From: Candidatus Aminicenantes bacterium
GTDB lineage: Bacteria; Acidobacteriota; Aminicenantia; Aminicenantales; UBA4085
Assembly (NCBI GenBank): GCA_963803915.1
Contig: CAWDOL010000010.1
Coordinates: 15,763-79,762, forward strand
Direction: 5' to 3'
Length of the DNA: 64,000 nt
The notes under the pieces were generated by a model. That model ran no database searches. It had not been told where the DNA came from and saw nothing but the letters and a program-made list of their open reading frames with translations. Shown piece after piece: positions 1 to 64,000 of the stretch. The first letter of the stretch is position 1, and the number at the start of each line of letters is the position of its first letter. The translations under genes were made by a program, and so were the position numbers.

Positions 1-2140
1 CGAAGATCTCGCGGATGACCCGCTTGAGGCTGTCTTCTTTGTGGGTCTTGAGGCTGCGCGAAGCCGCCTCGACCGCGTCGGCCAGCATGACCAGCGCGGC
101 TTCCCGCGACCGGGGCGTGGGGCCGGGGTAGCGGAACGTCTCCTCGCCGACCTTATGCATCTCGGGGTCGTACTTCTCCTTGGCTTTGAGGTAGAAGTAG
201 CGGACCAGCGAGGTGCCGTGGTGCTGTTCGACGATCTCCCGGATCTCGGCCGGCAGACGCTCCTTGCGGGCCAGCTCGGCGCCCTCCTTGACGTGATTGA
301 CGATGACCAGCGTGCTCATGCTGGGGGTCAGGTCCTTATGGGCGTCGCCCTTCCGGTCCCGGTTCTCGATGAAGTACTCGGGCATCTTGATCTTGCCGAT
401 GTCGTGGTAGAGCGCCCCCGCCTTGACCAGCAGGGGATCGACACCGATCTCTTCGGCCGCCTTCTCGGCCAGCTGGGCCACGACCAGCGAGTGGTGGTAG
501 GAGCCGGGCGCCTGCAGAGCCAGCTGGCGGAAAAGGGGCGACTCCGAGTTGGTCAGCTCCAGCAGCTTCGACTGGGTCAGGAAGCGGAAGATGTTCTCGT
601 AGATCGGCAGCAGGACGAAAGCCAGGCCGGCCCCCAGGATGCCGCCCAGCAGAGCCATGAAGACGTTGGAGGCCAGGGTTTCCCAGCCGCCCGTCCGCCC
701 CTGGAGCAGGAACAGGATGAGGCCCAGGAGCATATTGACGGGAGCGACGACAAAGAGCCCGGCTTTCAGGACCGAGGTCCGGCGGGCTTTGCGGTAATGT
801 TTGATGCCGTAGATCGCGGCGATCCCGCCGACCAGGCCGTAGATCGCCAGCATGAGGTTGGTCCCCAGCAGGTAACCCGCCAGCAGGGAGCTCAGCACCG
901 CGAACATCAGGGCCGCGGCGTTGGTGGTCAGGAAGGCGAAAAGCAGGACCCCGAACTGGAAGGGGATGGCGAAGGCCGCGCTCTCGGCGCTCTGGAACAG
1001 GAAAAAGCGGGCGTTGAGGGTGGCGGCCCCGGCCAGGGATGCGCCCAGACGGTCCAGCAGGAGGGCCAGGCCCAGGGTCAACCCGGACATCAGGAAATAC
1101 TTCCAAGCCATGCGGAAGGGCTGCAGCGAAAGGAGGTAGAACCACAGAGCCGTCAGAAGAAGGCTGAACAGCAGGAAGGCGCCCAGCGCGGCCGGCCAGG
1201 TCCGGGACGGCCGCAGGAGCTGGTTGACCGCGGCGATCCTCTTGACCGCGTCGGCGGTGGCCTCTTCACCCTTGCGCAGGATGATCCGGCCCTTGGGCAG
1301 GGCGGAGAAGACCGGCTCGACCCGGGCCCTGGCGTTGGCCCGGCGCGATTCGGTCTCGACCTTGTTGTAGGTGATGTTGGGCGCCAGAAAGCCGTAAGCC
1401 AGGCTGATCAGCAGGCCCTTCTTCCGGGCCGTCAGCTCCAGGGCGTTGACGTCCTGGACGATGCGCGACTTGGCCTCCCGCACGTCCAGGAGGTCCGCGA
1501 GGCGGACATTCCGCTCTCCGTTCAGGCGATGCAGAACGGCCTCGCCCTTCTCGGGATCGCGCTCGGCGACCAGGCTTTTGGAGAGCAGCAGCCCCGGGCT
1601 GGAGTATTTCTCCAGGATGTTGACCAGGGCCGACTCCAGGTCGACCCCGAAGCCGGCCTTGTCCAGGGCTTCGAGGTCGGCCGTGCCGAGCTCGATCCCG
1701 AAGCGGTCGTAGACCATCTTCTGGAGCTCGGCGTAGTCCCGGCTGCCGGCTTGGGCCGACTGGCGGCCCATGGCGAAGAAGCGGCGGACTTTGTCCTCGG
1801 CGTCCAGAAAGACGTTCGGGTCGTAGGAATAGACCGGCAGGACGTCGTCGGCGGCGGCCCGGCGTCTTCCTTCCGTGGTCTCGGTGTCCTCGATCTGGAC
1901 GTCGGCGGGGGAGACGATGTCGGCCGGGGCGGACTGGCCCTGGCGCAAGGAGGGCAGGGGGCGGATGGGGGATGTTGCCGTCAAGGCGGCCAGGCCGGCC
2001 CCGAAGACGAGGATGAGCACGGCCGGCTGCTCGTAGAACGGACGGGGCTTCCCGGCCCGATCCTCGCGTGCACCCGCCCGCTTGCCGGGTGAAGGACCGG
2101 CCTTGAAAAGGCGTATGTTCTTGAACGAGATGAGGGGCAT
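1..2140 (-). CDS. 7TM-HD membrane phosphohydrolase (PgpH/YqfF-like); 3' end runs off the window
   Basis: Absent from the ORF track because there is no stop inside the window. My translation of the minus strand starts at ATG 2140 (MPLISFKNIRLFKAG...). It reads ...EIVEQHHGTSLVRYFYLKAKEKYDPEMHKVGEETFRYPGPTPRSREAALVMLADAVEAASRSL... at the window edge, which is an HD-domain block. It lies directly downstream of phoH, a common arrangement. The 683-aa + ORF 41..2092 is its antisense shadow. Confidence 0.85.
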   Translation of the reverse strand, partial: MPLISFKNIRLFKAGPSPGKRAGAREDRAGKPRPFYEQPAVLILVFGAGLAALTATSPIRPLPSLRQGQSAPADIVSPADVQIEDTETTEGRRRAAADDVLPVYSYDPNVFLDAEDKVRRFFAMGRQSAQAGSRDYAELQKMVYDRFGIELGTADLEALDKAGFGVDLESALVNILEKYSSPGLLLSKSLVAERDPEKGEAVLHRLNGERNVRLADLLDVREAKSRIVQDVNALELTARKKGLLISLAYGFLAPNITYNKVETESRRANARARVEPVFSALPKGRIILRKGEEATADAVKRIAAVNQLLRPSRTWPAALGAFLLFSLLLTALWFYLLSLQPFRMAWKYFLMSGLTLGLALLLDRLGASLAGAATLNARFFLFQSAESAAFAIPFQFGVLLFAFLTTNAAALMFAVLSSLLAGYLLGTNLMLAIYGLVGGIAAIYGIKHYRKARRTSVLKAGLFVVAPVNMLLGLILFLLQGRTGGWETLASNVFMALLGGILGAGLAFVLLPIYENIFRFLTQSKLLELTNSESPLFRQLALQAPGSYHHSLVVAQLAEKAAEEIGVDPLLVKAGALYHDIGKIKMPEYFIENRDRKGDAHKDLTPSMSTLVIVNHVKEGAELARKERLPAEIREIVEQHHGTSLVRYFYLKAKEKYDPEMHKVGEETFRYPGPTPRSREAALVMLADAVEAASRSLKTHKEDSLKRVIREIF

Positions 2141-2149
2141 GGACGGGCT

Positions 2150-3100
2150 TTATTCTTGGGGCTTGGACTCGGCCTTCTGGTAGGCCTTGATGATCTTCTG
2201 GACCAGGGGGTGGCGGACGACGTCCTTGTCCGTGAAGTGGCAGAAGGCGATCTCCTTGACCGGGGCCAGGACCTTCATGGCATGGATGACGCCGGACTTG
2301 GAGGGCTGGGGCAGGTCGATCTGGGTGATGTCGGCGGTGATGACGACCTTGGAGTCGAAACCGGCCCTGGTCAGGAGCATCTTCATCTGCTCCCGGGTCG
2401 TGTTCTGGGCCTCATCCAGGATGATGAAGGCCGAGCTCAGGGTTCGGCCGCGCATATAGGCCAGGGGGGCGATCTCCAGGATGTTCTTTTCGATCAGCCG
2501 CTGGGCCTGCTCGTGCTGGACGAGATCGAAAAGGGCGTCGTAAAGGGGCCGCAGATAGGGGTTGACCTTCTGCAGCATGTCGCCCGGCAGGAAGCCCAGG
2601 CGCTCGCCCGCCTCCACGGCCGGCCGGGTCAGGACGATGCGCGCGACCTGTTTGGCCTGGTAGAACGACAGGGCCATGGCCATGGCCAGATAGGTCTTGC
2701 CGGTCCCGGCCGGGCCGATGCCGAAGACGACGTCGTGCTCCCGGATGGCCTGGATGTATTCCTTCTGGTTGAGGGTCTTGGGGGCGACGGACTTGCGCGA
2801 CAGGGTCAGGGGCTCGGATGGGATGTACTGTTCGAGGGGCTTGGGCCGGCCCTCCTCGAAGAGGTCGAGGACGATGTGGAAGTCGTTCTCCTTGAGGTCG
2901 TAGCCTTTCTCCTCCAGCTCGTGCACCTTGTCGAAGTAGGCCTTGGCGCCGGCCACCTTGGCCGGATCGCCGTCGACGTAGAGGCAGTCGCCGCGCAGGC
3001 TGAGGCTCAGGCCCAGGCGGTCCTCGAGCTTCTTCAGGTTGCGGTCGAGGACGCCCAGGAAGGCGGGTTTCTTGACGAACGGGTAGGTGATGGTTTGCAT
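2150..3100 (-). CDS. phoH: PhoH-family ATPase
   Basis: Track ORF of 316 aa. Walker A GPAGTGKTYLAMAMA and the ...RGRTLSSAFIILDEAQN... block are present. Full length. Confidence 0.93.
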   Translation of the reverse strand: MQTITYPFVKKPAFLGVLDRNLKKLEDRLGLSLSLRGDCLYVDGDPAKVAGAKAYFDKVHELEEKGYDLKENDFHIVLDLFEEGRPKPLEQYIPSEPLTLSRKSVAPKTLNQKEYIQAIREHDVVFGIGPAGTGKTYLAMAMALSFYQAKQVARIVLTRPAVEAGERLGFLPGDMLQKVNPYLRPLYDALFDLVQHEQAQRLIEKNILEIAPLAYMRGRTLSSAFIILDEAQNTTREQMKMLLTRAGFDSKVVITADITQIDLPQPSKSGVIHAMKVLAPVKEIAFCHFTDKDVVRHPLVQKIIKAYQKAESKPQE

Positions 3101-3273
3101 GGCGGGCGGATCAGGAGCGTAGGCTCATGGGGGATTGATTATAAACATCTTTGGCCATGCTTTGTCAACCTCAGTATAGGGAAGGTCTGTAGGGAAGGTC
3201 TTGAAAAAAGGCGTCCATTCATGTATAAGATGGTTTACTTTTCCGGGTTTGCAGCCCGTCCGAGGAGATCCCC

Positions 3274-3492
3274 ATGGGCAAGGAATTCACCACGGTGTCC
3301 ATCCCCACAACTCTCGTCCATGAAATCGAGAGCGCCATCCAGGGGACGGAGATCAAGACGGTATCAAGCTATATCGTTGGAGCCGTCCGGGAAGCCCTGT
3401 CCAAGGGGCCCGGCCATGCGGACGGCCCTTTCAGCCAGGAGGACGAGGAGAAGGTCAAGGAGCGGCTCAAGGCGCTCGGCTACATCGACTGA
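3274..3492 (+). CDS. small ribbon-helix-helix (CopG-like) DNA-binding protein
   Basis: 72-aa ORF with GAGGAG a few nt upstream. It has an N-terminal strand-helix pattern (FTTVSIPTTLVHEIESAI) and an acidic/basic tail ...EEKVKERLKALGYID. The family call is from memory of similar small proteins. Confidence 0.6.
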   Translation: MGKEFTTVSIPTTLVHEIESAIQGTEIKTVSSYIVGAVREALSKGPGHADGPFSQEDEEKVKERLKALGYID

Positions 3493-3532
3493 CCTCGCTC
3501 CTCCTGATCGGCGAGACGCGCAAGGAATATCC

Positions 3533-4903
3533 ATGACACGCAAGCTGATGGTCCTCGGACTCGACTGCGCCCCGCCCGAGATCGTGCTCGACCGGAGGCA
3601 GGAGCTTCCCGTCCTCAACCGGATGATCGCCGGCGGCCGGCACGGCCGGATGCGAAGCTCGGACCCTCCGATCACGATCCCGGCCTGGATGGTCATGGCT
3701 ACGGGCAAGGACGCCGGCCGCCTGGGGATTTACGGCTTCCGGCACCGCAACGGCTACACCTACGACAAGATGTGGATCGCCAACTCCCTGTCCGTCAAGG
3801 AGCCCGCGGTTTGGGACCTGGTCGGGGCCGCGGGCGGCCAGAGCCTCCTGGTCAGCGTGCCGCCGAGCTATCCTCCCAAGCCCATCGCCGGCAGCATGAT
3901 CGGCTGCTTCATCACCCCCGGCGCGGACAAGGAGTACACCTACCCGGCCGGGCTGAAGGCCGAGATCGAGGCCGAGTTCGGGGCCTATCCCTTCGACGTC
4001 GTCTTCCGGACGGACGACCGCGACCAGATCCTGCAGGCCATCTACGACATGACGGCCAAGCGGTTCGAGATCATGATCAAGCTGGCCAAGAGCAAGCCCT
4101 GGGACCTGTTCTGGTTCGTCGAGATCGGGGTCGACCGCATCCAGCACGCCTTCTGGAAGTACCACGACCCGGCCCATCACAAGTTCGAGCCCGGTAACAA
4201 GTACGAGCGGGCCATCATGGACTACTACAAGTTCCTCGACGGCCGCATCGGCGCCCTGTTGGAGGTCGTCCCGGACGACACCGTGCTGCTGGCCGTCTCC
4301 GACCACGGGGCCAAGCGGATGAAGGGCGCCTTCTGCGTCAACGAGTGGCTGATCGAGCAGGGCGACCTGGTCCTCAAGGAGCCCCCCCGGCGCGGCGCCA
4401 GCATCGAAAAGACGCCCATCGACTGGTCCCGGACCAAGGCCTGGGGCTGGGGCGGATACTACGCCCGCATCTTCCTCAACGTCGAAGGGCGCGAGCCGCA
4501 GGGCGTTATTCCCGCCGAGGCCTACGAGGCCGAGCGCGATGCCCTGGCCGATCGGCTGCGCAGGATCCGCGGCCCGCAGGGCGAGACCTGGGCGACCCGG
4601 GTCATCAAGCCCAACGAATACTACCCCGAGCTGCGCGGCGACTACCCCGACCTGATGGTCTATTTCGACGACCTCTTCTGGCGGTCCGCGGGGACGCTGG
4701 GTTGGGGGTCGATGTACCTGGACGAAAACGATACCGGGCCGGACGACGCCGTCCACGCCCAGGACGGGATGTATGTGCTCTACGACCCGGCCGATCGGAC
4801 ATCGGTCCGGCGGGACATGGACATCCTGGACCTGGCGCCGACCATCCTGACCAGGATGGGCTTGCGCGTCCCGGCCGACATGCGAGGCCGGGCCGTCGAT
4901 TGA
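3533..4903 (+). CDS. alkaline-phosphatase-superfamily protein (type I phosphodiesterase/nucleotide pyrophosphatase family)
   Basis: In-frame ATG at 3533 inside track ORF 2156..4903; the upstream part of that ORF is antisense to phoH. Blocks MVLGLDCAPPE, ITIPAWMVMATG, LLAVSDHGAKRM and GPDDAVHAQDGMYVLYDP fit the NPP/AP metal-ligand layout. Confidence 0.8.
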   Translation: MTRKLMVLGLDCAPPEIVLDRRQELPVLNRMIAGGRHGRMRSSDPPITIPAWMVMATGKDAGRLGIYGFRHRNGYTYDKMWIANSLSVKEPAVWDLVGAAGGQSLLVSVPPSYPPKPIAGSMIGCFITPGADKEYTYPAGLKAEIEAEFGAYPFDVVFRTDDRDQILQAIYDMTAKRFEIMIKLAKSKPWDLFWFVEIGVDRIQHAFWKYHDPAHHKFEPGNKYERAIMDYYKFLDGRIGALLEVVPDDTVLLAVSDHGAKRMKGAFCVNEWLIEQGDLVLKEPPRRGASIEKTPIDWSRTKAWGWGGYYARIFLNVEGREPQGVIPAEAYEAERDALADRLRRIRGPQGETWATRVIKPNEYYPELRGDYPDLMVYFDDLFWRSAGTLGWGSMYLDENDTGPDDAVHAQDGMYVLYDPADRTSVRRDMDILDLAPTILTRMGLRVPADMRGRAVD

Positions 4904-4931
4904 GCGGCACCGGACTAAAAGGAGAATCACC

Positions 4932-5507
4932 ATGTGCGAAGGACACGATCACAAGGGCGCGGCGGTCTGGTTCACCGGCCTGCCCTGCTCGGGCAAGTCG
5001 GCCATCGCCGACCGCGCGGCCGAGATCCTGAAGGACCGCGGCTACCGGGTCGAGCGGCTGGACGGCGATATCGTCCGCCAGGACCTGACCCGCGACCTGG
5101 GCTTTTCCAAGGCCGACCGGGACGAGAACATCCGGCGGGTGACGTTCGTCTCGAAGCTCCTGGCCCGCAACGGCGTGCTCGTCCTGACCTCGTTCATCTC
5201 GCCCTACGCCGAGATGCGGGACAACGCCCGCAAGCAGATCGGCGACTTCGTCGAGGTCTACGTCAAGTGCCCCGTGGACGTCTGCATCCAGCGCGACGTC
5301 AAGGGCATGTACAAGAAGGCCATGGCCGGGCAGATCAAGGAGTTCACCGGGGTCTCGGATCCCTATGAAGAGCCCCTGGCGGCCGAGCTGGTCATCGAGA
5401 CCGACAAGGAAACGCTCGAGCAGAGCACGGAGCGGCTGCTGCGGGCCTTGAAAGAACGGGGCTATCTTGGATTAAAATCCGCCCTTCCTGGAGGGGGGAG
5501 CGCATGA
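4932..5507 (+). CDS. cysC: adenylyl-sulfate (APS) kinase
   Basis: P-loop GLPCSGKS, plus LDGDIVRQDLTRDLGFSKADRDENIRR and SFISPY blocks. AAGGAG RBS. Its stop overlaps the next start (ATGA). Confidence 0.93.
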   Translation: MCEGHDHKGAAVWFTGLPCSGKSAIADRAAEILKDRGYRVERLDGDIVRQDLTRDLGFSKADRDENIRRVTFVSKLLARNGVLVLTSFISPYAEMRDNARKQIGDFVEVYVKCPVDVCIQRDVKGMYKKAMAGQIKEFTGVSDPYEEPLAAELVIETDKETLEQSTERLLRALKERGYLGLKSALPGGGSA

Positions 5508-6445
5508 CCCATTTTCTGATCACCGGAGGAGCCGGCTTCATCGGCTCCCATCTGGCCGAGGGGCTCGTCAAGCGCGGCCACAAGGTCCGCGTCCTGGACA
5601 ACTTCCTGACCGGCAAGCGCGCCAACCTGGCCCACCTGGCGGGCTCGGTCGAGATCATGGAGGGCGATATCCGCAGCCGCGAGACCTGTGCGGCGGCCGT
5701 GAAAGGCATGGAGGTCGTCCTCCACCAGGCGGCGCTGCCTTCCGTCCCGCGCTCGGTCGAGGACCCCTTCACCACCAACGAGGTCAACGTCGGCGGCACG
5801 CTGAACATGCTCTGGGCCGCGGCCAAGGGCGGGGTCGGGCGCTTTGCCTTCGCCTCGTCCTCATCGGTCTACGGCGACGACCCGCGCCTGCCCAAGGTCG
5901 AGGGAGCCGAGGGCATGCCCCTCTCGCCCTATGCCGTGAGCAAGTGGGTAGGGGAGAAGTACCTGCAGACCTTCGCCAAGACCTTCGGCCTGTCGACCGT
6001 CAGCCTGCGCTACTTCAACGTCTTCGGGCCGCGCCAGGACCCGGCTTCGCAGTATGCCGCGGCCATCCCCCTCTTCATCACCCGCATCCTCAGGGGCCAG
6101 TCCCCGGTCATCTACGGCGACGGCGAGCAGTCGCGCGACTTCACCTTCGTCGAGAACATCATCGAAGCCAACCTGCGCGCCGCCGAGACGCCGGGGCTTG
6201 CCGGCCAGGCCTTCAACGTCGCCTGCGCCGAGCGGATCACGGTCAACGCCCTGGTCGCCCGTATCGGCGAGATCCTGGGCCTGCCGGCCAAGGCGGCCTA
6301 CGAACCGCCCCGGCCCGGCGACATCAAGCACTCCTTCGCCGACATCGGGCGGGCCGTGGCCGGGATGGGCTTCGAGCCCCGCGTCCTCTTCGACGAGGGG
6401 CTGCGTCGGACGATCGCTTGGTACAAGGAGAATTTCCCGTTATGA
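5504..6445 (+). CDS. NAD-dependent nucleotide-sugar 4-epimerase (WbpP/TviC-like SDR)
   Basis: ITGGAGFIGSHL Rossmann motif, YAVSK catalytic motif, and C-terminal PGDIKHSFADI block. Confidence 0.88.
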   Translation: MTHFLITGGAGFIGSHLAEGLVKRGHKVRVLDNFLTGKRANLAHLAGSVEIMEGDIRSRETCAAAVKGMEVVLHQAALPSVPRSVEDPFTTNEVNVGGTLNMLWAAAKGGVGRFAFASSSSVYGDDPRLPKVEGAEGMPLSPYAVSKWVGEKYLQTFAKTFGLSTVSLRYFNVFGPRQDPASQYAAAIPLFITRILRGQSPVIYGDGEQSRDFTFVENIIEANLRAAETPGLAGQAFNVACAERITVNALVARIGEILGLPAKAAYEPPRPGDIKHSFADIGRAVAGMGFEPRVLFDEGLRRTIAWYKENFPL

Positions 6446-7761
6446 GCCAGATGAGCAAGGCCTTCGAGGCCGGTATTCTCGAGCGTCGGACGGTGATCGG
6501 TGTCGTCGGGCTGGGCTACGTCGGCCTGCCCCTGGTCAAGGCTTTCGTCAACAAGGGCTTCCGGGTGCTCGGGTTCGACATCGACGAGCGCAAGGTGGCG
6601 ATGCTGAACAAGGGCCGCAGCTACATCAAGCACGTCTCGACGGACGAGCTGAAGGGCTACCTGAAAGCCAAGAAGCTGGAGGCCACGACCGACTTCGCCC
6701 GGCTGCCGGAGGCGGACGCGGTCATCATCTGCGTGCCGACGCCGCTGGACGCGCACCGCAACCCCGACCTGTCGTTCGTCCTGGACACGACGCGGACGAT
6801 CGCCAAGCACCTGCGCAAGGGCCAGCTGGTGGTCCTGGAAAGCACGACCTACCCGGGGACGACCGACGAGGACATGCTGCCGATCCTGGAGGCGGGCGGG
6901 TTGAAGGCGGGCCGGGACTTCTTCCTGGCCTTCTCGCCCGAGCGCGAGAACCCGGGCGACCCGGTCTACTCGGCCTCGAACACGCCCAAGGTCGTGGGCG
7001 GATACAGCAAAGACTGCATGGACGTCGCCAACCGGCTCTACGGCCAGGTGGTGGTCAAGACGGTGCCGGTCAGCTCGACCCGGGCGGCGGAGGCGACCAA
7101 GCTGCTGGAGAACATCTTCCGCTGCGTCAACATCGCCCTGGTCAACGAGCTGAAGATGATCTTCGACCGGATGGACATCGACGTCTGGGAGGTCATCCGG
7201 GCGGCCTCCAGCAAGCCCTTCGGGTTCATGCCGTTCTACCCCGGGCCGGGGCTGGGCGGACACTGCATCCCGATCGACCCGTTCTACCTGACCTGGAAGG
7301 CGCGCGAGGTGGACTACTCGACGAAGTTCATCGAGCTGGCGGGCGAGATCAACACGGCCATGCCGTACTACGTGATCAACAAGATGATCGAGGCGCTGTC
7401 GGAGCGGGGCAAGTCGATCAAGGGGGCCAAGGTGCTGGTGCTGGGGATCGCCTACAAGAGGGACATCGACGACCAGCGCGAATCGCCCTCGCTGAAGATC
7501 ATCGACCTGCTGCTGAAGCGGGGGATCAAGGTGGAATACAACGACCCCTACGTGCCCGAGAGCCGGGGCCACCGCGAGTACCCGGGCCTGGACCTTCTCT
7601 CGGTGCCGCTGACCGAGAAGCGCCTCCGGGCGGCGGATGCGGTCATCATCTCGACGGACCACTCCTGCTACGACTACCCTTGGATCGTCCGCAACGCCAA
7701 GCTGGTCATCGACAGCCGGAACGCCGTCAAGAAGCCGCGTAAGAACGTCGTCAAAGCATAG
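6442..7761 (+). CDS. UDP-N-acetyl-amino-sugar 6-dehydrogenase (WbpO/TviB/WecC-like nucleotide-sugar dehydrogenase)
   Basis: ATG 6442 sits in an ATGA overlap with the epimerase stop. VGLGYVGLP Rossmann motif and GGHCIPIDP catalytic-Cys block. The N-terminal 166 aa of track ORF 5944..7761 are out-of-gene read-through. Confidence 0.9.
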   Translation: MSQMSKAFEAGILERRTVIGVVGLGYVGLPLVKAFVNKGFRVLGFDIDERKVAMLNKGRSYIKHVSTDELKGYLKAKKLEATTDFARLPEADAVIICVPTPLDAHRNPDLSFVLDTTRTIAKHLRKGQLVVLESTTYPGTTDEDMLPILEAGGLKAGRDFFLAFSPERENPGDPVYSASNTPKVVGGYSKDCMDVANRLYGQVVVKTVPVSSTRAAEATKLLENIFRCVNIALVNELKMIFDRMDIDVWEVIRAASSKPFGFMPFYPGPGLGGHCIPIDPFYLTWKAREVDYSTKFIELAGEINTAMPYYVINKMIEALSERGKSIKGAKVLVLGIAYKRDIDDQRESPSLKIIDLLLKRGIKVEYNDPYVPESRGHREYPGLDLLSVPLTEKRLRAADAVIISTDHSCYDYPWIVRNAKLVIDSRNAVKKPRKNVVKA

Positions 7762-7977
7762 CTCGGGGATGGGGGTTCGCTCTGGCGGAAATTTTTGCGC
7801 CGTGTCGTCTCGCTTTTCTCGGCGGCTCGGAACTCGCGTCCCGCATTGATTTAACGGTTTTTGTACGGTCCGCTCAGACATCCTCGCCGTCCTGCCTCTT
7901 TCCGGGCAGGATTCCCTCGAAAAGCGAGAACACGCAGCGAAATTTCCGCATCGGCGCTCACCCCCATACCCCTCGCT
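7760..7977. repeat. MITE-like intergenic repeat, copy A (~215 bp, long imperfect terminal inverted repeats)
   Basis: Aligns by eye at roughly 80% identity with 28383..28601. Arms: GCGGAAATTTTTGCGCCGTGTCGTCTCGCTTTTCTCG at the left, versus the reverse complement of CGAAAAGCGAGAACACGCAGCGAAATTTCCGC at the right. Internal hairpin CCTGCC-TCTTTCC-GGGCAGG. Confidence 0.75.
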
Positions 7978-8011
7978 AAAGTTTAAGAGAAAAAGTTTTA
8001 GTTGGCTTTCT

Positions 8012-8515
8012 TTAAAGCTTCCTAATCAACTCTCCCAACGCTTTGCGCTGTTTAGGGCGCGGGGAGTCGGCCGGGTAGCCCAGCGGCGTGAAGATCAGCG
8101 GCTCCAGGCTCGCATCGAGGTGCAGTACCTCGCGGGCCGCGACCGGGTCGAAGGCCGCGATCCAGCACGTCCCCAACCCCTCGTTGGCCGCCGCCAGGAT
8201 CAGGTGGTCCATGGCGATCGTGACGTCGACGTCGGCGTAAAGCTTGCCGTCGCGGCGGACCCAGCTTTCCGACGGCACGCCGCACGCGGCCAGGACGAGC
8301 GGCGCCTGGACGAACCAAGGGCGCGGGTAGACCCGTTCCAGCTCGACTTCACGGCCGACCGTGGGGATGACCAGGATCCGGAACGGCTGGCGGTTGGCCG
8401 CCGTCGGGGCGAGCCGGGCCGCCTCCAGGACGCGGGCCAGCTTGTCCTCCGCCACCGGATCGTGCCGATACGCCCTGACGCTGTACCTTGCCCGGATCAG
8501 CCTTTCGAACTCCAT
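8012..8515 (-). CDS. nitroreductase-family oxidoreductase
   Basis: 167 aa; RYSVRAY, APTAANRQPFR and GTCWI blocks. Confidence 0.88.
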   Translation of the reverse strand: MEFERLIRARYSVRAYRHDPVAEDKLARVLEAARLAPTAANRQPFRILVIPTVGREVELERVYPRPWFVQAPLVLAACGVPSESWVRRDGKLYADVDVTIAMDHLILAAANEGLGTCWIAAFDPVAAREVLHLDASLEPLIFTPLGYPADSPRPKQRKALGELIRKL

Positions 8516-8554
8516 GATGTTGCCTCCCTGCCGCGTGCGCGCGGCGCGATCTGT

Positions 8555-10237
8555 TCAGCGCGAGTCGGCCGCGACTTCAAGCGTGTGCGGGCCCGGGTCG
8601 GCTTCGATGACCAGGACGGAAGCGCCGCCGGCGCCGGGTTCAAGTCGGATGGCCGCTGGGCGACCGTCCAGGCGTGCTTCGACCCGTCCGGAGCCGGTCC
8701 TCTGCGGGAGCCTCCAATCCGCCGGCCAGGCCAGGCGGATGGCCGTCCGGCCGGGCCAATCGGTATTCCAGCTCAGCCCAAGCCGGGCCGCCGCGGCCTC
8801 GACCCGTAAGCGATAAGCCGCAAAACGGCCGGCGGCCGGTACGTAAACATGGACGGCGCCGCTCCTGCCGTTCAGGCGCGGTTCCAAGGTCAGGCCCGCC
8901 GGCGAGAGGGTGATCCCGTAGAGGCCCTCGAAGAGGGCTTTGCCCAAGCTCCCTGCGCTGCCCGAGAAGCGGGGACTGCCCCGGCCCCTTCCGCGCGGAT
9001 CGTCCCATTCGAAAAGGCCTTGATTGGCCGCGGCCTTGCGGGCGATCTCGAGCAGGGCGGCTTCGCCGCGGGCCGGCTCGTCGCCCCGGAAAAGGGCCAG
9101 GACAAGCTTGCCGCCGAACCAATCCCATTGGCCGCCGTTCTGGTACTCGTAAGGCTCGTCCACCATGGAGTGTCGGAACGTCCCGGCCGGGTAGGGCGGG
9201 AGCATCGTCCCGCTGATCGTCGAGATGCCGTACTGCTTCTGCCGGGCCAGGGCGGCGGCCACGATGCGCCGAGCCTTGTCGGGCGATGCCAGGCCCGAAT
9301 CGACCGCTTCGGCGTTGCCGCCCATGGCGAAGAGGGCGTCCTCATCGAAAGCGTGGCGGAGCGGTGTCACGTGAATGTGGACGCGATAGAAGCCCGGGCC
9401 TTCCTGCCACAGTGCGCGGTCGGTCCGCCGCCGGATGTCCGATGCGCGAGCCTCCCAGTCCGTTGCCTCGCGCACCCGGCCGCGCAGGCGAAGCATCCGG
9501 GCCAGCCCCAGGGAGGCGCGATAGAACTGGGCTTGGTCGTAGATATCGGCCGTCCAATGCGTCTCGGGGCCGGTATCGGTCGCCCCTTGGCCGGCCTCCT
9601 CCATCTCCACGTCGCCCCAGTCGATGGTGTGGGCTCCTCTGACGAGACCCGTGCCGGGGTCGCGCCGGCGGTTCCAGACGTGGCTGATTGCACGGGTCAG
9701 GCGGTCCAGGACGGAGGCTCCATCGACGGGTGTACCGAGCCAGTCGGACCCGACGAGATCCGTGATCTGGACCGCGGCGTGGACGGCACTCGTCTCCTGA
9801 TCCGTCTCGACGGTGTTCTTGTCCGCGCGCCCGCGCGAGTCGATCCAGTCCTGGAGCCCGCCGTCGGCGTCCTGGCGGCCGAGGTGCTCAATCAGCCAGC
9901 TTCGCAGGTAGGGCAGGGGATAGAAGAAGCGGGAGGCGGGGATGATGGTCGCGGCGTCGCGAAGCCAGATCTGCGGGTATACCGTGCCCGCCGCGAAGCC
10001 CCGCACGAACCCGGTTTGGCCCCGGAAGGAGGTCCGGTTGCCGTCGAGTGTCGAACGGATATAGAAGAACAGACGCTCGATCTCCGGGATGGCATGCTCG
10101 ATCCGTGTAAATGCCCCCGGAGCGAGCATGGGATCGGCGTCGACGACGACAGATCCCCCTCCCGCGGCGGAAAAAGCCGCGAGCACGAGCGCGACCGTCG
10201 CTACGGCCAGTCGTTGTCTGGGGCTCATCGTAGACAT
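8555..10237 (-). CDS. secreted six-hairpin (alpha/alpha)6 glycosidase-like protein, GH family uncertain
   Basis: Track ORF 8555..10372. I prefer Met at 10237 (MSTMSPRQRLAVATVALVLAAFSAAGG, a signal peptide). YPQIWLRDAA, ETDQETSAVHAA and YEYQNGGQWDWFGG blocks resemble glucosidase/debranching-type toroid folds. Confidence 0.6.
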   Translation of the reverse strand: MSTMSPRQRLAVATVALVLAAFSAAGGGSVVVDADPMLAPGAFTRIEHAIPEIERLFFYIRSTLDGNRTSFRGQTGFVRGFAAGTVYPQIWLRDAATIIPASRFFYPLPYLRSWLIEHLGRQDADGGLQDWIDSRGRADKNTVETDQETSAVHAAVQITDLVGSDWLGTPVDGASVLDRLTRAISHVWNRRRDPGTGLVRGAHTIDWGDVEMEEAGQGATDTGPETHWTADIYDQAQFYRASLGLARMLRLRGRVREATDWEARASDIRRRTDRALWQEGPGFYRVHIHVTPLRHAFDEDALFAMGGNAEAVDSGLASPDKARRIVAAALARQKQYGISTISGTMLPPYPAGTFRHSMVDEPYEYQNGGQWDWFGGKLVLALFRGDEPARGEAALLEIARKAAANQGLFEWDDPRGRGRGSPRFSGSAGSLGKALFEGLYGITLSPAGLTLEPRLNGRSGAVHVYVPAAGRFAAYRLRVEAAAARLGLSWNTDWPGRTAIRLAWPADWRLPQRTGSGRVEARLDGRPAAIRLEPGAGGASVLVIEADPGPHTLEVAADSR

Positions 10238-10397
10238 CTTAAGGGGTCGGGTCTCAACATTCAACATTTCCCGATGTCGTGGAGGAGCTTCGGCCAAATC
10301 AACCGACTTTCCGGCGCCGGCTTGGAACGATCCGGGGAAGAAATGTCGAATCCCAGCCGGGACCATCGCCAAGGGCTCAGGTGTTGAGACCTGACCC

Positions 10398-11390
10398 CTA
10401 GCAGATTCTTGGCAGGAGCTCGGAGGTCAATGGCTCGAGGAGACGCAGGCCGCCGGACGCGGTCCGCAGCAGGAGCTCGCCGGGCCGGCCTTCGCCCGCG
10501 CCCACACGGCCGATGATGCGGGCCTTGCGGCCCAGAGGGTGGGCGGCGAGCTTGCGGACGATGGCTTCCCCTTTCCCGGCCGGCGCCACGATCACGGCCC
10601 GGCCTTCGCAGGCCAGGTAGAGCGGGTCGATGCCCAGGATCGCCGCCGCGCCGCGGACGGGCTTGGAGAGGGGAATCTCCGCCTCCTCGATCAGGACGGA
10701 GAAGGGCAGCTCATCGGCCAGCTCGGACAGGACGGTGGCCAGGCCTCCCCGGGTGATATCGCGCATCCAGAGGGCGCCGGCTTTCCAGATGGGCAGTAGA
10801 AAGTTCAGCGGGGCGCAGTCGCTCTTGGCCTTGCTTTCGAAGCCGAACTCGCCCCTGGCGGTCAGGATGGCCAGGCTGTGCTCGCCCAGGGTGCCCGTGA
10901 CGATGACGGCATCGCCCTTCCTGATCTTCCGGGGGGCGGGATCGGCGACGATGCGGCCCAGCCCCGCGGTATTGATGTAAATGCGGTCACCCTGGCCCCG
11001 TCGCACGACCTTGGTGTCGCCGGTCACGATCCTGACGCCGGCGGCGTCCGCGGCCCGGCGGATGGAGCGCAGGACGCGGTCGAGGAGAGCCCATTCCAGG
11101 CCTTCCTCCAGGATCAGCCCGAGCGAGAGGTAGAGGGGCTTGGCCCCGGAGACGACCAGGTCGTTGACCGTCCCGTTGACGGCCAGGGTGCCGATGTCGC
11201 CGCCGGGAAAGACCGGCGGATCGACGACGTAGCTGTCGGTGGTGAAGGCGAAGCCCTCGGGCAGGCGGCCGGCGTCCAGGAGGGGGGCCAGCAGGGAATT
11301 GCGGAACGCAGGCAGGATGCGGCCGGCGATGAAGTCGCGCATAGCCTGGCCGCCGTTTCCGAGGTCGAGTCCGATCCGATCGTTGCTCAT
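10398..11390 (-). CDS. hypE: [NiFe]-hydrogenase maturation protein HypE
   Basis: Starts MSNDRIGLDLGNGG (ATG 11390, ATGA overlap with the hypD stop). PurM-like fold blocks, and it ends in the HypE-specific ...LPRIC. The upstream 300 aa of track ORF 10398..12302 are spurious. Confidence 0.92.
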   Translation of the reverse strand: MSNDRIGLDLGNGGQAMRDFIAGRILPAFRNSLLAPLLDAGRLPEGFAFTTDSYVVDPPVFPGGDIGTLAVNGTVNDLVVSGAKPLYLSLGLILEEGLEWALLDRVLRSIRRAADAAGVRIVTGDTKVVRRGQGDRIYINTAGLGRIVADPAPRKIRKGDAVIVTGTLGEHSLAILTARGEFGFESKAKSDCAPLNFLLPIWKAGALWMRDITRGGLATVLSELADELPFSVLIEEAEIPLSKPVRGAAAILGIDPLYLACEGRAVIVAPAGKGEAIVRKLAAHPLGRKARIIGRVGAGEGRPGELLLRTASGGLRLLEPLTSELLPRIC

Positions 11391-12496
11391 CGTTTGCGTC
11401 CGTACTTGTGGAATGCCAGGCAGGCGCCCTCGGCGGAGACCATGCAGGGACCGTGCGGGCTCTCGGGCCGGCAGGCGCGGCCGAAAAGGGGGCATCCGGG
11501 AGGCTCGATGATCCCCTTGAGGACGTCGCCGCAGCGGCATCCCGGCAGGTCGGCGTCCTTCCCCCCCAGGTGAAGGCCGTAGCGGCGCTCGGCGTCCTGT
11601 GCCGCATACGCGTCCTTGAGCCGGAGGCCGCTGCCCGGGATGAGGCCGAGCCCGCGCCAAACGGCATCCTTCACGGTCAGGATCTCCGCCATCGCCGCCC
11701 TGGCCAGGGGATTGCCGTCCGGGGCCACCGCGCGGGCGTACATGTTCGCCACCCGGGGCTTTTTCTCGGTCATCTGTTCCAGGACCGAGACGACCCCAAG
11801 GAGGATGTCCGTCGGCTCGAACCCGGCAATGGCCCCGGGCAGACCGAACTCCTCGGCCACGAAGTCGTAAGCCCGCGGCCCGATCACGGCCGAGACATGG
11901 CCCGGATAGAGAAACCCGGAGATGCGGGCGTCCCCGGCCTGCAGGATGGCTCGCAGGGGAGGAGGGATGAGCCACAAGGCGGTCAGGACGGAGTAATTGG
12001 CGACACCCTCGCGGGCCGCCCGTCGCGCCGTCAGGGCGATGGCCGGAATGGTCGTCTCGAACCCGGCCCCGAAAAAGACGACGTCCTTGTCGGGATTCCG
12101 CCGGGCCAGCTCGAGCGATTCGACGGGGGAGTAGACCACCCGCACGGATGATCCCCTGGCCGGTGCGGCGCTTTGCAGCGATCCGCGGCGGGTGGGCACC
12201 CGGGTCATGTCGCCGAAGGCGGCCAGAATCAGGTTCTCGCGATCCGAGACGAGGCCCAGAGCGGCTTCGTGGACGTCGTCGGGGGTGATACAGACCGGGC
12301 AACCCGGCCCGGCCACCAGGCCGATGCCGGCCTCCTCGAGTCGGCTCTTGAGGCCGCTGCGATGGACCGCCATGGTGTGGGTGCCGCAGACTTCCATCAG
12401 GCGGCAGTCGCGGCCGAGGGAGCGGCGCAGCGCGGCGGCGCGGCGCAACAGGCCGTCCACCGCGGCCCTGCTTTTGGTGAGGTCGGTCTTGGTCAT
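11387..12496 (-). CDS. hypD: [NiFe]-hydrogenase maturation protein HypD
   Basis: Start MTKTDLTKSRAAV at 12496, 1 nt after the hypC stop. Motifs MEVCGTHT, GPGCPVC, GFETT and the C-terminal CxxxxxxC...C block. Confidence 0.92.
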   Translation of the reverse strand: MTKTDLTKSRAAVDGLLRRAAALRRSLGRDCRLMEVCGTHTMAVHRSGLKSRLEEAGIGLVAGPGCPVCITPDDVHEAALGLVSDRENLILAAFGDMTRVPTRRGSLQSAAPARGSSVRVVYSPVESLELARRNPDKDVVFFGAGFETTIPAIALTARRAAREGVANYSVLTALWLIPPPLRAILQAGDARISGFLYPGHVSAVIGPRAYDFVAEEFGLPGAIAGFEPTDILLGVVSVLEQMTEKKPRVANMYARAVAPDGNPLARAAMAEILTVKDAVWRGLGLIPGSGLRLKDAYAAQDAERRYGLHLGGKDADLPGCRCGDVLKGIIEPPGCPLFGRACRPESPHGPCMVSAEGACLAFHKYGRKR

Positions 12497-12497
12497 G

Positions 12498-12737
12498 TCA
12501 GCCGAGGAACGAGGCGTCCTTGTCGGCCACCTCGCGCAGCAGGTCGAGCGTCTTGCGGGCCTCGTCGTCGTCCAGCCGGGAGATGGCGAACCCGGCATGC
12601 AGAATAACCCAGTCGCCGATGCGGGGCTCTTCGATAAGGGCGAAATCGGCCGCCACTTTGGTCCCCAGATGATCGACCCGGCCGATCTTGGTGGCGGGAT
12701 CGATATCCACGATGCGGGAGGGAATGCCTAGGCACAT
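12498..12737 (-). CDS. hypC: [NiFe]-hydrogenase maturation chaperone HypC
   Basis: 79 aa beginning MCLGIP (HypC signature N-terminus). Confidence 0.9.
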   Translation of the reverse strand: MCLGIPSRIVDIDPATKIGRVDHLGTKVAADFALIEEPRIGDWVILHAGFAISRLDDDEARKTLDLLREVADKDASFLG

Positions 12738-12807
12738 AGGATGGTCCTTTCTCCGACAGGATAGCAGAAGTCGCCCCTATAGTCTATCAAACCGGTCGGG
12801 TTTGCGG

Positions 12808-12837
12808 TTGACCGCAAGCGCCGGGAGGGCCTATAAT
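12808..12837 (+). promoter_or_regulatory. sigma70-like promoter TTGACC-N18-TATAAT, 8 nt before the uppS ATG (leaderless or near-leaderless)
   Basis: TTGACC at 12808-12813, TATAAT at 12832-12837, ATG at 12846; no Shine-Dalgarno between them. Confidence 0.5.
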
Positions 12838-12845
12838 GAGCGCCT

Positions 12846-13620
12846 ATGCTCGAAGCGTGGAAGGGCCATCTCGAACCCGGCAGCGAAGAGGAAGGGCTGG
12901 CGCGGGACATCGACCCCGGTCGTCTGCCCGCCCACGTCGCCGTGATCATGGACGGCAACGGCCGCTGGGCCCAGGCCCGCAATCGCCCCCGGGTGGACGG
13001 CCACCGGGCGGGCATCAAGTCGGTTAAAGAGATCGTCGAGACGGCGGCCCGGACCGGCATCCGTGTCCTGTCCCTTTACGCCTTTTCCAAGGAGAACTGG
13101 CGGCGGCCCCGGCGCGAGGTTTCCACCCTGTTCAGGGTCCTGGAAGAGTACCTGATCAAGGAAGACAAGCTCCTGACCAAGAACGACTTGCGGCTCAAGG
13201 TCCTCGGCCAGAGGGAAGGCCTGCCGGCCGGCCTCCTCCGCCAGCTCGACCGGGTCGAGGCCCTGACCGCGGGTAACGCCCGCATGACCGTCGGCCTGGC
13301 CCTCAATTACGGAGGCTCGGGCCGAAATCGTAGACGCCGTACGCGACATTCTGCGCGAAGGCCGTCTGCGCCCGGAAGACGTGGACGAGGACGCCATCTC
13401 CAGCCGCCTCTACACGGCCGGGCTGCCCGATCCCGACCTCCTGATCCGGACCAGCGGCGAGATGCGGGTCTCCAATTTCCTGCTCTGGCAGATCGCCTAC
13501 GCCGAGCTCTGGACGACACCCGTTCTTTGGCCGGACTTCCGCAAGCTCCACTTCTTCAAGGCCATCCTCGACTACCAATCCCGCGAGCGCCGCTTCGGCG
13601 ACGTCCGGCCTTCCCGATGA
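12846..13620 (+). CDS. uppS: undecaprenyl-diphosphate synthase; one +1 frame change near 13318 in this sequence
   Basis: N-terminal part sits in the frame of track ORF 12846.. ([12 protein letters not shown] ... LALNYGG). The C-terminal part sits in the frame of ORF 13381..13620 ([22 protein letters not shown]...). Removing one base at GGAGGC[T]CGGGCC restores NYGGRAEIVDA. Length mod 3 = 1. Confidence 0.85.
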
Positions 13621-14423
13621 GCGATCGCGAGCGTATCCCCACCGCCGTGATTCTGCTGGCCATCCTTCTGGCCGTCGTCCAGTGGGCCCCGGCCTGGGGC
13701 TTTTTCGTCCTGATTCAGATGCTCATCGTGGCCGCCTTGTGGGAGTTCTACAACCTGGCCCGCCGCCGGCGGCTGCGGCCGCAGCGGCTGATCGGCCTGG
13801 CCGCGGCCCTGTTCATAGGGGCCTCCTTCCTCTTCCCGGAATTTCCTCTGGAGCTGGCGCTTTTCCTTGGCCTCTTAGCCGCCGGCGTATACTTCGTGGC
13901 CGCCTGCAACACCGTTGAAAAGCTGGCGGTCTTCCCCTCGGCTTTTTCCCTGACCATCTTCGGCGCGGTCTATGTCGCGCTGCCCATGAACTACCTCTAT
14001 TGGACGCGGATCGTGGACGGCCGTGAAGGCCTCTTGTTCCTTTTCTTCGTCATCTTCATGGGCGATACGGGGGCTTTCCTGATAGGAAAGTCGATCGGCA
14101 GGCATAAGATGACGCCGCTGGCCAGCCCGAAAAAGACCTGGGAGGGTGCCGTCGGCGGGCTCCTCTTCGCCCTGGCCTCGGCCGTGGCGGGGAGGTTCCT
14201 CCTCTTCCCCTCCGTCGGCCTGGCCGCCGCGGCGGCCTGCGGCGTAGCCGTCCACGTCGCGGCCCAGCTCAGCGATCCCCTGGAATCCCTGTTCAAGCGG
14301 GCGGCCGGCGTCAAGGATTCGTCCAACCTGCTCCCCGGCCACGGCGGTTTTCTCGACCGTTCCGACAGCTTTCTGTTGGCGGCCCCCGTCTTCTACTATT
14401 TCGTCCGCCTGTTCTGGAAATAA
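13617..14423 (+). CDS. cdsA: phosphatidate cytidylyltransferase
   Basis: ATG 13617 in an ATGA overlap with the uppS stop. Multi-TM protein with SPKKTWEG and [11 protein letters not shown] signature blocks. Confidence 0.9.
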
Positions 14424-14429
14424 CCGGTT

Positions 14430-15596
14430 ATGCGGCGGATCTCCCTCCTCGGCTCGACCGGCTCCATCGGACGCTCGACCCTGGATGTCGTCCGCCGGAA
14501 CCGCGGCGGGTTCCGGATCGCGGCCCTGGCGGCCGGATCCAACCTGGCCCTCCTGGCGGAACAGGTCCGTGAGTTCCGTCCCCGCTTCGTCTCCGTGTCC
14601 CGGCCCGAGGATGCTGCCCGTCTGAAGTCCCTGCTCGGCCGGATTCGTCTCGAGGTCGCCTCGGGCCCGGAGGCCGCCGTCGAAGCGGCTTGCCGTCCCG
14701 ATGCCGATCTGGTCGTCTCGGCCATCACCGGAATCGCCGGCCTCCGTCCCACCCTGGCCGCCGTGCGCGCGGGCAAGACGGTGGCCCTGGCCAACAAGGA
14801 ATCCATGGTCGTGGCGGGCAAGTTTCTGCGTCGCGCCGCGGCCCGTTCCGGGTCGGTCATCCTGCCCGTCGACTCCGAACACAGCGGAGTTTTCCAGTGC
14901 CTGGCCGGCCAGAATCCGCGGCTCGTGCGTCGCGTCATCCTGACCGCCTCGGGCGGTCCGTTCCTGCGCACTCCGCTCCAGCGGATGGCTTCGCGCACCG
15001 CGAGCCAGGCCCTGCACCACCCGCGCTGGCGGATGGGCCGCAAGGTGACGGTCGATTCGGCCACCCTGATGAACAAGGGGCTGGAGCTCATCGAAGCCCG
15101 CTGGCTGTTCGACATCGGGCCGGAGCGCCTGGACGTGCTGGTCCATCCCCAGAGCGTCGTCCACGCCCTGGTCGAGATGCGGGACGGCTCGATGCTGGCC
15201 CAGCTCGGCCCGACCGATATGAGGATTCCGATCCAATACGCCCTGACCTACCCGGACCGCCGTCCCTCGGCCCCGGCCCCGCTCGACCTGGCCTCGGTCG
15301 GACGGCTGGATTTCCTGCCCGTGGAGGAGGCCCGCTTCCCGCTGTTCGTCCTGGCCCGGGCCGCCCTGGCCGCCGGAGGCAGCACCCCGGCCGCTCTTAA
15401 CGCCGCCAACGAGGCGGCCGTGGAGGCCTTCCTGGCCGGCCGGATCGGCTTCGGGGCCATCGCCGACGTCGTGGCCGCCGTCTTGGACGGCCACCGTCGT
15501 ACGGAGCCGTCCGGACTGGATGACGTCTTCGCCGCGGACCGCGAGGCCCGGGCCGCGGCCGCCCCAATCATCGCCCAAAGGACCCGCCATGGCTAA
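14430..15596 (+). CDS. dxr: 1-deoxy-D-xylulose-5-phosphate reductoisomerase
   Basis: 388 aa; LGSTGSIG, LANKESMV, PVDSEHS and HPRWRMG blocks. Confidence 0.95.
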   Translation: MRRISLLGSTGSIGRSTLDVVRRNRGGFRIAALAAGSNLALLAEQVREFRPRFVSVSRPEDAARLKSLLGRIRLEVASGPEAAVEAACRPDADLVVSAITGIAGLRPTLAAVRAGKTVALANKESMVVAGKFLRRAAARSGSVILPVDSEHSGVFQCLAGQNPRLVRRVILTASGGPFLRTPLQRMASRTASQALHHPRWRMGRKVTVDSATLMNKGLELIEARWLFDIGPERLDVLVHPQSVVHALVEMRDGSMLAQLGPTDMRIPIQYALTYPDRRPSAPAPLDLASVGRLDFLPVEEARFPLFVLARAALAAGGSTPAALNAANEAAVEAFLAGRIGFGAIADVVAAVLDGHRRTEPSGLDDVFAADREARAAAAPIIAQRTRHG

Positions 15597-16920
15597 CCTG
15601 CTCGGAACCATCCTGGCCTTCGTCATCGTCTTCGGTGTGCTCGTCTTCGTCCACGAATTCGGCCACTTCTTCATGGGCAAGCTGATGGGTGTGCGGATCG
15701 AGGTCTTCTCCTTCGGCTACGGCAAGCGCTTGTTCGGCTTCCGCAAGGGGTATACCGACTACCGGGTCAGCCTCCTGCCCCTGGGCGGATACGTCCGCTT
15801 CCTGGGGGAGGGGGTCTTCGAGCCGGGGCGGACGCTGGCGCCGGACGATTTCGGGGCCAAGGCGCGCTGGCGCCGGTTCCTGATCATCGCCATGGGGCCG
15901 ATCATGAACATCCTGCTGGCCGTGGCCATCGTGGCCGGCATCAACATGGTCGGCGTCTCGGTGCCGGTCTACCAGGACCAGGCCCCGGACATCGGCTGGA
16001 TCGACGCGGGATCGCCGGCCGAGAAGGCCGGACTGCGCGAGAGCGACCTCATCCTGGCCATCGACGGGCGTCCGGTCAAGACCTGGACGGACGTCGAGAT
16101 CGCGGTGGGCACGCGGCCGGAGCGGGACCTCAAGCTGGCCATCCGGCGCGACGGCGCGGAGCTGCCCGTCACCCTGACCACCGAAAGCCGGACCAAGTAC
16201 GAGATGGGCTATGCCGGCTTCTACGGCAAGGTCCTGACCGAGATCCGCATGGTCACCCCGGATTCGCCGGCCGAGAAGGGCGGCCTGCTCCCCGGCGACG
16301 TCATCCTGGCCATCGACGGCAAGCCGGTCTATTTCTACAAGTTCATCCAGACCTTGGAAGCCAATCCCGAGGTGCCCCTGGCCTTCACCGTGCGGCGGAG
16401 TGGAGGGGAGGCGGCCCTGACCGTCACGCCGCGCCGCGAGGGCAAGGTGGGCAAGATCGGCGTCCTGCAGGCGGCCGAGTCGGGGCTCAAGAAGTTCGGC
16501 TTCTTCGCCGCCCTCAGCGAGAGCTATAAGGAGAACCGGCGGCTCGTCTTCCTGGTCGTGGATTTCCTGAAGAACGTGGTTACCGGGCGGACCTCGGCCC
16601 GCCAGATCGGCGGCCCCCTGGAGATCGCCAACTTCTCCTACGCCGCCCTGAAGATGGGCTTCCTGGCCCTGATGAGCTGGATCGCGCTGATCAGCCTGCA
16701 GCTGGGCGTGCTCAACCTGTTCCCGATCCCCGTCCTGGACGGCGGCCAGCTCTTCGTCCTGATCATCGAGGGCCTTTTCCGGCGCGACCTCGGCCCCAAG
16801 GCCCGCCAGATCTGGATGCAGATCGGGTTCGTCCTCTTCGTCCTCCTGATCGGCTTCGTCCTGATGAACGACATCGTCAAGAGGCTGCCCAACGGCTGGG
16901 CCAGCCTCTGGCCGTTCTGA
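15589..16920 (+). CDS. rseP: RIP metalloprotease RseP (M50, two PDZ domains)
   Basis: Start MANLLGTILAF at 15589, in-frame inside track ORF 15520..16920. HEFGHF motif, PDZ regions and a C-terminal NLFPIPVLDGG block. Confidence 0.92.
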   Translation: MANLLGTILAFVIVFGVLVFVHEFGHFFMGKLMGVRIEVFSFGYGKRLFGFRKGYTDYRVSLLPLGGYVRFLGEGVFEPGRTLAPDDFGAKARWRRFLIIAMGPIMNILLAVAIVAGINMVGVSVPVYQDQAPDIGWIDAGSPAEKAGLRESDLILAIDGRPVKTWTDVEIAVGTRPERDLKLAIRRDGAELPVTLTTESRTKYEMGYAGFYGKVLTEIRMVTPDSPAEKGGLLPGDVILAIDGKPVYFYKFIQTLEANPEVPLAFTVRRSGGEAALTVTPRREGKVGKIGVLQAAESGLKKFGFFAALSESYKENRRLVFLVVDFLKNVVTGRTSARQIGGPLEIANFSYAALKMGFLALMSWIALISLQLGVLNLFPIPVLDGGQLFVLIIEGLFRRDLGPKARQIWMQIGFVLFVLLIGFVLMNDIVKRLPNGWASLWPF

Positions 16921-17000
16921 GCCCGGGCGTTGCGCGGCGCGGGGGGAAGGGGGACGGCTCTCCCTCTCCGCCGGGCTTTTCTGATATAATCGGTCGGAAT

Positions 17001-18101
17001 ATGACACACGAAGACTCTCTTTTCCCCCGCAGGACCACGGCCGGATTGGCCGTAGGATGCATCCGGATCGGCGGCGGGGCCCCGGTCTCGGTCCAGTCGA
17101 TGACCAAGACGGACACCCGGAACGTCCGGGCGACGCTTCTCCAGATCCGCAGGCTGGAGAAGGCCGGCTGCGAGATCGTCCGGCTGGCCGTTCCCGACGC
17201 GGCCGCGGCTGAAGCCCTGGGCCGGATCAAGGCCCGGACCTCCGTTCCCCTGATCGCGGACATCCACTTCGACCACCGGCTGGCCTTGGCCTGCCTCGAG
17301 GCGGGAGTGGACGGACTGCGGATCAACCCGGGCAACATCGGCGGTCGCCGCCGCGTTGAAGCGGTAGTCAAGGCGGCCCGCGAGCGCTCCGTCCCGATCC
17401 GCATCGGCGTCAACTCGGGCTCGCTCGAGAAGGACCTCCTGGCCCGCCACGGCGGGGCGACGGCCGAAGCCATGGTCGCAAGCGCCCTGCGACACATCCG
17501 GATCCTCGAGGATCTCGACTTTCGGTTGATTAAAGTTTCGCTCAAGGCCTCCGATGTGCCGCGAACGCTTCGGGCTTACCGCCTCTTGGCAGCCTCATGT
17601 CCCTATCCCTTCCACGCCGGGATCACCGAGGCCGGGCTGGGGCTGGACGGCGCCGTCAAGTCTTCGGTCGGCTTGGGGCTTCTCCTGGCCGAGGGGCTTG
17701 CCGACACCATCCGGGTCAGCCTGACGGCGGCACCCGAGCTCGAGGTCCGCGTCGCTTACCGGATTCTGGCCTCTCTGGGCCTGCGGAGCAGGGGGGCGAC
17801 GGTGATCTCCTGCCCGACGTGCGGACGCTCCGAGACCGCCCTGGCCGGAATCGCGGGGGAGGTGGACAAGGCTTTGAGCCGCCTCGACCGTCCCGTCACG
17901 GTGGCCGTCATGGGCTGCATGGTCAACGGCCCCGGAGAAGCCCGGGAAGCCGATTATGGGGTGGCCTGCGGGCGGGGCACCGGGGTGCTCTTCAAAGCGG
18001 GACGCATCCTGGCCAAGGTGCCGGAAGCGGAGATCGTCCCGGCGCTTCTACGGCTCATCGCCGAAGACGAGCCGGGCCACGGACGAAAGGACAAGCCATG
18101 A
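17001..18101 (+). CDS. ispG: HMBPP synthase (flavodoxin-dependent)
   Basis: 366 aa; VQSMTKTDT, RINPGNIG and SCPTCGR blocks. Extended -10 TGaTATAAT at 16982-16990, 10 nt before the ATG. Confidence 0.95.
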   Translation: MTHEDSLFPRRTTAGLAVGCIRIGGGAPVSVQSMTKTDTRNVRATLLQIRRLEKAGCEIVRLAVPDAAAAEALGRIKARTSVPLIADIHFDHRLALACLEAGVDGLRINPGNIGGRRRVEAVVKAARERSVPIRIGVNSGSLEKDLLARHGGATAEAMVASALRHIRILEDLDFRLIKVSLKASDVPRTLRAYRLLAASCPYPFHAGITEAGLGLDGAVKSSVGLGLLLAEGLADTIRVSLTAAPELEVRVAYRILASLGLRSRGATVISCPTCGRSETALAGIAGEVDKALSRLDRPVTVAVMGCMVNGPGEAREADYGVACGRGTGVLFKAGRILAKVPEAEIVPALLRLIAEDEPGHGRKDKP

Positions 18102-18961
18102 ACCCGAGAACCAAGACGGCGCCCCGGGCCGGACTTCCCGCCAAGCTGGCGCGTCTACGGGCGATCCTGGACGATATGGGCTCCGTGATGGTGGCCTTCT
18201 CAGGGGGGGTGGACAGCACTCTTCTTCTTAAGGTCGCCTCCGACGTCCTCGGCCGCAAGGTGGAAGCCGTGACCGCCTCATCGCCCACCTATCCGGCGCG
18301 GGAGATCAAGGCCGCCCGGGCCCTGGCCCGCAAGCTCGGCGTGCGGCACACCGTCATCGGGACTTCGGAGATGGACAATCCCCAGTTTACGGCCAACCCG
18401 CCGCTGCGCTGCTACTATTGCAAGAAGGAGCTCATGGAGAGCATTCGCGGCTTGGCCGACGAGCGCGGGCTGGCCTCGGTCGTCGACGGACAGAATGCGG
18501 ACGACGTCGCGGACTTCCGGCCGGGAGCGCGGGCCGCGGCCGAGCTGGGCGTGCGCTCGCCGCTGCGGGAGGCGGCTCTGAGCAAGGCGGATATCCGGGC
18601 GCTTTCGAAACAAGCCGGCCTCCCGACCTGGAACCGCCCGTCGCTGGCCTGCCTGGCCTCGCGCTTTCCTTATCATACCCCCATCACCATGGAGGATCTG
18701 GGCCGGGTGGGCCGGGCGGAGGACGTCCTGCGGCGCATCGGATTCGGCCAGCTTCGTGTACGCCACCACGGGACGATCGCCCGAATCGAAATCCCAACGA
18801 CGGAGTTTGACCGGCTGCTCGCGCCCAAGGTCCGTAGCCGGATCGAAAAAGCCCTGAAGAAGCTCGGCTATCTTTATGTCACGCTTGACCTGGGGGGATA
18901 CCGGACGGGAAGCATGAACGAGGGACTCGACCGGGCAACCCGGCAATCAGCCCCCCGGTAG
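18098..18961 (+). CDS. larE: PP-loop ATP-dependent sulfur transferase, LarE family
   Basis: ATG 18098 in an ATGA overlap with the ispG stop. PP-loop AFSGGVDST, LACLASRFPY (position of the LarE sacrificial Cys) and LRVRHHGTIARIE. Confidence 0.75.
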   Translation: MNPRTKTAPRAGLPAKLARLRAILDDMGSVMVAFSGGVDSTLLLKVASDVLGRKVEAVTASSPTYPAREIKAARALARKLGVRHTVIGTSEMDNPQFTANPPLRCYYCKKELMESIRGLADERGLASVVDGQNADDVADFRPGARAAAELGVRSPLREAALSKADIRALSKQAGLPTWNRPSLACLASRFPYHTPITMEDLGRVGRAEDVLRRIGFGQLRVRHHGTIARIEIPTTEFDRLLAPKVRSRIEKALKKLGYLYVTLDLGGYRTGSMNEGLDRATRQSAPR

Positions 18962-19117
18962 CGTTCCGCCCGCGGCGTGCCGTCGAGACTTTTGCGCCGG
19001 TCGGCGCCATTACCCAAGCCCTGAAATCGGAGTACGCGACGCAAATGTAAGAGCTGAGGGCGAACCAAGCCCTCGTTCGTGCGGGCGGGGGGAAAGGGGA
19101 AAAAGAACACGCCGCCG

Positions 19118-19146
19118 CCCCTCCCTCCCCGATAGGGGAGGGAGGG
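19118..19146. terminator. GC-rich hairpin between convergent larE and exbD (CCCCTCCCTCCCC-GATA-GGGGAGGGAGGG)
   Basis: A perfect 12-bp stem read directly from the sequence. There is a weak T-run on the minus-strand side only (…GTTCTTTTTCC), so it may be a bidirectional terminator. Confidence 0.5.
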
Positions 19147-19173
19147 ACGACGGTTTCGAGCCTTCGGGAAGGG

Positions 19174-19597
19174 TTATCCCTTCTCGGTACGCTTGTCGGT
19201 GATGATGGCGATATTCTCGATCCCGGCCGCGCGGATCTTCTCGTAGAGGTCGATCAGCACGCCGTATTCCAGGTCGCCGTCCGCCTTGAGATAGAGCTTC
19301 TTTTCGGGGACGGTCAGGAAGGCCTCTTCCAGCATGCCCTGCAGGGCCTCCTGGTTGGTGATCTTTTCCTGGTTCAGGTAGATCGTGCCGTCCTTCTTGA
19401 GGTAGACGACCACTTCGGGGTTTTCCGGCATGTTCGCGGTGTTCATGGCCGCGGGCAGCCGAACGTCGACGCCTTTCTGGACGAGGGGCGTGACGACCAT
19501 GAAGATGATCAGCAGGACGAGCAGAACATCGCACAGGGGAACGACGTTGGGCTCAGCCGTAGGCCCATTCGCCGCCCTTGCTGATGGAGATACTCAT
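19174..19597 (-). CDS. exbD: biopolymer transport protein ExbD/TolR; one frame change near 19560
   Basis: Track ORF 19174..19500 lacks the TM helix. Upstream, ATG 19597 gives MSISISKGGE..., and the next frame gives ...AEPNVVPLCDVLLVLLIIFMVVTP, which joins the ORF. Length mod 3 = 1. Confidence 0.8.
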
Positions 19598-19633
19598 GGC
19601 ATTGCCTCTAGACGCAAGCTCCCCGAGAGGGGA

Positions 19634-20312
19634 TTACTTGGCCTGCTTGCGGACGAAGAAGTCGATGACCTGAGAGGCCGTGTTGCTCATCTCGGCGTCA
19701 TAGACTTCGGTCTTGGTGTTGAGCAGGTTGTAGCACCACAGGGCGATGATGGCGACGCCGATTCCGAAGGCCGTCGTGACGAGGGCTTCGGCGATGCCGC
19801 GCGGCCACGGCGCCGATGCCGCCCGAGCCGGTCTCGGCCATGCCGCGGAAGGCATTGATGATGCCCGAGATCGTGCCGAACAGGCCGATGAAGGGGGCGG
19901 AGGTGGCGATCGTGGCCAGCAGGCTGCAGGCCGCGCCTCAGCTCCTGGTTGAAGATCGAGGCGGCGCGGTCGCAGCCGCGGGACGCGGTCTCGATCTGTT
20001 GTTCGAAGCCGATGCCGGCTTCCTTGCCGCTCAGGAATTCGGTGATGCCGGCGGCGGTGACGCGGGCCAGGTGGCTGGCTCTTGTATTCCTTTTTACCGG
20101 CGAGGGCCAGGGCTTCCTTGATCTGGCCGGCCTTGAGCAGCTCGGCCAGCTTGGGGGCCACAGCGCGGGACGTGGCGTGGGCCTTGCGGAAGAACAGATG
20201 CCGCTCGATGAAGAAATAAAGGGACAGGATGGACAGTGCGATCAGAAGGAATAGAAACCGCTTTGGCAACGGCGCCCATTGCCTGCCACATTTCTACGAG
20301 ACCAAATTGCAT
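19634..20312 (-). pseudogene. exbB: MotA/TolQ/ExbB proton channel, interrupted by four +1 frame changes
   Basis: AAAGGAGG RBS and ATG 20312 (MQFGLVEMWQAMGAVAK). I re-read the minus strand and found extra bases near 20262, 20077, 19926 and 19800. Removing them gives a continuous ...FLLIALSILSLYFFIERHLFFRKA...HLARVTAAGITEFLSGKEAG...LLATIATSAPFIGLFGTISGIINAF...GIAEALVTTAFGIGVAIIALW... The length is 679 = 675 + 4. Confidence 0.85.
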
Positions 20313-20360
20313 CGACGTACCTCCTTTAAGATTTATCGAAAGCTGTAAGCTTCTCGGGTC

Positions 20361-21143
20361 TTACTTCAAGGTGAAGCGGACGGTGACGGTGAAGATGACG
20401 CCGCGGGGCCGGCCGTTGATGATCATCGGCTCGTAGACCCACTGCCGGACCGCATCCGTGGCCGCCTGGTCCAGCAGGGGGATGGAGCGGAGGATCTTGA
20501 TCGTCTGGACCCGGCCGTAGATGTCGGTCTGGGCCTCGAGGATGACGATCCCCTCCACCCGCGCCTGGCGGGCGATCTCGGGATAGAGCGGGCGCGACTT
20601 CCTTGATCAGGCTTGGGGGCGCGGATCTCGCCGATGGCCCGCACGGGGGCCTCGACTTCTCCGACGACGCCGCCCAGGACGCCGCCGACGACGCCGCCGA
20701 GGACGCCGCCGATGACGCCGCCCTCAACGCCGCCCTCGACGCCGCCCTCGATGCCGATGTCGGAGATCTGCTCTTCGGCGATCTGGTCGGGGATCTCGAC
20801 GGGGGCGACGAGCTTGCCGGCCTCGAACGAGGTCTGGGCCTGGACGGGCTTGATCCGCTTGGCCGTGGTGCTGGCCGCCTTCTTGGCCGGCGGCGGCGGC
20901 GGGAGGCGGAGGCGGCGGCGGGGGCGCCAGGAAGGCGCTGGTGATTTCGATCTTGGGCAGGTTGCCGGCCGACATCAACGGGATGACGACCAGCGCGACG
21001 ACCAGCGCGGCGTGGAAGAGAAAGGCGATGGGGAAGGCGAAAGCCCTCCGAGCACCGCCCTTTTCGGCGACGATGATCGAATCGCTGAAAATCTCGGGAA
21101 TCGCTTCCTTCGTTGAGGAACCCGGCTTCTTCACTTCAGCCAT
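20361..21143 (-). pseudogene. tonB: TonB energy transducer, three frame changes
   Basis: N-terminal TM plus poly-Pro in track ORF 20724..21155 (MAEVKK... start 21143). The middle part (PAKKAASTT...GIEGGVEGGVEGGVIGGVLGGVVGGVLGGVVG...VRAIGEIRAPK) is in a second frame. LIKEVAP is in a third frame. The TonB C-terminal domain is in ORF 20361..20558 (...LYPEIARQARVEGIVILEAQTDIYGRV...). Shifts lie near 20890, 20612 and 20590. Confidence 0.8.
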
Positions 21144-21158
21144 GTCAGACCTCATATG

Positions 21159-22409
21159 TTAGGGTGATGATGTACCGAGACAGACGAAAAGTATAATGGA
21201 AAACCAGTCGTTTGACAAGTCTCCGGCCATAACATTTATTTCCGTCCGGCCGACTTGGCCGGGAACCACTTGGTCCACCACAGACACGATCGGACAGCTC
21301 AGGTAGATCGTCGAGTAGATGCCCTCGATCGTCCCGATCAGCATCAGGAAGGCGAAGTCGTTGATGACCTTGCCGCCGAACAGGAACAGCGACAGGACGG
21401 TCAGGAAGACGGTGCCCGAGGTGATGAAGGTCCGGCCCAGCATCTGGTTGAGGCTCAGGTTCATGACGGCCTCGAGGGGCAGCTTGCGGTACAGCTTCTG
21501 GTTCTCGCGGATGCGGTCGAAGATGACGATGGTGTCGTTGATGGAGAACCCGACGATGGTCAGGATGCCGGCGATGATCGGCAGGTTGATCTCGCGGCTG
21601 GTGAAGGAGTAGAGGCTCATCGTGATCAGGACGTCCTGGAACAGGGTGAAGATGGCGGAGACGCCGTTGGCCAGCTTGAAGCGCAGGGCGATGTAGACGA
21701 GCATGGCCAGGAGCGACCAGATCGAGGCCTGCACGGCCTTGCGGCGCAGGTCGGCGCCGACCTGGGGGCCGACGCTTTCGCGGCTGACGACGGTCATCTT
21801 GCCCAGAAAGGTCTTGCCTTTGAGGAAGGTCACGACATCGGCCGGCACCTGGGCTTTCTCAAGCTCGGCGTAGTCGGCGATGATACCTTCGCTCGTCTTG
21901 CGCAGGTCGAAGATCTGCTCGGCCAGGCCTTGGCCCTTCTCCGGGAAGGCGGGCTCGAGCAGGGCGGCCATGCTCCTGAGGTCGAGGGCGTTGAGGTCCT
22001 GCAGGCCCTGGGCCTTCTCGGCCTGGCCGTCGTCGCCGCGCAGGAAGGTGATGATTTTGTTGCTTAACGCCTCGTGGCTCTCGGCGTCGGCGACGCCCGC
22101 CTTGGTGTTGGTCACCTCGACGCTGCGGATCTGGAAGGAGCGGCCGCTGTCGCCCTTTTGGTCCGTCAGCTGAATCGAGCTTCCGCCCAGGCCGATGGCG
22201 GCCAGCTGGTTGCGGATGTCGGCGACCTTCATGGGGGTCTTGAAGGCGACCCGGATCAGGGTGCCCTCGCCGAAGTCGACGCCGAGCTTGAGGCCCTTGA
22301 AGATGAAGATGTTCAGCATCCCTGCCGTGATGACGGCGAAGGTGATACCCAGGGCGATGAACTTGTACTTCATGAAGTTGACGGTGGGGGTTTTCTTGAA
22401 GATATCCAT
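21159..22409 (-). CDS. secF: protein-export membrane protein SecF (C-terminus uncertain; alternative stop at 21236)
   Basis: 416-aa track ORF with SecF TM blocks (INDTIVIFDRIREN). The last ~40 aa look non-native. Shifting one base near 21290 gives ...CPIVS-WWTKWFPAKSAGRK* with stop at 21236-21238, a typical SecF tail. Confidence 0.88.
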   Translation of the reverse strand: MDIFKKTPTVNFMKYKFIALGITFAVITAGMLNIFIFKGLKLGVDFGEGTLIRVAFKTPMKVADIRNQLAAIGLGGSSIQLTDQKGDSGRSFQIRSVEVTNTKAGVADAESHEALSNKIITFLRGDDGQAEKAQGLQDLNALDLRSMAALLEPAFPEKGQGLAEQIFDLRKTSEGIIADYAELEKAQVPADVVTFLKGKTFLGKMTVVSRESVGPQVGADLRRKAVQASIWSLLAMLVYIALRFKLANGVSAIFTLFQDVLITMSLYSFTSREINLPIIAGILTIVGFSINDTIVIFDRIRENQKLYRKLPLEAVMNLSLNQMLGRTFITSGTVFLTVLSLFLFGGKVINDFAFLMLIGTIEGIYSTIYLSCPIVSVVDQVVPGQVGRTEINVMAGDLSNDWFSIILFVCLGTSSP

Positions 22410-22410
22410 G

Positions 22411-23947
22411 TCAGATGCTCAAAGTTTTGGCGGTCTTGGGGACGAACAAATCGAACATCACCCGGGAGACGAAGACGGCCGAGAACAGGTTGGCCGTCAG
22501 AGCGATGGTCAGGGTGACGGCGTAGCCGCGGATCGGCCCGGTGCCGAACTGGAACAGGAAGATGGCCGAGATGATCGTGGTCAGGTTGGAGTCGAAGATG
22601 GCCGTGAAGGCCTTGCTGAACCCGGCCGAGATCGAAGAGCCGACGCTCTTGGCGATGGCCCGCTCCTCCTTGATCCGCTCGAAGATCAGGACGTTGGCGT
22701 CCACCGCCATACCGATCGAGAGGATGATGCCGGCGATGCCGGGCAGGGTCAGGTTGGCCTTGAAATAGGCCAGGGCCCCGAGCAGCACCACGACGTTCAG
22801 GATGAGGGCCACGATGGCGTTGATCCCGGACATCTTGTAGTAGACGAGCATGAAGATCATGACCGCCAGGATGGCGACCAAGCCGGCGAAAAGGCCCTGT
22901 CGGACCGAATCCGAGCCGAGAGAGGCGGAAATCGTCCGTTCCTCGAGGTAGTTGATCCCGGCCGGAAGCGCGCCGGCCTTGAGGATGATGACCAGGTCTT
23001 CGGCCTCCTGGGCCGTGAAGCGGCCTTGGATGATCCCGCTGTCGCCGATGCGGGCGTTGATCTGGGGGGCCGACTGGACCTTGTCGTCCAGGACGATGGC
23101 CAGGTAGCCGTTGATGTTGGCCGCGGTGACCTGCTCGAAGCGACGGGCGCCCTCGGCTGTTAAGCTGGAAGGCGACGGCCGGGTTGTTCCACTCGTCCTG
23201 CGACTGGCGGACCGAGCGCAGGTCCTGGCCGGAGACGGCGGCGACCTTTTCCAGGAGGTAGAGCCCCGGGTGGCCCTTGCTGGCGTCGCCGCGGACCACT
23301 TCGCAGTCCTCGGGGACGACGCCATTGAACGGCTGCAGCAGAGTGGCCTCGTCGGCGGCCGGGCCGCCCTTGACCAGCCGCCACTTCAGCACGGCGGTGA
23401 CCTTGATCAGGTCCTTGACGCGGTCGGGGTTGTCCACACCGGGCAGCTCGACCACGATCCGGTCCAGGCCCTGCTTCTGGATGACCGGCTCCGCGACGCC
23501 GAACTGGTCGATGCGGTTGCGGATGGTCTCCAGAGTCTGGACGACGGCCTGGTCGCGCAGGATCTGGGCCGTGGCCGGGTTAAGGGCGAAGATGACCCGG
23601 TCGGCCAAAAAGGATATGGTCCAGTCGCGGGTGTACTGGTCGACCAGATCCTTGATCTTGCCTTCCTGGTTGGCGTCCGTACCGGTGAAGGCGAAGCGCC
23701 CGGGCTTCTCCTTGACGCCGGTCCCGAAGGTGACGTCGTTCTTCTTGAACAGATCGCCGAAGCGGGTGATTTCCTGGTCGGTCTCGGCCGAGATGGCGTC
23801 CTCGGTCTTGACCTGGAGGAGCAGGTGGATGCCGCCCTTGAGGTCCAGGCCCAGCTTGATCTTGTCGCCCAGCGGGGTCGCCAGGAAGATGCACAGGCCG
23901 ACGACGGCCACGATAAGGAGTGCTTTCCAGCGGAGTCCTTTCTTCAT
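22411..23947 (-). CDS. secD: protein-export membrane protein SecD; one +1 frame change near 23152
   Basis: N-terminal half in the frame of track ORF 22370..23947 (MKKGLRWKALLIV...NNPAVAFQL). C-terminal half in the frame of ORF 22411..23325 (AEGARRFEQVTAANINGYLAIVLDD...AVDANVLIFERIKEE...). Length mod 3 = 1. Confidence 0.88.
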
Positions 23948-24032
23948 CGGATCTCTCTTTCCAAGGTTTCTACCTTTTTATTCTAAGGGCCGTGCCCGTC
24001 GGGATCGGCCCTCGATCGTCCTCGAGCCCGGG

Positions 24033-25528
<1,496 letters not shown>

Positions 25529-25630
25529 TTAACCCGTAAGATACCCCGGGCTAAAGCCCGCCCTCACTCGCTTCGCGATTGAGGACTGCAAAGCCTGGGG
25601 TCTATTCAGGGTAATACTGAGCGGCGCCTT

Positions 25631-25656
25631 AACCCCGATTTGAAAATCGGGGTTTT
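25631..25656 (+). terminator. near-perfect palindrome AACCCCGATTT-GA-AAATCGGGGTT followed by TTTTG (terminator-like on the + strand)
   Basis: Read directly from the sequence. It lies in the 380-bp tgt/lepB divergent spacer with no annotated + strand gene upstream. A TATAAT hexamer follows at 25669-25674. Confidence 0.35.
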
Positions 25657-25892
25657 GCGCCGCGAACGTATAATAAAGGATGGGGCCGGGGAGGACAGCC
25701 GCCTCGGCGGAGCAGGGGTAACCGAACAGCGTCAGGTTCATGGCAAATCCGGTCCATTTAAACATACCCTCGACGTCAATTCAACGACGAGAACGGCCGA
25801 AACGCACGCGGGAATCGCGGTCCGCGCGGCGACGTCCTTGATGTGGCCGGGCTTTTCGGATATCCTGTCCCTTCTTTACCATAGGATCCGAC

Positions 25893-26621
25893 ATGACTGA
25901 ACAACCCGACGCGTGCCAGGCCGAGGCCAAGAAGAAGAAGCGCGAGAAGAGTGTCGCCCGCGAGTATTTCGAGCTCATCGCCGAGACCGCGGTCTTCGTC
26001 TTCTTCGTCATGACCTTCGTCGTCCAGGCCTTCCAGATCCCGACCGGCTCGATGGAGCCGACGCTGCTCGTGGGCGACTTCCTGCTGGTCAATAAGCTGG
26101 TCTACACCAACACCGACAACGCCCTCGACAAGCTGGTCCTGCCCCGCCGGTCCGTCCGGCGGCAGGACATCGTCGTCTTCAAGTACCCCAACGAGCTGAA
26201 CAAGGACTTCGTCAAGCGGGTCATCGGCCTGCCGGGGGAGACGATCGAGATCAAGGCCAAGCAGGTCTCGATCAACGGCCAGCCGCTGGAGGAGCCGTAC
26301 AAGGTCCACAACGACGGCCAGGTCATCGGCAAGAACGATTACTACCAGTACAGCGACTCGATCCGCGACAACTACGGCCCGGTCACGGTCCCCGAGGGCC
26401 ATCTCTTCGTCATGGGCGACAACCGGGACAACAGCGCCGATTCCCGCTACTGGGGCTTCCTGCCGCTGAGCTACCTCAAGGGCCGGCCCTGGCTGATCTA
26501 CTTCTCCTATCAGGCCGAGCGCGATGCCTATCTCAAGACGAGCATACGCGACCGGCTTAAAAAGATCGTCAGCTTCCTGCCCAAGGCGCGCTGGCGCCGA
26601 ATGTTTAAAATCATCCACTGA
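25893..26621 (+). CDS. lepB: signal peptidase I
   Basis: 242 aa; GSMEPTL (catalytic Ser), VKRVIGLPGE (Lys) and GDNRDNSADSRYWG blocks. Confidence 0.93.
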   Translation: MTEQPDACQAEAKKKKREKSVAREYFELIAETAVFVFFVMTFVVQAFQIPTGSMEPTLLVGDFLLVNKLVYTNTDNALDKLVLPRRSVRRQDIVVFKYPNELNKDFVKRVIGLPGETIEIKAKQVSINGQPLEEPYKVHNDGQVIGKNDYYQYSDSIRDNYGPVTVPEGHLFVMGDNRDNSADSRYWGFLPLSYLKGRPWLIYFSYQAERDAYLKTSIRDRLKKIVSFLPKARWRRMFKIIH

Positions 26622-26671
26622 TCCGAATTTCGTCCGAACCGAATGATATTCCCGGAGTCGGGAGATGGACC

Positions 26672-28339
26672 TTATTTATCGGCCGGCGGCGTGGCCGGCT
26701 TGATCTCCAACCCGTCGTATGAGGTGATGGTGAAAACCGGGTTGTCGTCCGTAAACTCGCGGCTGAACAGGGGGCCGCGCACGATGCCGTCCATGTCGCG
26801 CCCCACGGGCAGGCGCAGGTAATAGAGCAGGGTCGGCAGGACGTCGACGATCTTGATCGCGTCCGCGGCCTGGCCTTTCTCTACACCGCGGCCGAAGAGG
26901 AAGAAGGCTCCGTCCGGCGCCTGCTCGTGGTAGGCCGAGACATCCGGATTCCCCAGGGCCCATTCGACGATCCGCTTCCAGAACGGCAGGGGCTCCACAC
27001 CGTGGGTCGAGACCACGACCAGCAGCTCGTCCTCCTTCAGCGCGGCCATGGCCCGGCCGAGGATCTGGTCGTAGAACTGGTAGGTCTTGCGTATGACCGG
27101 GCCGAACCGCAGGATGTCCTCCTGCCGGATCTCGCCGAAGGCCTCGGGGACGCTGTACTTGTAGAAGAGGCTCTGGACCGGGTTCAACCCTTCCAGGAAG
27201 ACGGCGGTCAGACGGGGCTGCTGTCCGGCCTTGCCCAGGAAGGCCAGGTCCGCGGCCGCGTCGTCGGCCCGCAGGGCCTCGCGGACCGGGTCGAAAAGCC
27301 GGGAAGACTCGGACTCGTAGTCCTTGAAGATGACCTCGAACGGGGTGTCGGGGTGGGGGGGCGGAACCGTTGCGGTTTGGCCGGGGATCGGCTTTGAGGC
27401 ATCGAGGACGGACAAGCCGGCTTCCGCGGCGATCGTCCAAAGATCCTTGACCCTGGCCGCGGCGGCGCGGGATTCGATCGACAACAGCCCGAGCCTGGTC
27501 ATCTGGCGGAAGAGGATAAAGCGGGGCACGACTTCGAGCCGGCGGGGGAGTCCGGGCAGGGAGTAGACGACGTCGGAGATCTGGCCGTGCTTGGCCGGCG
27601 TCTTGCCGCTGAGCAGAGTCCGGCGCAGGACGAAGGGATCGTTGGGCGTGAAGCCCTCGACCCGGCCCCAGGCCCCGTTTTCCGTAAGGGCGGTGAAGTT
27701 CGGCAGGACGCCGTCGGTCATCAGCGGCTGGATGAAGTCGAGGCTCAGGCCGTCGATCCCGATCAGGGTGACGCGGCGGGTCGTCTCGGTCGGATAATAG
27801 GAACCCGTGCGTCGGGCCGGGCCGGGGGGCTCGACCGACCAGCGCTTGTAGACGGTCAACCCCAGAACGCAGGTCAGGACGGCAAAGTAGGCGATCCAGA
27901 CGACCTTTTGGGGCCGCCGGTGGCGGTAGACGTAGTTGGCCACCAGGCCGGCCACGGCGGTCGCGAAGAGGGCCATGATCTGGACGCGCAGGGCGGCCTG
28001 AGCGGGGCGGGAGAAAAACGAGGCGAAGTAGGCCGTGTTCTCGCGGAAGATGATCAAGGCCAGGAGCGTCAGGAGCGAGGTGCCCAGGATGAGGAAGGCC
28101 GGGCTGACGAAGCTGCGGACCTTGCCTCTTCCCGTCAGGAAGCGGAAAGCCGAGGACAGGGCGATGATCACGACGGTCAGGAGGAGGCCATAGGTCACGG
28201 CCAGCCAGCCGGTCAGGATCAGCAGGACGCGCGGCGTCACGGTCAGGTTGATGTTGAGGTCGACGACCAGGACGGCCAGCAGGACGGCGAAGAGCAGCAC
28301 GCACAGCAGGGCGTTGCTCAGGGTTCGTAAAAAGGCCAT
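26672..28339 (-). CDS. polytopic membrane protein with an extracytoplasmic alkaline-phosphatase-superfamily (NPP-like) domain
   Basis: 555 aa. About 5 N-terminal TM helices, then VTLIGIDGLSLDF, VVVSTHGVEP and DVLPTLLYYLRLP blocks typical of the NPP/AP fold. Confidence 0.7.
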   Translation of the reverse strand: MAFLRTLSNALLCVLLFAVLLAVLVVDLNINLTVTPRVLLILTGWLAVTYGLLLTVVIIALSSAFRFLTGRGKVRSFVSPAFLILGTSLLTLLALIIFRENTAYFASFFSRPAQAALRVQIMALFATAVAGLVANYVYRHRRPQKVVWIAYFAVLTCVLGLTVYKRWSVEPPGPARRTGSYYPTETTRRVTLIGIDGLSLDFIQPLMTDGVLPNFTALTENGAWGRVEGFTPNDPFVLRRTLLSGKTPAKHGQISDVVYSLPGLPRRLEVVPRFILFRQMTRLGLLSIESRAAAARVKDLWTIAAEAGLSVLDASKPIPGQTATVPPPHPDTPFEVIFKDYESESSRLFDPVREALRADDAAADLAFLGKAGQQPRLTAVFLEGLNPVQSLFYKYSVPEAFGEIRQEDILRFGPVIRKTYQFYDQILGRAMAALKEDELLVVVSTHGVEPLPFWKRIVEWALGNPDVSAYHEQAPDGAFFLFGRGVEKGQAADAIKIVDVLPTLLYYLRLPVGRDMDGIVRGPLFSREFTDDNPVFTITSYDGLEIKPATPPADK

Positions 28340-28382
28340 GGCGGCCTCACGTTAGCACGAAAATTCCGGCCTCACAAGAGCA

Positions 28383-28601
28383 AGCTCGGGGGCTGCGGTT
28401 CGCTCTGGCGGAAATTTTTGCGCCGTGGCGTCTCGTTTTACTCGGCGGCTCGGAACTCGCTTCCCGTGCTCGATTTAACGGATTTGGCCCGGGAAGCTCA
28501 AACATCCTCGCCGGCCCGCTTCTTTCCGAGCGGGCTACCCTCATAAAACGAGAACACGCGGCGAAATTTCCGCATCGGCGCTCACCGCAACACCCCTCGC
28601 T
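28383..28601. repeat. MITE-like intergenic repeat, copy B
   Basis: Same orientation and architecture as 7760..7977. Arms GCGGAAATTTTTGCGCCGTGGCGTCTCGTTTTACTCG / CATAAAACGAGAACACGCGGCGAAATTTCCGC. Internal hairpin GCCCGCT-TCTTTCC-GAGCGGGC. Confidence 0.75.
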
Positions 28602-28676
28602 TCCAGTCTCCAATCCTCAACCCCGAGAAGCTGAAGCCAGAGCCAGCCTTGGTCTGATATGATAAAATAGGTCGAC

Positions 28677-30862
28677 ATGGAAACGCTCGAAGGGACGATC
28701 GCATCCGTCCTTTTCTTCAACCCCGAGAACGGCTACTCGGTCTTCCGCTTTGCGGTCGAGGGCCGGGACAAGATCGTCGTCGTCGGCTCCTTCCCGCCGC
28801 TGCTCGCCGGGCGAGCGGCTGCGCGTCCAGGGGGCCTGGGAGACGAATCCCAAGTTCGGACCCCAGTTCAAGGTCGCCTCCTTCCAGCCGATCATGCCGG
28901 CCGGCGCCAAGGGCATCGAGAAATACCTCTCCTGCGGGCTGATCAAGGGCATCGGGCCGGCCCTGGCCAAGCGCATCGTGGCCGCCTTCGGCGAGGAGAC
29001 GCTCGACGTCCTGGAGAGCAAGCCCGAGCGGATGACCGAAGTCAGCGGCATCGGAGCCGGCCAAGCTGGAGGACATCAAGGCCTCCTGGTCCTCCCACCG
29101 CGACGTCCGCGATCTGATCATCTTCCTGCAGGCCCACGACGTCTCGACCAGCCTGGCCAACAAGATCCACCGCCAGTACGGCGCCCGCTCCTACGAGGTC
29201 CTGCGAACCAACCCCTACCAGCTCTGTCTCGACATCTGGGGCATCGGGTTCAAGACCGCCGACGCCATCGCCCTTAAGCTGGGCACCGACCCGGCCGCGC
29301 CGGAACGGATCAAGGCCTACCTCCTCTACCTGATGGAGAAAGACAACGAGCAGGGCCACGTCTACTCGCTGCGCCGGCCGCTCCTCCAAGCGGCGGCGGA
29401 GGATCTGGGGGTCGACGCTGCGGCCGCGGAAGCCGCCCTGAACGCCCTGGCCTCCAAGCGGGCCGTGGTTGTCGAGCCGCTCGAGGACGACACGTCCGTC
29501 TACCGTCCGTTCTACTATGACGCCCAGGAAGAGGTCGTCACGGCCCTGGAGCGGCTGTCGCGGGCGCCGTTCCAGGCCCCCTCCTTCGATATCGACAAGG
29601 TCGTGGCCGAGGTCGAGCGCGAGCTCAAAGTGGAGTTCTCGCCCCTCCAGAGGCGGGCCATCGCCGAGAGCGCGGGCAAGAAGATCGTGGTCATCACGGG
29701 CGGACCCGGCACCGGCAAGACGACCATCATCAAGGCCGTGACCGAAGTCTTCGCCAAGTGGGGCAAGCAGGTCCTGCTGGGCGCCCCCACCGGCCGGGCG
29801 GCCAAGCGCCTGTCCGAGAGCACGGGCCTGGAGGCCAAGACCATCCACCGCCTGCTCGAGTTCAACCCCAAGCTGGGCTCGTTCCGGCGCGACGCCGGCC
29901 ACCCCCTGGCGGGCGACGCGGTCATCATCGACGAGTTTTCGATGGTCGACCTGGCCCTGATGCATTCGCTGGTCAAGGCCATCCCGCCCTCGATGCGCCT
30001 GATCCTGGTGGGGGACAAGGATCAGCTCCCGGCCCTCGGCCCGGGGCAGCTGCTGCGCGACCTGATCGAAGCCCGGCCGGAGTCCGTCGTCCGGCTGGAC
30101 CGCATCTTCCGCCAGGAGGCCGACAGCCTGATCGTCCAGAACGCTCACCGCATCAACCAGGGCCAGAAGCTGATCTACCCGCCGCACGGGGAGAAGAACG
30201 CAGACTTCTACTTCATCCGCCAGGAAGAGGAGGCCAAGGTCTTCTCGACCATCATGAAGCTGGTGGGATGGAGCATCCCCCAGCGGCTGGGGGTGGCGCC
30301 CCTGTCGCAGCAGATCCAGGTCATCAGCCCGATGTACAAGGGGTTCGTCGGCATCGAGCGGCTGAACACCGAGATGCAGGCCCGCCTGAACGGGCGCAGC
30401 GAGGGTCTGCGGGTGGGGACCCGCGAGCTTCGCGTGCGGGACAAGGTCATGCAGGTCCGCAACGACTACGAGAAGGATGTCTTCAACGGCGACATCGGCT
30501 ATATCGACCACGTCGACCGGGAGTCCTTCCGGATCGTGGTCCGGTTCGAAGGCCGGCCGGTTGTCTACGAGAGGGACGAGCTGGACGACATCACCCTGGC
30601 CTACGCCGTCTCGGTCCACAAGGCCCAGGGCTCGGAGTACCAGGCCGTGGTCATGCCGCTGCTGACCCAGCACTTCATCATGCTGCAGCGCAACCTCTTC
30701 TACACCGCCCTGACCCGGGCCAAGAAGCTGAGCGTCATCATCGGCTCCTATAAGGCCCTCTACATCGCCATCAAGAACGACAAGCCCGTCCATCGCAACA
30801 GCCGGTTGAAGGAGAAGCTCCTCGAGGCGGCCTCGCGCCCGGCCGGGTTTGACTTGACCTGA
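28677..30862 (+). CDS. recD2: SF1 ATP-dependent RecD2-like DNA helicase; two +1 frame changes (near 28806 and 29062)
   Basis: Three track ORFs in frames 0, 1 and 2 (28677.., 28750.., 29333..30862) join into METLEGTIASVLFFNPENGYSVFRF...PGERLRVQGAWETNPKFGPQFK...KLEDIKASWSSHRDV... The helicase core has GGPGTGKTT, DEFSMVD, VGDKDQLP and VHKAQGSEY. Confidence 0.88.
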
Positions 30863-30901
30863 TCGAACCCCTATCATGGGGGCATCCCGAAGGAGGAATC
30901 C

Positions 30902-31388
30902 ATGAGGAAACATCCAGGCCGAGTCGCGGCCGGAGCCGCCCTGGCCCTGGTTCTTCTGGCCGCGGCGGCGGACGTCGTCGTGGTCAAGGTCCAGAGCACG
31001 GCGGTCCGCCAGGCGCCCCAGTTCTTCGCTCCCGTCGTCGCCACGGTCAAGGCCGGCGACAAGCTGAGCAAGGTCGCCGAGGCCAACGGCTGGTTCCAGG
31101 TCAAGACGACGGCCGGCGCCTCCGGCTGGATCCACTCCGGTGCCGTGGAAAAGCCCAAGGTCAGTCTGCTGGCCTCCTCCTCGGCCATGAAGACCCAGGC
31201 CACGTCTTCCGAGGTGGCCCTGGCCGGCAAGGGCTTCAACAAGCAGGTCGAGGAGAGCTACAAGGCCAAGACACGCCGAGCTGAACTTCGCGGCCGTGGA
31301 CAGGCTCCTCCAGGTCAAGGCGACACCCGCACAGGTGGAGGATTTCCTCAAACGCGGCAAGCTGAACCCCTTCGGAGGCGGCCAATGA
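30902..31388 (+). CDS. secreted SH3b-domain protein; one +1 frame change near 31270
   Basis: Signal peptide, then VVKVQSTAVRQAP...GWFQVKTTAGASGWIHSGAV (bacterial SH3). After the shift: HAELNFAAVDRLLQVKATPAQVEDFLKRGKLNPFGGGQ*, with stop at 31386-31388. Confidence 0.6.
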
Positions 31389-32290
31389 GCGCCCGCCGCC
31401 GCATCCCCGCCGTCCTGGCCGTCGTCGTTGGGCTCCTGCTCGCCTCGACCGCCGCCCAAGCCCAGCTGGGCGGCATCCTGGACAAGGTCAAGAAGGGCGC
31501 CGACACGGCCAACAAAGCCGCCAAGGTCGTCCGCAGCACCTTCGGCGACATCAGCGAGGAGGAGGAGTACTACATCGGCCGCAGTGTCGCGGCCCTCATC
31601 CTCTCCCGCTACCAGCCCCTGGCCAACCCCGGCCTGTCCCAGTACGTCAACACCCTCGGCCAGGCCGTGGCCCTGTCTTCGGACCGGCCCGAAACGTTCG
31701 CCGGCTACCACTTCCAGGTCCTGGACACCGACGAGGTCAATGCCCTGGCCGCGCCCGGCGGCATGATCTTCCTGACCAAGGGGCTGCTCAAGCGCTGCCC
31801 CGACGAGGAAACCCTGGCCGCCATCCTGGCCCACGAGATCGGTCACGTGGCCGCCAAGCACGGCCTGCAGTCGATCAAGAAGTCGCGCCTGGTGGATGCC
31901 TTCAAGCTGCTGGAGCAGGGCCGCCGTGGACAAGTACGGCCCGGCGGAGCTGGACCAGCTGACCGCGATCTTCGAGGACGTCCTGGGCGACATCGCCGAG
32001 AGCCTGATCGAGCGCGGCTACGACCGCAAGTACGAGTACGAAGCCGACGAGCTGGCCTTGAAGACCGCCGCGGCCGCCGGGTTCGACCCGACCGGCTTGA
32101 GCCGCTTCCTCCAGACCATGGTCGGCGACAAGTCGGGCGGCTCGCGGACAAGGGCTGGTTCAAGACCCACCCGACGCCGGAGCAGAGGATCGACCGTGCG
32201 GACAAGGCGACCGCCGCCATGGGGGCCCTGCCCGCCATCCTGGAGGCGCGGACGGCCCGGTTCAAGGCCGCCACGGCCGGGCTGAAATAG
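31385..32290 (+). CDS. M48-family Zn metallopeptidase; two frame changes (near 31928 and 32147)
   Basis: Signal peptide MSARRRIPAVLAVVVGLLLAS and the HEIGHV motif. The central 75 aa (AAVDKYGPAELDQLTAIFEDVLGDIAESLIERGYDRKYEYEADELAL...) sit in the frame of track ORF 31896..32285. Confidence 0.78.
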   Translation: MSARRRIPAVLAVVVGLLLASTAAQAQLGGILDKVKKGADTANKAAKVVRSTFGDISEEEEYYIGRSVAALILSRYQPLANPGLSQYVNTLGQAVALSSDRPETFAGYHFQVLDTDEVNALAAPGGMIFLTKGLLKRCPDEETLAAILAHEIGHVAAKHGLQSIKKSRLVDAFKLLEQGRRGQVRPGGAGPADRDLRGRPGRHRREPDRARLRPQVRVRSRRAGLEDRRGRRVRPDRLEPLPPDHGRRQVGRLADKGWFKTHPTPEQRIDRADKATAAMGALPAILEARTARFKAATAGLK

Positions 32291-32292
32291 GG

Positions 32293-34381
32293 GTGGACAA
32301 GAAGCTTCTGCGCGGGCTCCTGACGGGAGTCGGCGCCTTTGCTCCTGGCCGGCGGCTTTTGCTCTCCTGGGGGTGTGGCGGGGGCTGGAGCTGAAGAGCT
32401 GGGACGCACGCGTCCGGCTGTTCGCCTCGGCCGAACCTTCCCCCGACGTGGCCGTCATCCTGGTCGACCAGTACAGCCTGGACCATTTTAAGAAGCAGGA
32501 CGTGCCCTGGCCTTGGCCGCGCCAGATGTATGCGCCCCTGCTCGGCTTCCTGAAAGCGGGCGGGGCCAGTGCCGTCTTCATCGACATCATGATGAGCGAG
32601 CCGTCGACTTACTGTTGTCGAAGACGACGAGATGCTGGCCGCAGGCCCTGCGCGAGTCGGGCAACGTCTTCCTGCCGGTTTTTTTGAGCGGCGACGAGAA
32701 AGGCTCGTCTGAAGGCCATGAAGCGTTTCTGCGGAAGTCTGCTCCCGATACGGCTGGATCGACGGCCGCGCCGACGGTCTACCATTCGGCCACGGTTCCC
32801 ATCCCGGTCCTGGCCGCGGCCGCCCGCGGCGGCGCCAACGTCCACGTCGAGCCCGACGCGGACGGCGTCTTCCGGCGCCTGCCCCTGCGGGCGTCCTTCG
32901 GCGATCGGACCGTGCCCTCGGTGGCTCTGGCTCTGGCCGGCTTGAACGGGGAAGCCGCGCGACGCCCGCGCCGCCTCTCGACCGGAATGGAGCGCTGCTC
33001 ATCCGCTACCGGCGCCCGGCTGAAGACGCATCCCCGTTCGCCGCCCCTCCCGCGGCGACCGATCATCGACAGCTGGCTGAAAATGTCGGAGGGGAAGCCG
33101 CCCGATGTCGCGCCCGAGACTTTCGCGGGCAAGAACGTCCTCATCGGTCTGAGCGCGGTCGGCCTTCTGGACATCAAGACGTCCCCGGTCAGCCGTGCCG
33201 TGCCCGGGGTCGAGATCCAAGCCGCGGCGCTCGACACGCTGTTGCGGGGCCGCTTCCTGCGTCCGCCCTCACCGCTGCTCGACGCCCTCCTGACCGCGTT
33301 CCTCGCGCTCCTCGCCGCCGTCGGCGTCTCCTATCTCAAGAAGTCGTCGGCCATGATCGCGGCCTCCGTCGGCTTGCTGCTCGTGCCGGCCGTCCTCTCC
33401 TGCCTGGGCTTCGCGGCCGGGCGCTGGACGGCGCTCGTTCTGCCCACGGGCGGCGTGCTCTTCGCGGTGATCGCCGCGGCCGTGCTGAACTACGCCGTGG
33501 AGGGGCGCCAGAGGCGCTTCCTCAAGACCGCCTTCCGGCATTACCTGAGCCCGCACGTCGTCGACCGGGTGGTCCGCGATCCGGGCCTCCTGCGCCTCGG
33601 CGGCGATCGGCGCGAGATCACCTCGTTCTTCTCGGACGTGGCCGGCTTCACCTCGATCTCGGAGTCGCTGGGGGCCGAGGGCCTGGTGGCCCTGCTCAAC
33701 GAATACCTCACGGCCATGACCGACATCATCCTGGACGAGGGCGGTACGCTCGACAAGTATGAGGGCGACGCCATCGTCGCCTTCTGGAACGCGCCGCTCG
33801 ACGAGGCCGACCACGCCCGGCGCGCCTGTCGGGCCGCGCTGGACTGCCAAGCCCGCCTGGACGCCCTGGGCCCTTCTTTCGAGGCCCGCTACGGCCACCG
33901 GCTGCGGATGCGGATCGGACTCAACACCGGTCCCGCGGTGGTCGGGAACATGGGCTCGGCGCGGCGCTTCGACTATACCGCCATGGGCGACACCGTGAAC
34001 CTTGCGGCCCGCCTGGAGGGCGCCTGCAAGGCCTACGGCATCTCGACCCTGGCGGGGGAGGCTGTCGTTGCCGCGGCGGGGGAGACGATCCTGGCCCGCG
34101 AGGTGGACGTCCTGCGCGTGGTGGGGAAGAACAAGCCTGTCCGCATCTTCGAGGTCGTCGGGCAGAGAGAGACGGCGACTCCCGAAGTCCTGGCCCGGCT
34201 CGAGGCCTTCGAGCGCGTCTTGGAGGCCTACCGCCGCCGGTCCTGGGAAGAAGCCGAGACCAAGGCCGTGGCTCTGGCCGGCGACCCCGTAGCCGCGGTC
34301 TACGCCGCGCGCTGCGCCCGCTTCCGCTCGGAGCCGCCCGCTGCGGACTGGGACTTCGTCTACGAGCTCAAGACCAAGTGA
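32293..34381 (+). CDS. CHASE2-sensor class III adenylate/guanylate cyclase; about six frame changes, all in the first 750 nt
   Basis: Putative GTG 32293. The N-terminal TM and CHASE2 pieces are spread over three frames (shifts near 32338, 32359, 32615, 32645, 32975 and 33040). From ~33050 onward it is clean: TM helices, then FSDVAGFTSISE, KYEGDAIVAFWNAP, RIGLNTGPAVVGNMGS and YTAMGDTVNLAARLEG. Confidence 0.8.
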
Positions 34382-34395
34382 AAGGATAGCCCATC

Positions 34396-35208
34396 ATGAA
34401 GATCGAATTCTTCGGCGTCCGGGGCTCGTTTCCCGCCGCGGGCCACTGCGATTCGGCCTACGGCGCGGCCACTCCCTGCGCCCTGATCACTTCGGCGGGG
34501 GGAGAGTCCGTCATCCTGGACGCGGGCACCGGGATCCGTCCCCTGGGCATACGCATGGCGGCGGCCGCCGGCCCCATCCAAGCCACCATCCTGTTCACCC
34601 ACTTTCACCTCGACCATGTCTTTGGGCTGCCTTTCTTCGACCTGCTGTATCTGGCCAAGGCCGAGATCACCTTCGTCTCCTGGCGCGATCCCGAGGAGAC
34701 GCGCGAGATCCTGTCCCGGCTGATGAGCGAGCCCCTCTTCCCGGTGGCCTTCGACCAAACGCCTGCTCGCAAGACCTTCCTCCGGATCGGTCCGGAGGGG
34801 ATGACGCTGGCCGGCATGACCGTTCGGAGAACCCAGCTCCGCCATCCCCAAGGCTGCATGGCCTACCGCTTCGACGAGGGCAAGGCCGGCGCCGTATTTG
34901 CGACCGATACCGAACACCCCGAGACGGGTATCGACGAACGCCTCGCGGATCTGGCCCGGGGGGCATCGCTCCTCGTTTACGACGCCATGTACACGCCCGA
35001 AGAGTACGCCGAGGGCCGCAAAGGCTGGGGCCACAGCACCTGGGAGCAGGGCGTGCGCCTGGCGCAGGAGGCCAAGGTCGGCCGCCTTCTCCTCTCCCAC
35101 CTCAACCCCGATCACGACGACCGGGCCATCGCCCGGATGAGGAAGGCGGCCAAGGCCGGGTTCCGGAATACCGAATGCGCGGCGGCCGGACGGACGGAGA
35201 CTTTCTAG
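34396..35208 (+). CDS. MBL-fold metallo-hydrolase
   Basis: 270 aa; HFHLDH metal motif, then later D/H ligands (ATDTEH, GWGHST, LSHLNPD). Confidence 0.85.
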   Translation: MKIEFFGVRGSFPAAGHCDSAYGAATPCALITSAGGESVILDAGTGIRPLGIRMAAAAGPIQATILFTHFHLDHVFGLPFFDLLYLAKAEITFVSWRDPEETREILSRLMSEPLFPVAFDQTPARKTFLRIGPEGMTLAGMTVRRTQLRHPQGCMAYRFDEGKAGAVFATDTEHPETGIDERLADLARGASLLVYDAMYTPEEYAEGRKGWGHSTWEQGVRLAQEAKVGRLLLSHLNPDHDDRAIARMRKAAKAGFRNTECAAAGRTETF

Positions 35209-35212
35209 GACC

Positions 35213-36871
35213 ATGAGCCCCCACACGCCCGCACCGGCCTCGCTCTACGGAACACTGGCTTTCTATCTGCTGGCGGTGGTCGGGGCCCTGGTCGTCTTTC
35301 TCGTCGTCCGCTTCCTGGCCACGCGGTTCGGGTCCGGGATGGGCAGGACCGGTCGCATCCTCCTGACCCGCCTGAGCCTGCCCGCCGTCTTCGGACTCGG
35401 CTTCATCGCCCTGTGGGCCTTCGCCCCCCTGCCCGCCAACCTCCGTCCCTACGCCGAGGCCGGTGTCGTCTTCTTCGCCTTCTTCTTCCTGATCCGGCTT
35501 TTCGACGCCATCCTGTCGATATGGTACGCGCGGGGCCGCAAGACCTTCCCCATGCCGGGCGTGCTGCGCAACCTGATCCTGGGCGTCATGGAGCTCGCGG
35601 TCCTCTTCCTGGTCCTTAAAGCCATCCTGAACATCAACCTGTCGCCGATCCTCGGCGCCTCGGCCATCCTGACCATGGTCATCGGCCTGGCCCTGCAGGG
35701 GGTTCTGAGCAACATCCTGTCGGGAGTGTCGCTCCACTTCGCCCGGTCCATCAATCGGGGCGAATGGGTTTCGATCGGCCCCCACGAAGGCGTCGTCGTC
35801 GACACCAATTGGCGTGAGACCCGGATCCAGGACCGCTCTTCCAACATCATCGTCCTGCCCAACACCCTGGTGGCCTCGGAGCGGATCGTCAGCTACGCCC
35901 AGCCCGACGCCCGGACGGCGCTCTTCATGCCTTTCAAGCTGAGCCCTGCGGCCCCGGCCCAGGAAGTCCTGGACACGCTGGCCGAATCGGCCCGCGATTG
36001 CCCCGCGGTCGTCGACGATCCCGCGCCCCTGGCCTACCTGCGGAGCTTCGACGAGCTGGGCGTCTCCTACCTGCTCAAGTTCTGGGTCACGGACTATGCC
36101 CGCAAGGACGCCATCCTCACGGACGTCGGCCGGCTGGCCTGGTACAAGCTGCGGCGCCGGGGGATCGAAGTGGCGGTCCCGGCGATCGAAACCCTGCGGG
36201 CCCTTGCCGCGGCTTTGCCTTCCGGCGCCCCGCCCCCCGCCGCCGGGCCGGCGGGTATCGTCCGCGGCGGTGAAGAGGCTGCCGAGAACCATGCCGTCCT
36301 GATGAAGTCCACGTTCCTGCGCCGTCCCCAGGCGGAAGGGGAGGGGGCTCTTCTTGTTCCGGAAGACGACGTCCGGGATCTGGGCTCCGTCGTCACGCGG
36401 GCGGTCTATGCCAAAGGTGAAATTCTGTTCCGTCAGGGCGACCGGGGGCGGAGCGCCTATGTCGTCGTCCGCGGCCGGATCCGCGGCGAGATCGTGACCC
36501 AAGAGTCGGGCAAGAGCTACACCTCGACCTTCCATGTCGGACCCGGCGGGTTGTTCGGCGAGATGTCGCTCTTCACCGGCATGCCCCGGACGGCGACCGG
36601 AATCGTCGAGGAGGAGGCCGTCCTGCTCAAGGTCCGGGCCGAGCACTTCGGACCCGTCCTGGAGAAGAACCCCGACCTGGCCGAAGTCATCGCCGAGCTG
36701 GTCAGCGCCCGCAACCAGCAGAACCGCGCCACCCTGCTCAAGATCAAGGAGCTGTCCGAGAAGGACATCCTGGCCGGTACGAACAAGCGGACCATCCTCG
36801 ACTACCTCAAACGGTTCGTCGGGCTGAAGCGGGAGCACGGATCGCGCGGCTCCGGCTCCCAGGAAGACTAG
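35213..36871 (+). CDS. MscS-family mechanosensitive channel fused to a C-terminal cyclic-nucleotide-binding domain
   Basis: 552 aa. TM helices plus the MscS beta-domain (GEWVSIGPHEGVVVDTNWRETRIQD, IIVLPN). The C-terminal CAP_ED motif is FRQGD...GGLFGEMSLFTGMPRTATGIV. Confidence 0.88.
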   Translation: MSPHTPAPASLYGTLAFYLLAVVGALVVFLVVRFLATRFGSGMGRTGRILLTRLSLPAVFGLGFIALWAFAPLPANLRPYAEAGVVFFAFFFLIRLFDAILSIWYARGRKTFPMPGVLRNLILGVMELAVLFLVLKAILNINLSPILGASAILTMVIGLALQGVLSNILSGVSLHFARSINRGEWVSIGPHEGVVVDTNWRETRIQDRSSNIIVLPNTLVASERIVSYAQPDARTALFMPFKLSPAAPAQEVLDTLAESARDCPAVVDDPAPLAYLRSFDELGVSYLLKFWVTDYARKDAILTDVGRLAWYKLRRRGIEVAVPAIETLRALAAALPSGAPPPAAGPAGIVRGGEEAAENHAVLMKSTFLRRPQAEGEGALLVPEDDVRDLGSVVTRAVYAKGEILFRQGDRGRSAYVVVRGRIRGEIVTQESGKSYTSTFHVGPGGLFGEMSLFTGMPRTATGIVEEEAVLLKVRAEHFGPVLEKNPDLAEVIAELVSARNQQNRATLLKIKELSEKDILAGTNKRTILDYLKRFVGLKREHGSRGSGSQED

Positions 36872-36898
36872 CCCGAGCGCGGCCCGGCCGGGCCTGGA

Positions 36899-36927
36899 TT
36901 GAAAAAGCGGGTCGCTTGCCTTATAGT
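36899..36927 (+). promoter_or_regulatory. sigma70-like promoter TTGAAA-N17-TATAGT upstream of tRNA-Arg
   Basis: TTGAAA at 36899-36904 and TATAGT at 36922-36927; the tRNA starts at 36949. Confidence 0.45.
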
Positions 36928-36948
36928 GAGAACCCTCTTGCGCGGGGC

Positions 36949-37026
36949 GCGCCTGTAGCTCAGTATGGATAGAGCAGCGGTTTCCTAAACCGTTGGTCGG
37001 GTGTTCGAGTCACCCCAGGCGCGCCA
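36949..37026 (+). tRNA. tRNA-Arg (anticodon CCU), CCA encoded
   Basis: Hand-folded cloverleaf. Acceptor GCGCCTG/CAGGCGC and D stem GCTC/GAGC. Anticodon stem GCGGT/ACCGT with loop TTCCTAA (CCT at 36984-36986). T arm GGGTG-TTCGAGT-CACCC, discriminator G, CCA. Confidence 0.92.
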
Positions 37027-37261
37027 CCCTTTTTCGGGCTTAAATCAAACCTTCCTATCTTTGGCCGGGTGGGGCGAGAGTGTGGGAACCCGCCCCGACG
37101 CGCCAAAACGCAAACATGGCGCTATCTCCCCTCATGTCGGAAATGAGTTAGAGCTTTTCGAGCTGCCTCTGAATGCCGTTGACAACGGCTCGCAAGTCAA
37201 TGTACTTTTCAACCATAGGCGATTGTATGGGGAGTGAATGATCACTCCAGGGGAGGAAGGG

Positions 37262-40207
37262 ATGCATTTCCAGCGAGAGCGCCGAATGGGCCGTGTCGTT
37301 CCGTTGCTGGGTCTTGCCGTCATACTGGGTATGCTGGGCCTGTCGTCTCCTCCTTGCGCAGACGGTGTCCGTGCCGCGGACCGAAGCGAGCCGGGAAGCG
37401 GCGGCGCGGTCCTGCAGCTCACCGCGGGCGGGCATGCCCTGGGGTTCGGCGAAAGCCGGGTCTTCTTTGCTTCGGGCGACCATATGCTGAGCGTTGAATT
37501 CGTGGGCGGCCGGATGGCGGCTCCCGTCGTGGATGAAGCCGCGACGGAACCCAGCGGGCTCAAGCCCGCGGCCGGGCAAGCTCCCTCGCTAGAAAAAGTC
37601 TCTTACTCCAACGTCTGGGATGGGGTGACGGTGGCCTTTGAGAAGAGCGATCACGGCATCGTCGAAAGCTCCTACCTGATCGAGGCCGGGACTCCGGGCC
37701 GGCCCGTCAAGAACATTCGCCTTAGCTATAACCGCCCGATCCGGATCGATGGCCACGGCGACCTGGTCATTGCCTATGAACGCGGCGAGATGCGCGAGAG
37801 TGCGCCGGTGGCCTGGCAGGAGCGCGAGGGGATGAAGTTCCCCGTGGATGTCGCGTTTCGATCTTTAAGCAGCCACGAGATCGGATTCGAGCTCGGCGAT
37901 TATGATCGATCCCTGGACGTCATGATAGATCCGGTTCTGACCTGGCACGCGTTCCTCGGCGGAAGCAACTATGATTACGGCCATAGTATAGCCGTAGATG
38001 CGAGCGGAAATGTTTATGTGGCGGGATACAGTAGAGCATCCTGGGGCTCGCCGATAATAAGAGCCTATTCATTTGATTCTGACGCTTTCGCGGCGAAGCT
38101 CGATTCCGGCGGGAATCTGATCTGGAACACATTCCTCGGCGGAGACGGCACGGATTATGGTAACGGCATTGCCGTAGACGGGAGCGGCCATGTGTATGTG
38201 GTGGGAGATAGTTTAGCCACCTGGGGCTCGCCGATAAGAGTCTATACATCCGGTAGGGATGCCTTTGCGGCGAAGCTCGATTCCGGCGGCAATCTGACCT
38301 GGCATACGTTTCTTGGCGGAGACGGCACGGATGGTGGAAGGGGTATTGCCGTGGACGGAAGCGGCCATGTGTATGTGGGGGGACACAGTTGGGGCACTTG
38401 GGGCTCGCCGATAAGAGCCTATACGTCCAATGATGATGCCTTTGCGGCTAAGCTCGATTCCGGCGGGAATCTGACCTGGAACACATTCCTGGGCGGGAGC
38501 GACGATGATGTCGGTTATGGCATTGCCGTCGATGGAAGCGGCAACGTCTACGTGGGGGGGGGCAGTGAAGCCGCCTGGGGCTCGCCGATAAGAGCCTATT
38601 CATCTGATTCTGACGCTTTCGCGGCGAAGCTCGATTCCGGCGGGACTCTGACCTGGCATACGTTTCTTGGCGGAGGCAGCTCGGATAATGGAAGGGCTAT
38701 TGCCGTGGACGGAAGCGGCCATGTGTATGTAGGGGGACACAGTTGGGGCACTTGGGGCTCGCCGATAAGAGCCTATTCGTCCAACGCGGACGCTTTTGCG
38801 GCGAAGCTCGATTCCGGCGGGAATCTGACCTGGCATACGTTTCTTGGCGGAGGCGGCTCGGATTACGGAAGGGGTATTGCCGTGGGCAGAAGCGGCAATG
38901 TGTATGTGTCGGGAGAAAGTGCCGCCACCTGGGGCTCGCCGATAAGAGCCTTTACGTCCAACTGGGACGCTTATGCGACGAGGCTCGACTCCGGCGGGAA
39001 TCTGAATTGGAACACGTTCCTGGGCGGGAGCAGCTTTGATTTCGGTTATGGTATCGCCGTAGATGCGAGCGGAAATGTTTATGTGGGGGGGGGCAGTGAA
39101 GCCGCCTGGGGCTCGCCGATAAGAGGCTATACACCATCTGGAAGTGATGCCTTTGCGGCGAAGATCTACGATACTTCTTCAAAGGACAACCTTCTTGGAA
39201 CCTGGGACGGCCAAGGCGTCTATTTCCGGGATTCCGATACGGGAACTTGGGCGATGCTTTCATCTCCGGCGGACTTGATCGCTTGCGGAGATTTGTACGG
39301 CGATGGCATCGACGACCTCATAGGGATCTGGTCGGGGCAGGCTGGCGTCTGGGTCAAGAACTCGGCCAACGGCAGCTGGGCCTATCTCGGCAGCTCTCCT
39401 CGCCATATCGCGGCCGGGGACATGAACGGCGACGGGCGGGCGGACCTGCTGGGGACCTGGGACGGCCAGGGAGTATTTTACAGGGATTCGATGGCCGGGA
39501 CATGGAACCAGATGGCCACCCCGGCCACTCTTATCACGGCGGGCGACTTGGACGGCGACAACAAATCCGATCTGATCGGGATCTGGCCCAGCCAGGCCGG
39601 GGTGTGGGCGAAATTCTCTCAGTCGGACACTTGGAGCTATATCGGGTCCTCGCTACGGGACATGGCCACGGGGGACATGAACGGCGACGGCCGGACGGAT
39701 CTCGTCGGGACCTGGGATGGGCAGGGGGTCTTCTACCGGGACTCGATGACGGGGAATTGGATCATGATGGCCACCCCGGCGGACCAGGTCGCGGCGGGGG
39801 ATTTGGACGGCGACGGGACGGACGACTTGATCGGGATCTGGGCCGGGCAGGCCGGGGTCTGGGTGAAGTATTCGGCGACGGGGAGTTGGGCCTATGTCGG
39901 AAGTTCGGCGCGGGACATAGCAACCGGCAGGATGAGCGGCGGGCTCTGGGGATCCGGGTTGAGCAAGCCAATGCCTCTGGCAAGCCCGATGGGAGGCTTT
40001 GCCGACGGACCTTCGCGGTATGACAGATTTGAGAATCTTTCCTCCGAAGGGCCGGGAGGGAACCGGTTCATTTTAAAACGGGGAGAGAATCTGGTTCCTA
40101 AGATAGGGAAATCCGAAAAGGCCCGCGTTCCCGGGCCGGGAGAGTCCGGATTTCGGTATACGCTGCAGAAGAACCTCTGGCCGCAGGCGGTAGTGATAAA
40201 GAAATAG
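37262..40207 (+). CDS. secreted SBBP beta-propeller-repeat / FG-GAP (VCBS-like) repeat protein, paralog 1
   Basis: Met at 37262 after GGAGGAAGG, followed by a signal peptide. About 8 SBBP-type units (FLGG..D.G.GIAVDGSG.VYV.G.S...WGSPIRAY.S..DAFAAKLDSGGNLTW). Then three pairs of GD(L/M)(D/N)GDG..DL.G.W FG-GAP-like units and a 95-aa tail. Confidence 0.85.
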   Translation: MHFQRERRMGRVVPLLGLAVILGMLGLSSPPCADGVRAADRSEPGSGGAVLQLTAGGHALGFGESRVFFASGDHMLSVEFVGGRMAAPVVDEAATEPSGLKPAAGQAPSLEKVSYSNVWDGVTVAFEKSDHGIVESSYLIEAGTPGRPVKNIRLSYNRPIRIDGHGDLVIAYERGEMRESAPVAWQEREGMKFPVDVAFRSLSSHEIGFELGDYDRSLDVMIDPVLTWHAFLGGSNYDYGHSIAVDASGNVYVAGYSRASWGSPIIRAYSFDSDAFAAKLDSGGNLIWNTFLGGDGTDYGNGIAVDGSGHVYVVGDSLATWGSPIRVYTSGRDAFAAKLDSGGNLTWHTFLGGDGTDGGRGIAVDGSGHVYVGGHSWGTWGSPIRAYTSNDDAFAAKLDSGGNLTWNTFLGGSDDDVGYGIAVDGSGNVYVGGGSEAAWGSPIRAYSSDSDAFAAKLDSGGTLTWHTFLGGGSSDNGRAIAVDGSGHVYVGGHSWGTWGSPIRAYSSNADAFAAKLDSGGNLTWHTFLGGGGSDYGRGIAVGRSGNVYVSGESAATWGSPIRAFTSNWDAYATRLDSGGNLNWNTFLGGSSFDFGYGIAVDASGNVYVGGGSEAAWGSPIRGYTPSGSDAFAAKIYDTSSKDNLLGTWDGQGVYFRDSDTGTWAMLSSPADLIACGDLYGDGIDDLIGIWSGQAGVWVKNSANGSWAYLGSSPRHIAAGDMNGDGRADLLGTWDGQGVFYRDSMAGTWNQMATPATLITAGDLDGDNKSDLIGIWPSQAGVWAKFSQSDTWSYIGSSLRDMATGDMNGDGRTDLVGTWDGQGVFYRDSMTGNWIMMATPADQVAAGDLDGDGTDDLIGIWAGQAGVWVKYSATGSWAYVGSSARDIATGRMSGGLWGSGLSKPMPLASPMGGFADGPSRYDRFENLSSEGPGGNRFILKRGENLVPKIGKSEKARVPGPGESGFRYTLQKNLWPQAVVIKK
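37925..39170 (+). repeat. in-frame tandem coding repeats (~180 nt unit, ~8 copies) encoding SBBP blades
   Basis: Recurrent ...GCGGCGAAGCTCGATTCCGGCGG(G/C)AATCTGACCTGG(C/A)A(T/C)AC... and ...TGGGGCTCGCCGATAAGAGCCTAT... strings at ~180-nt spacing. Confidence 0.8.
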
Positions 40208-40220
40208 GATTTTTTACCGG
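39148..40220 (+). repeat. ~1.05-kb near-identical duplication, copy 1 (3' cassette of paralog 1 plus ~12 nt past the stop)
   Basis: Offset by exactly 3348 nt from copy 2. Only scattered substitutions seen by eye; at protein level, I/V, S/N and V/I. Confidence 0.9.
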
Positions 40221-40243
40221 CTTGTTTTTTGGCAGGAGATAAA

Positions 40244-43200
40244 ATGAAAAAATTCTGGACCATTCTATCGGGGACACTGATCATTGTCTTTCTGGCCGGA
40301 GCTGGGGGGCAAGGGTCTGAAGCGCAGGCGCCATCGGCTCTGCCTTCCTCTATCCCCGGCTCGCCGGCTCTTAGAATCCATCATGATTTCGGCAAGATGC
40401 CTCTCTATTTTATCCCCAACCAAGGCCAGATGGACGCCCGGGTGGCCTATTATATTCAGGGAAGAGACAAGACCATCTGCTTCACTTCCGAAGGGTTGAC
40501 ATATGTCCTGACTGAAAGAAGCGCGGAAGAGAAAGCCCCTGAGAAGACGGCTTCGGTGAAGGAGCGCTTATTGATGAAGCCGGCTGACCACGAGCTCCAA
40601 AGCCGGAGAAATCAAGAGCGCTTTGCGGTGAAGCTGGATTTTGTGGGAGCGAATGCGGACGTGAGGCCGTCGGGCGAGGCCAAGACCGATGCCGTCATTT
40701 CCTACTTCAGGGGGAAACCCGAGGAATGGATTACCGGGCTACCGACCTACTCGCGTATCGTCTATAAAAATCTCTGGCCGGGGATCGATGTCGCGTATTA
40801 CGGAACGGTGGACAAGATGAAATATGAATTCACTGTTCATCCCGGCTCGGACCCATCCCTTATTCAGCTGGCCTATCGTGGAGCAAGCGCCGTGTCGGTA
40901 AATGGCGCAGGCCGGTTGGAAGTGAGGACGCCGACGGGGGGATTTGAGGATGATCGCCCGGTGGGGTCTCAAGAAATTGATGGGAAGAGAGTGGACGTTG
41001 GGCTGAGGTATCTCCTCGAGGAGCAATCGGAAAAGGTCATCGGCTCGGCCGGGGAAGAGGCCGTCAACAAGTCGTATGTCTACGGATTCGATGTGGGAGC
41101 GTATGACCGGACAAAGCCGCTCGTCCTCGACCCCGCGGTCCTCGTTTACTGCGGTTACATCGGCGGCTCGAGCCAGGATTATGGCAATGGTATAGCCGTC
41201 GACGGCTCGGGAAACGCCTACATCACGGGCGAAGTCTGGTCCACCGAGGCCACGTTTCCAGCCATCGGCGGCCCTGCACTGACGAATAGCGGAAATGACG
41301 CCTTTGTGGCCAAGGTGAACGCCTCCGGTACGGGGCTCGTTTACTGCGGCTTCATCGGCGGCTCAAGCGTTGAAATAGGCTGGGATATTGCGGTTGACGG
41401 CTCTGGAAACGCCTACGTCACAGGCGAAACCCGGTCTAGCGAAGCCACGTTTCCGGTCATCGGCGGACCCGACTTGACGTACAACGGCAACTATGACGCT
41501 TTTGTGGCCAAAGTGAACGCATCGGGCACAGGGCTCGTTTACTGCGGCTACATCGGAGGCACGGGCGCGGAGCAGGCCTTCGGCATAGCGGTCGACGAAT
41601 CTGAAAACGCCTATATCACGGGAACTACCGATTCCACCCAGGCCACGTTTCCGGTCATCAGCGGACCCGACTTGACATACAACAACAACAGCGCCAATGA
41701 AGCCTTTGTGGCCAAAGTGAACGCCTTCGGCACGGGGCTCGTTTACTGCGGCTATATCGGCGGCACGGGCCAGAATTATGGCAACCGTATAGCGGTTGAC
41801 GGCTCGGGAAACGCTTACGTCACGGGCTTGACCCAAGCCACCGAAGCCGCGTTTCCGGTCATCGGCGGCCCCGACCTGACGCACAACGGCGGAGTTGACG
41901 TCTTTGTCGCCAAAGTGAACGCATCGGGCGCGGGGCTCGTTTACTGCGGCTACATCGGCGGCTCGGGAGATGATTATGGCTACGGTGTAGCGGTGGACGG
42001 CTCGGGTCACGCTTACATCACGGGCTATACCACCTCCACTCAAGCCACATTTCCGGTCATCGGCGGCCCGGACCTGACGCATAACGGCGGATATGACGCT
42101 TTTGTGGCCAAGGTGAACCCGACAGGAACGGGGCTCGTTTACTGCGGCTACATCGGCGGCTCGGATACGGACTGGGGCTACGGCATAGCAGTTGACGGCT
42201 CGGGTAACGCCCATGTCACGGGTGTTACCACCTCCACTCAAGCCACATTTCCGGTCATCGGCGGCCCAGACTTGACCTACAACGGCAATTCTGACGCGTT
42301 TGTAGCCAAAGTGACCACGTCAGGAATGGGGTTTGTTTACTGTGGCTACATTGGCGGATCCAGTCAGGACTCCGGCACGGATATAGCGGTCGACAACGCG
42401 GGAAACGCCTATGTCACGGGAAGCACCGGGTCTACCGAAGCCACATTTCCGGTCACTGGTGGCCCGGACCTGACATACAACGGCTTTGGATCAGACGCCT
42501 TTGTGGCGAAGATCAACGATACTTCTTCAAAGGACAACCTTCTTGGAACTTGGGACGGCCAGGGCGTCTATTTCCGGGATTCCGATACGGGAACTTGGGC
42601 GATGCTTTCATCTCCGGCGGACTTGATCGCTTGCGGAGATTTGTACGGCGATGGCATCGACGACCTCATAGGGATCTGGTCGGGGCAGGCTGGCGTCTGG
42701 GTCAAGAACTCGGCCAACGGCAGCTGGGCCTATCTCGGCAGCTCTCCTCGCCATATCGCGGCCGGGGACATGAACGGCGACGGGCGGGCGGACCTGCTGG
42801 GAACCTGGGACGGCCAGGGAGTATTTTACAGGGATTCGATGGCCGGGACATGGAACCAGATGGCCACCCCGGCCACTCTTATCACGGCGGGCGACTTGGA
42901 CGGCGACAACAAATCCGATCTGATCGGGATCTGGCCGAGCCAGGCCGGGGTGTGGGCGAAATTCTCTCAGTCGGACACTTGGAGCTATATCGGGTCCTCG
43001 CTGCGGGACATGGCCACGGGGGACATGAACGGCGACGGCCGGACGGATCTCGTCGGGACCTGGGATGGGCAGGGGGTCTTCTACCGGGACTCGATGACGG
43101 GGAATTGGGTCATGATGGCCACCCCGGCGGACCAGGTCGCGGCGGGGGATTTGGACGGGGACGGGACGGACGACCTGATCGGGATCTGGGCCGGGCAGGC

Positions 43201-43555
43201 CGGCGTATGGGTGAAGTATTCGGCGACGGGGAATTGGGCCTATATCGGAAGCTCGGCCCGGGACATAGCAACCGGCAGGATGAGCGGCGGGCTCTGGGGA
43301 TCCGGGTTGAGCAAGCCAATGCCTCTGGCAAGCCCGATGGGAGGCTTTGCCGACGGACCTTCGCGGTATGACAGATTTGAGAATCTTTCCTCCGAAGGGC
43401 CGGGAGGGAACCGGTTCATTTTAAAACGGGGAGAGAATCTGGTTCCTAAGATAGGGAAATCCGAAAAGGCCCGCGTTCCCGGGCCGGGAGAGTCCGGATT
43501 CCGGTATACGCTGCAGAAGAACCTCTGGCCGCAGGCGGTAGTGATAAAGAAATAG
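40244..43555 (+). CDS. secreted SBBP beta-propeller-repeat / FG-GAP repeat protein, paralog 2
   Basis: AGGAG RBS and ATG 40244 (MKKFWTILSGTLIIVFLAGAGG, signal peptide). An N-terminal ~300-aa domain (PLYFIPNQGQMDARVAYY...). About 11 SBBP units of a different subtype (GLVYCGYIGGS..D.G.GIAVDGSGNAY.TG.T.ST.ATFPVIGGPDLT.NG..DAFVAKVN). The C-terminal 345 aa match paralog 1. Confidence 0.88.
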   Translation: MKKFWTILSGTLIIVFLAGAGGQGSEAQAPSALPSSIPGSPALRIHHDFGKMPLYFIPNQGQMDARVAYYIQGRDKTICFTSEGLTYVLTERSAEEKAPEKTASVKERLLMKPADHELQSRRNQERFAVKLDFVGANADVRPSGEAKTDAVISYFRGKPEEWITGLPTYSRIVYKNLWPGIDVAYYGTVDKMKYEFTVHPGSDPSLIQLAYRGASAVSVNGAGRLEVRTPTGGFEDDRPVGSQEIDGKRVDVGLRYLLEEQSEKVIGSAGEEAVNKSYVYGFDVGAYDRTKPLVLDPAVLVYCGYIGGSSQDYGNGIAVDGSGNAYITGEVWSTEATFPAIGGPALTNSGNDAFVAKVNASGTGLVYCGFIGGSSVEIGWDIAVDGSGNAYVTGETRSSEATFPVIGGPDLTYNGNYDAFVAKVNASGTGLVYCGYIGGTGAEQAFGIAVDESENAYITGTTDSTQATFPVISGPDLTYNNNSANEAFVAKVNAFGTGLVYCGYIGGTGQNYGNRIAVDGSGNAYVTGLTQATEAAFPVIGGPDLTHNGGVDVFVAKVNASGAGLVYCGYIGGSGDDYGYGVAVDGSGHAYITGYTTSTQATFPVIGGPDLTHNGGYDAFVAKVNPTGTGLVYCGYIGGSDTDWGYGIAVDGSGNAHVTGVTTSTQATFPVIGGPDLTYNGNSDAFVAKVTTSGMGFVYCGYIGGSSQDSGTDIAVDNAGNAYVTGSTGSTEATFPVTGGPDLTYNGFGSDAFVAKINDTSSKDNLLGTWDGQGVYFRDSDTGTWAMLSSPADLIACGDLYGDGIDDLIGIWSGQAGVWVKNSANGSWAYLGSSPRHIAAGDMNGDGRADLLGTWDGQGVFYRDSMAGTWNQMATPATLITAGDLDGDNKSDLIGIWPSQAGVWAKFSQSDTWSYIGSSLRDMATGDMNGDGRTDLVGTWDGQGVFYRDSMTGNWVMMATPADQVAAGDLDGDGTDDLIGIWAGQAGVWVKYSATGNWAYIGSSARDIATGRMSGGLWGSGLSKPMPLASPMGGFADGPSRYDRFENLSSEGPGGNRFILKRGENLVPKIGKSEKARVPGPGESGFRYTLQKNLWPQAVVIKK
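41141..42515 (+). repeat. in-frame tandem coding repeats (~200 nt unit, ~7 copies visible at DNA level) encoding SBBP blades
   Basis: Recurrent GGGCTCGTTTACTGCGGCTACATCGGCGG and ACGTTTCCGGTCATCGGCGG(A/C)CC(C/G)GAC(C/T)TGAC strings. Confidence 0.8.
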
Positions 43556-43568
43556 GTTTTTTACCGGG
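42496..43568 (+). repeat. ~1.05-kb near-identical duplication, copy 2
   Basis: See copy 1 (39148..40220). Confidence 0.9.
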
Positions 43569-44229
43569 TGCTCCCGGGAACTTTAAGAACAACTTGTCCA
43601 TAGACGATCCCGTCTGCCGTCCCTCTCTCGGGAACAAGATGATAAACTCCCTGGGGAAGCACTTGGCCAATGAGGGTTTTTGCCACGTACTTTCCTGCAG
43701 CATTCAAAACTTTTGGTCCTGGATTTTGGAGGTTATGGGGCGATAAAAAATGAAGGTACCGGGATTGGCTTGAGCCCATGCCCCCAATAATACTCATGCC
43801 CTTGGTTCCATCATATGTCGCCTCCGTTATGGTTGTCGGCGAACTAAGTACAATATAATTGAAATCCAAAAGAGGGTTTACGAGTGCATTTTGTCTTCCC
43901 CAGAGAATAATGCTTTCCGGTGAAAAAACGGTGTCTAAATAAACGGTAACGGATCCGCCAAGGGTTTTAAGGGTATACTCGCCGGGGGGAAGTATCCCTT
44001 TCACAACATTCTTTTCGCTAAAGCTGCTAATAGTGACAAAGGGACTTCTATTTCGCCATATCGTATAGCTTTTTGTACCGAGCGTGTGCGTAATCCGAAT
44101 GATCTTAGCGGGAACGGTCAAGACCAGGCTTTTCCCCCCGCTGGGTGTCCCGGTTAACGTAAGCTCCTCTGCCTGCATCATGGAAAAGCTGATGCATAGA
44201 ACGAACAGAGATAAAAGAAGCTTTACCAT
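43561..44229 (-). CDS. hypothetical secreted protein, conspicuously low GC
   Basis: Track ORF 43561..44289. I prefer Met 44229 (MVKLLLSLFVLCISFSMMQA, signal peptide). I recognise no motif. Base composition is visibly AT-richer than the flanks. Confidence 0.55.
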   Translation of the reverse strand: MVKLLLSLFVLCISFSMMQAEELTLTGTPSGGKSLVLTVPAKIIRITHTLGTKSYTIWRNRSPFVTISSFSEKNVVKGILPPGEYTLKTLGGSVTVYLDTVFSPESIILWGRQNALVNPLLDFNYIVLSSPTTITEATYDGTKGMSIIGGMGSSQSRYLHFLSPHNLQNPGPKVLNAAGKYVAKTLIGQVLPQGVYHLVPERGTADGIVYGQVVLKVPGSTR

Positions 44230-44551
44230 TCGATTGGATTTCTTCCCTCCCGACGGTTTTTCGGAATGCTCAAAACATTGGTTTCCCATTCTCGTTCTCC
44301 CTCTCAGTTTGATAGTAGAGGCCGGCGCCTCCCTAAATGACCCCGTAGCCCATTTTTTATCACTTTTGGCTTACATGGAACAATACTTATTTTGCCGTTT
44401 TTAGGCGCAAGCCGAATCGGGCCTTGTCCCGAGAAGGCTGGATTGGGAGGCGGTCTTGGCGTAACATGGATGTAAGTCAACGGCGAGTAAAGACATTCTC
44501 TCGGCCCGTCCTGAAAGGATATCTTCCGTTGGCCAAGGACGAGAGGGGTTT

Positions 44552-47500
44552 ATGCATCCACTCACGATTCCGGATAAGCTTTATGGGCGCGACCGGGACG
44601 TTCTTGCGCTTCTAGGGTCATTCGAGCGCATCAGCAAAGGCCTTGGCGAAGTGCTGTTGATACCGGGCTCGTCCGGAGTGGGAAAGACGGCGTTGGTACA
44701 GGAGCTGCAGGCGCCGATCCGGAAGAGAAACGGCTTTTTCATCCGGGGCAAGTTCAATCAATATCAGCAGAACATCCCCTATTTCGCCTTTCGACAGGCG
44801 TTGGAGGAGCTTTGCCGTGAATTGCAGTCCGGGGATGCGCAGAGCCGATCCCGATGGAAGGCCGATATTCTGCAGGCCGTCGGCGAATTGGGCCAGGTCC
44901 TGTTGGACCTGGCCCCCGAATTCGAGTCTTTTCTCGGTCCGCAGCGTTCCCTGGAAAACATCAGCCCACAGGAGGCGAGGCACCGCTTTGCCGAAGTCTT
45001 TCGCGCCTTCCTCAAGGTCGTCAGCCTGCCCGAACACCCCCTGGTTCTCTTTATCGATGATTGGCAATGGGCCGATGCCGCTTCCTTCGAGCTTCTGAAG
45101 CAGCTGCAAGTCGGGCTGACTCTGCGCGTATCTGCTGGTCATCGTTTCCTACCGCGACGACGAAGTGGACGCCGGCCACCCGTTGATGTCCGCCCTGGAC
45201 GGCCTGCGTAGCCAGGCGGTTCCCGTAGAAGTGCTTCACGTCGATAATATCGCGGCCGCGGATGTACGGCAGTTCTTGTCCGATACACTCAAACCGGCCG
45301 TCGATGATGTCGAAGGGCTGGCGGCGATCATCCATGGCCAAACCATGGGGAATCCCTTCTTCGTGCGATCGTTTTTCGACTTTCTCTTCGAGTCCAACCG
45401 GATCTGGTTTGACCTGCTCCGAAACGGCTGGCGATGGCGCGCCGAGCTCATGAGGGGATCGGATCTTCCGGGCCATGTGGTCGAGCTGTTCGTCCTGAAG
45501 CTTCGCCGTCTCGACAGGGACAGCCAGGAGCTTTTCTCTTTGGCCGCCTGCCTGGGCAATCGTTTCGACCTGGGAACCCTCAGCCTCATCAGCGGCCGAG
45601 ATCAGGGGGAGTGCATGGCCCGGCTTTTTGCCGATCAAGCGCGGTCTCTGCTTCTGCCGCTTGACGACGGTGGTCGACACGAGACCGCGGCAGAGCAGCG
45701 CGTCCCCAAGGTCTTCGCCTTCCTGCATGATCGGGTTCAACAGGCGGCTTACTCACTGATCGAACCCGCGCAGCTCCCGATCATCCTGCTGAGAATCGGC
45801 AGATTGCTGCTCGCGAGCCTTCCTCCGGAGGCCTTGGCTGAGAGGCTTTACGAAATCGCCGGCGACTTGAATGCCGGTCGTCATCTTATGACGGAGACCG
45901 CCGAGCGGGTGAATGCCCTCGAGCTGAATCTAGCCGCGGCACGCAAAGCCTACGCGGAAACCGCCTACCGTTCGGCCCTCCAGTATTTTCGGGCCGCGGA
46001 CGGCTTTCTCGAAATTCCGGGGCTTGCCGAGCTCCTCTGGCGTGAGCGACACGAAACGATCATGCAGTTGTTCAAGGAGCGGGCGGAATGCGAATTCCTG
46101 GAGGGTAACTACGCCTCGGCCGAACGGGGCCTGCAACAGGCCGTGATCCGGGCCGATACCGCCATGGAGAAAGCGTCCGCCCTCACGATTCTGATCGTTC
46201 ATTACACGTTGCTGGCCAGGTACCCGGAGGCGATCGCGGCGGGTCGGCAAGCGCTCGCGGCGCTGAATATCAACCTTCCCGAGGAAGGCTACGAGGCCGC
46301 GCGCGATGAAGAGATCGCCGCGTTCCGGAAGGAGCTGGGCTGCCGCCCGATCTCATCTCTCTTTGAGCTGCCCGTGATGATCCAGCCGGAGATGCTCTTG
46401 GCCTCGAAGATCTTGATCACGATGGGGCCGCCTTGCTATCGATCCCACCAGAAGCTCTGGAGCGTGATCGTGCCGAAGGTGGTCAATCTGACCCTGCATT
46501 TCGGCAATATTCCTCAAGTCGGCTACAGCCACACGGCCTTTGGCGGGCTGTTGGGCTGGGTGGACGACGACTACGCGGCGGCCCGAGAGCTCGGCGAGCT
46601 TGCCACACGTCTCATGACCGACACGTTTCCCACGCCATCCGATCAGAGCGTATTCTACCTGATGATCGGCAGCTCGATCCGGCATTGGTTCCAGCACCTC
46701 AGGCAAGGCACCCGGGACTACTCGGAAGCCTACGACATCGGCCTGCGGGCGGGAAACCTCCAGTACGCCGCCTATGCTTTCGGGCACAACATGTATTGCC
46801 GCTTTTACCAGGGCGTGCCCTTGACCGCCTTGATTCGGGAGTCGCAGTACTCCCTGGAATTCAGCCGTGTCCGGCGGAACCAATGGGCCAGCGACCTGCT
46901 CGAGGGGGGACTGTGGATCTTCGCCCTATTGTCGGAGCCGAGCCCTGCGCCGGACGAACCCGCCCCTTGGTCGGAAGGGGACTTTCTGCAGCGCGTCGAA
47001 GACAACCACAATATCCAGGTCGCCTGCATCTTCAAAGTCCTCAAGGCCTTTGCCTGCCTCGTGCTCGGCCGTCACGATCAGGCGCTGAAGATTTCCGACG
47101 AAGTGGAACCCCTGATCTATACCGTCGGAACCCAGGGATTGCTGCCTTGGCCCGAGCATGTATCGGCCCGTCTCTTGAATCTCACGGCCCTTTACGCCAA
47201 GGCCGATGACGAGAAACAGCGGCAATGGCGCGCCGAAATGGCCCCCATGATGCGCAGGCTCCGCATCTGGGCCGAGAATGGCCCGGAGAATTTCGAGCCG
47301 CCCTACCGGCTGGCGGCCGCCGAGCTGGCCCGGATCGACGGCCGGCCGGAGGAAGCCATGCGGCTTTACGACCAGGCCGTGGCATCCGCCCAAGCGGGAG
47401 GCTTTCTGCAATGGGAAGGCCTGGCCAACGAGCGGGCATCGGGATTCTGGCAGGGATACGGCAACGAGCGGCTGGCGCATGTCTACTGGCAGCAGGCCTA

Positions 47501-48788
47501 CGTCTGTTATGACCGCTGGGGCGCCCGGGCCAAGGTCCGCGCGATGGAGGAAGACTACCGGCTGGTTTTGGCTTATCACCTTCCGGGCGGGGATGGAGGC
47601 GGGCTTTCCGGGGAGAGCCGCGGGGCCGAGCCCGCGAAGGCCCTGCTGGAGAACCAGATCGCGCGGCTGCGTCTCCATGCCGCCCAAATGCAACAGGCCA
47701 AGCTGGGGCTTGAGACCGCAACTCAGGTCGAGGAGCTGGCCCGCGCCACGGAACGGCTGAGAGTCGAGATCGCCGAGCGCAAGCGGACCGAGGAGGCCCT
47801 GCGCGAAAGCGAGGAACGATTCCATTCGCTATTCGACAATATGGGGGAGGGGGTGGCGCTTCATGAGCTGGTTTTCAAGGACGGTCGGCCGGTGGACTAC
47901 CGGATCATCGACGTCAACAACCGATTCACGAAGATCCTCGGCGTTTCCCGCGAGCAGGTGATCGGCAAGCTTGCCGCGGAGGCTTATGGGACATCGACGC
48001 CGCCTTATCTCGATGAATACGTCGAGGTTGGAATCGGCAGAAAAATCGCATATTTCGAGACTTACTTTGCCTCCATGGACAAGCATTTCGCCATCTCCGT
48101 CGCGCCCTGGCAGAAAAGCGGATTCGCCACGATTTTCTCCGACATCACCGAGCGGAGGCTGGCTCAGGAGGAGATCAAGCGGCAGCTCTCGGAAAAAGAG
48201 ACTCTACTCAAGGAAGTCCATCACCGCATCAAAAACAACATCGCCTCGATCGGCGGGCTCCTGACCATGCACCTGAGGTCCGTGGCTGATCCCGAGGCGG
48301 CCGCGGCGCTGCGGGACGCGATCGGTCGGGTCGACAGCATGCGCATCCTCTACGACACGCTGTTGCTGGGCGAGGGGTACACCGATCTTTCGGTGAAGAC
48401 CTATGTCGAAAAGCTCGCGGATACGATCGTGGCCATGTTCCCCGACCGGGCCAGTCTGACCTTGGTCAAGAGGTTGGATGACTTTCCCCTCGAGCCCCGG
48501 CGGCTGTTCCCGCTCGGCATCATCATCAACGAGCTTCTCACCAACGCCATGAAGTACGCCTTCACCGGTCGCGAATCCGGAACTTTGGAGGTGGCTTTGA
48601 CCGTTGCGGACGGGCGGGCCGGCCTCATCGTCCAGGACGACGGCCCCGGGCTGCCGTCCGGGTTCGAGGTCCAGGATTCGAAGGGCTTCGGCCTCACGCT
48701 CGTCCGGATGCTCTGCCAGCAGCTGGGAGGCGTCTTGAAGTTTGAAAACCGGGGGGGCGCCCGCTTCCGGGTGGAGTTCCCCCTCTGA
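44552..48788 (+). CDS. large cytoplasmic sensor: AAA_16 (STAND-like) ATPase, TPR-like region, coiled coil, PAS, HisKA_2/HWE-type histidine kinase; one +1 frame change near 45127
   Basis: [21 protein letters not shown]...[11 protein letters not shown] (Walker A) ...[12 protein letters not shown] (Walker B) in ORF 44552..45211. It continues [19 protein letters not shown]... in ORF 45165..48788. The PAS domain ([19 protein letters not shown]...) is followed by EVHHRIKNN (the phospho-His box of HisKA_2/HWE kinases) and the HATPase motifs ([23 protein letters not shown]). Confidence 0.82.
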
Positions 48789-48801
48789 CTCAGCCCTGCT
48801 T

Positions 48802-48891
48802 CTTGCGCTCCTTAATCCCTCGCGTCAGAGCCTGCTCACGGGGTTGCGTCCCGACACGATCGGCGTCTGGGATCTGGAAAACCACTTACGC
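48802..48891 (+). pseudogene. relic fragment of a sulfatase gene (active-site region only)
   Basis: Translation [30 protein letters not shown] matches the sulfatase signature (C/S)-x-P-S-R-x-x-x-L-T-G-x-x-P followed by ...G.WD. The formylglycine Cys/Ser position is Leu. There is no upstream or downstream continuation. Confidence 0.4.
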
Positions 48892-48938
48892 AGACGCCGG
48901 GCCGACATAGTAGCGGCGGTCCTCAATCGGTCGGATCT

Positions 48939-49865
48939 TCACGGCTCCTCCTCGGCCTTCAGCCCGAAGGCGACCGGGCTGGTCGTCTTGCCCTTGAGCT
49001 TGACCTCGCCCAGGGCGATGAAGCCGAACTTCGTCCCCAGAACCTTGTGAATGTCCGACCCGACCACGATGGGCATGCCCTTGACCTTGCAGGCCGATTC
49101 CAGCCGGAAGGCCAGGGTCACCGCGTCGCCCATGATGGTCATGTCGCGCTGCGACTGCGTCCCGACGTTGCCGCTCGAGACCAGGCCCTGGTTGATGCCG
49201 ACGCCGACGGCAAAGGGGAAGTCGGGGTCGTCCGGGGATCGACGTCTGGCGGGCCAGGGCGTGGATCTTCAGCGCCGCCCGCACGGCCTTCTCCGCCGCC
49301 GCGTCCGGCTCCTTGGCCTCGACCGGCCAGTAGGCCATGACTGCGTCGCCGATATACTTGTCCACCACTCCGCCCAGGCCGGCGATGACTTCCTGGGTCT
49401 GCCGGAACCACGAGCCCAGAAAGCGGGCCAGCTGGTCGGGGTTGAGGAGCTCGCCGATGCGGGTGAAGTTGCGGATGTCGCAGACCAGGATGACCATGGT
49501 GCTCATGTGGACGGCGACCCGGGTCTTCTCCATGGCCGTCTGGGACAGCTTCTTGACCTCTTCGGGCGAGGGGCCGGGCAGCTCGAAGCGGAAGGACGCT
49601 TCGCCGACCTGGATGACGTCGCTGTTGCGGAGCAGCGTGGGGCCGATGATCAGCTTGCCGTTGAGCAGGGTGCCGTTGGCGCTGCCCATATCAATCAGAA
49701 AGTACTCCTGCTCTCCCTGGCGCCGGATCAGGGCATGCTGGCGCGACACGGCGAAGTCGTCCTTGAGACAGATCTGGTTGGACGAGGCGCGGCCGATACC
49801 GGTGGTGTTGCCGATCTCGTACAGGATGGGAGCCCGTCCGGGCGCTTCCAGGTGCAGATAGGGGG

Positions 49866-49869
<4 letters not shown>
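48939..49869 (-). CDS. FHA-domain class III adenylate/guanylate cyclase; one +1 frame change near 49235
   Basis: ATG 49869 in an ATGA overlap with the upstream kinase stop. FHA domain ([23 protein letters not shown]...[11 protein letters not shown]). Cyclase domain ([21 protein letters not shown]). After the shift: [25 protein letters not shown]...[14 protein letters not shown] (track ORF 48939..49142). Confidence 0.82.
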
Positions 49870-52695
<2,826 letters not shown>

Positions 52696-52863
52696 GGTTC
52701 TCACCAACCCGAGTGTTGTCCCATTCTAGGGGACGGGGGGCGGGAAGTCAATTTGCGTCGGGCGGGGCGGGCGGAAACAGGGGGAACAGCGGGCCGGCCG
52801 GGCGAAGAGATGGGGGGGCTCAGCTCTTGGCGTGGCCCTGGCAGGCCCTGTCCCCGGTGACGT

Positions 52864-52992
52864 TCATGCAGCCGGTCGAACGGTCTTGGTCGGGCCCAGG
52901 CCATATTGGGACTTGCACGTCCCTAAGACCATCTCGTTGGCCTGAACGCGGACCAATACGACCAGTTCGGGTGTCGTCCAAGTTTTTTTCAT
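52864..52992 (-). CDS. unlisted 42-codon ORF resembling a RiPP precursor leader (alternative end at 52820 if one base is missing)
   Basis: AGGAGA ~7 nt upstream of ATG 52992. Translation MKKTWTTPELVVLVRVQANEMVLGTCKSQYGLGPTKTVRPAA*. The alternative continuation in the frame of track ORF 52820..53047 is ...GLGPDQDRSTGCMNVTGDRACQGHAKS*. It is too short for the ORF track. Confidence 0.4.
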   Translation of the reverse strand: MKKTWTTPELVVLVRVQANEMVLGTCKSQYGLGPTKTVRPAA

Positions 52993-53021
52993 CGTCCTCT
53001 CCTGGGCTCTTCCCTTCTAAC

Positions 53022-53962
53022 TTAACGGCTATGGCGGGGAATGTCAATGCCGGGATGGAGACCGGCCAGGGCGTCCAGCGTCGCGAGCACGCCGCCGCTC
53101 AAGTCGAAAAAGAGCTTGTAAGCGGGGACGGCGACGGCCAAGCGCTCCACGACGGCCAGGGTTTGGCCCCACCACTCCGGCGTCGCCAGGGGCTTGATGA
53201 CCAGGTCGAGAAGCCGGCGCACGACGTCGCGGCGGTCCGGGATCGGCTCGGCCCCGTTGCGGCCGGACTTGTGGAGGAAGAAGAGGGAGTCCAGGGGCGC
53301 CGAGCCGGGCGAGACGTCCGGGACGTCGCCGTGGCTCCAGGTGCCGTGGATGCGGAAGCCGCTCCCGGTCGGGCCGCAGAGCGACGCGGTCGTCACAAAG
53401 GATTTCGGCGCCGGCGGCGAGCTGCCGCATCATGGTCGACTTGCCGGCGGTCGAGTGACCGGCGAAGAGCCAGCCCTCGGCCGCCCCGGATGACTCCGCC
53501 GGCGTGAAGCAGGCACCCGCCGCGCGCGGCGAGAAGCGGCGCCAGCAGGACCTGGTCCGTGGGCAGGAGGGTCAGGGAATCGAAGCCGTCCCCGGGCACG
53601 GCCACGGGTCCGGGCGTGAAGATGTCCGCGCTGCGGTAGTCCTTGGAGAAGACGGCCGTTTGGACCGCGCCGTCCCCCCGGCCGCCGATCCGGTAGACCC
53701 AGACGTCGCCGCGGTCGAAGACGGCGTAGGGGGGCTTGGCGTAGGCGAGCCGTGCGCTCCCGAGCGGATCGGGGAATTCGCGGGCGTGATGACGGATGAG
53801 GACGGCGTCGGGTCCCGAGGCGTCCGTTTCGAAAGCCTCGAACTTGCGGTGCAGGCGGAGCGGCGGGGCGTCCGGCTCCGTCTCCACGGCCAGAAGGATC
53901 CCGGCCAGGAGGAAGAAGCGGCGGCCGGAAGTGGGGGAGCGCATGGCGGGTTCCGTTCCCAT
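53022..53962 (-). CDS. HPr-kinase-like P-loop protein (HprK-related kinase family); two +1 frame changes near 53470 and 53395
   Basis: Three track ORFs (53393..53962, 53044..53433, 53022..53396) join into ...LLHAGGVIRGGRG-WLFAGHSTAGKSTMMRQLAAGAEILCDDRVAL-CGPTGSGFRIHGTWSHGDV... The layout LHA.gv..(G)..lF.G.SgaGKST ... DD ... GTpW.G is that of the HprK C-terminal-domain relatives. Confidence 0.6.
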
Positions 53963-54087
53963 CTTAGGGAATCGGCCATCGATGTCAAGGCGGCGTCATG
54001 GCGTGCGTCATGGCGGCGTCCTTTCCTTTTGCCGCCGGATATGGTAAAAAGTGCGCTGGTCCGACGGGGCCGCGAGAGGAATCGACC

Positions 54088-54744
54088 ATGAAACGCGAGA
54101 TCAAAAAGAAGCTCAAGGAAGACGAGTTCGTATCCGGATTCGGCCATGTTTGGGACTTCCTCCAGGCCTGGCGGCACGAGGCCCTGCTCGGGTTGGCCGT
54201 CCTGGCCGGCTTGGTCGTCCTCGGCGGCGGGCTGTTATTCCTCAAGGGCGTCCAGACGCGCTCTTCCAGCGCGGACCTCGGCCGCATCCTGGAGATCCGG
54301 GCGGGCTTGGCCGCAACACCCGCCGACGTGGTCAAGCTCGAGGAGCTGTCCCGCAAGGGCAAGTTCGCCCGCGTCGCCGCGACCCAGCTGGCCTCCTATT
54401 GGGTTGAGCAGGGCGACCTGGACAAGGCGGCCGCCGCCCTGGCCGGGATCAAGACGTCGCCCAAGGACTTTTTCTACTGGCAGGCCAGGGACCTTGCCGC
54501 CCAGATCGCCCTCCTGAAGGGCGACGTCGCCGGCGCCTTGGCTATTCTGGACACGATCGAAGCGGCCAAGCCCAAGGACTTCAACCTGGACGCCGTCCTT
54601 TTCCACAAGGCCGAGGCCTTGGAGAAGAAGGGCGACAAAGCCGCCGCCCTGGCGCTTTTCAAGAAGATCCAGACCGACTACGCCCAATCCTACTTCGGCT
54701 ACGACGCCGGCCTGCGGGTCCGCAAGCTGGAAAGCGCGAAGTGA
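54088..54744 (+). CDS. single-pass membrane TPR-like protein (YfgM-like)
   Basis: Met 54088 after GAGAGGA (MKREIKKKLKEDEFVSGFGHVWDFL). One TM, then Ala/Leu-rich TPR-like helices. Confidence 0.6.
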   Translation: MKREIKKKLKEDEFVSGFGHVWDFLQAWRHEALLGLAVLAGLVVLGGGLLFLKGVQTRSSSADLGRILEIRAGLAATPADVVKLEELSRKGKFARVAATQLASYWVEQGDLDKAAAALAGIKTSPKDFFYWQARDLAAQIALLKGDVAGALAILDTIEAAKPKDFNLDAVLFHKAEALEKKGDKAAALALFKKIQTDYAQSYFGYDAGLRVRKLESAK

Positions 54745-54784
54745 CGGGCAGACCCGAATCCGCTATAATGGAAGCTCAATTTGA

Positions 54785-55045
<261 letters not shown>

Positions 55046-55074
55046 GTCCCCTTCCCGCGCCGCCGCGACCGATT

Positions 55075-55109
55075 CCAGGAGCGAGGCATCCTCGCTCCTG
55101 GTTTTTTTT
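55075..55109 (+). terminator. rho-independent terminator after the ferredoxin gene
   Basis: Perfect 12-bp stem CCAGGAGCGAGG-CAT-CCTCGCTCCTGG followed by T8 (55102-55109). Confidence 0.85.
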
Positions 55110-55117
55110 CCTCAGCC

Positions 55118-56080
55118 ATGAATGAGCCCGGAGTCACCGTCCCTCCGGCGGCCCGGCCGCGGAGGAATTTCTTCGCCAAGGACCGGCCTTGGTTGAACGC
55201 CCTCCTCCTTGGACTGACGGCCATCTCGGCTTTCCTGGTCGGGCTTGACTGGAGCGTCGGCTTTCTGGCCGCGGGCAACCCGTCTGCCGCCGGCGGGGGA
55301 TTTGCGGCCGCGCTGAGGAACCCGCGGGCCGTCGGGCTGAGCCTTCTTTATGCCCTTGTCCTGCTCCTCATCCTGTCGGCCCACGAGATGGGCCACTACC
55401 TGGCCTGCCGGCGCTACGGCATCAGTGCCACGCTGCCGTTCTTCGTTCCAGCGCCGACGCTGATCGGCACCCTGGGCGCCTTCATCAAGATCCGGGACCC
55501 CATCACGCGCCGGCGACGGCTCTTCGACATCGGGGCGGCCGGCCCCCTGGCGGGGTTTGTGTTGGCGGTGCCCGCCCTGGCCATCGGCTTAGCCGGCTCA
55601 AAGATCATCCCCTCGCTGCCGAGGGAGGGCACCCTTCTTTTCGGCGAGCCGCTCATCGTCAAACTGATTGGTTTGGCTGCGCTGCACGGCAGCGGGCCGG
55701 GATTCGACGTCATCCTCCACCCGGTGGCCTTCGCGGGCTGGGTCGGGATCCTCGTTACTGCCTTGAACCTGTTCCCCATGGGCCAGCTCGACGGCGGCCA
55801 CATAGCTTACGCCGTCCTCGGCCGGAAATCCCGGCGCTTGGCCCAGGCCTTCCTGGTTGCCTTCGCGATTATGGGCATTTTCTTCTGGATCGGCTGGTTC
55901 GTCTGGGCGCTTCTTATCCTCGTTCTGGGCCTCAAACACCCCAGCGTCTGGGACGAAACGGCACCCCTGGGCCGGGGCCGGAACTGGTTGACGGTCGGCC
56001 TGATCCTCATCTTTGTTCTTTGTTTCATTCCTGATCCGGTCAAGGGCCTGGACCTGCTGGCGCTCATCCGCGGACTGTGA
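55118..56080 (+). CDS. site-2 protease family (M50) membrane metalloprotease
   Basis: 320 aa; HEMGHYLACRRYG motif, NLFPMGQLDGGH block, multiple TM helices. Confidence 0.88.
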   Translation: MNEPGVTVPPAARPRRNFFAKDRPWLNALLLGLTAISAFLVGLDWSVGFLAAGNPSAAGGGFAAALRNPRAVGLSLLYALVLLLILSAHEMGHYLACRRYGISATLPFFVPAPTLIGTLGAFIKIRDPITRRRRLFDIGAAGPLAGFVLAVPALAIGLAGSKIIPSLPREGTLLFGEPLIVKLIGLAALHGSGPGFDVILHPVAFAGWVGILVTALNLFPMGQLDGGHIAYAVLGRKSRRLAQAFLVAFAIMGIFFWIGWFVWALLILVLGLKHPSVWDETAPLGRGRNWLTVGLILIFVLCFIPDPVKGLDLLALIRGL

Positions 56081-56286
56081 CAAATGAAGCCTGGACTTTT
56101 TCACAGAAAGTGTGGAAAACTTGTGAATATGTGCGCCCCCAAGGCCGCCGAATGCCACCAAATCTCAGCACTTACGACAGATTGCACACGAATTCGGCAC
56201 ATCAATTATGTGTATTGTTTTCAATTACATAGAATCTACCTGATAATCCACCAATTGCGTCGCATGGCGCTTCGCCGGGAGAGGGC

Positions 56287-57132
56287 ATGATGCATGATTC
56301 GTTCCAGGCCGCGGTTTCCACCTTTGAAGAGCTGAAGAAAAAGTTCGAGGCCGGCGGTCTTTCGCGCCAGCAGTTCATCGACGAGATGAAAAGGCTCCGC
56401 CTCAAGGACGCCCAGGGACGCTATTGGATGATCGGGGCGCAGACCGGGCGCTGGTACTACTTCGACGGCCGGGACTGGATCGCTTCGGATCCGCCTCCGG
56501 TCAAGGACAAGGGGACCGTCTGCGTCTTCTGCGGCTTCGAAAACAAGGCGGGCGCCGATTCCTGCGGCCGTTGCGGCGGTACACTGGACGGCAAGCCTGA
56601 CGCGGGGGCCGAAAAATGCCCCGACTGCGGCGAGACGCTGAGCAAGCCGCTCATGACCTGCCCCCGTTGCGAGCCCAAGGGCGCGGACTTGAAGGGCGTC
56701 GAGATCGTGCGGCTGGAGTCGGGCTCCCTCGGTCGGGACGGCATCTATGTTGTGCGAGCGGTCAAGCCTTTCTCCCTGGCCCTGGTGCTCGGGGTTTTGG
56801 GCGCTCTGTCGGGCGCCGTTTATGGTGCCTTCGCCGGCGCCACCGGCTCACTGGCGGCGTCGATCGCTTCCCTTCTTCCGCCCGCCGTGCTCGATCTGCA
56901 GGGCAAGCTTCTTGGCGCCGTGATCGACGGTTCCGGCGGGGCCGCGGCCGGCTTCCTCCTGGTGGGACTTTCCGGCTGGCTTCTGGCGCACCTCCTCAAC
57001 TTCGTCCTGAAGATCACCGGCGGGCTCAAGCTGCGGTTTACGGTGCCTTATCGGGAGGGTGCCGAACCGGCGGCCGGGGAAGCGGAAGAGAGCGACAGGG
57101 ACGGCCTCGGGTTCAACCTGCTGAAGGATTGA
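56287..57132 (+). CDS. GYF_2-like / double zinc-ribbon membrane protein, function unknown
   Basis: 281 aa; GRYWMIGAQTGRWYYFDGRDWI, then CVFCGFEN...CGRCGG and CPDCGE...CPRC ribbons, then Gly/Ala-rich TM segments. Confidence 0.65.
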   Translation: MMHDSFQAAVSTFEELKKKFEAGGLSRQQFIDEMKRLRLKDAQGRYWMIGAQTGRWYYFDGRDWIASDPPPVKDKGTVCVFCGFENKAGADSCGRCGGTLDGKPDAGAEKCPDCGETLSKPLMTCPRCEPKGADLKGVEIVRLESGSLGRDGIYVVRAVKPFSLALVLGVLGALSGAVYGAFAGATGSLAASIASLLPPAVLDLQGKLLGAVIDGSGGAAAGFLLVGLSGWLLAHLLNFVLKITGGLKLRFTVPYREGAEPAAGEAEESDRDGLGFNLLKD

Positions 57133-59403
57133 GGGAAGCCAGGGCGAAGGCGGCCTGGCCGACCGAGATCGATTCGTCGTTCGGGGAGAAGCGGACCGGA
57201 CGCAGAACCCGGAATCCGGCCTTCTCGAGGCCCGACGTCGCCCGATCCAGAAGAATCCTGTTCAGGAAAACCCCGCCGCAGAGGACCACCGTTTCGAGTC
57301 CTCTCTCCCTGTCGGGCGATGTTAGCCGCCGCGACGATGGCCCTGGCCAGGGCGGCGTGGAACGAGGCGGCGATATCGGGCCGGGGGACGCCCTTCTCCC
57401 GATCGAAGGCTACGGCCCGGATGAGCGGCCCGAAGCCGATCCGGTCTAAGCCCGGGTCCGGGGGGGATGACGAAGGGGTAGCGCCGGACGGCCCGACCCA
57501 CCGCGGCTTCCGCCTCCAGCCGCATGGCCGCTTCGCCCTCGTACTCGTTCACCGCGGGAGCAAGTCCGAGCAGCGCCGAGACGGCGTCGAAAAGCCGGCC
57601 GCAGCTCGAAGCGATCGTCGCCGGGGAGCCTCGCGCGATCATGGCGCGGACGGCTCGGATCGTATCGGCATCCACACCCGCGGGGATACGGAGCCACTTC
57701 GCCTCGGGCAAACCGGCTTGGGCCAGGTAGGCCAAGGCCATCCTCCATGGCTGCCTGGCCGCCAGGTCGCCTCCCGGCAAAGGGATGGGCTCGAACGAGA
57801 ACAATCGGTCGAAGCCCGTGGTGCCGACGGCCATGATCTCGGCGCCCCAGGCTTCCCCGTCCGCCCCGTACCCGTAGCCGTCGAAGGCGATCCCCAGGGC
57901 GGTTTCGCTGGGAGAGAGGCCGTGCTCGAGCATGGCGGCCAGGACATGGGCGTGGTGGTGCTGGACACGGAGGTGGGGGATGCCGGCCTTGCGGGCGAAC
58001 GCCGCGGCCCAGCGCGTCGAGTGGAAGCCCGGATGAAGGTCCGAGACGACACAGGCGGGCCGGACCGAGAAGAGCGGAGGAGGTGGCTGACGGTCTCCTC
58101 GAAATAGCGGCGGTTCCGGTACTCGTCCAGGTCGCCCAGGAACTGGCTGGTGACCAGGCGCCCGTCGCGGGCCACCGAGATCGTGTCTTTGAGCTCGGCG
58201 CCCACGGCAAGAACGTGTCCGCGGCCTTCCCATTCCGGCGGCAGACGCTGCGGCTCGGGGACGAAGCCGCGGGCGCGGCGAACGAAAAGAGGCACGCCGC
58301 CCGCGAGCTTGAGGACGCTGTCGTCGGCCCGCATGTGGATCGGCCGGTTGTGGCCGAGCACGTAATCGCACAGCGAGGCCAGTGCCGGCCTCCTCGTCCT
58401 TCATGATCGGAGAGTCCTTGGGATTGGTGCTGGTGGCCACGATGAGGTCGAGCCGCTCCAGGAGCAGGACGTGGAGGGGCGTGTAGGGCAGCATCACTCC
58501 GATCTCGCGCAAGCCCGGGGCCAGGCCGGGGAGCTCGTCGCGCCGGCGGAGGAGCACAATGGGCCGCCTCGGGGACTGCAGCCAGGCGGCCTCCTCCGGC
58601 GCCACGACGGCCATGCGGCGGACCACGGCCATGTCGCGGGCCATGAGGGCCAGGGGCTTGCGGGAGCGCTCCTTGATGCGGCGCAGCCGGCGGACCGCGG
58701 CCGCGTTGCGCGGGTCGCAAACCAGGTGAAATCCGCCCAGCCCCTTGACGGCCAGGATGTGACCGCGCCGGATGAGCTCGGCGGCCGCTTCGATTCCGCC
58801 CGGCAGCTCGGCCCGCGATCCGCTCCGGCGCAGCCTCACCGCGGGGCCGCAGACGGGGCAGGCGATAGGCTGGGCGTGATGGCGGCGGTCGAAGGGGTTT
58901 TCGTACTCGGCCGCGCAGTCCGGAGCACATGCGGAAGCCGGACATGGTCGTGGCGGGCCGATCGTAGGGCAGGGATCGGACGATCGTGTAGCGCGGCCCG
59001 CAGTCGGTGCAATTGGTGAAAGGGTAGCGGTAGCGACGGTTCCCGGGCTCGGCGATGTCGCGCAGGCAGGCCGGGCAGACCGAGATGTCGGGCGAGATGA
59101 AGACGAGCCCCCGGCCCGCCCGCGAGGCTTTCACCTCGAATCCGGCCAGGCCTTGGAAGGGGACGGGCTCGGCGGACGACCGACTCGATGACGGCCAGCG
59201 GCGGATGCTCCTCGCGCACGGCCCGGACGAATCGGTCCAGGTCAGCGTCGCGCGCCGACTCGACCCGGATCTCGACGCCGGAGGCCGTGTTGGCCACCCA
59301 GCCCGATAGGCTCCAATCGGATCGCCAGCCGGTGGATGAACGGCCGGAAGCCGACGCCCTGGACGACACCGGAGACCAGGACGCGGCGGGCGTAGCCTCT
59401 CAT
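57113..59403 (-). pseudogene. hypF: carbamoyltransferase HypF, at least seven frame changes
   Basis: I traced it across frames. Acylphosphatase domain (MRGYARRVLVSGVVQGVGFRPFIHRLA) from ATG 59403. Zn fingers (CPACLRDI...[41 protein letters not shown]). YrdC domain (ILAVKGLGGFHLVCD). Kae1-like domain (GIAFDGYGYGADGEAWG...). Tail ...VVLCGGVFLNRILLDRATSGLEKAGFRVLRPVRFSPNDESISVGQAAFALASLNPSAG* with stop at 57113-57115. Length mod 3 = 2. Confidence 0.88.
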
Positions 59404-59404
59404 G

Positions 59405-59947
59405 TCAGCGGGGCCGCCAGCTGTACCGGCAGCCGCAATAGGCTTGGCGGTAGAGGCCGTGCCGGCGGGAGAGCTCGACGCTGCGAACGAAGCCGCCCTG
59501 CTTCTTCAGGTCGGCCTCGAGAAAGCGCACGCCGTGCTTGCGGCCGCACAGCCGGCCGATGCGGTTGACGGCGGCGGCGTTCTTGTGGGGGCTGACGGTC
59601 AGTACCGTGGCAAAGGCGGGCAGGCCCAGGTCCGCCGCCAGGCGGGCCGAGGCGTCCAGACGGAGGGCGAAGCAGACGTCGCAGCGGCGGCCTTTCTCCG
59701 GTTCGGCCGCGAGGCCGGCCGTCCGCCGCTCCCAGTCCTTGGGCTCGTAGCGGCCTTCCATCAGCTTGAAGTCCAGCAGCCCGGCCACCTTCTGGGTCTC
59801 CATCCAGCGCACGTCGTATTCCTCGGTCGGCCAGATGTTGGGGTTGTGGAAGAAGCCGGTGACGTCGTGATCCCGCTGAAAGACCTCTACCCCGTGGATG
59901 GCGTCGGGAGCGCAACAGATGTGGACGAGGAGGGGCAATTGGGACAC
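59405..59947 (-). CDS. queH: epoxyqueuosine reductase QueH (DUF208)
   Basis: 180 aa; LLVHICCAPD, C-terminal CDVC and YCGC Cys motifs. Its stop is 1 nt before the hypF ATG. Confidence 0.88.
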   Translation of the reverse strand: MSQLPLLVHICCAPDAIHGVEVFQRDHDVTGFFHNPNIWPTEEYDVRWMETQKVAGLLDFKLMEGRYEPKDWERRTAGLAAEPEKGRRCDVCFALRLDASARLAADLGLPAFATVLTVSPHKNAAAVNRIGRLCGRKHGVRFLEADLKKQGGFVRSVELSRRHGLYRQAYCGCRYSWRPR

Positions 59948-59990
59948 GGCGCTATTGTAGACCGGAGGGCTGTGGGAACAAGACGAGCGG

Positions 59991-60708
59991 TCAGAACAGG
60001 GTTTCGATCTCGTTCAGATAATGGAGGATGGATCGGTTGACGGCGTCGATCTGGGTGTACAGGTCCTGCAGGTCGGGCTGCGGCGGCCGTTCCTCGTCGG
60101 CCAGGCGAACCCAGGGCCTCGAGCCGGACCTTCTTCTCGAACTCCAGGTGGGCCACGGCGGCCTGGTCGGTCCCCACCTTCCGCTCCAGGACCCGGATTT
60201 CGCGCCGTATCTGGCGCTCTTTCTCCTTGATCTGGTGCAGCTCGCGCGGGTCGGCCGGCTGGCCGGCTTCTTTCAGCTTGGCCAGGCTCCGGGTCCGGCC
60301 GCGCGACTCCTCGAGCTGTCGGCGCAGCTCCTGGACCCTGGCCAAGGCCTCCTTCAGGCCGGACTGCCGCCGCAGGCGCTGCTCCTCCCATGCGTCGATC
60401 TCGTTCAATAGGGTGGCCGTCTTGGGGATGGGCAGGCGGGCCGACCAGCACAGCCGGCCGAGCTCGTGCAGCAGGCTGGAACGCTTCCGCTTGGCCTTGT
60501 TCAGGCGCATCTGGAGGCGCGTCCGCTGCATCCGCCGCTTGGCCCCGGACAGGAAGAAGTCCAGGCGGTGACGCAGATCCTTGTCGCGCAGGAAGATAAA
60601 GGCCACGAGCAGCAGGATGACGCAGAGAAGCAGCCAGAGCGTCCAGTAGGGGAGTCCCTGGGAGGGGATTTCCTCTACGGCTTGCAGGCTCCAGGCGGCG
60701 GTGTTCAT
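59991..60708 (-). CDS. membrane-anchored coiled-coil protein, function unknown; one +1 frame change near 60110
   Basis: One TM (YWTLWLLLCVILLLVAFIFL), then heptad-rich Arg/Glu/Leu sequence. After the shift the tail reads RLADEERPPQPDLQDLYTQIDAVNRSILHYLNEIETLF* (stop 59991). This removes the otherwise 60-nt overlap with queH. Confidence 0.55.
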
Positions 60709-60761
60709 GGCGGTTTTGACTAGGGATACTTATTCCACTTAGGCGGACTTGTCAAACGCGG

Positions 60762-62042
60762 TCAGCGGATTCGAGGCTTGGGGCGGTCCACGATCCGGCT
60801 GTCTCCCCGGATGTCGGGTCGGTCCGCAACCGGGGCGCGAGCCCGGACGGTCCGGCGGGCGAGCTCCAGGATGGCGGGGAGGTTCTCCCTGAAAATGCCG
60901 TCGATGTCCTCTTCCGCATTGATGAATCCCCCGTGCACGAGGTCCACGGGCGGAAGCTCAACGGTGTAGGCGGGAACACCGAGCTCGGCGTAGGCCCAGT
61001 CCGCGGCGTCGCCGTTGGAGAGGTAGAGATCCTCCCCGGACTGGCCGACGGCATAGGCCCTGCCCCCGACGGCGGCCATGATCTCCGCCATGTCCCGTCC
61101 CCAGGCGTCGAGGACCGGCTGAAGAGGCGCCGGTGCCGCGGTAAAGGCCCAGGGATAAAGGATAAGCTGCCCAAAGCTGTGGTAAGAGACGACGGCATCG
61201 AAGCCGCGGCCGAGGACCAGATTCCGCAGGGCGGCCGTCTCCGGTTCCGAGAAGGCCGACCGGCCGCGGAAGACGCCGCTCGCGGGGTTGGGGCTCGAGC
61301 CGACATCGTCGAGGCCCCAGGCTTGGCTGTAGTTGCGGTTCAGGTCGACGCCGAAGCTCCCGTCCCCGTTGTCGCGGCGGTTCTTTCTCCAATAGCGGTA
61401 GGTCCCGATGGAGTACTCCAGGCCGTCCGGATTGAGGAGAGGCACGATCCAGAGCTCGCTCCCGTCGACGATCTCTCGGACGGCAGGATCGGAGTCGTAG
61501 GTCTCCAGTATGCGTCCGGCGATAAGCAGGGGCACCTCCACCGAGATCCACTCCCGGGCGTGATGGCAGCCGACGAGGAGAAGGCCGGCCTCCTCCTCCG
61601 CCAGTCCGGGGTTGTCGCTGATCTTCAAGGCCAGGATGCGGCGGTTTTCCAGGCTGAGGCCGATCGTGGTCAGGCGGGCCAGCTCGGGGAAGCGGGCGGC
61701 GAGATCAGCCAGCGCCGTCTCCAGCTCGCGGTAGGAATGGTAGGCGCCGTTGGGGCCCCCCATGGCATCGGAGGCATCCTGAAGGGGGGCGGGGAAGAGC
61801 CCCATTGGTTCGGCGGCAGCAATCCCGGCCGCGGCCAGGCGCGACCAGGCGCCCCTATCGGCATCGATATAAAGGGAGCCTTCCCACACCGCGAGGACGT
61901 CCAGGTCGAGCTTGCGCAGCGTCTCCTGAAGTCCCGGCCGGATCGGAATCCCGAGGACCCGGCTTTGGCCGCCGGGATCGGCGGCGGGGACCAGAGAGGA
62001 GGCGGCGAAGAGGGCCAGAGCGAGGAGAGGCTTGCATCGCAT
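60762..62042 (-). CDS. secreted M14-family zinc carboxypeptidase
   Basis: 426 aa; signal peptide, then GCHHAREWIS (HxxE Zn ligands), NPDGLEYS, WRKNRR, and DLNRNY blocks. Confidence 0.88.
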   Translation of the reverse strand: MRCKPLLALALFAASSLVPAADPGGQSRVLGIPIRPGLQETLRKLDLDVLAVWEGSLYIDADRGAWSRLAAAGIAAAEPMGLFPAPLQDASDAMGGPNGAYHSYRELETALADLAARFPELARLTTIGLSLENRRILALKISDNPGLAEEEAGLLLVGCHHAREWISVEVPLLIAGRILETYDSDPAVREIVDGSELWIVPLLNPDGLEYSIGTYRYWRKNRRDNGDGSFGVDLNRNYSQAWGLDDVGSSPNPASGVFRGRSAFSEPETAALRNLVLGRGFDAVVSYHSFGQLILYPWAFTAAPAPLQPVLDAWGRDMAEIMAAVGGRAYAVGQSGEDLYLSNGDAADWAYAELGVPAYTVELPPVDLVHGGFINAEEDIDGIFRENLPAILELARRTVRARAPVADRPDIRGDSRIVDRPKPRIR

Positions 62043-62051
62043 GGCGTAACC

Positions 62052-63289
62052 TCAGAGGCGGGCTGATAGCCCCATGGCGACTTTCCGGACCGTCAGCCCC
62101 GCGCCGCTCCCTTTCTCCCGGCCCGCCAGCACGCCCAGGTCGAGGCGGAGTCCTTTCCATTCGAGACCCGTCCCGAGCGAAAGGTCGATGTAGGCCGAGC
62201 GGGGTTCGCGCATGGGCTGGGGATCATAGACCAGGCCGACCCGCAGGGGATAGCCGAGCTCGAGGCCGAACAAGCGCATGCGGGACAGGTATTCCGCCCC
62301 CGCCGTCAATCGGACCACGTCGCGGAAGCCGCGCTCCAGCGCCTCGCCATACAGGCTTGGGGAATAGCCCGACCAGTCGAACCAGACCGCGTCCGCGGCT
62401 AGAGTCAGGCCCGGCAGGGGTCGAAAAGACGAGCCTAAACCCAGGATCCATGGTTGGCCGAGTGGCGTCGTCCCATTCGCCCTCCTCGACGATGCCGCCC
62501 GGGATCTCGGCGGAACGGAATTCGACCCGGGCCCGGCTGGTCCCTTTTCTCGTCCAGGCCGGCCGGAGGGAGGCACCGATCCTCCAGCCCGGAGAGACAT
62601 CCCAGGCCAATCCGGCCTGCGGAACCCACCCCGCGAAGGTCCTCTCCCGGTCATCGATGATCCTGAAGTCGCCCCAATCCTCGTCGTAGCCACGGCGCAT
62701 CCCTCCCCAGAGGGCGTGGACGGAAAGCCCCAGGCTCAGCCGGCTCCCGATCCGGCGGGCGGCCGCCAAAGTCGCGGCCCAAAGCCGCCCTTCCTGGGTG
62801 ACGTCGAGCCCATAGACCAGGAGGCCATGAGAGGTGTTTTCGATCGTGGCCCGGGGCCGGGCATAGCACTCCCAGGTCCCGTACGCGGCGGCCAGTACCC
62901 AGGCCCCCCAACGAAAGGATGCCGCCCCGGCGTCGAATGCGGGGGAGGAAACCGTCAGCGGGCCGTCCGATCGGATCGGACCCGTGTTGACCAGGGAGTA
63001 ACGAAAACAATCGACCACCTGGATCGATCCCCCCAGCGTCAGGGTGGGTCGGGTCAGGAAAACGAGAAGCGCAGGGTTGGACCAGGCGGCCGTCCCGTCC
63101 TCGACCCAGGCCAAGGAAACGGTCCCCCTGCCCAGACCGGCCGCCGTGACGCCGGGAAAGGTGTTCCAGGTGCGGAGGGGGGCCTCTTCCTCGTACTGTC
63201 CGATCTTGAGCTGGGCGGCGGCGGGGCCGGCCGCCCAAATGAGGAGGATCGACAGGCAGACCAAGCGGGGCGTTCGTGAGGCGGAGCAT
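62052..63289 (-). CDS. outer-membrane beta-barrel protein (family uncertain); two frame changes near 63265 and 62450
   Basis: MLRLTNAP- (ATG 63289) joins -RLVCLSILLIWAAGPAAAQ (ORF 62224..63264). The C-terminal strands are in ORF 62052..62693, with alternating aromatic/hydrophobic beta-strand pattern (...GYPLRVGLVYDPQP...GLEWKGLRLDLGV...). Confidence 0.6.
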
Positions 63290-63314
63290 GGTACGGCGAT
63301 TGTATCGCCGTACC
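63290..63314 (-). other. perfect 11-bp hairpin (GGTACGGCGAT-ACA-ATCGCCGTACC on the minus strand) abutting the putative OMP start codon
   Basis: Read directly from the sequence. No U-tract. It sits between the tlpA-like stop (63347) and ATG 63289. Confidence 0.4.
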
Positions 63315-63346
63315 CTCCGCGTATGCAAACCGCGCTTTGCCGGGGC

Positions 63347-63835
63347 CTAGACCTCGGCGGTGAGCTTGCGGAACCAGTCGTCCAGGGTCTTACGGTCCAG
63401 CAGGCCGACCTGTTTGTGGCGGATGCGGCCCTGCTTGTCGACGATGAAGGTGGTCGGGATATACTGGCCGGGGTCGAAAGCCCGGATGGTCTTGGCGTCG
63501 GCCAGGACGACGGGATAGGCCATCTTATTCTTGACGGCGAAGGCCTTGATCTCGGCCGGGGTGAGCTGGTCGACCGAGAAGCCGATGATCTCCAGGCCTT
63601 TGGCTTTGTTGGCTTCGTAGAAGGCCACGAAGTCGGGGATCTCCTCGCGGCAGGGCGGGCACCAGGTGGCCCAGAAGTTGATGACCACGATCTTGCCCTT
63701 GAGGGTGGCCGAGTCGACGACCTTGCCCGTGACGTCCTTGGCCGAGAACGCCGGCGACGGGGGATAGGCCGACTGGGCGCCCAAGGAGACGATCGCCAGG
63801 AGGGCGAGGGTGAGGAAAAGCCTATGTCGCTTCAT
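63347..63835 (-). CDS. TlpA/ResA-like periplasmic thiol:disulfide oxidoreductase
   Basis: 162 aa; signal peptide and the WATWCPPC active site. AAGGAG RBS. Confidence 0.9.
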   Translation of the reverse strand: MKRHRLFLTLALLAIVSLGAQSAYPPSPAFSAKDVTGKVVDSATLKGKIVVINFWATWCPPCREEIPDFVAFYEANKAKGLEIIGFSVDQLTPAEIKAFAVKNKMAYPVVLADAKTIRAFDPGQYIPTTFIVDKQGRIRHKQVGLLDRKTLDDWFRKLTAEV

Positions 63836-63867
63836 GAGAGACTCCTTATATTCGAGTATCCTTATAT

Positions 63868-63895
63868 ATTATACGTGTTCTGTCGGAAAAAGCAA
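63868..63895 (-). promoter_or_regulatory. sigma70-like promoter TTGCTT-N16-TATAAT for the thioredoxin-like gene
   Basis: Minus-strand TTGCTT at 63895-63890 and TATAAT at 63873-63868, in an AT-rich spacer just after a terminator. Confidence 0.45.
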
Positions 63896-63910
63896 GTCGG
63901 CCGTCCGGTC

Positions 63911-63960
63911 TTAAAAAAAAAGCCGCCCTCACCCCGCCGTCGCGACGGGACGAGGACGGC
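63911..63960 (-). terminator. rho-independent terminator (GC-rich hairpin + U9) ending an unidentified minus-strand gene whose stop lies near 63984
   Basis: Minus strand reads GCCGTCCTCGTCCCGTCGCGACGGCGGGGTGAGGGCGGC followed by TTTTTTTTT. The outer stem is 8/9 paired. Confidence 0.7.
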
Positions 63961-64000
63961 TCGGGACAGCCGGTTCGCCGGGCTCAGCCCGCGAACTTCT

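What the first reader, a model, noticed from the sequence alone, without database searches (positions are those of the whole stretch)
52820..53962. Candidate RiPP-like pair: HprK-like P-loop kinase followed by an unlisted precursor-like mini-ORF
An ORF too short for the track runs 52992->52864 on the minus strand, with AGGAGA ~7 nt upstream. It encodes MKKTWTTPELVVLVRVQANEMVLGTCKSQYGLGPTKTVRPAA. The K-x-W-x-x-P-E-L-x-V-L ... E-x-V-L-x-x-C-K opening is the style of leader seen in PqqA-like or radical-SAM-type precursors and in some lasso-type precursors (e.g. MKKQYSKPSLEVLDV... of paeninodin). This comparison is memory-based, not searched.

If one base is missing near 52885-52895, the peptide instead continues ...GLGPDQDRSTGCMNVTGDRACQGHAKS*, with three Cys and a C-terminal Ser. 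A deletion is possible here because the locus lies inside the error hot zone.

Thirty nt upstream on the same strand is an HPr-kinase-like protein (LHAGGV...WLFAGHSTAGKST...GTWSHGD). HprK-like kinases are known to phosphorylate RiPP precursors on a C-terminal Ser in paeninodin-type clusters. No cyclase, protease, rSAM or PqqD-like RRE is present, so if the pair is real it is a minimal or split system. The Ser/Thr kinase and FHA-cyclase follow on the same strand.
Basis: partly seen in the sequence, partly recalled or inferred. Interest (0 to 1): 0.7.

Follow-up and report, generated by a model that had tools for sequence, protein, structure and literature searches.

The report
Orphan kinase-plus-precursor peptide gene pair
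A real, conserved 56-residue peptide gene sits directly behind an HPr-kinase-like enzyme gene; the pair is a stripped-down relative of a very widespread but experimentally unstudied family of peptide-modification gene clusters, which here has none of its usual radical-SAM partner enzymes nearby.

Summary
The mini-ORF is a genuine gene. Orthologous loci carry a called 56-aa gene at the same place, and its dN/dS is 0.07-0.18. It belongs to a precursor family of about 3,364 sequence clusters.

Compared with a 92.8%-identical relative, the window carries a 2-bp insertion at 52878-52877. The true product is MKKTWTTPELVVLVRVQANEMVLGTCKSQYGLGPTKTVTGCMNVTGDRACQGHAKS.

The kinase-like gene (53944-53022) has two 1-bp insertions. 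Once corrected it is an intact 306-aa member of Pfam ScmC (PF27840), with an HPrK/PEPCK fold and intact P-loop and DD motifs.

In 80 of 81 other lineages examined, this enzyme sits beside, or is fused to, radical-SAM/SPASM maturases. These usually come with a PqqD protein, an S24-like peptidase and the same precursor family. Nearly all of those precursors end in Cys-x5-Ser/Thr.

The window's clade keeps only the kinase and the peptide. They form a roughly 1.2-kb module with its own promoter-like site, inserted into a housekeeping neighbourhood.

The most likely function is phosphorylation of the precursor's C-terminal Ser. Whether maturases act in trans is open. This is a new variant of a bioinformatically known kind (a relative of the SynChlorMet cassette).

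The parts
53961..53988 (-). Sigma-70-like promoter match (TTGACA, 16-nt spacer, TAAGAT) directly upstream of the kinase-like gene
   Evidence: 10 of 12 matches. Two such sites were found in 1.8 kb, against 0.2 expected. The site is conserved in L089 as TTGACT-17-TAAGAT. This is a consensus match only; function is inferred.
53022..53944 (-). ScmC-family HPr-kinase-like P-loop gene, 306 aa after removing two spurious C bases (about 53467 and about 53362). Motifs: PTDQ, LHAGGV, GHSTAGKST (Walker A), LCDDR, GTWSHGD, WW
   Evidence: Searches cover sequence and homology. Pfam PF27840 (ScmC) is recorded on all orthologs. NCBIfam gives ScmC at 1e-9 and HprK_rel_B at 5e-8, both below cutoff. The AF2 model of the ortholog P0001 has pLDDT 91.6, and Foldseek matches it to HPrK/P and PEPCK.
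52998..53003 (-). Shine-Dalgarno-like AGGAGA, 5 nt before the peptide ATG and 18 nt after the kinase stop
   Evidence: Read directly from the sequence. Conserved in L089.
52912..52992 (-). Leader part of the precursor gene (residues 1-27, MKKTWTTPELVVLVRVQANEMVLGTCK). It holds the family-wide motifs W-x-x-P-x-L-x-V-L-x-R ... E-x-V-L-x-x-C-K
   Evidence: W5, P8, L13, E20, C26 and K27 are invariant across 45 diverse members.
52820..52911 (-). Core part of the precursor gene plus stop (SQYGLGPTKTV-TGCMNVTGDRACQGHAKS*). It contains a spurious 2-bp insertion at 52878-52877. It ends in the family hallmark Cys-x5-Ser-COOH
   Evidence: Searches give the corrected frame. Searches show that 121 of 145 non-redundant Ser/Thr-terminal precursors have exactly C-x5-[S/T] at the C-terminus, and that essentially all complete members end in S or T.

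Best explanation
The locus is a self-contained two-gene module with its own promoter. It encodes a RiPP-type precursor peptide (56 aa) and an HPr-kinase/PEPCK-fold P-loop enzyme of the ScmC family.

It is a reduced derivative of a widespread, uncharacterised cassette. In that cassette the same enzyme, often fused to a radical-SAM/SPASM maturase, works with a second rSAM/SPASM enzyme, a PqqD-type leader-binding protein, an S24-like peptidase and often an NTP_transf_5 nucleotidyltransferase and an ABC exporter. All act on precursors of this same family.

The most likely chemistry of the retained enzyme is ATP-dependent phosphorylation of the hydroxyl group of the invariant C-terminal Ser (Ser56) of the adjacent peptide. 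This is what HPr-kinase homologs do to lasso-peptide precursors.

Shown here:
- the gene pair is real, conserved and under purifying selection;
- it is homologous to both cassette components;
- the kinase motifs and fold are intact;
- the precursors carry an invariant C-x5-S/T terminus;
- the other cassette genes are absent from 64 kb around the pair;
- the pair is an indel within a conserved neighbourhood.

Inferred:
- the peptide is the enzyme's substrate;
- Ser56 is the modified residue;
- in this clade the product is either a phosphorylated, otherwise unprocessed cytoplasmic peptide, or an intermediate finished by enzymes encoded elsewhere.
For: Gene reality and pairing
- Orthologous loci L001-L004, L087 and L089 all have ScmC followed after 29-70 nt by a called peptide gene of 56-58 aa.
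- Peptide dN/dS is 0.07-0.18. ScmC dN/dS is 0.30-0.40.

Family link
- The precursor profile finds 3,364 clusters at 50% identity.
- At least 405 species genomes encode ScmC relatives.
- Of the 81 non-minimal loci, 80 have rSAM, 66 have PqqD and 59 have an S24-like peptidase. In 55 of them ScmC is fused in frame to the C-terminus of an rSAM/SPASM protein.
- The sister lineage L086 has the full cassette with the same TGCMNV...C core type. So does L091.

Kinase character
- The Walker A motif GHSxAGKST, LCDDR and an upstream His are invariant.
- A profile of the family matches HPrK/P chains over exactly this stretch.
- The AF2 model has pLDDT 91.6, and Foldseek matches it to HPrK/P and PEPCK.

Substrate site
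- Essentially all complete precursors end in Ser or Thr, and 83% have a fixed C-x5 spacing before it.
- NTP_transf_5 co-occurs in 33 loci.
- In lasso clusters, HPr-kinase homologs phosphorylate the C-terminal Ser of the linear precursor, and a nucleotidyltransferase then decorates that phosphate (PMC8498205).

Module autonomy
- L092 has the identical neighbourhood without the pair.
- Separate promoter-like sites lie before ScmC and before the downstream kinase gene.
Against: - No biochemical evidence exists for any ScmC-family protein. Nothing on the cassette was found in the searchable literature.
- ScmC is only distantly related to HPrK/P (13% identity; no Pfam Hpr_kinase hit). Its relation to the characterised lasso kinases was not tested directly.
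- The frequent fusion to an rSAM enzyme could mean that ScmC has a role in the rSAM reaction itself, such as substrate handling, rather than in tailoring.
- All three Cys residues and the core sequence are strictly conserved in the minimal clade. This is easier to explain if Cys-crosslinking maturases still act on the peptide, i.e. if the system is split.
- No RRE is encoded with the pair, and the N-terminal domain of ScmC is all-beta, not RRE-like. How the leader would be recognised is therefore unexplained.
Confidence: 0.55

Rival explanations
1. Split system. The pair is only the visible part of a complete pathway. rSAM/SPASM maturases, a PqqD RRE and a leader peptidase are encoded elsewhere in the genome. 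They crosslink the three Cys residues and release a mature peptide, and ScmC acts alongside them as it does in the full cassettes.
For: - The core (TGCMNVTGDRAC...S) and all three Cys are as conserved in the minimal clade as in the sister full cassettes L086 and L091.
- The leader motifs that are invariant family-wide are retained.
- Other Aminicenantes genomes often carry full cassettes, for example L017, L018, L052, L062, L064 and L080.
Against: - No homolog of any other cassette protein occurs in 64 kb of the window, or within 8-10 kb on either side in five independent orthologous loci.
- Among the 80 best ScmC loci, no second locus comes from the two species-representative assemblies of this clade (L006 and L007). 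This is weak evidence, because only 80 of 405 loci were kept and MAGs are incomplete.
- RiPP maturases are normally clustered with their precursor.
Confidence: 0.3
2. ScmC is not a Ser kinase. It uses ATP for something else, for example as a chaperone or peptide-delivery domain for the rSAM enzyme, or to activate a carboxylate or another residue. In the minimal clade it modifies or binds the peptide in a way unrelated to the C-terminal Ser.
For: - ScmC is fused in frame to the C-terminus of rSAM/SPASM proteins in 55 of 81 loci.
- The whole-length fold match is to PEPCK rather than only to the HPrK catalytic domain.
- NCBIfam and Pfam give no functional name.
Against: - The conserved Walker A, DD and His motifs sit in the HPrK arrangement.
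- The invariant C-terminal Ser/Thr, together with the co-occurring NTP_transf_5, mirrors the known lasso kinase and nucleotidyltransferase tailoring pair.
Confidence: 0.12
3. Decaying remnant. The pair is a non-functional leftover of a lost cassette, and the frameshifts in the window are real.
For: - The window copy carries three frame-breaking indels.
- All partner genes are missing.
Against: - Intact copies occur in at least four lineages separated by dS of about 0.7 to more than 2, with peptide dN/dS of about 0.1.
- The indels are not shared with the 92.8%-identical L089, which has its own different indel.
- Neighbouring housekeeping genes are equally frameshifted.
- The catalytic motifs are intact.
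Confidence: 0.03

Closest known systems
SynChlorMet (SCM) cassette of NCBIfam/TIGRFAMs: ScmC (TIGR04249), ScmD PqqD-like (TIGR04248), ScmE and ScmF rSAM/SPASM (TIGR04250, TIGR04251)
   Same: The full-cassette relatives (L005, L086) have the same architecture: an HprK-like ScmC, two rSAM/SPASM proteins and one PqqD-family protein. Pfam places the window's orthologs in PF27840 'ScmC'.
   Different: - Every NCBIfam SCM model scores far below its equivalog cutoff (ScmC 33-38 vs 125 bits; ScmE 83 vs 400; ScmF 78 vs 400; ScmD 26 vs 100). This is therefore a sister family.
- The window's version lacks ScmD, ScmE and ScmF altogether.
- No Pfam or NCBIfam model matched the precursor family defined here.
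HPr-kinase homologs of lasso-peptide clusters (paeninodin PadeK type, and the proteobacterial polyphosphorylating kinases), with the pseudomycoidin nucleotidyltransferase
   Same: - An HPr-kinase-like enzyme is encoded next to a ribosomal precursor that ends in Ser.
- The leader has a (W/Y)-x-x-P-x-L style opening.
- A nucleotidyltransferase is a frequent companion in the full cassettes.
   Different: - No lasso cyclase or B1/B2 proteins are present.
- The lasso precursor models match only residues 1-12, at E about 0.1.
- The partner enzymes are rSAM/SPASM.
- The kinase has no Pfam Hpr_kinase hit.
- No activity has been shown.
HPr kinase/phosphorylase (HPrK/P) and PEP carboxykinase fold
   Same: The P-loop catalytic domain fold and the order of motifs are shared: His, then G-x-S-x-x-GKS, then (A/C)DD.
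   Different: Identity is 10-18%. The N-terminal domain is different. The genomic context is peptide modification, not HPr or carbon catabolite control.
PqqD-dependent rSAM/SPASM peptide systems (PQQ, mycofactocin, ranthipeptide and sactipeptide maturases such as PapB)
   Same: The rSAM proteins of the full cassettes hit PqqE, MftC, PapB and sactipeptide maturase models at E 1e-15 to 1e-23. The RRE is PqqD-like. The precursors are Cys-rich.
   Different: None of these systems includes an HprK-like component or a fixed C-x5-S/T C-terminus. None of these enzymes is present in the window.

Membership tests
ScmC family (Pfam PF27840) | Match to the Pfam ScmC model | tested here: met
   All 119 full-length homologs, including P0001 (83% identity, 100% coverage), carry precomputed PF27840. 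The local Pfam copy lacks this model, so membership of the window protein rests on that close homology.
SynChlorMet cassette (NCBIfam equivalogs) | ScmC score at or above the TIGR04249 cutoff of 125 bits | tested here: not met
   38 bits, E = 1.1e-9. The ScmC proteins of the full cassettes L005 and L086 also score only 33 and 19 bits.
SynChlorMet cassette (NCBIfam equivalogs) | Two rSAM/SPASM maturases (ScmE, ScmF) and a PqqD-like ScmD in the same cassette | tested here: not met
   tblastn of the L005 cassette proteins against the whole window finds only ScmC and the peptide. HMM survey: 0 of 11 minimal-clade loci have these genes, against 80 of 81 other loci.
HPr kinase/phosphorylase | Hpr_kinase_N/C Pfam domains and close sequence similarity | tested here: not met
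   No Hpr_kinase hit at E <= 1. The profile matches PDB HPrK chains only at E = 0.02-0.3. Foldseek identity is 10-18%.
HPr kinase/phosphorylase | P-loop kinase fold with Walker A and a catalytic Asp-Asp | tested here: met
   GHSTAGKST and LCDDR are invariant. Foldseek matches the HPrK/P catalytic domain at E = 8e-5 with TM-score normalised to target (TMt) of 0.46-0.55.
Paeninodin-type phosphorylated lasso peptide cluster | Lasso cyclase (Asn-synthetase-like C protein) and B1/B2 leader-processing proteins | tested here: not met
   Pfam scans of the window's ORFs show only signalling and housekeeping genes. The related full cassettes use rSAM, PqqD and S24 proteins instead.
Paeninodin-type phosphorylated lasso peptide cluster | Precursor matches a lasso precursor model | tested here: not met
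   NF033528 scores 12.8 bits (cutoff 33) and NF033524 scores 11.7 bits (cutoff 27). Only residues 1-12 match.
Paeninodin-type phosphorylated lasso peptide cluster | Precursor ends in Ser, the residue that is phosphorylated | tested here: met
   The corrected peptide ends ...GHAKS. The feature holds family-wide. Phosphorylation itself cannot be tested with these tools.
RiPP precursor (generic definition) | Short gene with a conserved leader and a variable core, clustered with modifying enzymes | tested here: met
   The leader is invariant at W5, P8, L13, E20, C26 and K27, while cores vary greatly across the family. The gene lies next to ScmC, rSAM or PqqD genes in 81 loci.
PqqA / PQQ system | Match to a PqqA model and presence of pqqB-E genes | tested here: not met
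   No PqqA family appears among the NCBIfam or Pfam hits at E <= 1. There are no pqq genes in the window. The resemblance of the W-x-K-P-x-L leader to PqqA is from memory only.

The most novel reading that the evidence does not exclude
The ScmC kinase and the fixed Cys-x5-Ser/Thr-COOH tail may define a previously undescribed RiPP modification. Phosphorylation of the terminal Ser/Thr would not be an end in itself. It would activate that residue, for example by phosphate elimination to a dehydro-amino acid that the Cys six residues upstream then attacks. The result would be a C-terminal thioether macrocycle.

On this reading the window's clade would be a natural 'kinase-only' minimal version. 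It would make a conserved modified 56-residue peptide with an intracellular role, more like a cofactor or signal than an antibiotic.
Probability: 0.12. Interest if true: 0.75.

Novelty: new variant of a known kind. Interest (0 to 1): 0.6.

Why it matters
The finding identifies a candidate substrate family for a large cassette type that is known only from database models. That type combines ScmC-like kinases with two rSAM/SPASM enzymes and a PqqD protein. It occurs in at least 405 species across Omnitrophota, Aminicenantes/Acidobacteriota, Desulfobacterota, Planctomycetota, Chloroflexota and methanogenic archaea. I found no product, chemistry or precursor model for it.

The precursor family comprises about 3,364 clusters at 50% identity. 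It has a sharply defined signature: the leader MKKxWxKPxLVVLxR...E.VLxxCK and the terminus C-x5-S/T. This makes the chemistry directly testable.

The window's clade supplies the simplest possible test case, one enzyme plus one peptide. It can be used to ask what ScmC proteins do. It is also a natural experiment in cassette reduction, in which the peptide has stayed under stronger constraint than its enzyme.

Tried and rejected
- Lasso-peptide reading: rejected. Precursor model hits are sub-threshold and cover only residues 1-12. No cyclase or B proteins are present.
- Functional link to the downstream Ser/Thr kinase and FHA-guanylate cyclase, or to the divergent TPR/Fer4/M50/DZR genes: rejected. 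None of these co-occurs with ScmC outside this clade. L092 has the same neighbourhood without the pair, and L093 and L094 have the STK-FHA-cyclase pair alone.
- An FHA-binding phosphopeptide idea therefore has no support.
- An RRE-like N-terminal domain in ScmC: not supported. The model's N-terminal domain is all-beta and PEPCK-like.
- Single-sequence phmmer of the catalytic stretch against PDB gave only noise. Only the family profile and the fold search detect HPrK.
- Literature searches for SynChlorMet/ScmC, for 'HPr kinase' with 'radical SAM' and related terms, and for SPASM with HprK found nothing on this cassette. The peptide-arginase paper is unrelated to it.
- A look-up of the window's own public record (P0010) failed.
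- Rfam found only a tRNA in the window.
Full report
**1. What is in the sequence**

On the minus strand, an ORF runs from 52992 to 52864. It encodes MKKTWTTPELVVLVRVQANEMVLGTCKSQYGLGPTKTVRPAA, and AGGAGA lies 5 nt before its ATG.

Upstream, an HprK-like reading frame is spread over all three frames: 53962/53944-53393, then about 53478-53374, then 53429-53022.

A close relative, L089, is 92.8% identical over 13 kb with 65 gap columns. It was aligned base by base with the window. Relative to L089, the window has one extra C at about 53467 and one at about 53362 in the enzyme gene. It also has two extra bases (52878-52877) in the peptide gene. L089 has a different 1-bp insertion of its own.

The neighbouring Ser/Thr-kinase and HypF genes in the window are likewise split between frames. 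The lesions are therefore best read as assembly errors.

Removing them gives two products:
- a 306-aa enzyme that is 83% identical over its full length to intact database proteins;
- a 56-aa peptide, MKKTWTTPELVVLVRVQANEMVLGTCKSQYGLGPTKTVTGCMNVTGDRACQGHAKS.

Only the position and kind of the lesion needed adjusting.

**2. The small ORF is a real gene**

- In orthologous loci from at least four further lineages (L001-3, L004/L006, L087/88, L089), a gene of 56-58 aa has been called 29-70 nt after the enzyme gene. Its sequence is nearly the same.
- Pairwise dN/dS is 0.07-0.18 while dS reaches 1-2. The enzyme gene is less constrained, at 0.30-0.40.
- A profile of four such peptides found 51 proteins.
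- A profile of 45 diverse members found 3,364 clusters at 50% identity at E <= 1e-3, and 697 at E <= 1e-10, in a library of 1.84 billion representatives.

The family has these features:
- a conserved leader, MKKxWxKPxLVVLxRGKPEExVLxxCK, with W5, P8, L13, E20, C26 and K27 invariant;
- a highly variable core with two or more further Cys;
- a C-terminal Ser or Thr in essentially every complete member;
- exactly five residues between the last Cys and that terminal residue in 121 of 145 non-redundant sequences.

Neither Pfam nor NCBIfam has a model that matches the family.

**3. The enzyme**

- Every full-length homolog carries Pfam PF27840, named ScmC.
- NCBIfam's best matches are the SynChlorMet protein ScmC (38 bits, cutoff 125) and HprK-related kinase B, both well below cutoff.
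- Invariant motifs are PTDQ, L-H-x-x-G, G-H-S-x-A-G-K-S-T, L-C-D-D-R, G-T-W-S-H-G and W-W. All are present in the corrected window protein.
- An AlphaFold2 model of the ortholog P0001 is confident (pLDDT 91.6, pTM 0.89).
- Foldseek matches the model to PEP carboxykinase over its whole length, and to the catalytic domain of HPrK/P (E about 1e-4, TM-score normalised to target about 0.5).
- A family profile matches HPrK/P chains weakly over the His/P-loop/DD stretch.

The enzyme is therefore an HPrK/PEPCK-fold P-loop phosphotransferase with an intact active-site signature. It is not a bona fide HPrK/P.

**4. The wider system**

A scan of one genome per species found at least 405 genomes with a relative. 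They are spread over many bacterial phyla and methanogenic archaea, and 80 loci were fetched. I searched all six-frame ORFs of these loci with HMMs built from a complete cassette, L005. Among the 81 loci outside the window's clade:

| Component found | Loci (of 81) |
|---|---|
| rSAM/SPASM genes | 80 |
| PqqD-family gene | 66 |
| S24/S26-like peptidase | 59 |
| NTP_transf_5 nucleotidyltransferase | 33 |
| ABC exporter | 31 |

- Nearly all of these loci have one or more precursor genes of the family. One Dehalococcoidia locus has at least 11.
- In 55 loci the ScmC domain is fused in frame to the C-terminus of an rSAM/SPASM protein. L013:8885-10900 is an example.
- The NCBIfam SCM models (ScmC, ScmD, ScmE, ScmF) recognise these proteins only far below their cutoffs. 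The cassette is therefore a sister of the SynChlorMet cassette, not the equivalog.
- I found no paper on either cassette in the searchable library.

**5. The window's clade is a reduced form**

- In the window and its ten orthologous loci, none of the partner genes is present within 8-10 kb.
- tblastn of the cassette proteins against all 64 kb finds only ScmC and the peptide.
- Pfam scans show that the rest of the window is housekeeping and signalling genes.
- In a neighbour-joining tree the clade is monophyletic. Its sister is L086, a complete cassette (ScmC, rSAM, PqqD, S24 peptidase, rSAM, precursor, peptide arginase). The L086 precursor has the same core type...TGCMNVTGGGACRG...S. L091 is similar.
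- The flanking genes are never found with ScmC elsewhere. On one side these are TPR-like, Fer4, M50 peptidase, DZR and HypF. On the other they are the Ser/Thr kinase-TPR gene and the FHA-guanylate cyclase gene.
- Locus L092 has exactly this neighbourhood with only a 158-bp spacer where the pair would be. That spacer contains the same TTGACT...TAGAAT promoter-like site that precedes the kinase gene in the window.

The pair is therefore a roughly 1.2-kb indel module with its own promoter-like site (53988-53961).

**6. Mechanism**

[quoted passage not shown] A nucleotidyltransferase can then glycosylate that phosphate (PMC8498205).

The ScmC family shows the same three features:
- an HPrK-like enzyme;
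- precursors that invariably end in Ser/Thr;
- a frequent NTP_transf_5 companion.

I therefore think the most likely activity is ATP-dependent phosphorylation of Ser56 of the adjacent peptide. This is an inference; nothing here demonstrates it.

Three observations are not explained by simple tailoring:
- the fixed C-x5-S/T spacing;
- the frequent fusion to rSAM enzymes;
- the strict conservation of all three Cys in a clade that has no crosslinking enzyme nearby.

These keep two alternatives alive: maturases acting in trans (about 0.3), and a non-kinase or activating role for ScmC (about 0.12). A decaying remnant is unlikely given the selection data.

**7. Verdict**

The object is a new variant, a kinase-plus-precursor-only module, of a cassette type known only bioinformatically. 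The work also exposes what appears to be an undescribed and very large precursor family with a sharp C-terminal signature.

Noticed in passing
L013:8885-10900 and 54 other loci (L008-L084): In 55 of 81 loci the ScmC domain is fused in frame to the C-terminus of a radical-SAM/SPASM protein, giving a single ORF of about 650-720 aa. This implies a tight mechanistic coupling between the two activities.
   Followed up: partly
All precursor-family ORFs (loci L005-L091; proteins P0121-P0171): The family has a fixed C-terminal signature: the last Cys is followed by exactly five variable residues and then a terminal Ser/Thr, in 121 of 145 non-redundant sequences. An invariant Cys-Lys ends the leader.
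   Followed up: partly
L009:10900-18700 (Dehalococcoidia MAG): At least 11 precursor genes of the family lie in one cassette, a multi-substrate arrangement.
   Followed up: no
L086:7570-8499: A peptide arginase (FlmR/OhkR-type, 151 bits, below the 350-bit cutoff) lies directly after the precursor in the full cassette that is sister to the window's clade. This suggests Arg-to-ornithine tailoring in some members.
   Followed up: no
window 48900-62000: There are systematic 1-2-bp indels relative to the 92.8%-identical L089 (65 gap columns in 13 kb). The Ser/Thr kinase (51637-52707 / 52038-52496 / 49866-52037) and HypF (57322-58839 / 57446-59134) are split across frames. This is typical of an unpolished long-read assembly.
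   Followed up: partly
window 37238-43555: Two large tandem paralogous genes (989 and 1,108 aa) carry DUF7948, SBBP beta-propeller and FG-GAP repeats. They lie in a stretch of clearly lower G+C (0.53-0.62 in the 38-45 kb profile, against about 0.65-0.70 elsewhere) with strong positive GC skew. This may be acquired DNA.
   Followed up: no
window 32492-36871 and 48886-52707: The window contains a cluster of cyclic-nucleotide signalling genes: a CHASE2-guanylate cyclase, a cNMP-binding MscS-type channel, and the Ser/Thr kinase-TPR plus FHA-guanylate cyclase operon. That operon is conserved across Aminicenantes in other contexts (L092-L094).
   Followed up: partly
window 53944-53962: The mechanical ORF start (ATG at 53962) overlaps the -10 hexamer of the promoter-like site. 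Homologs start at the second ATG (53944, MRSPTSGRRFF). This leaves a 5' untranslated region of only about 10 nt with no obvious ribosome-binding site.
   Followed up: no
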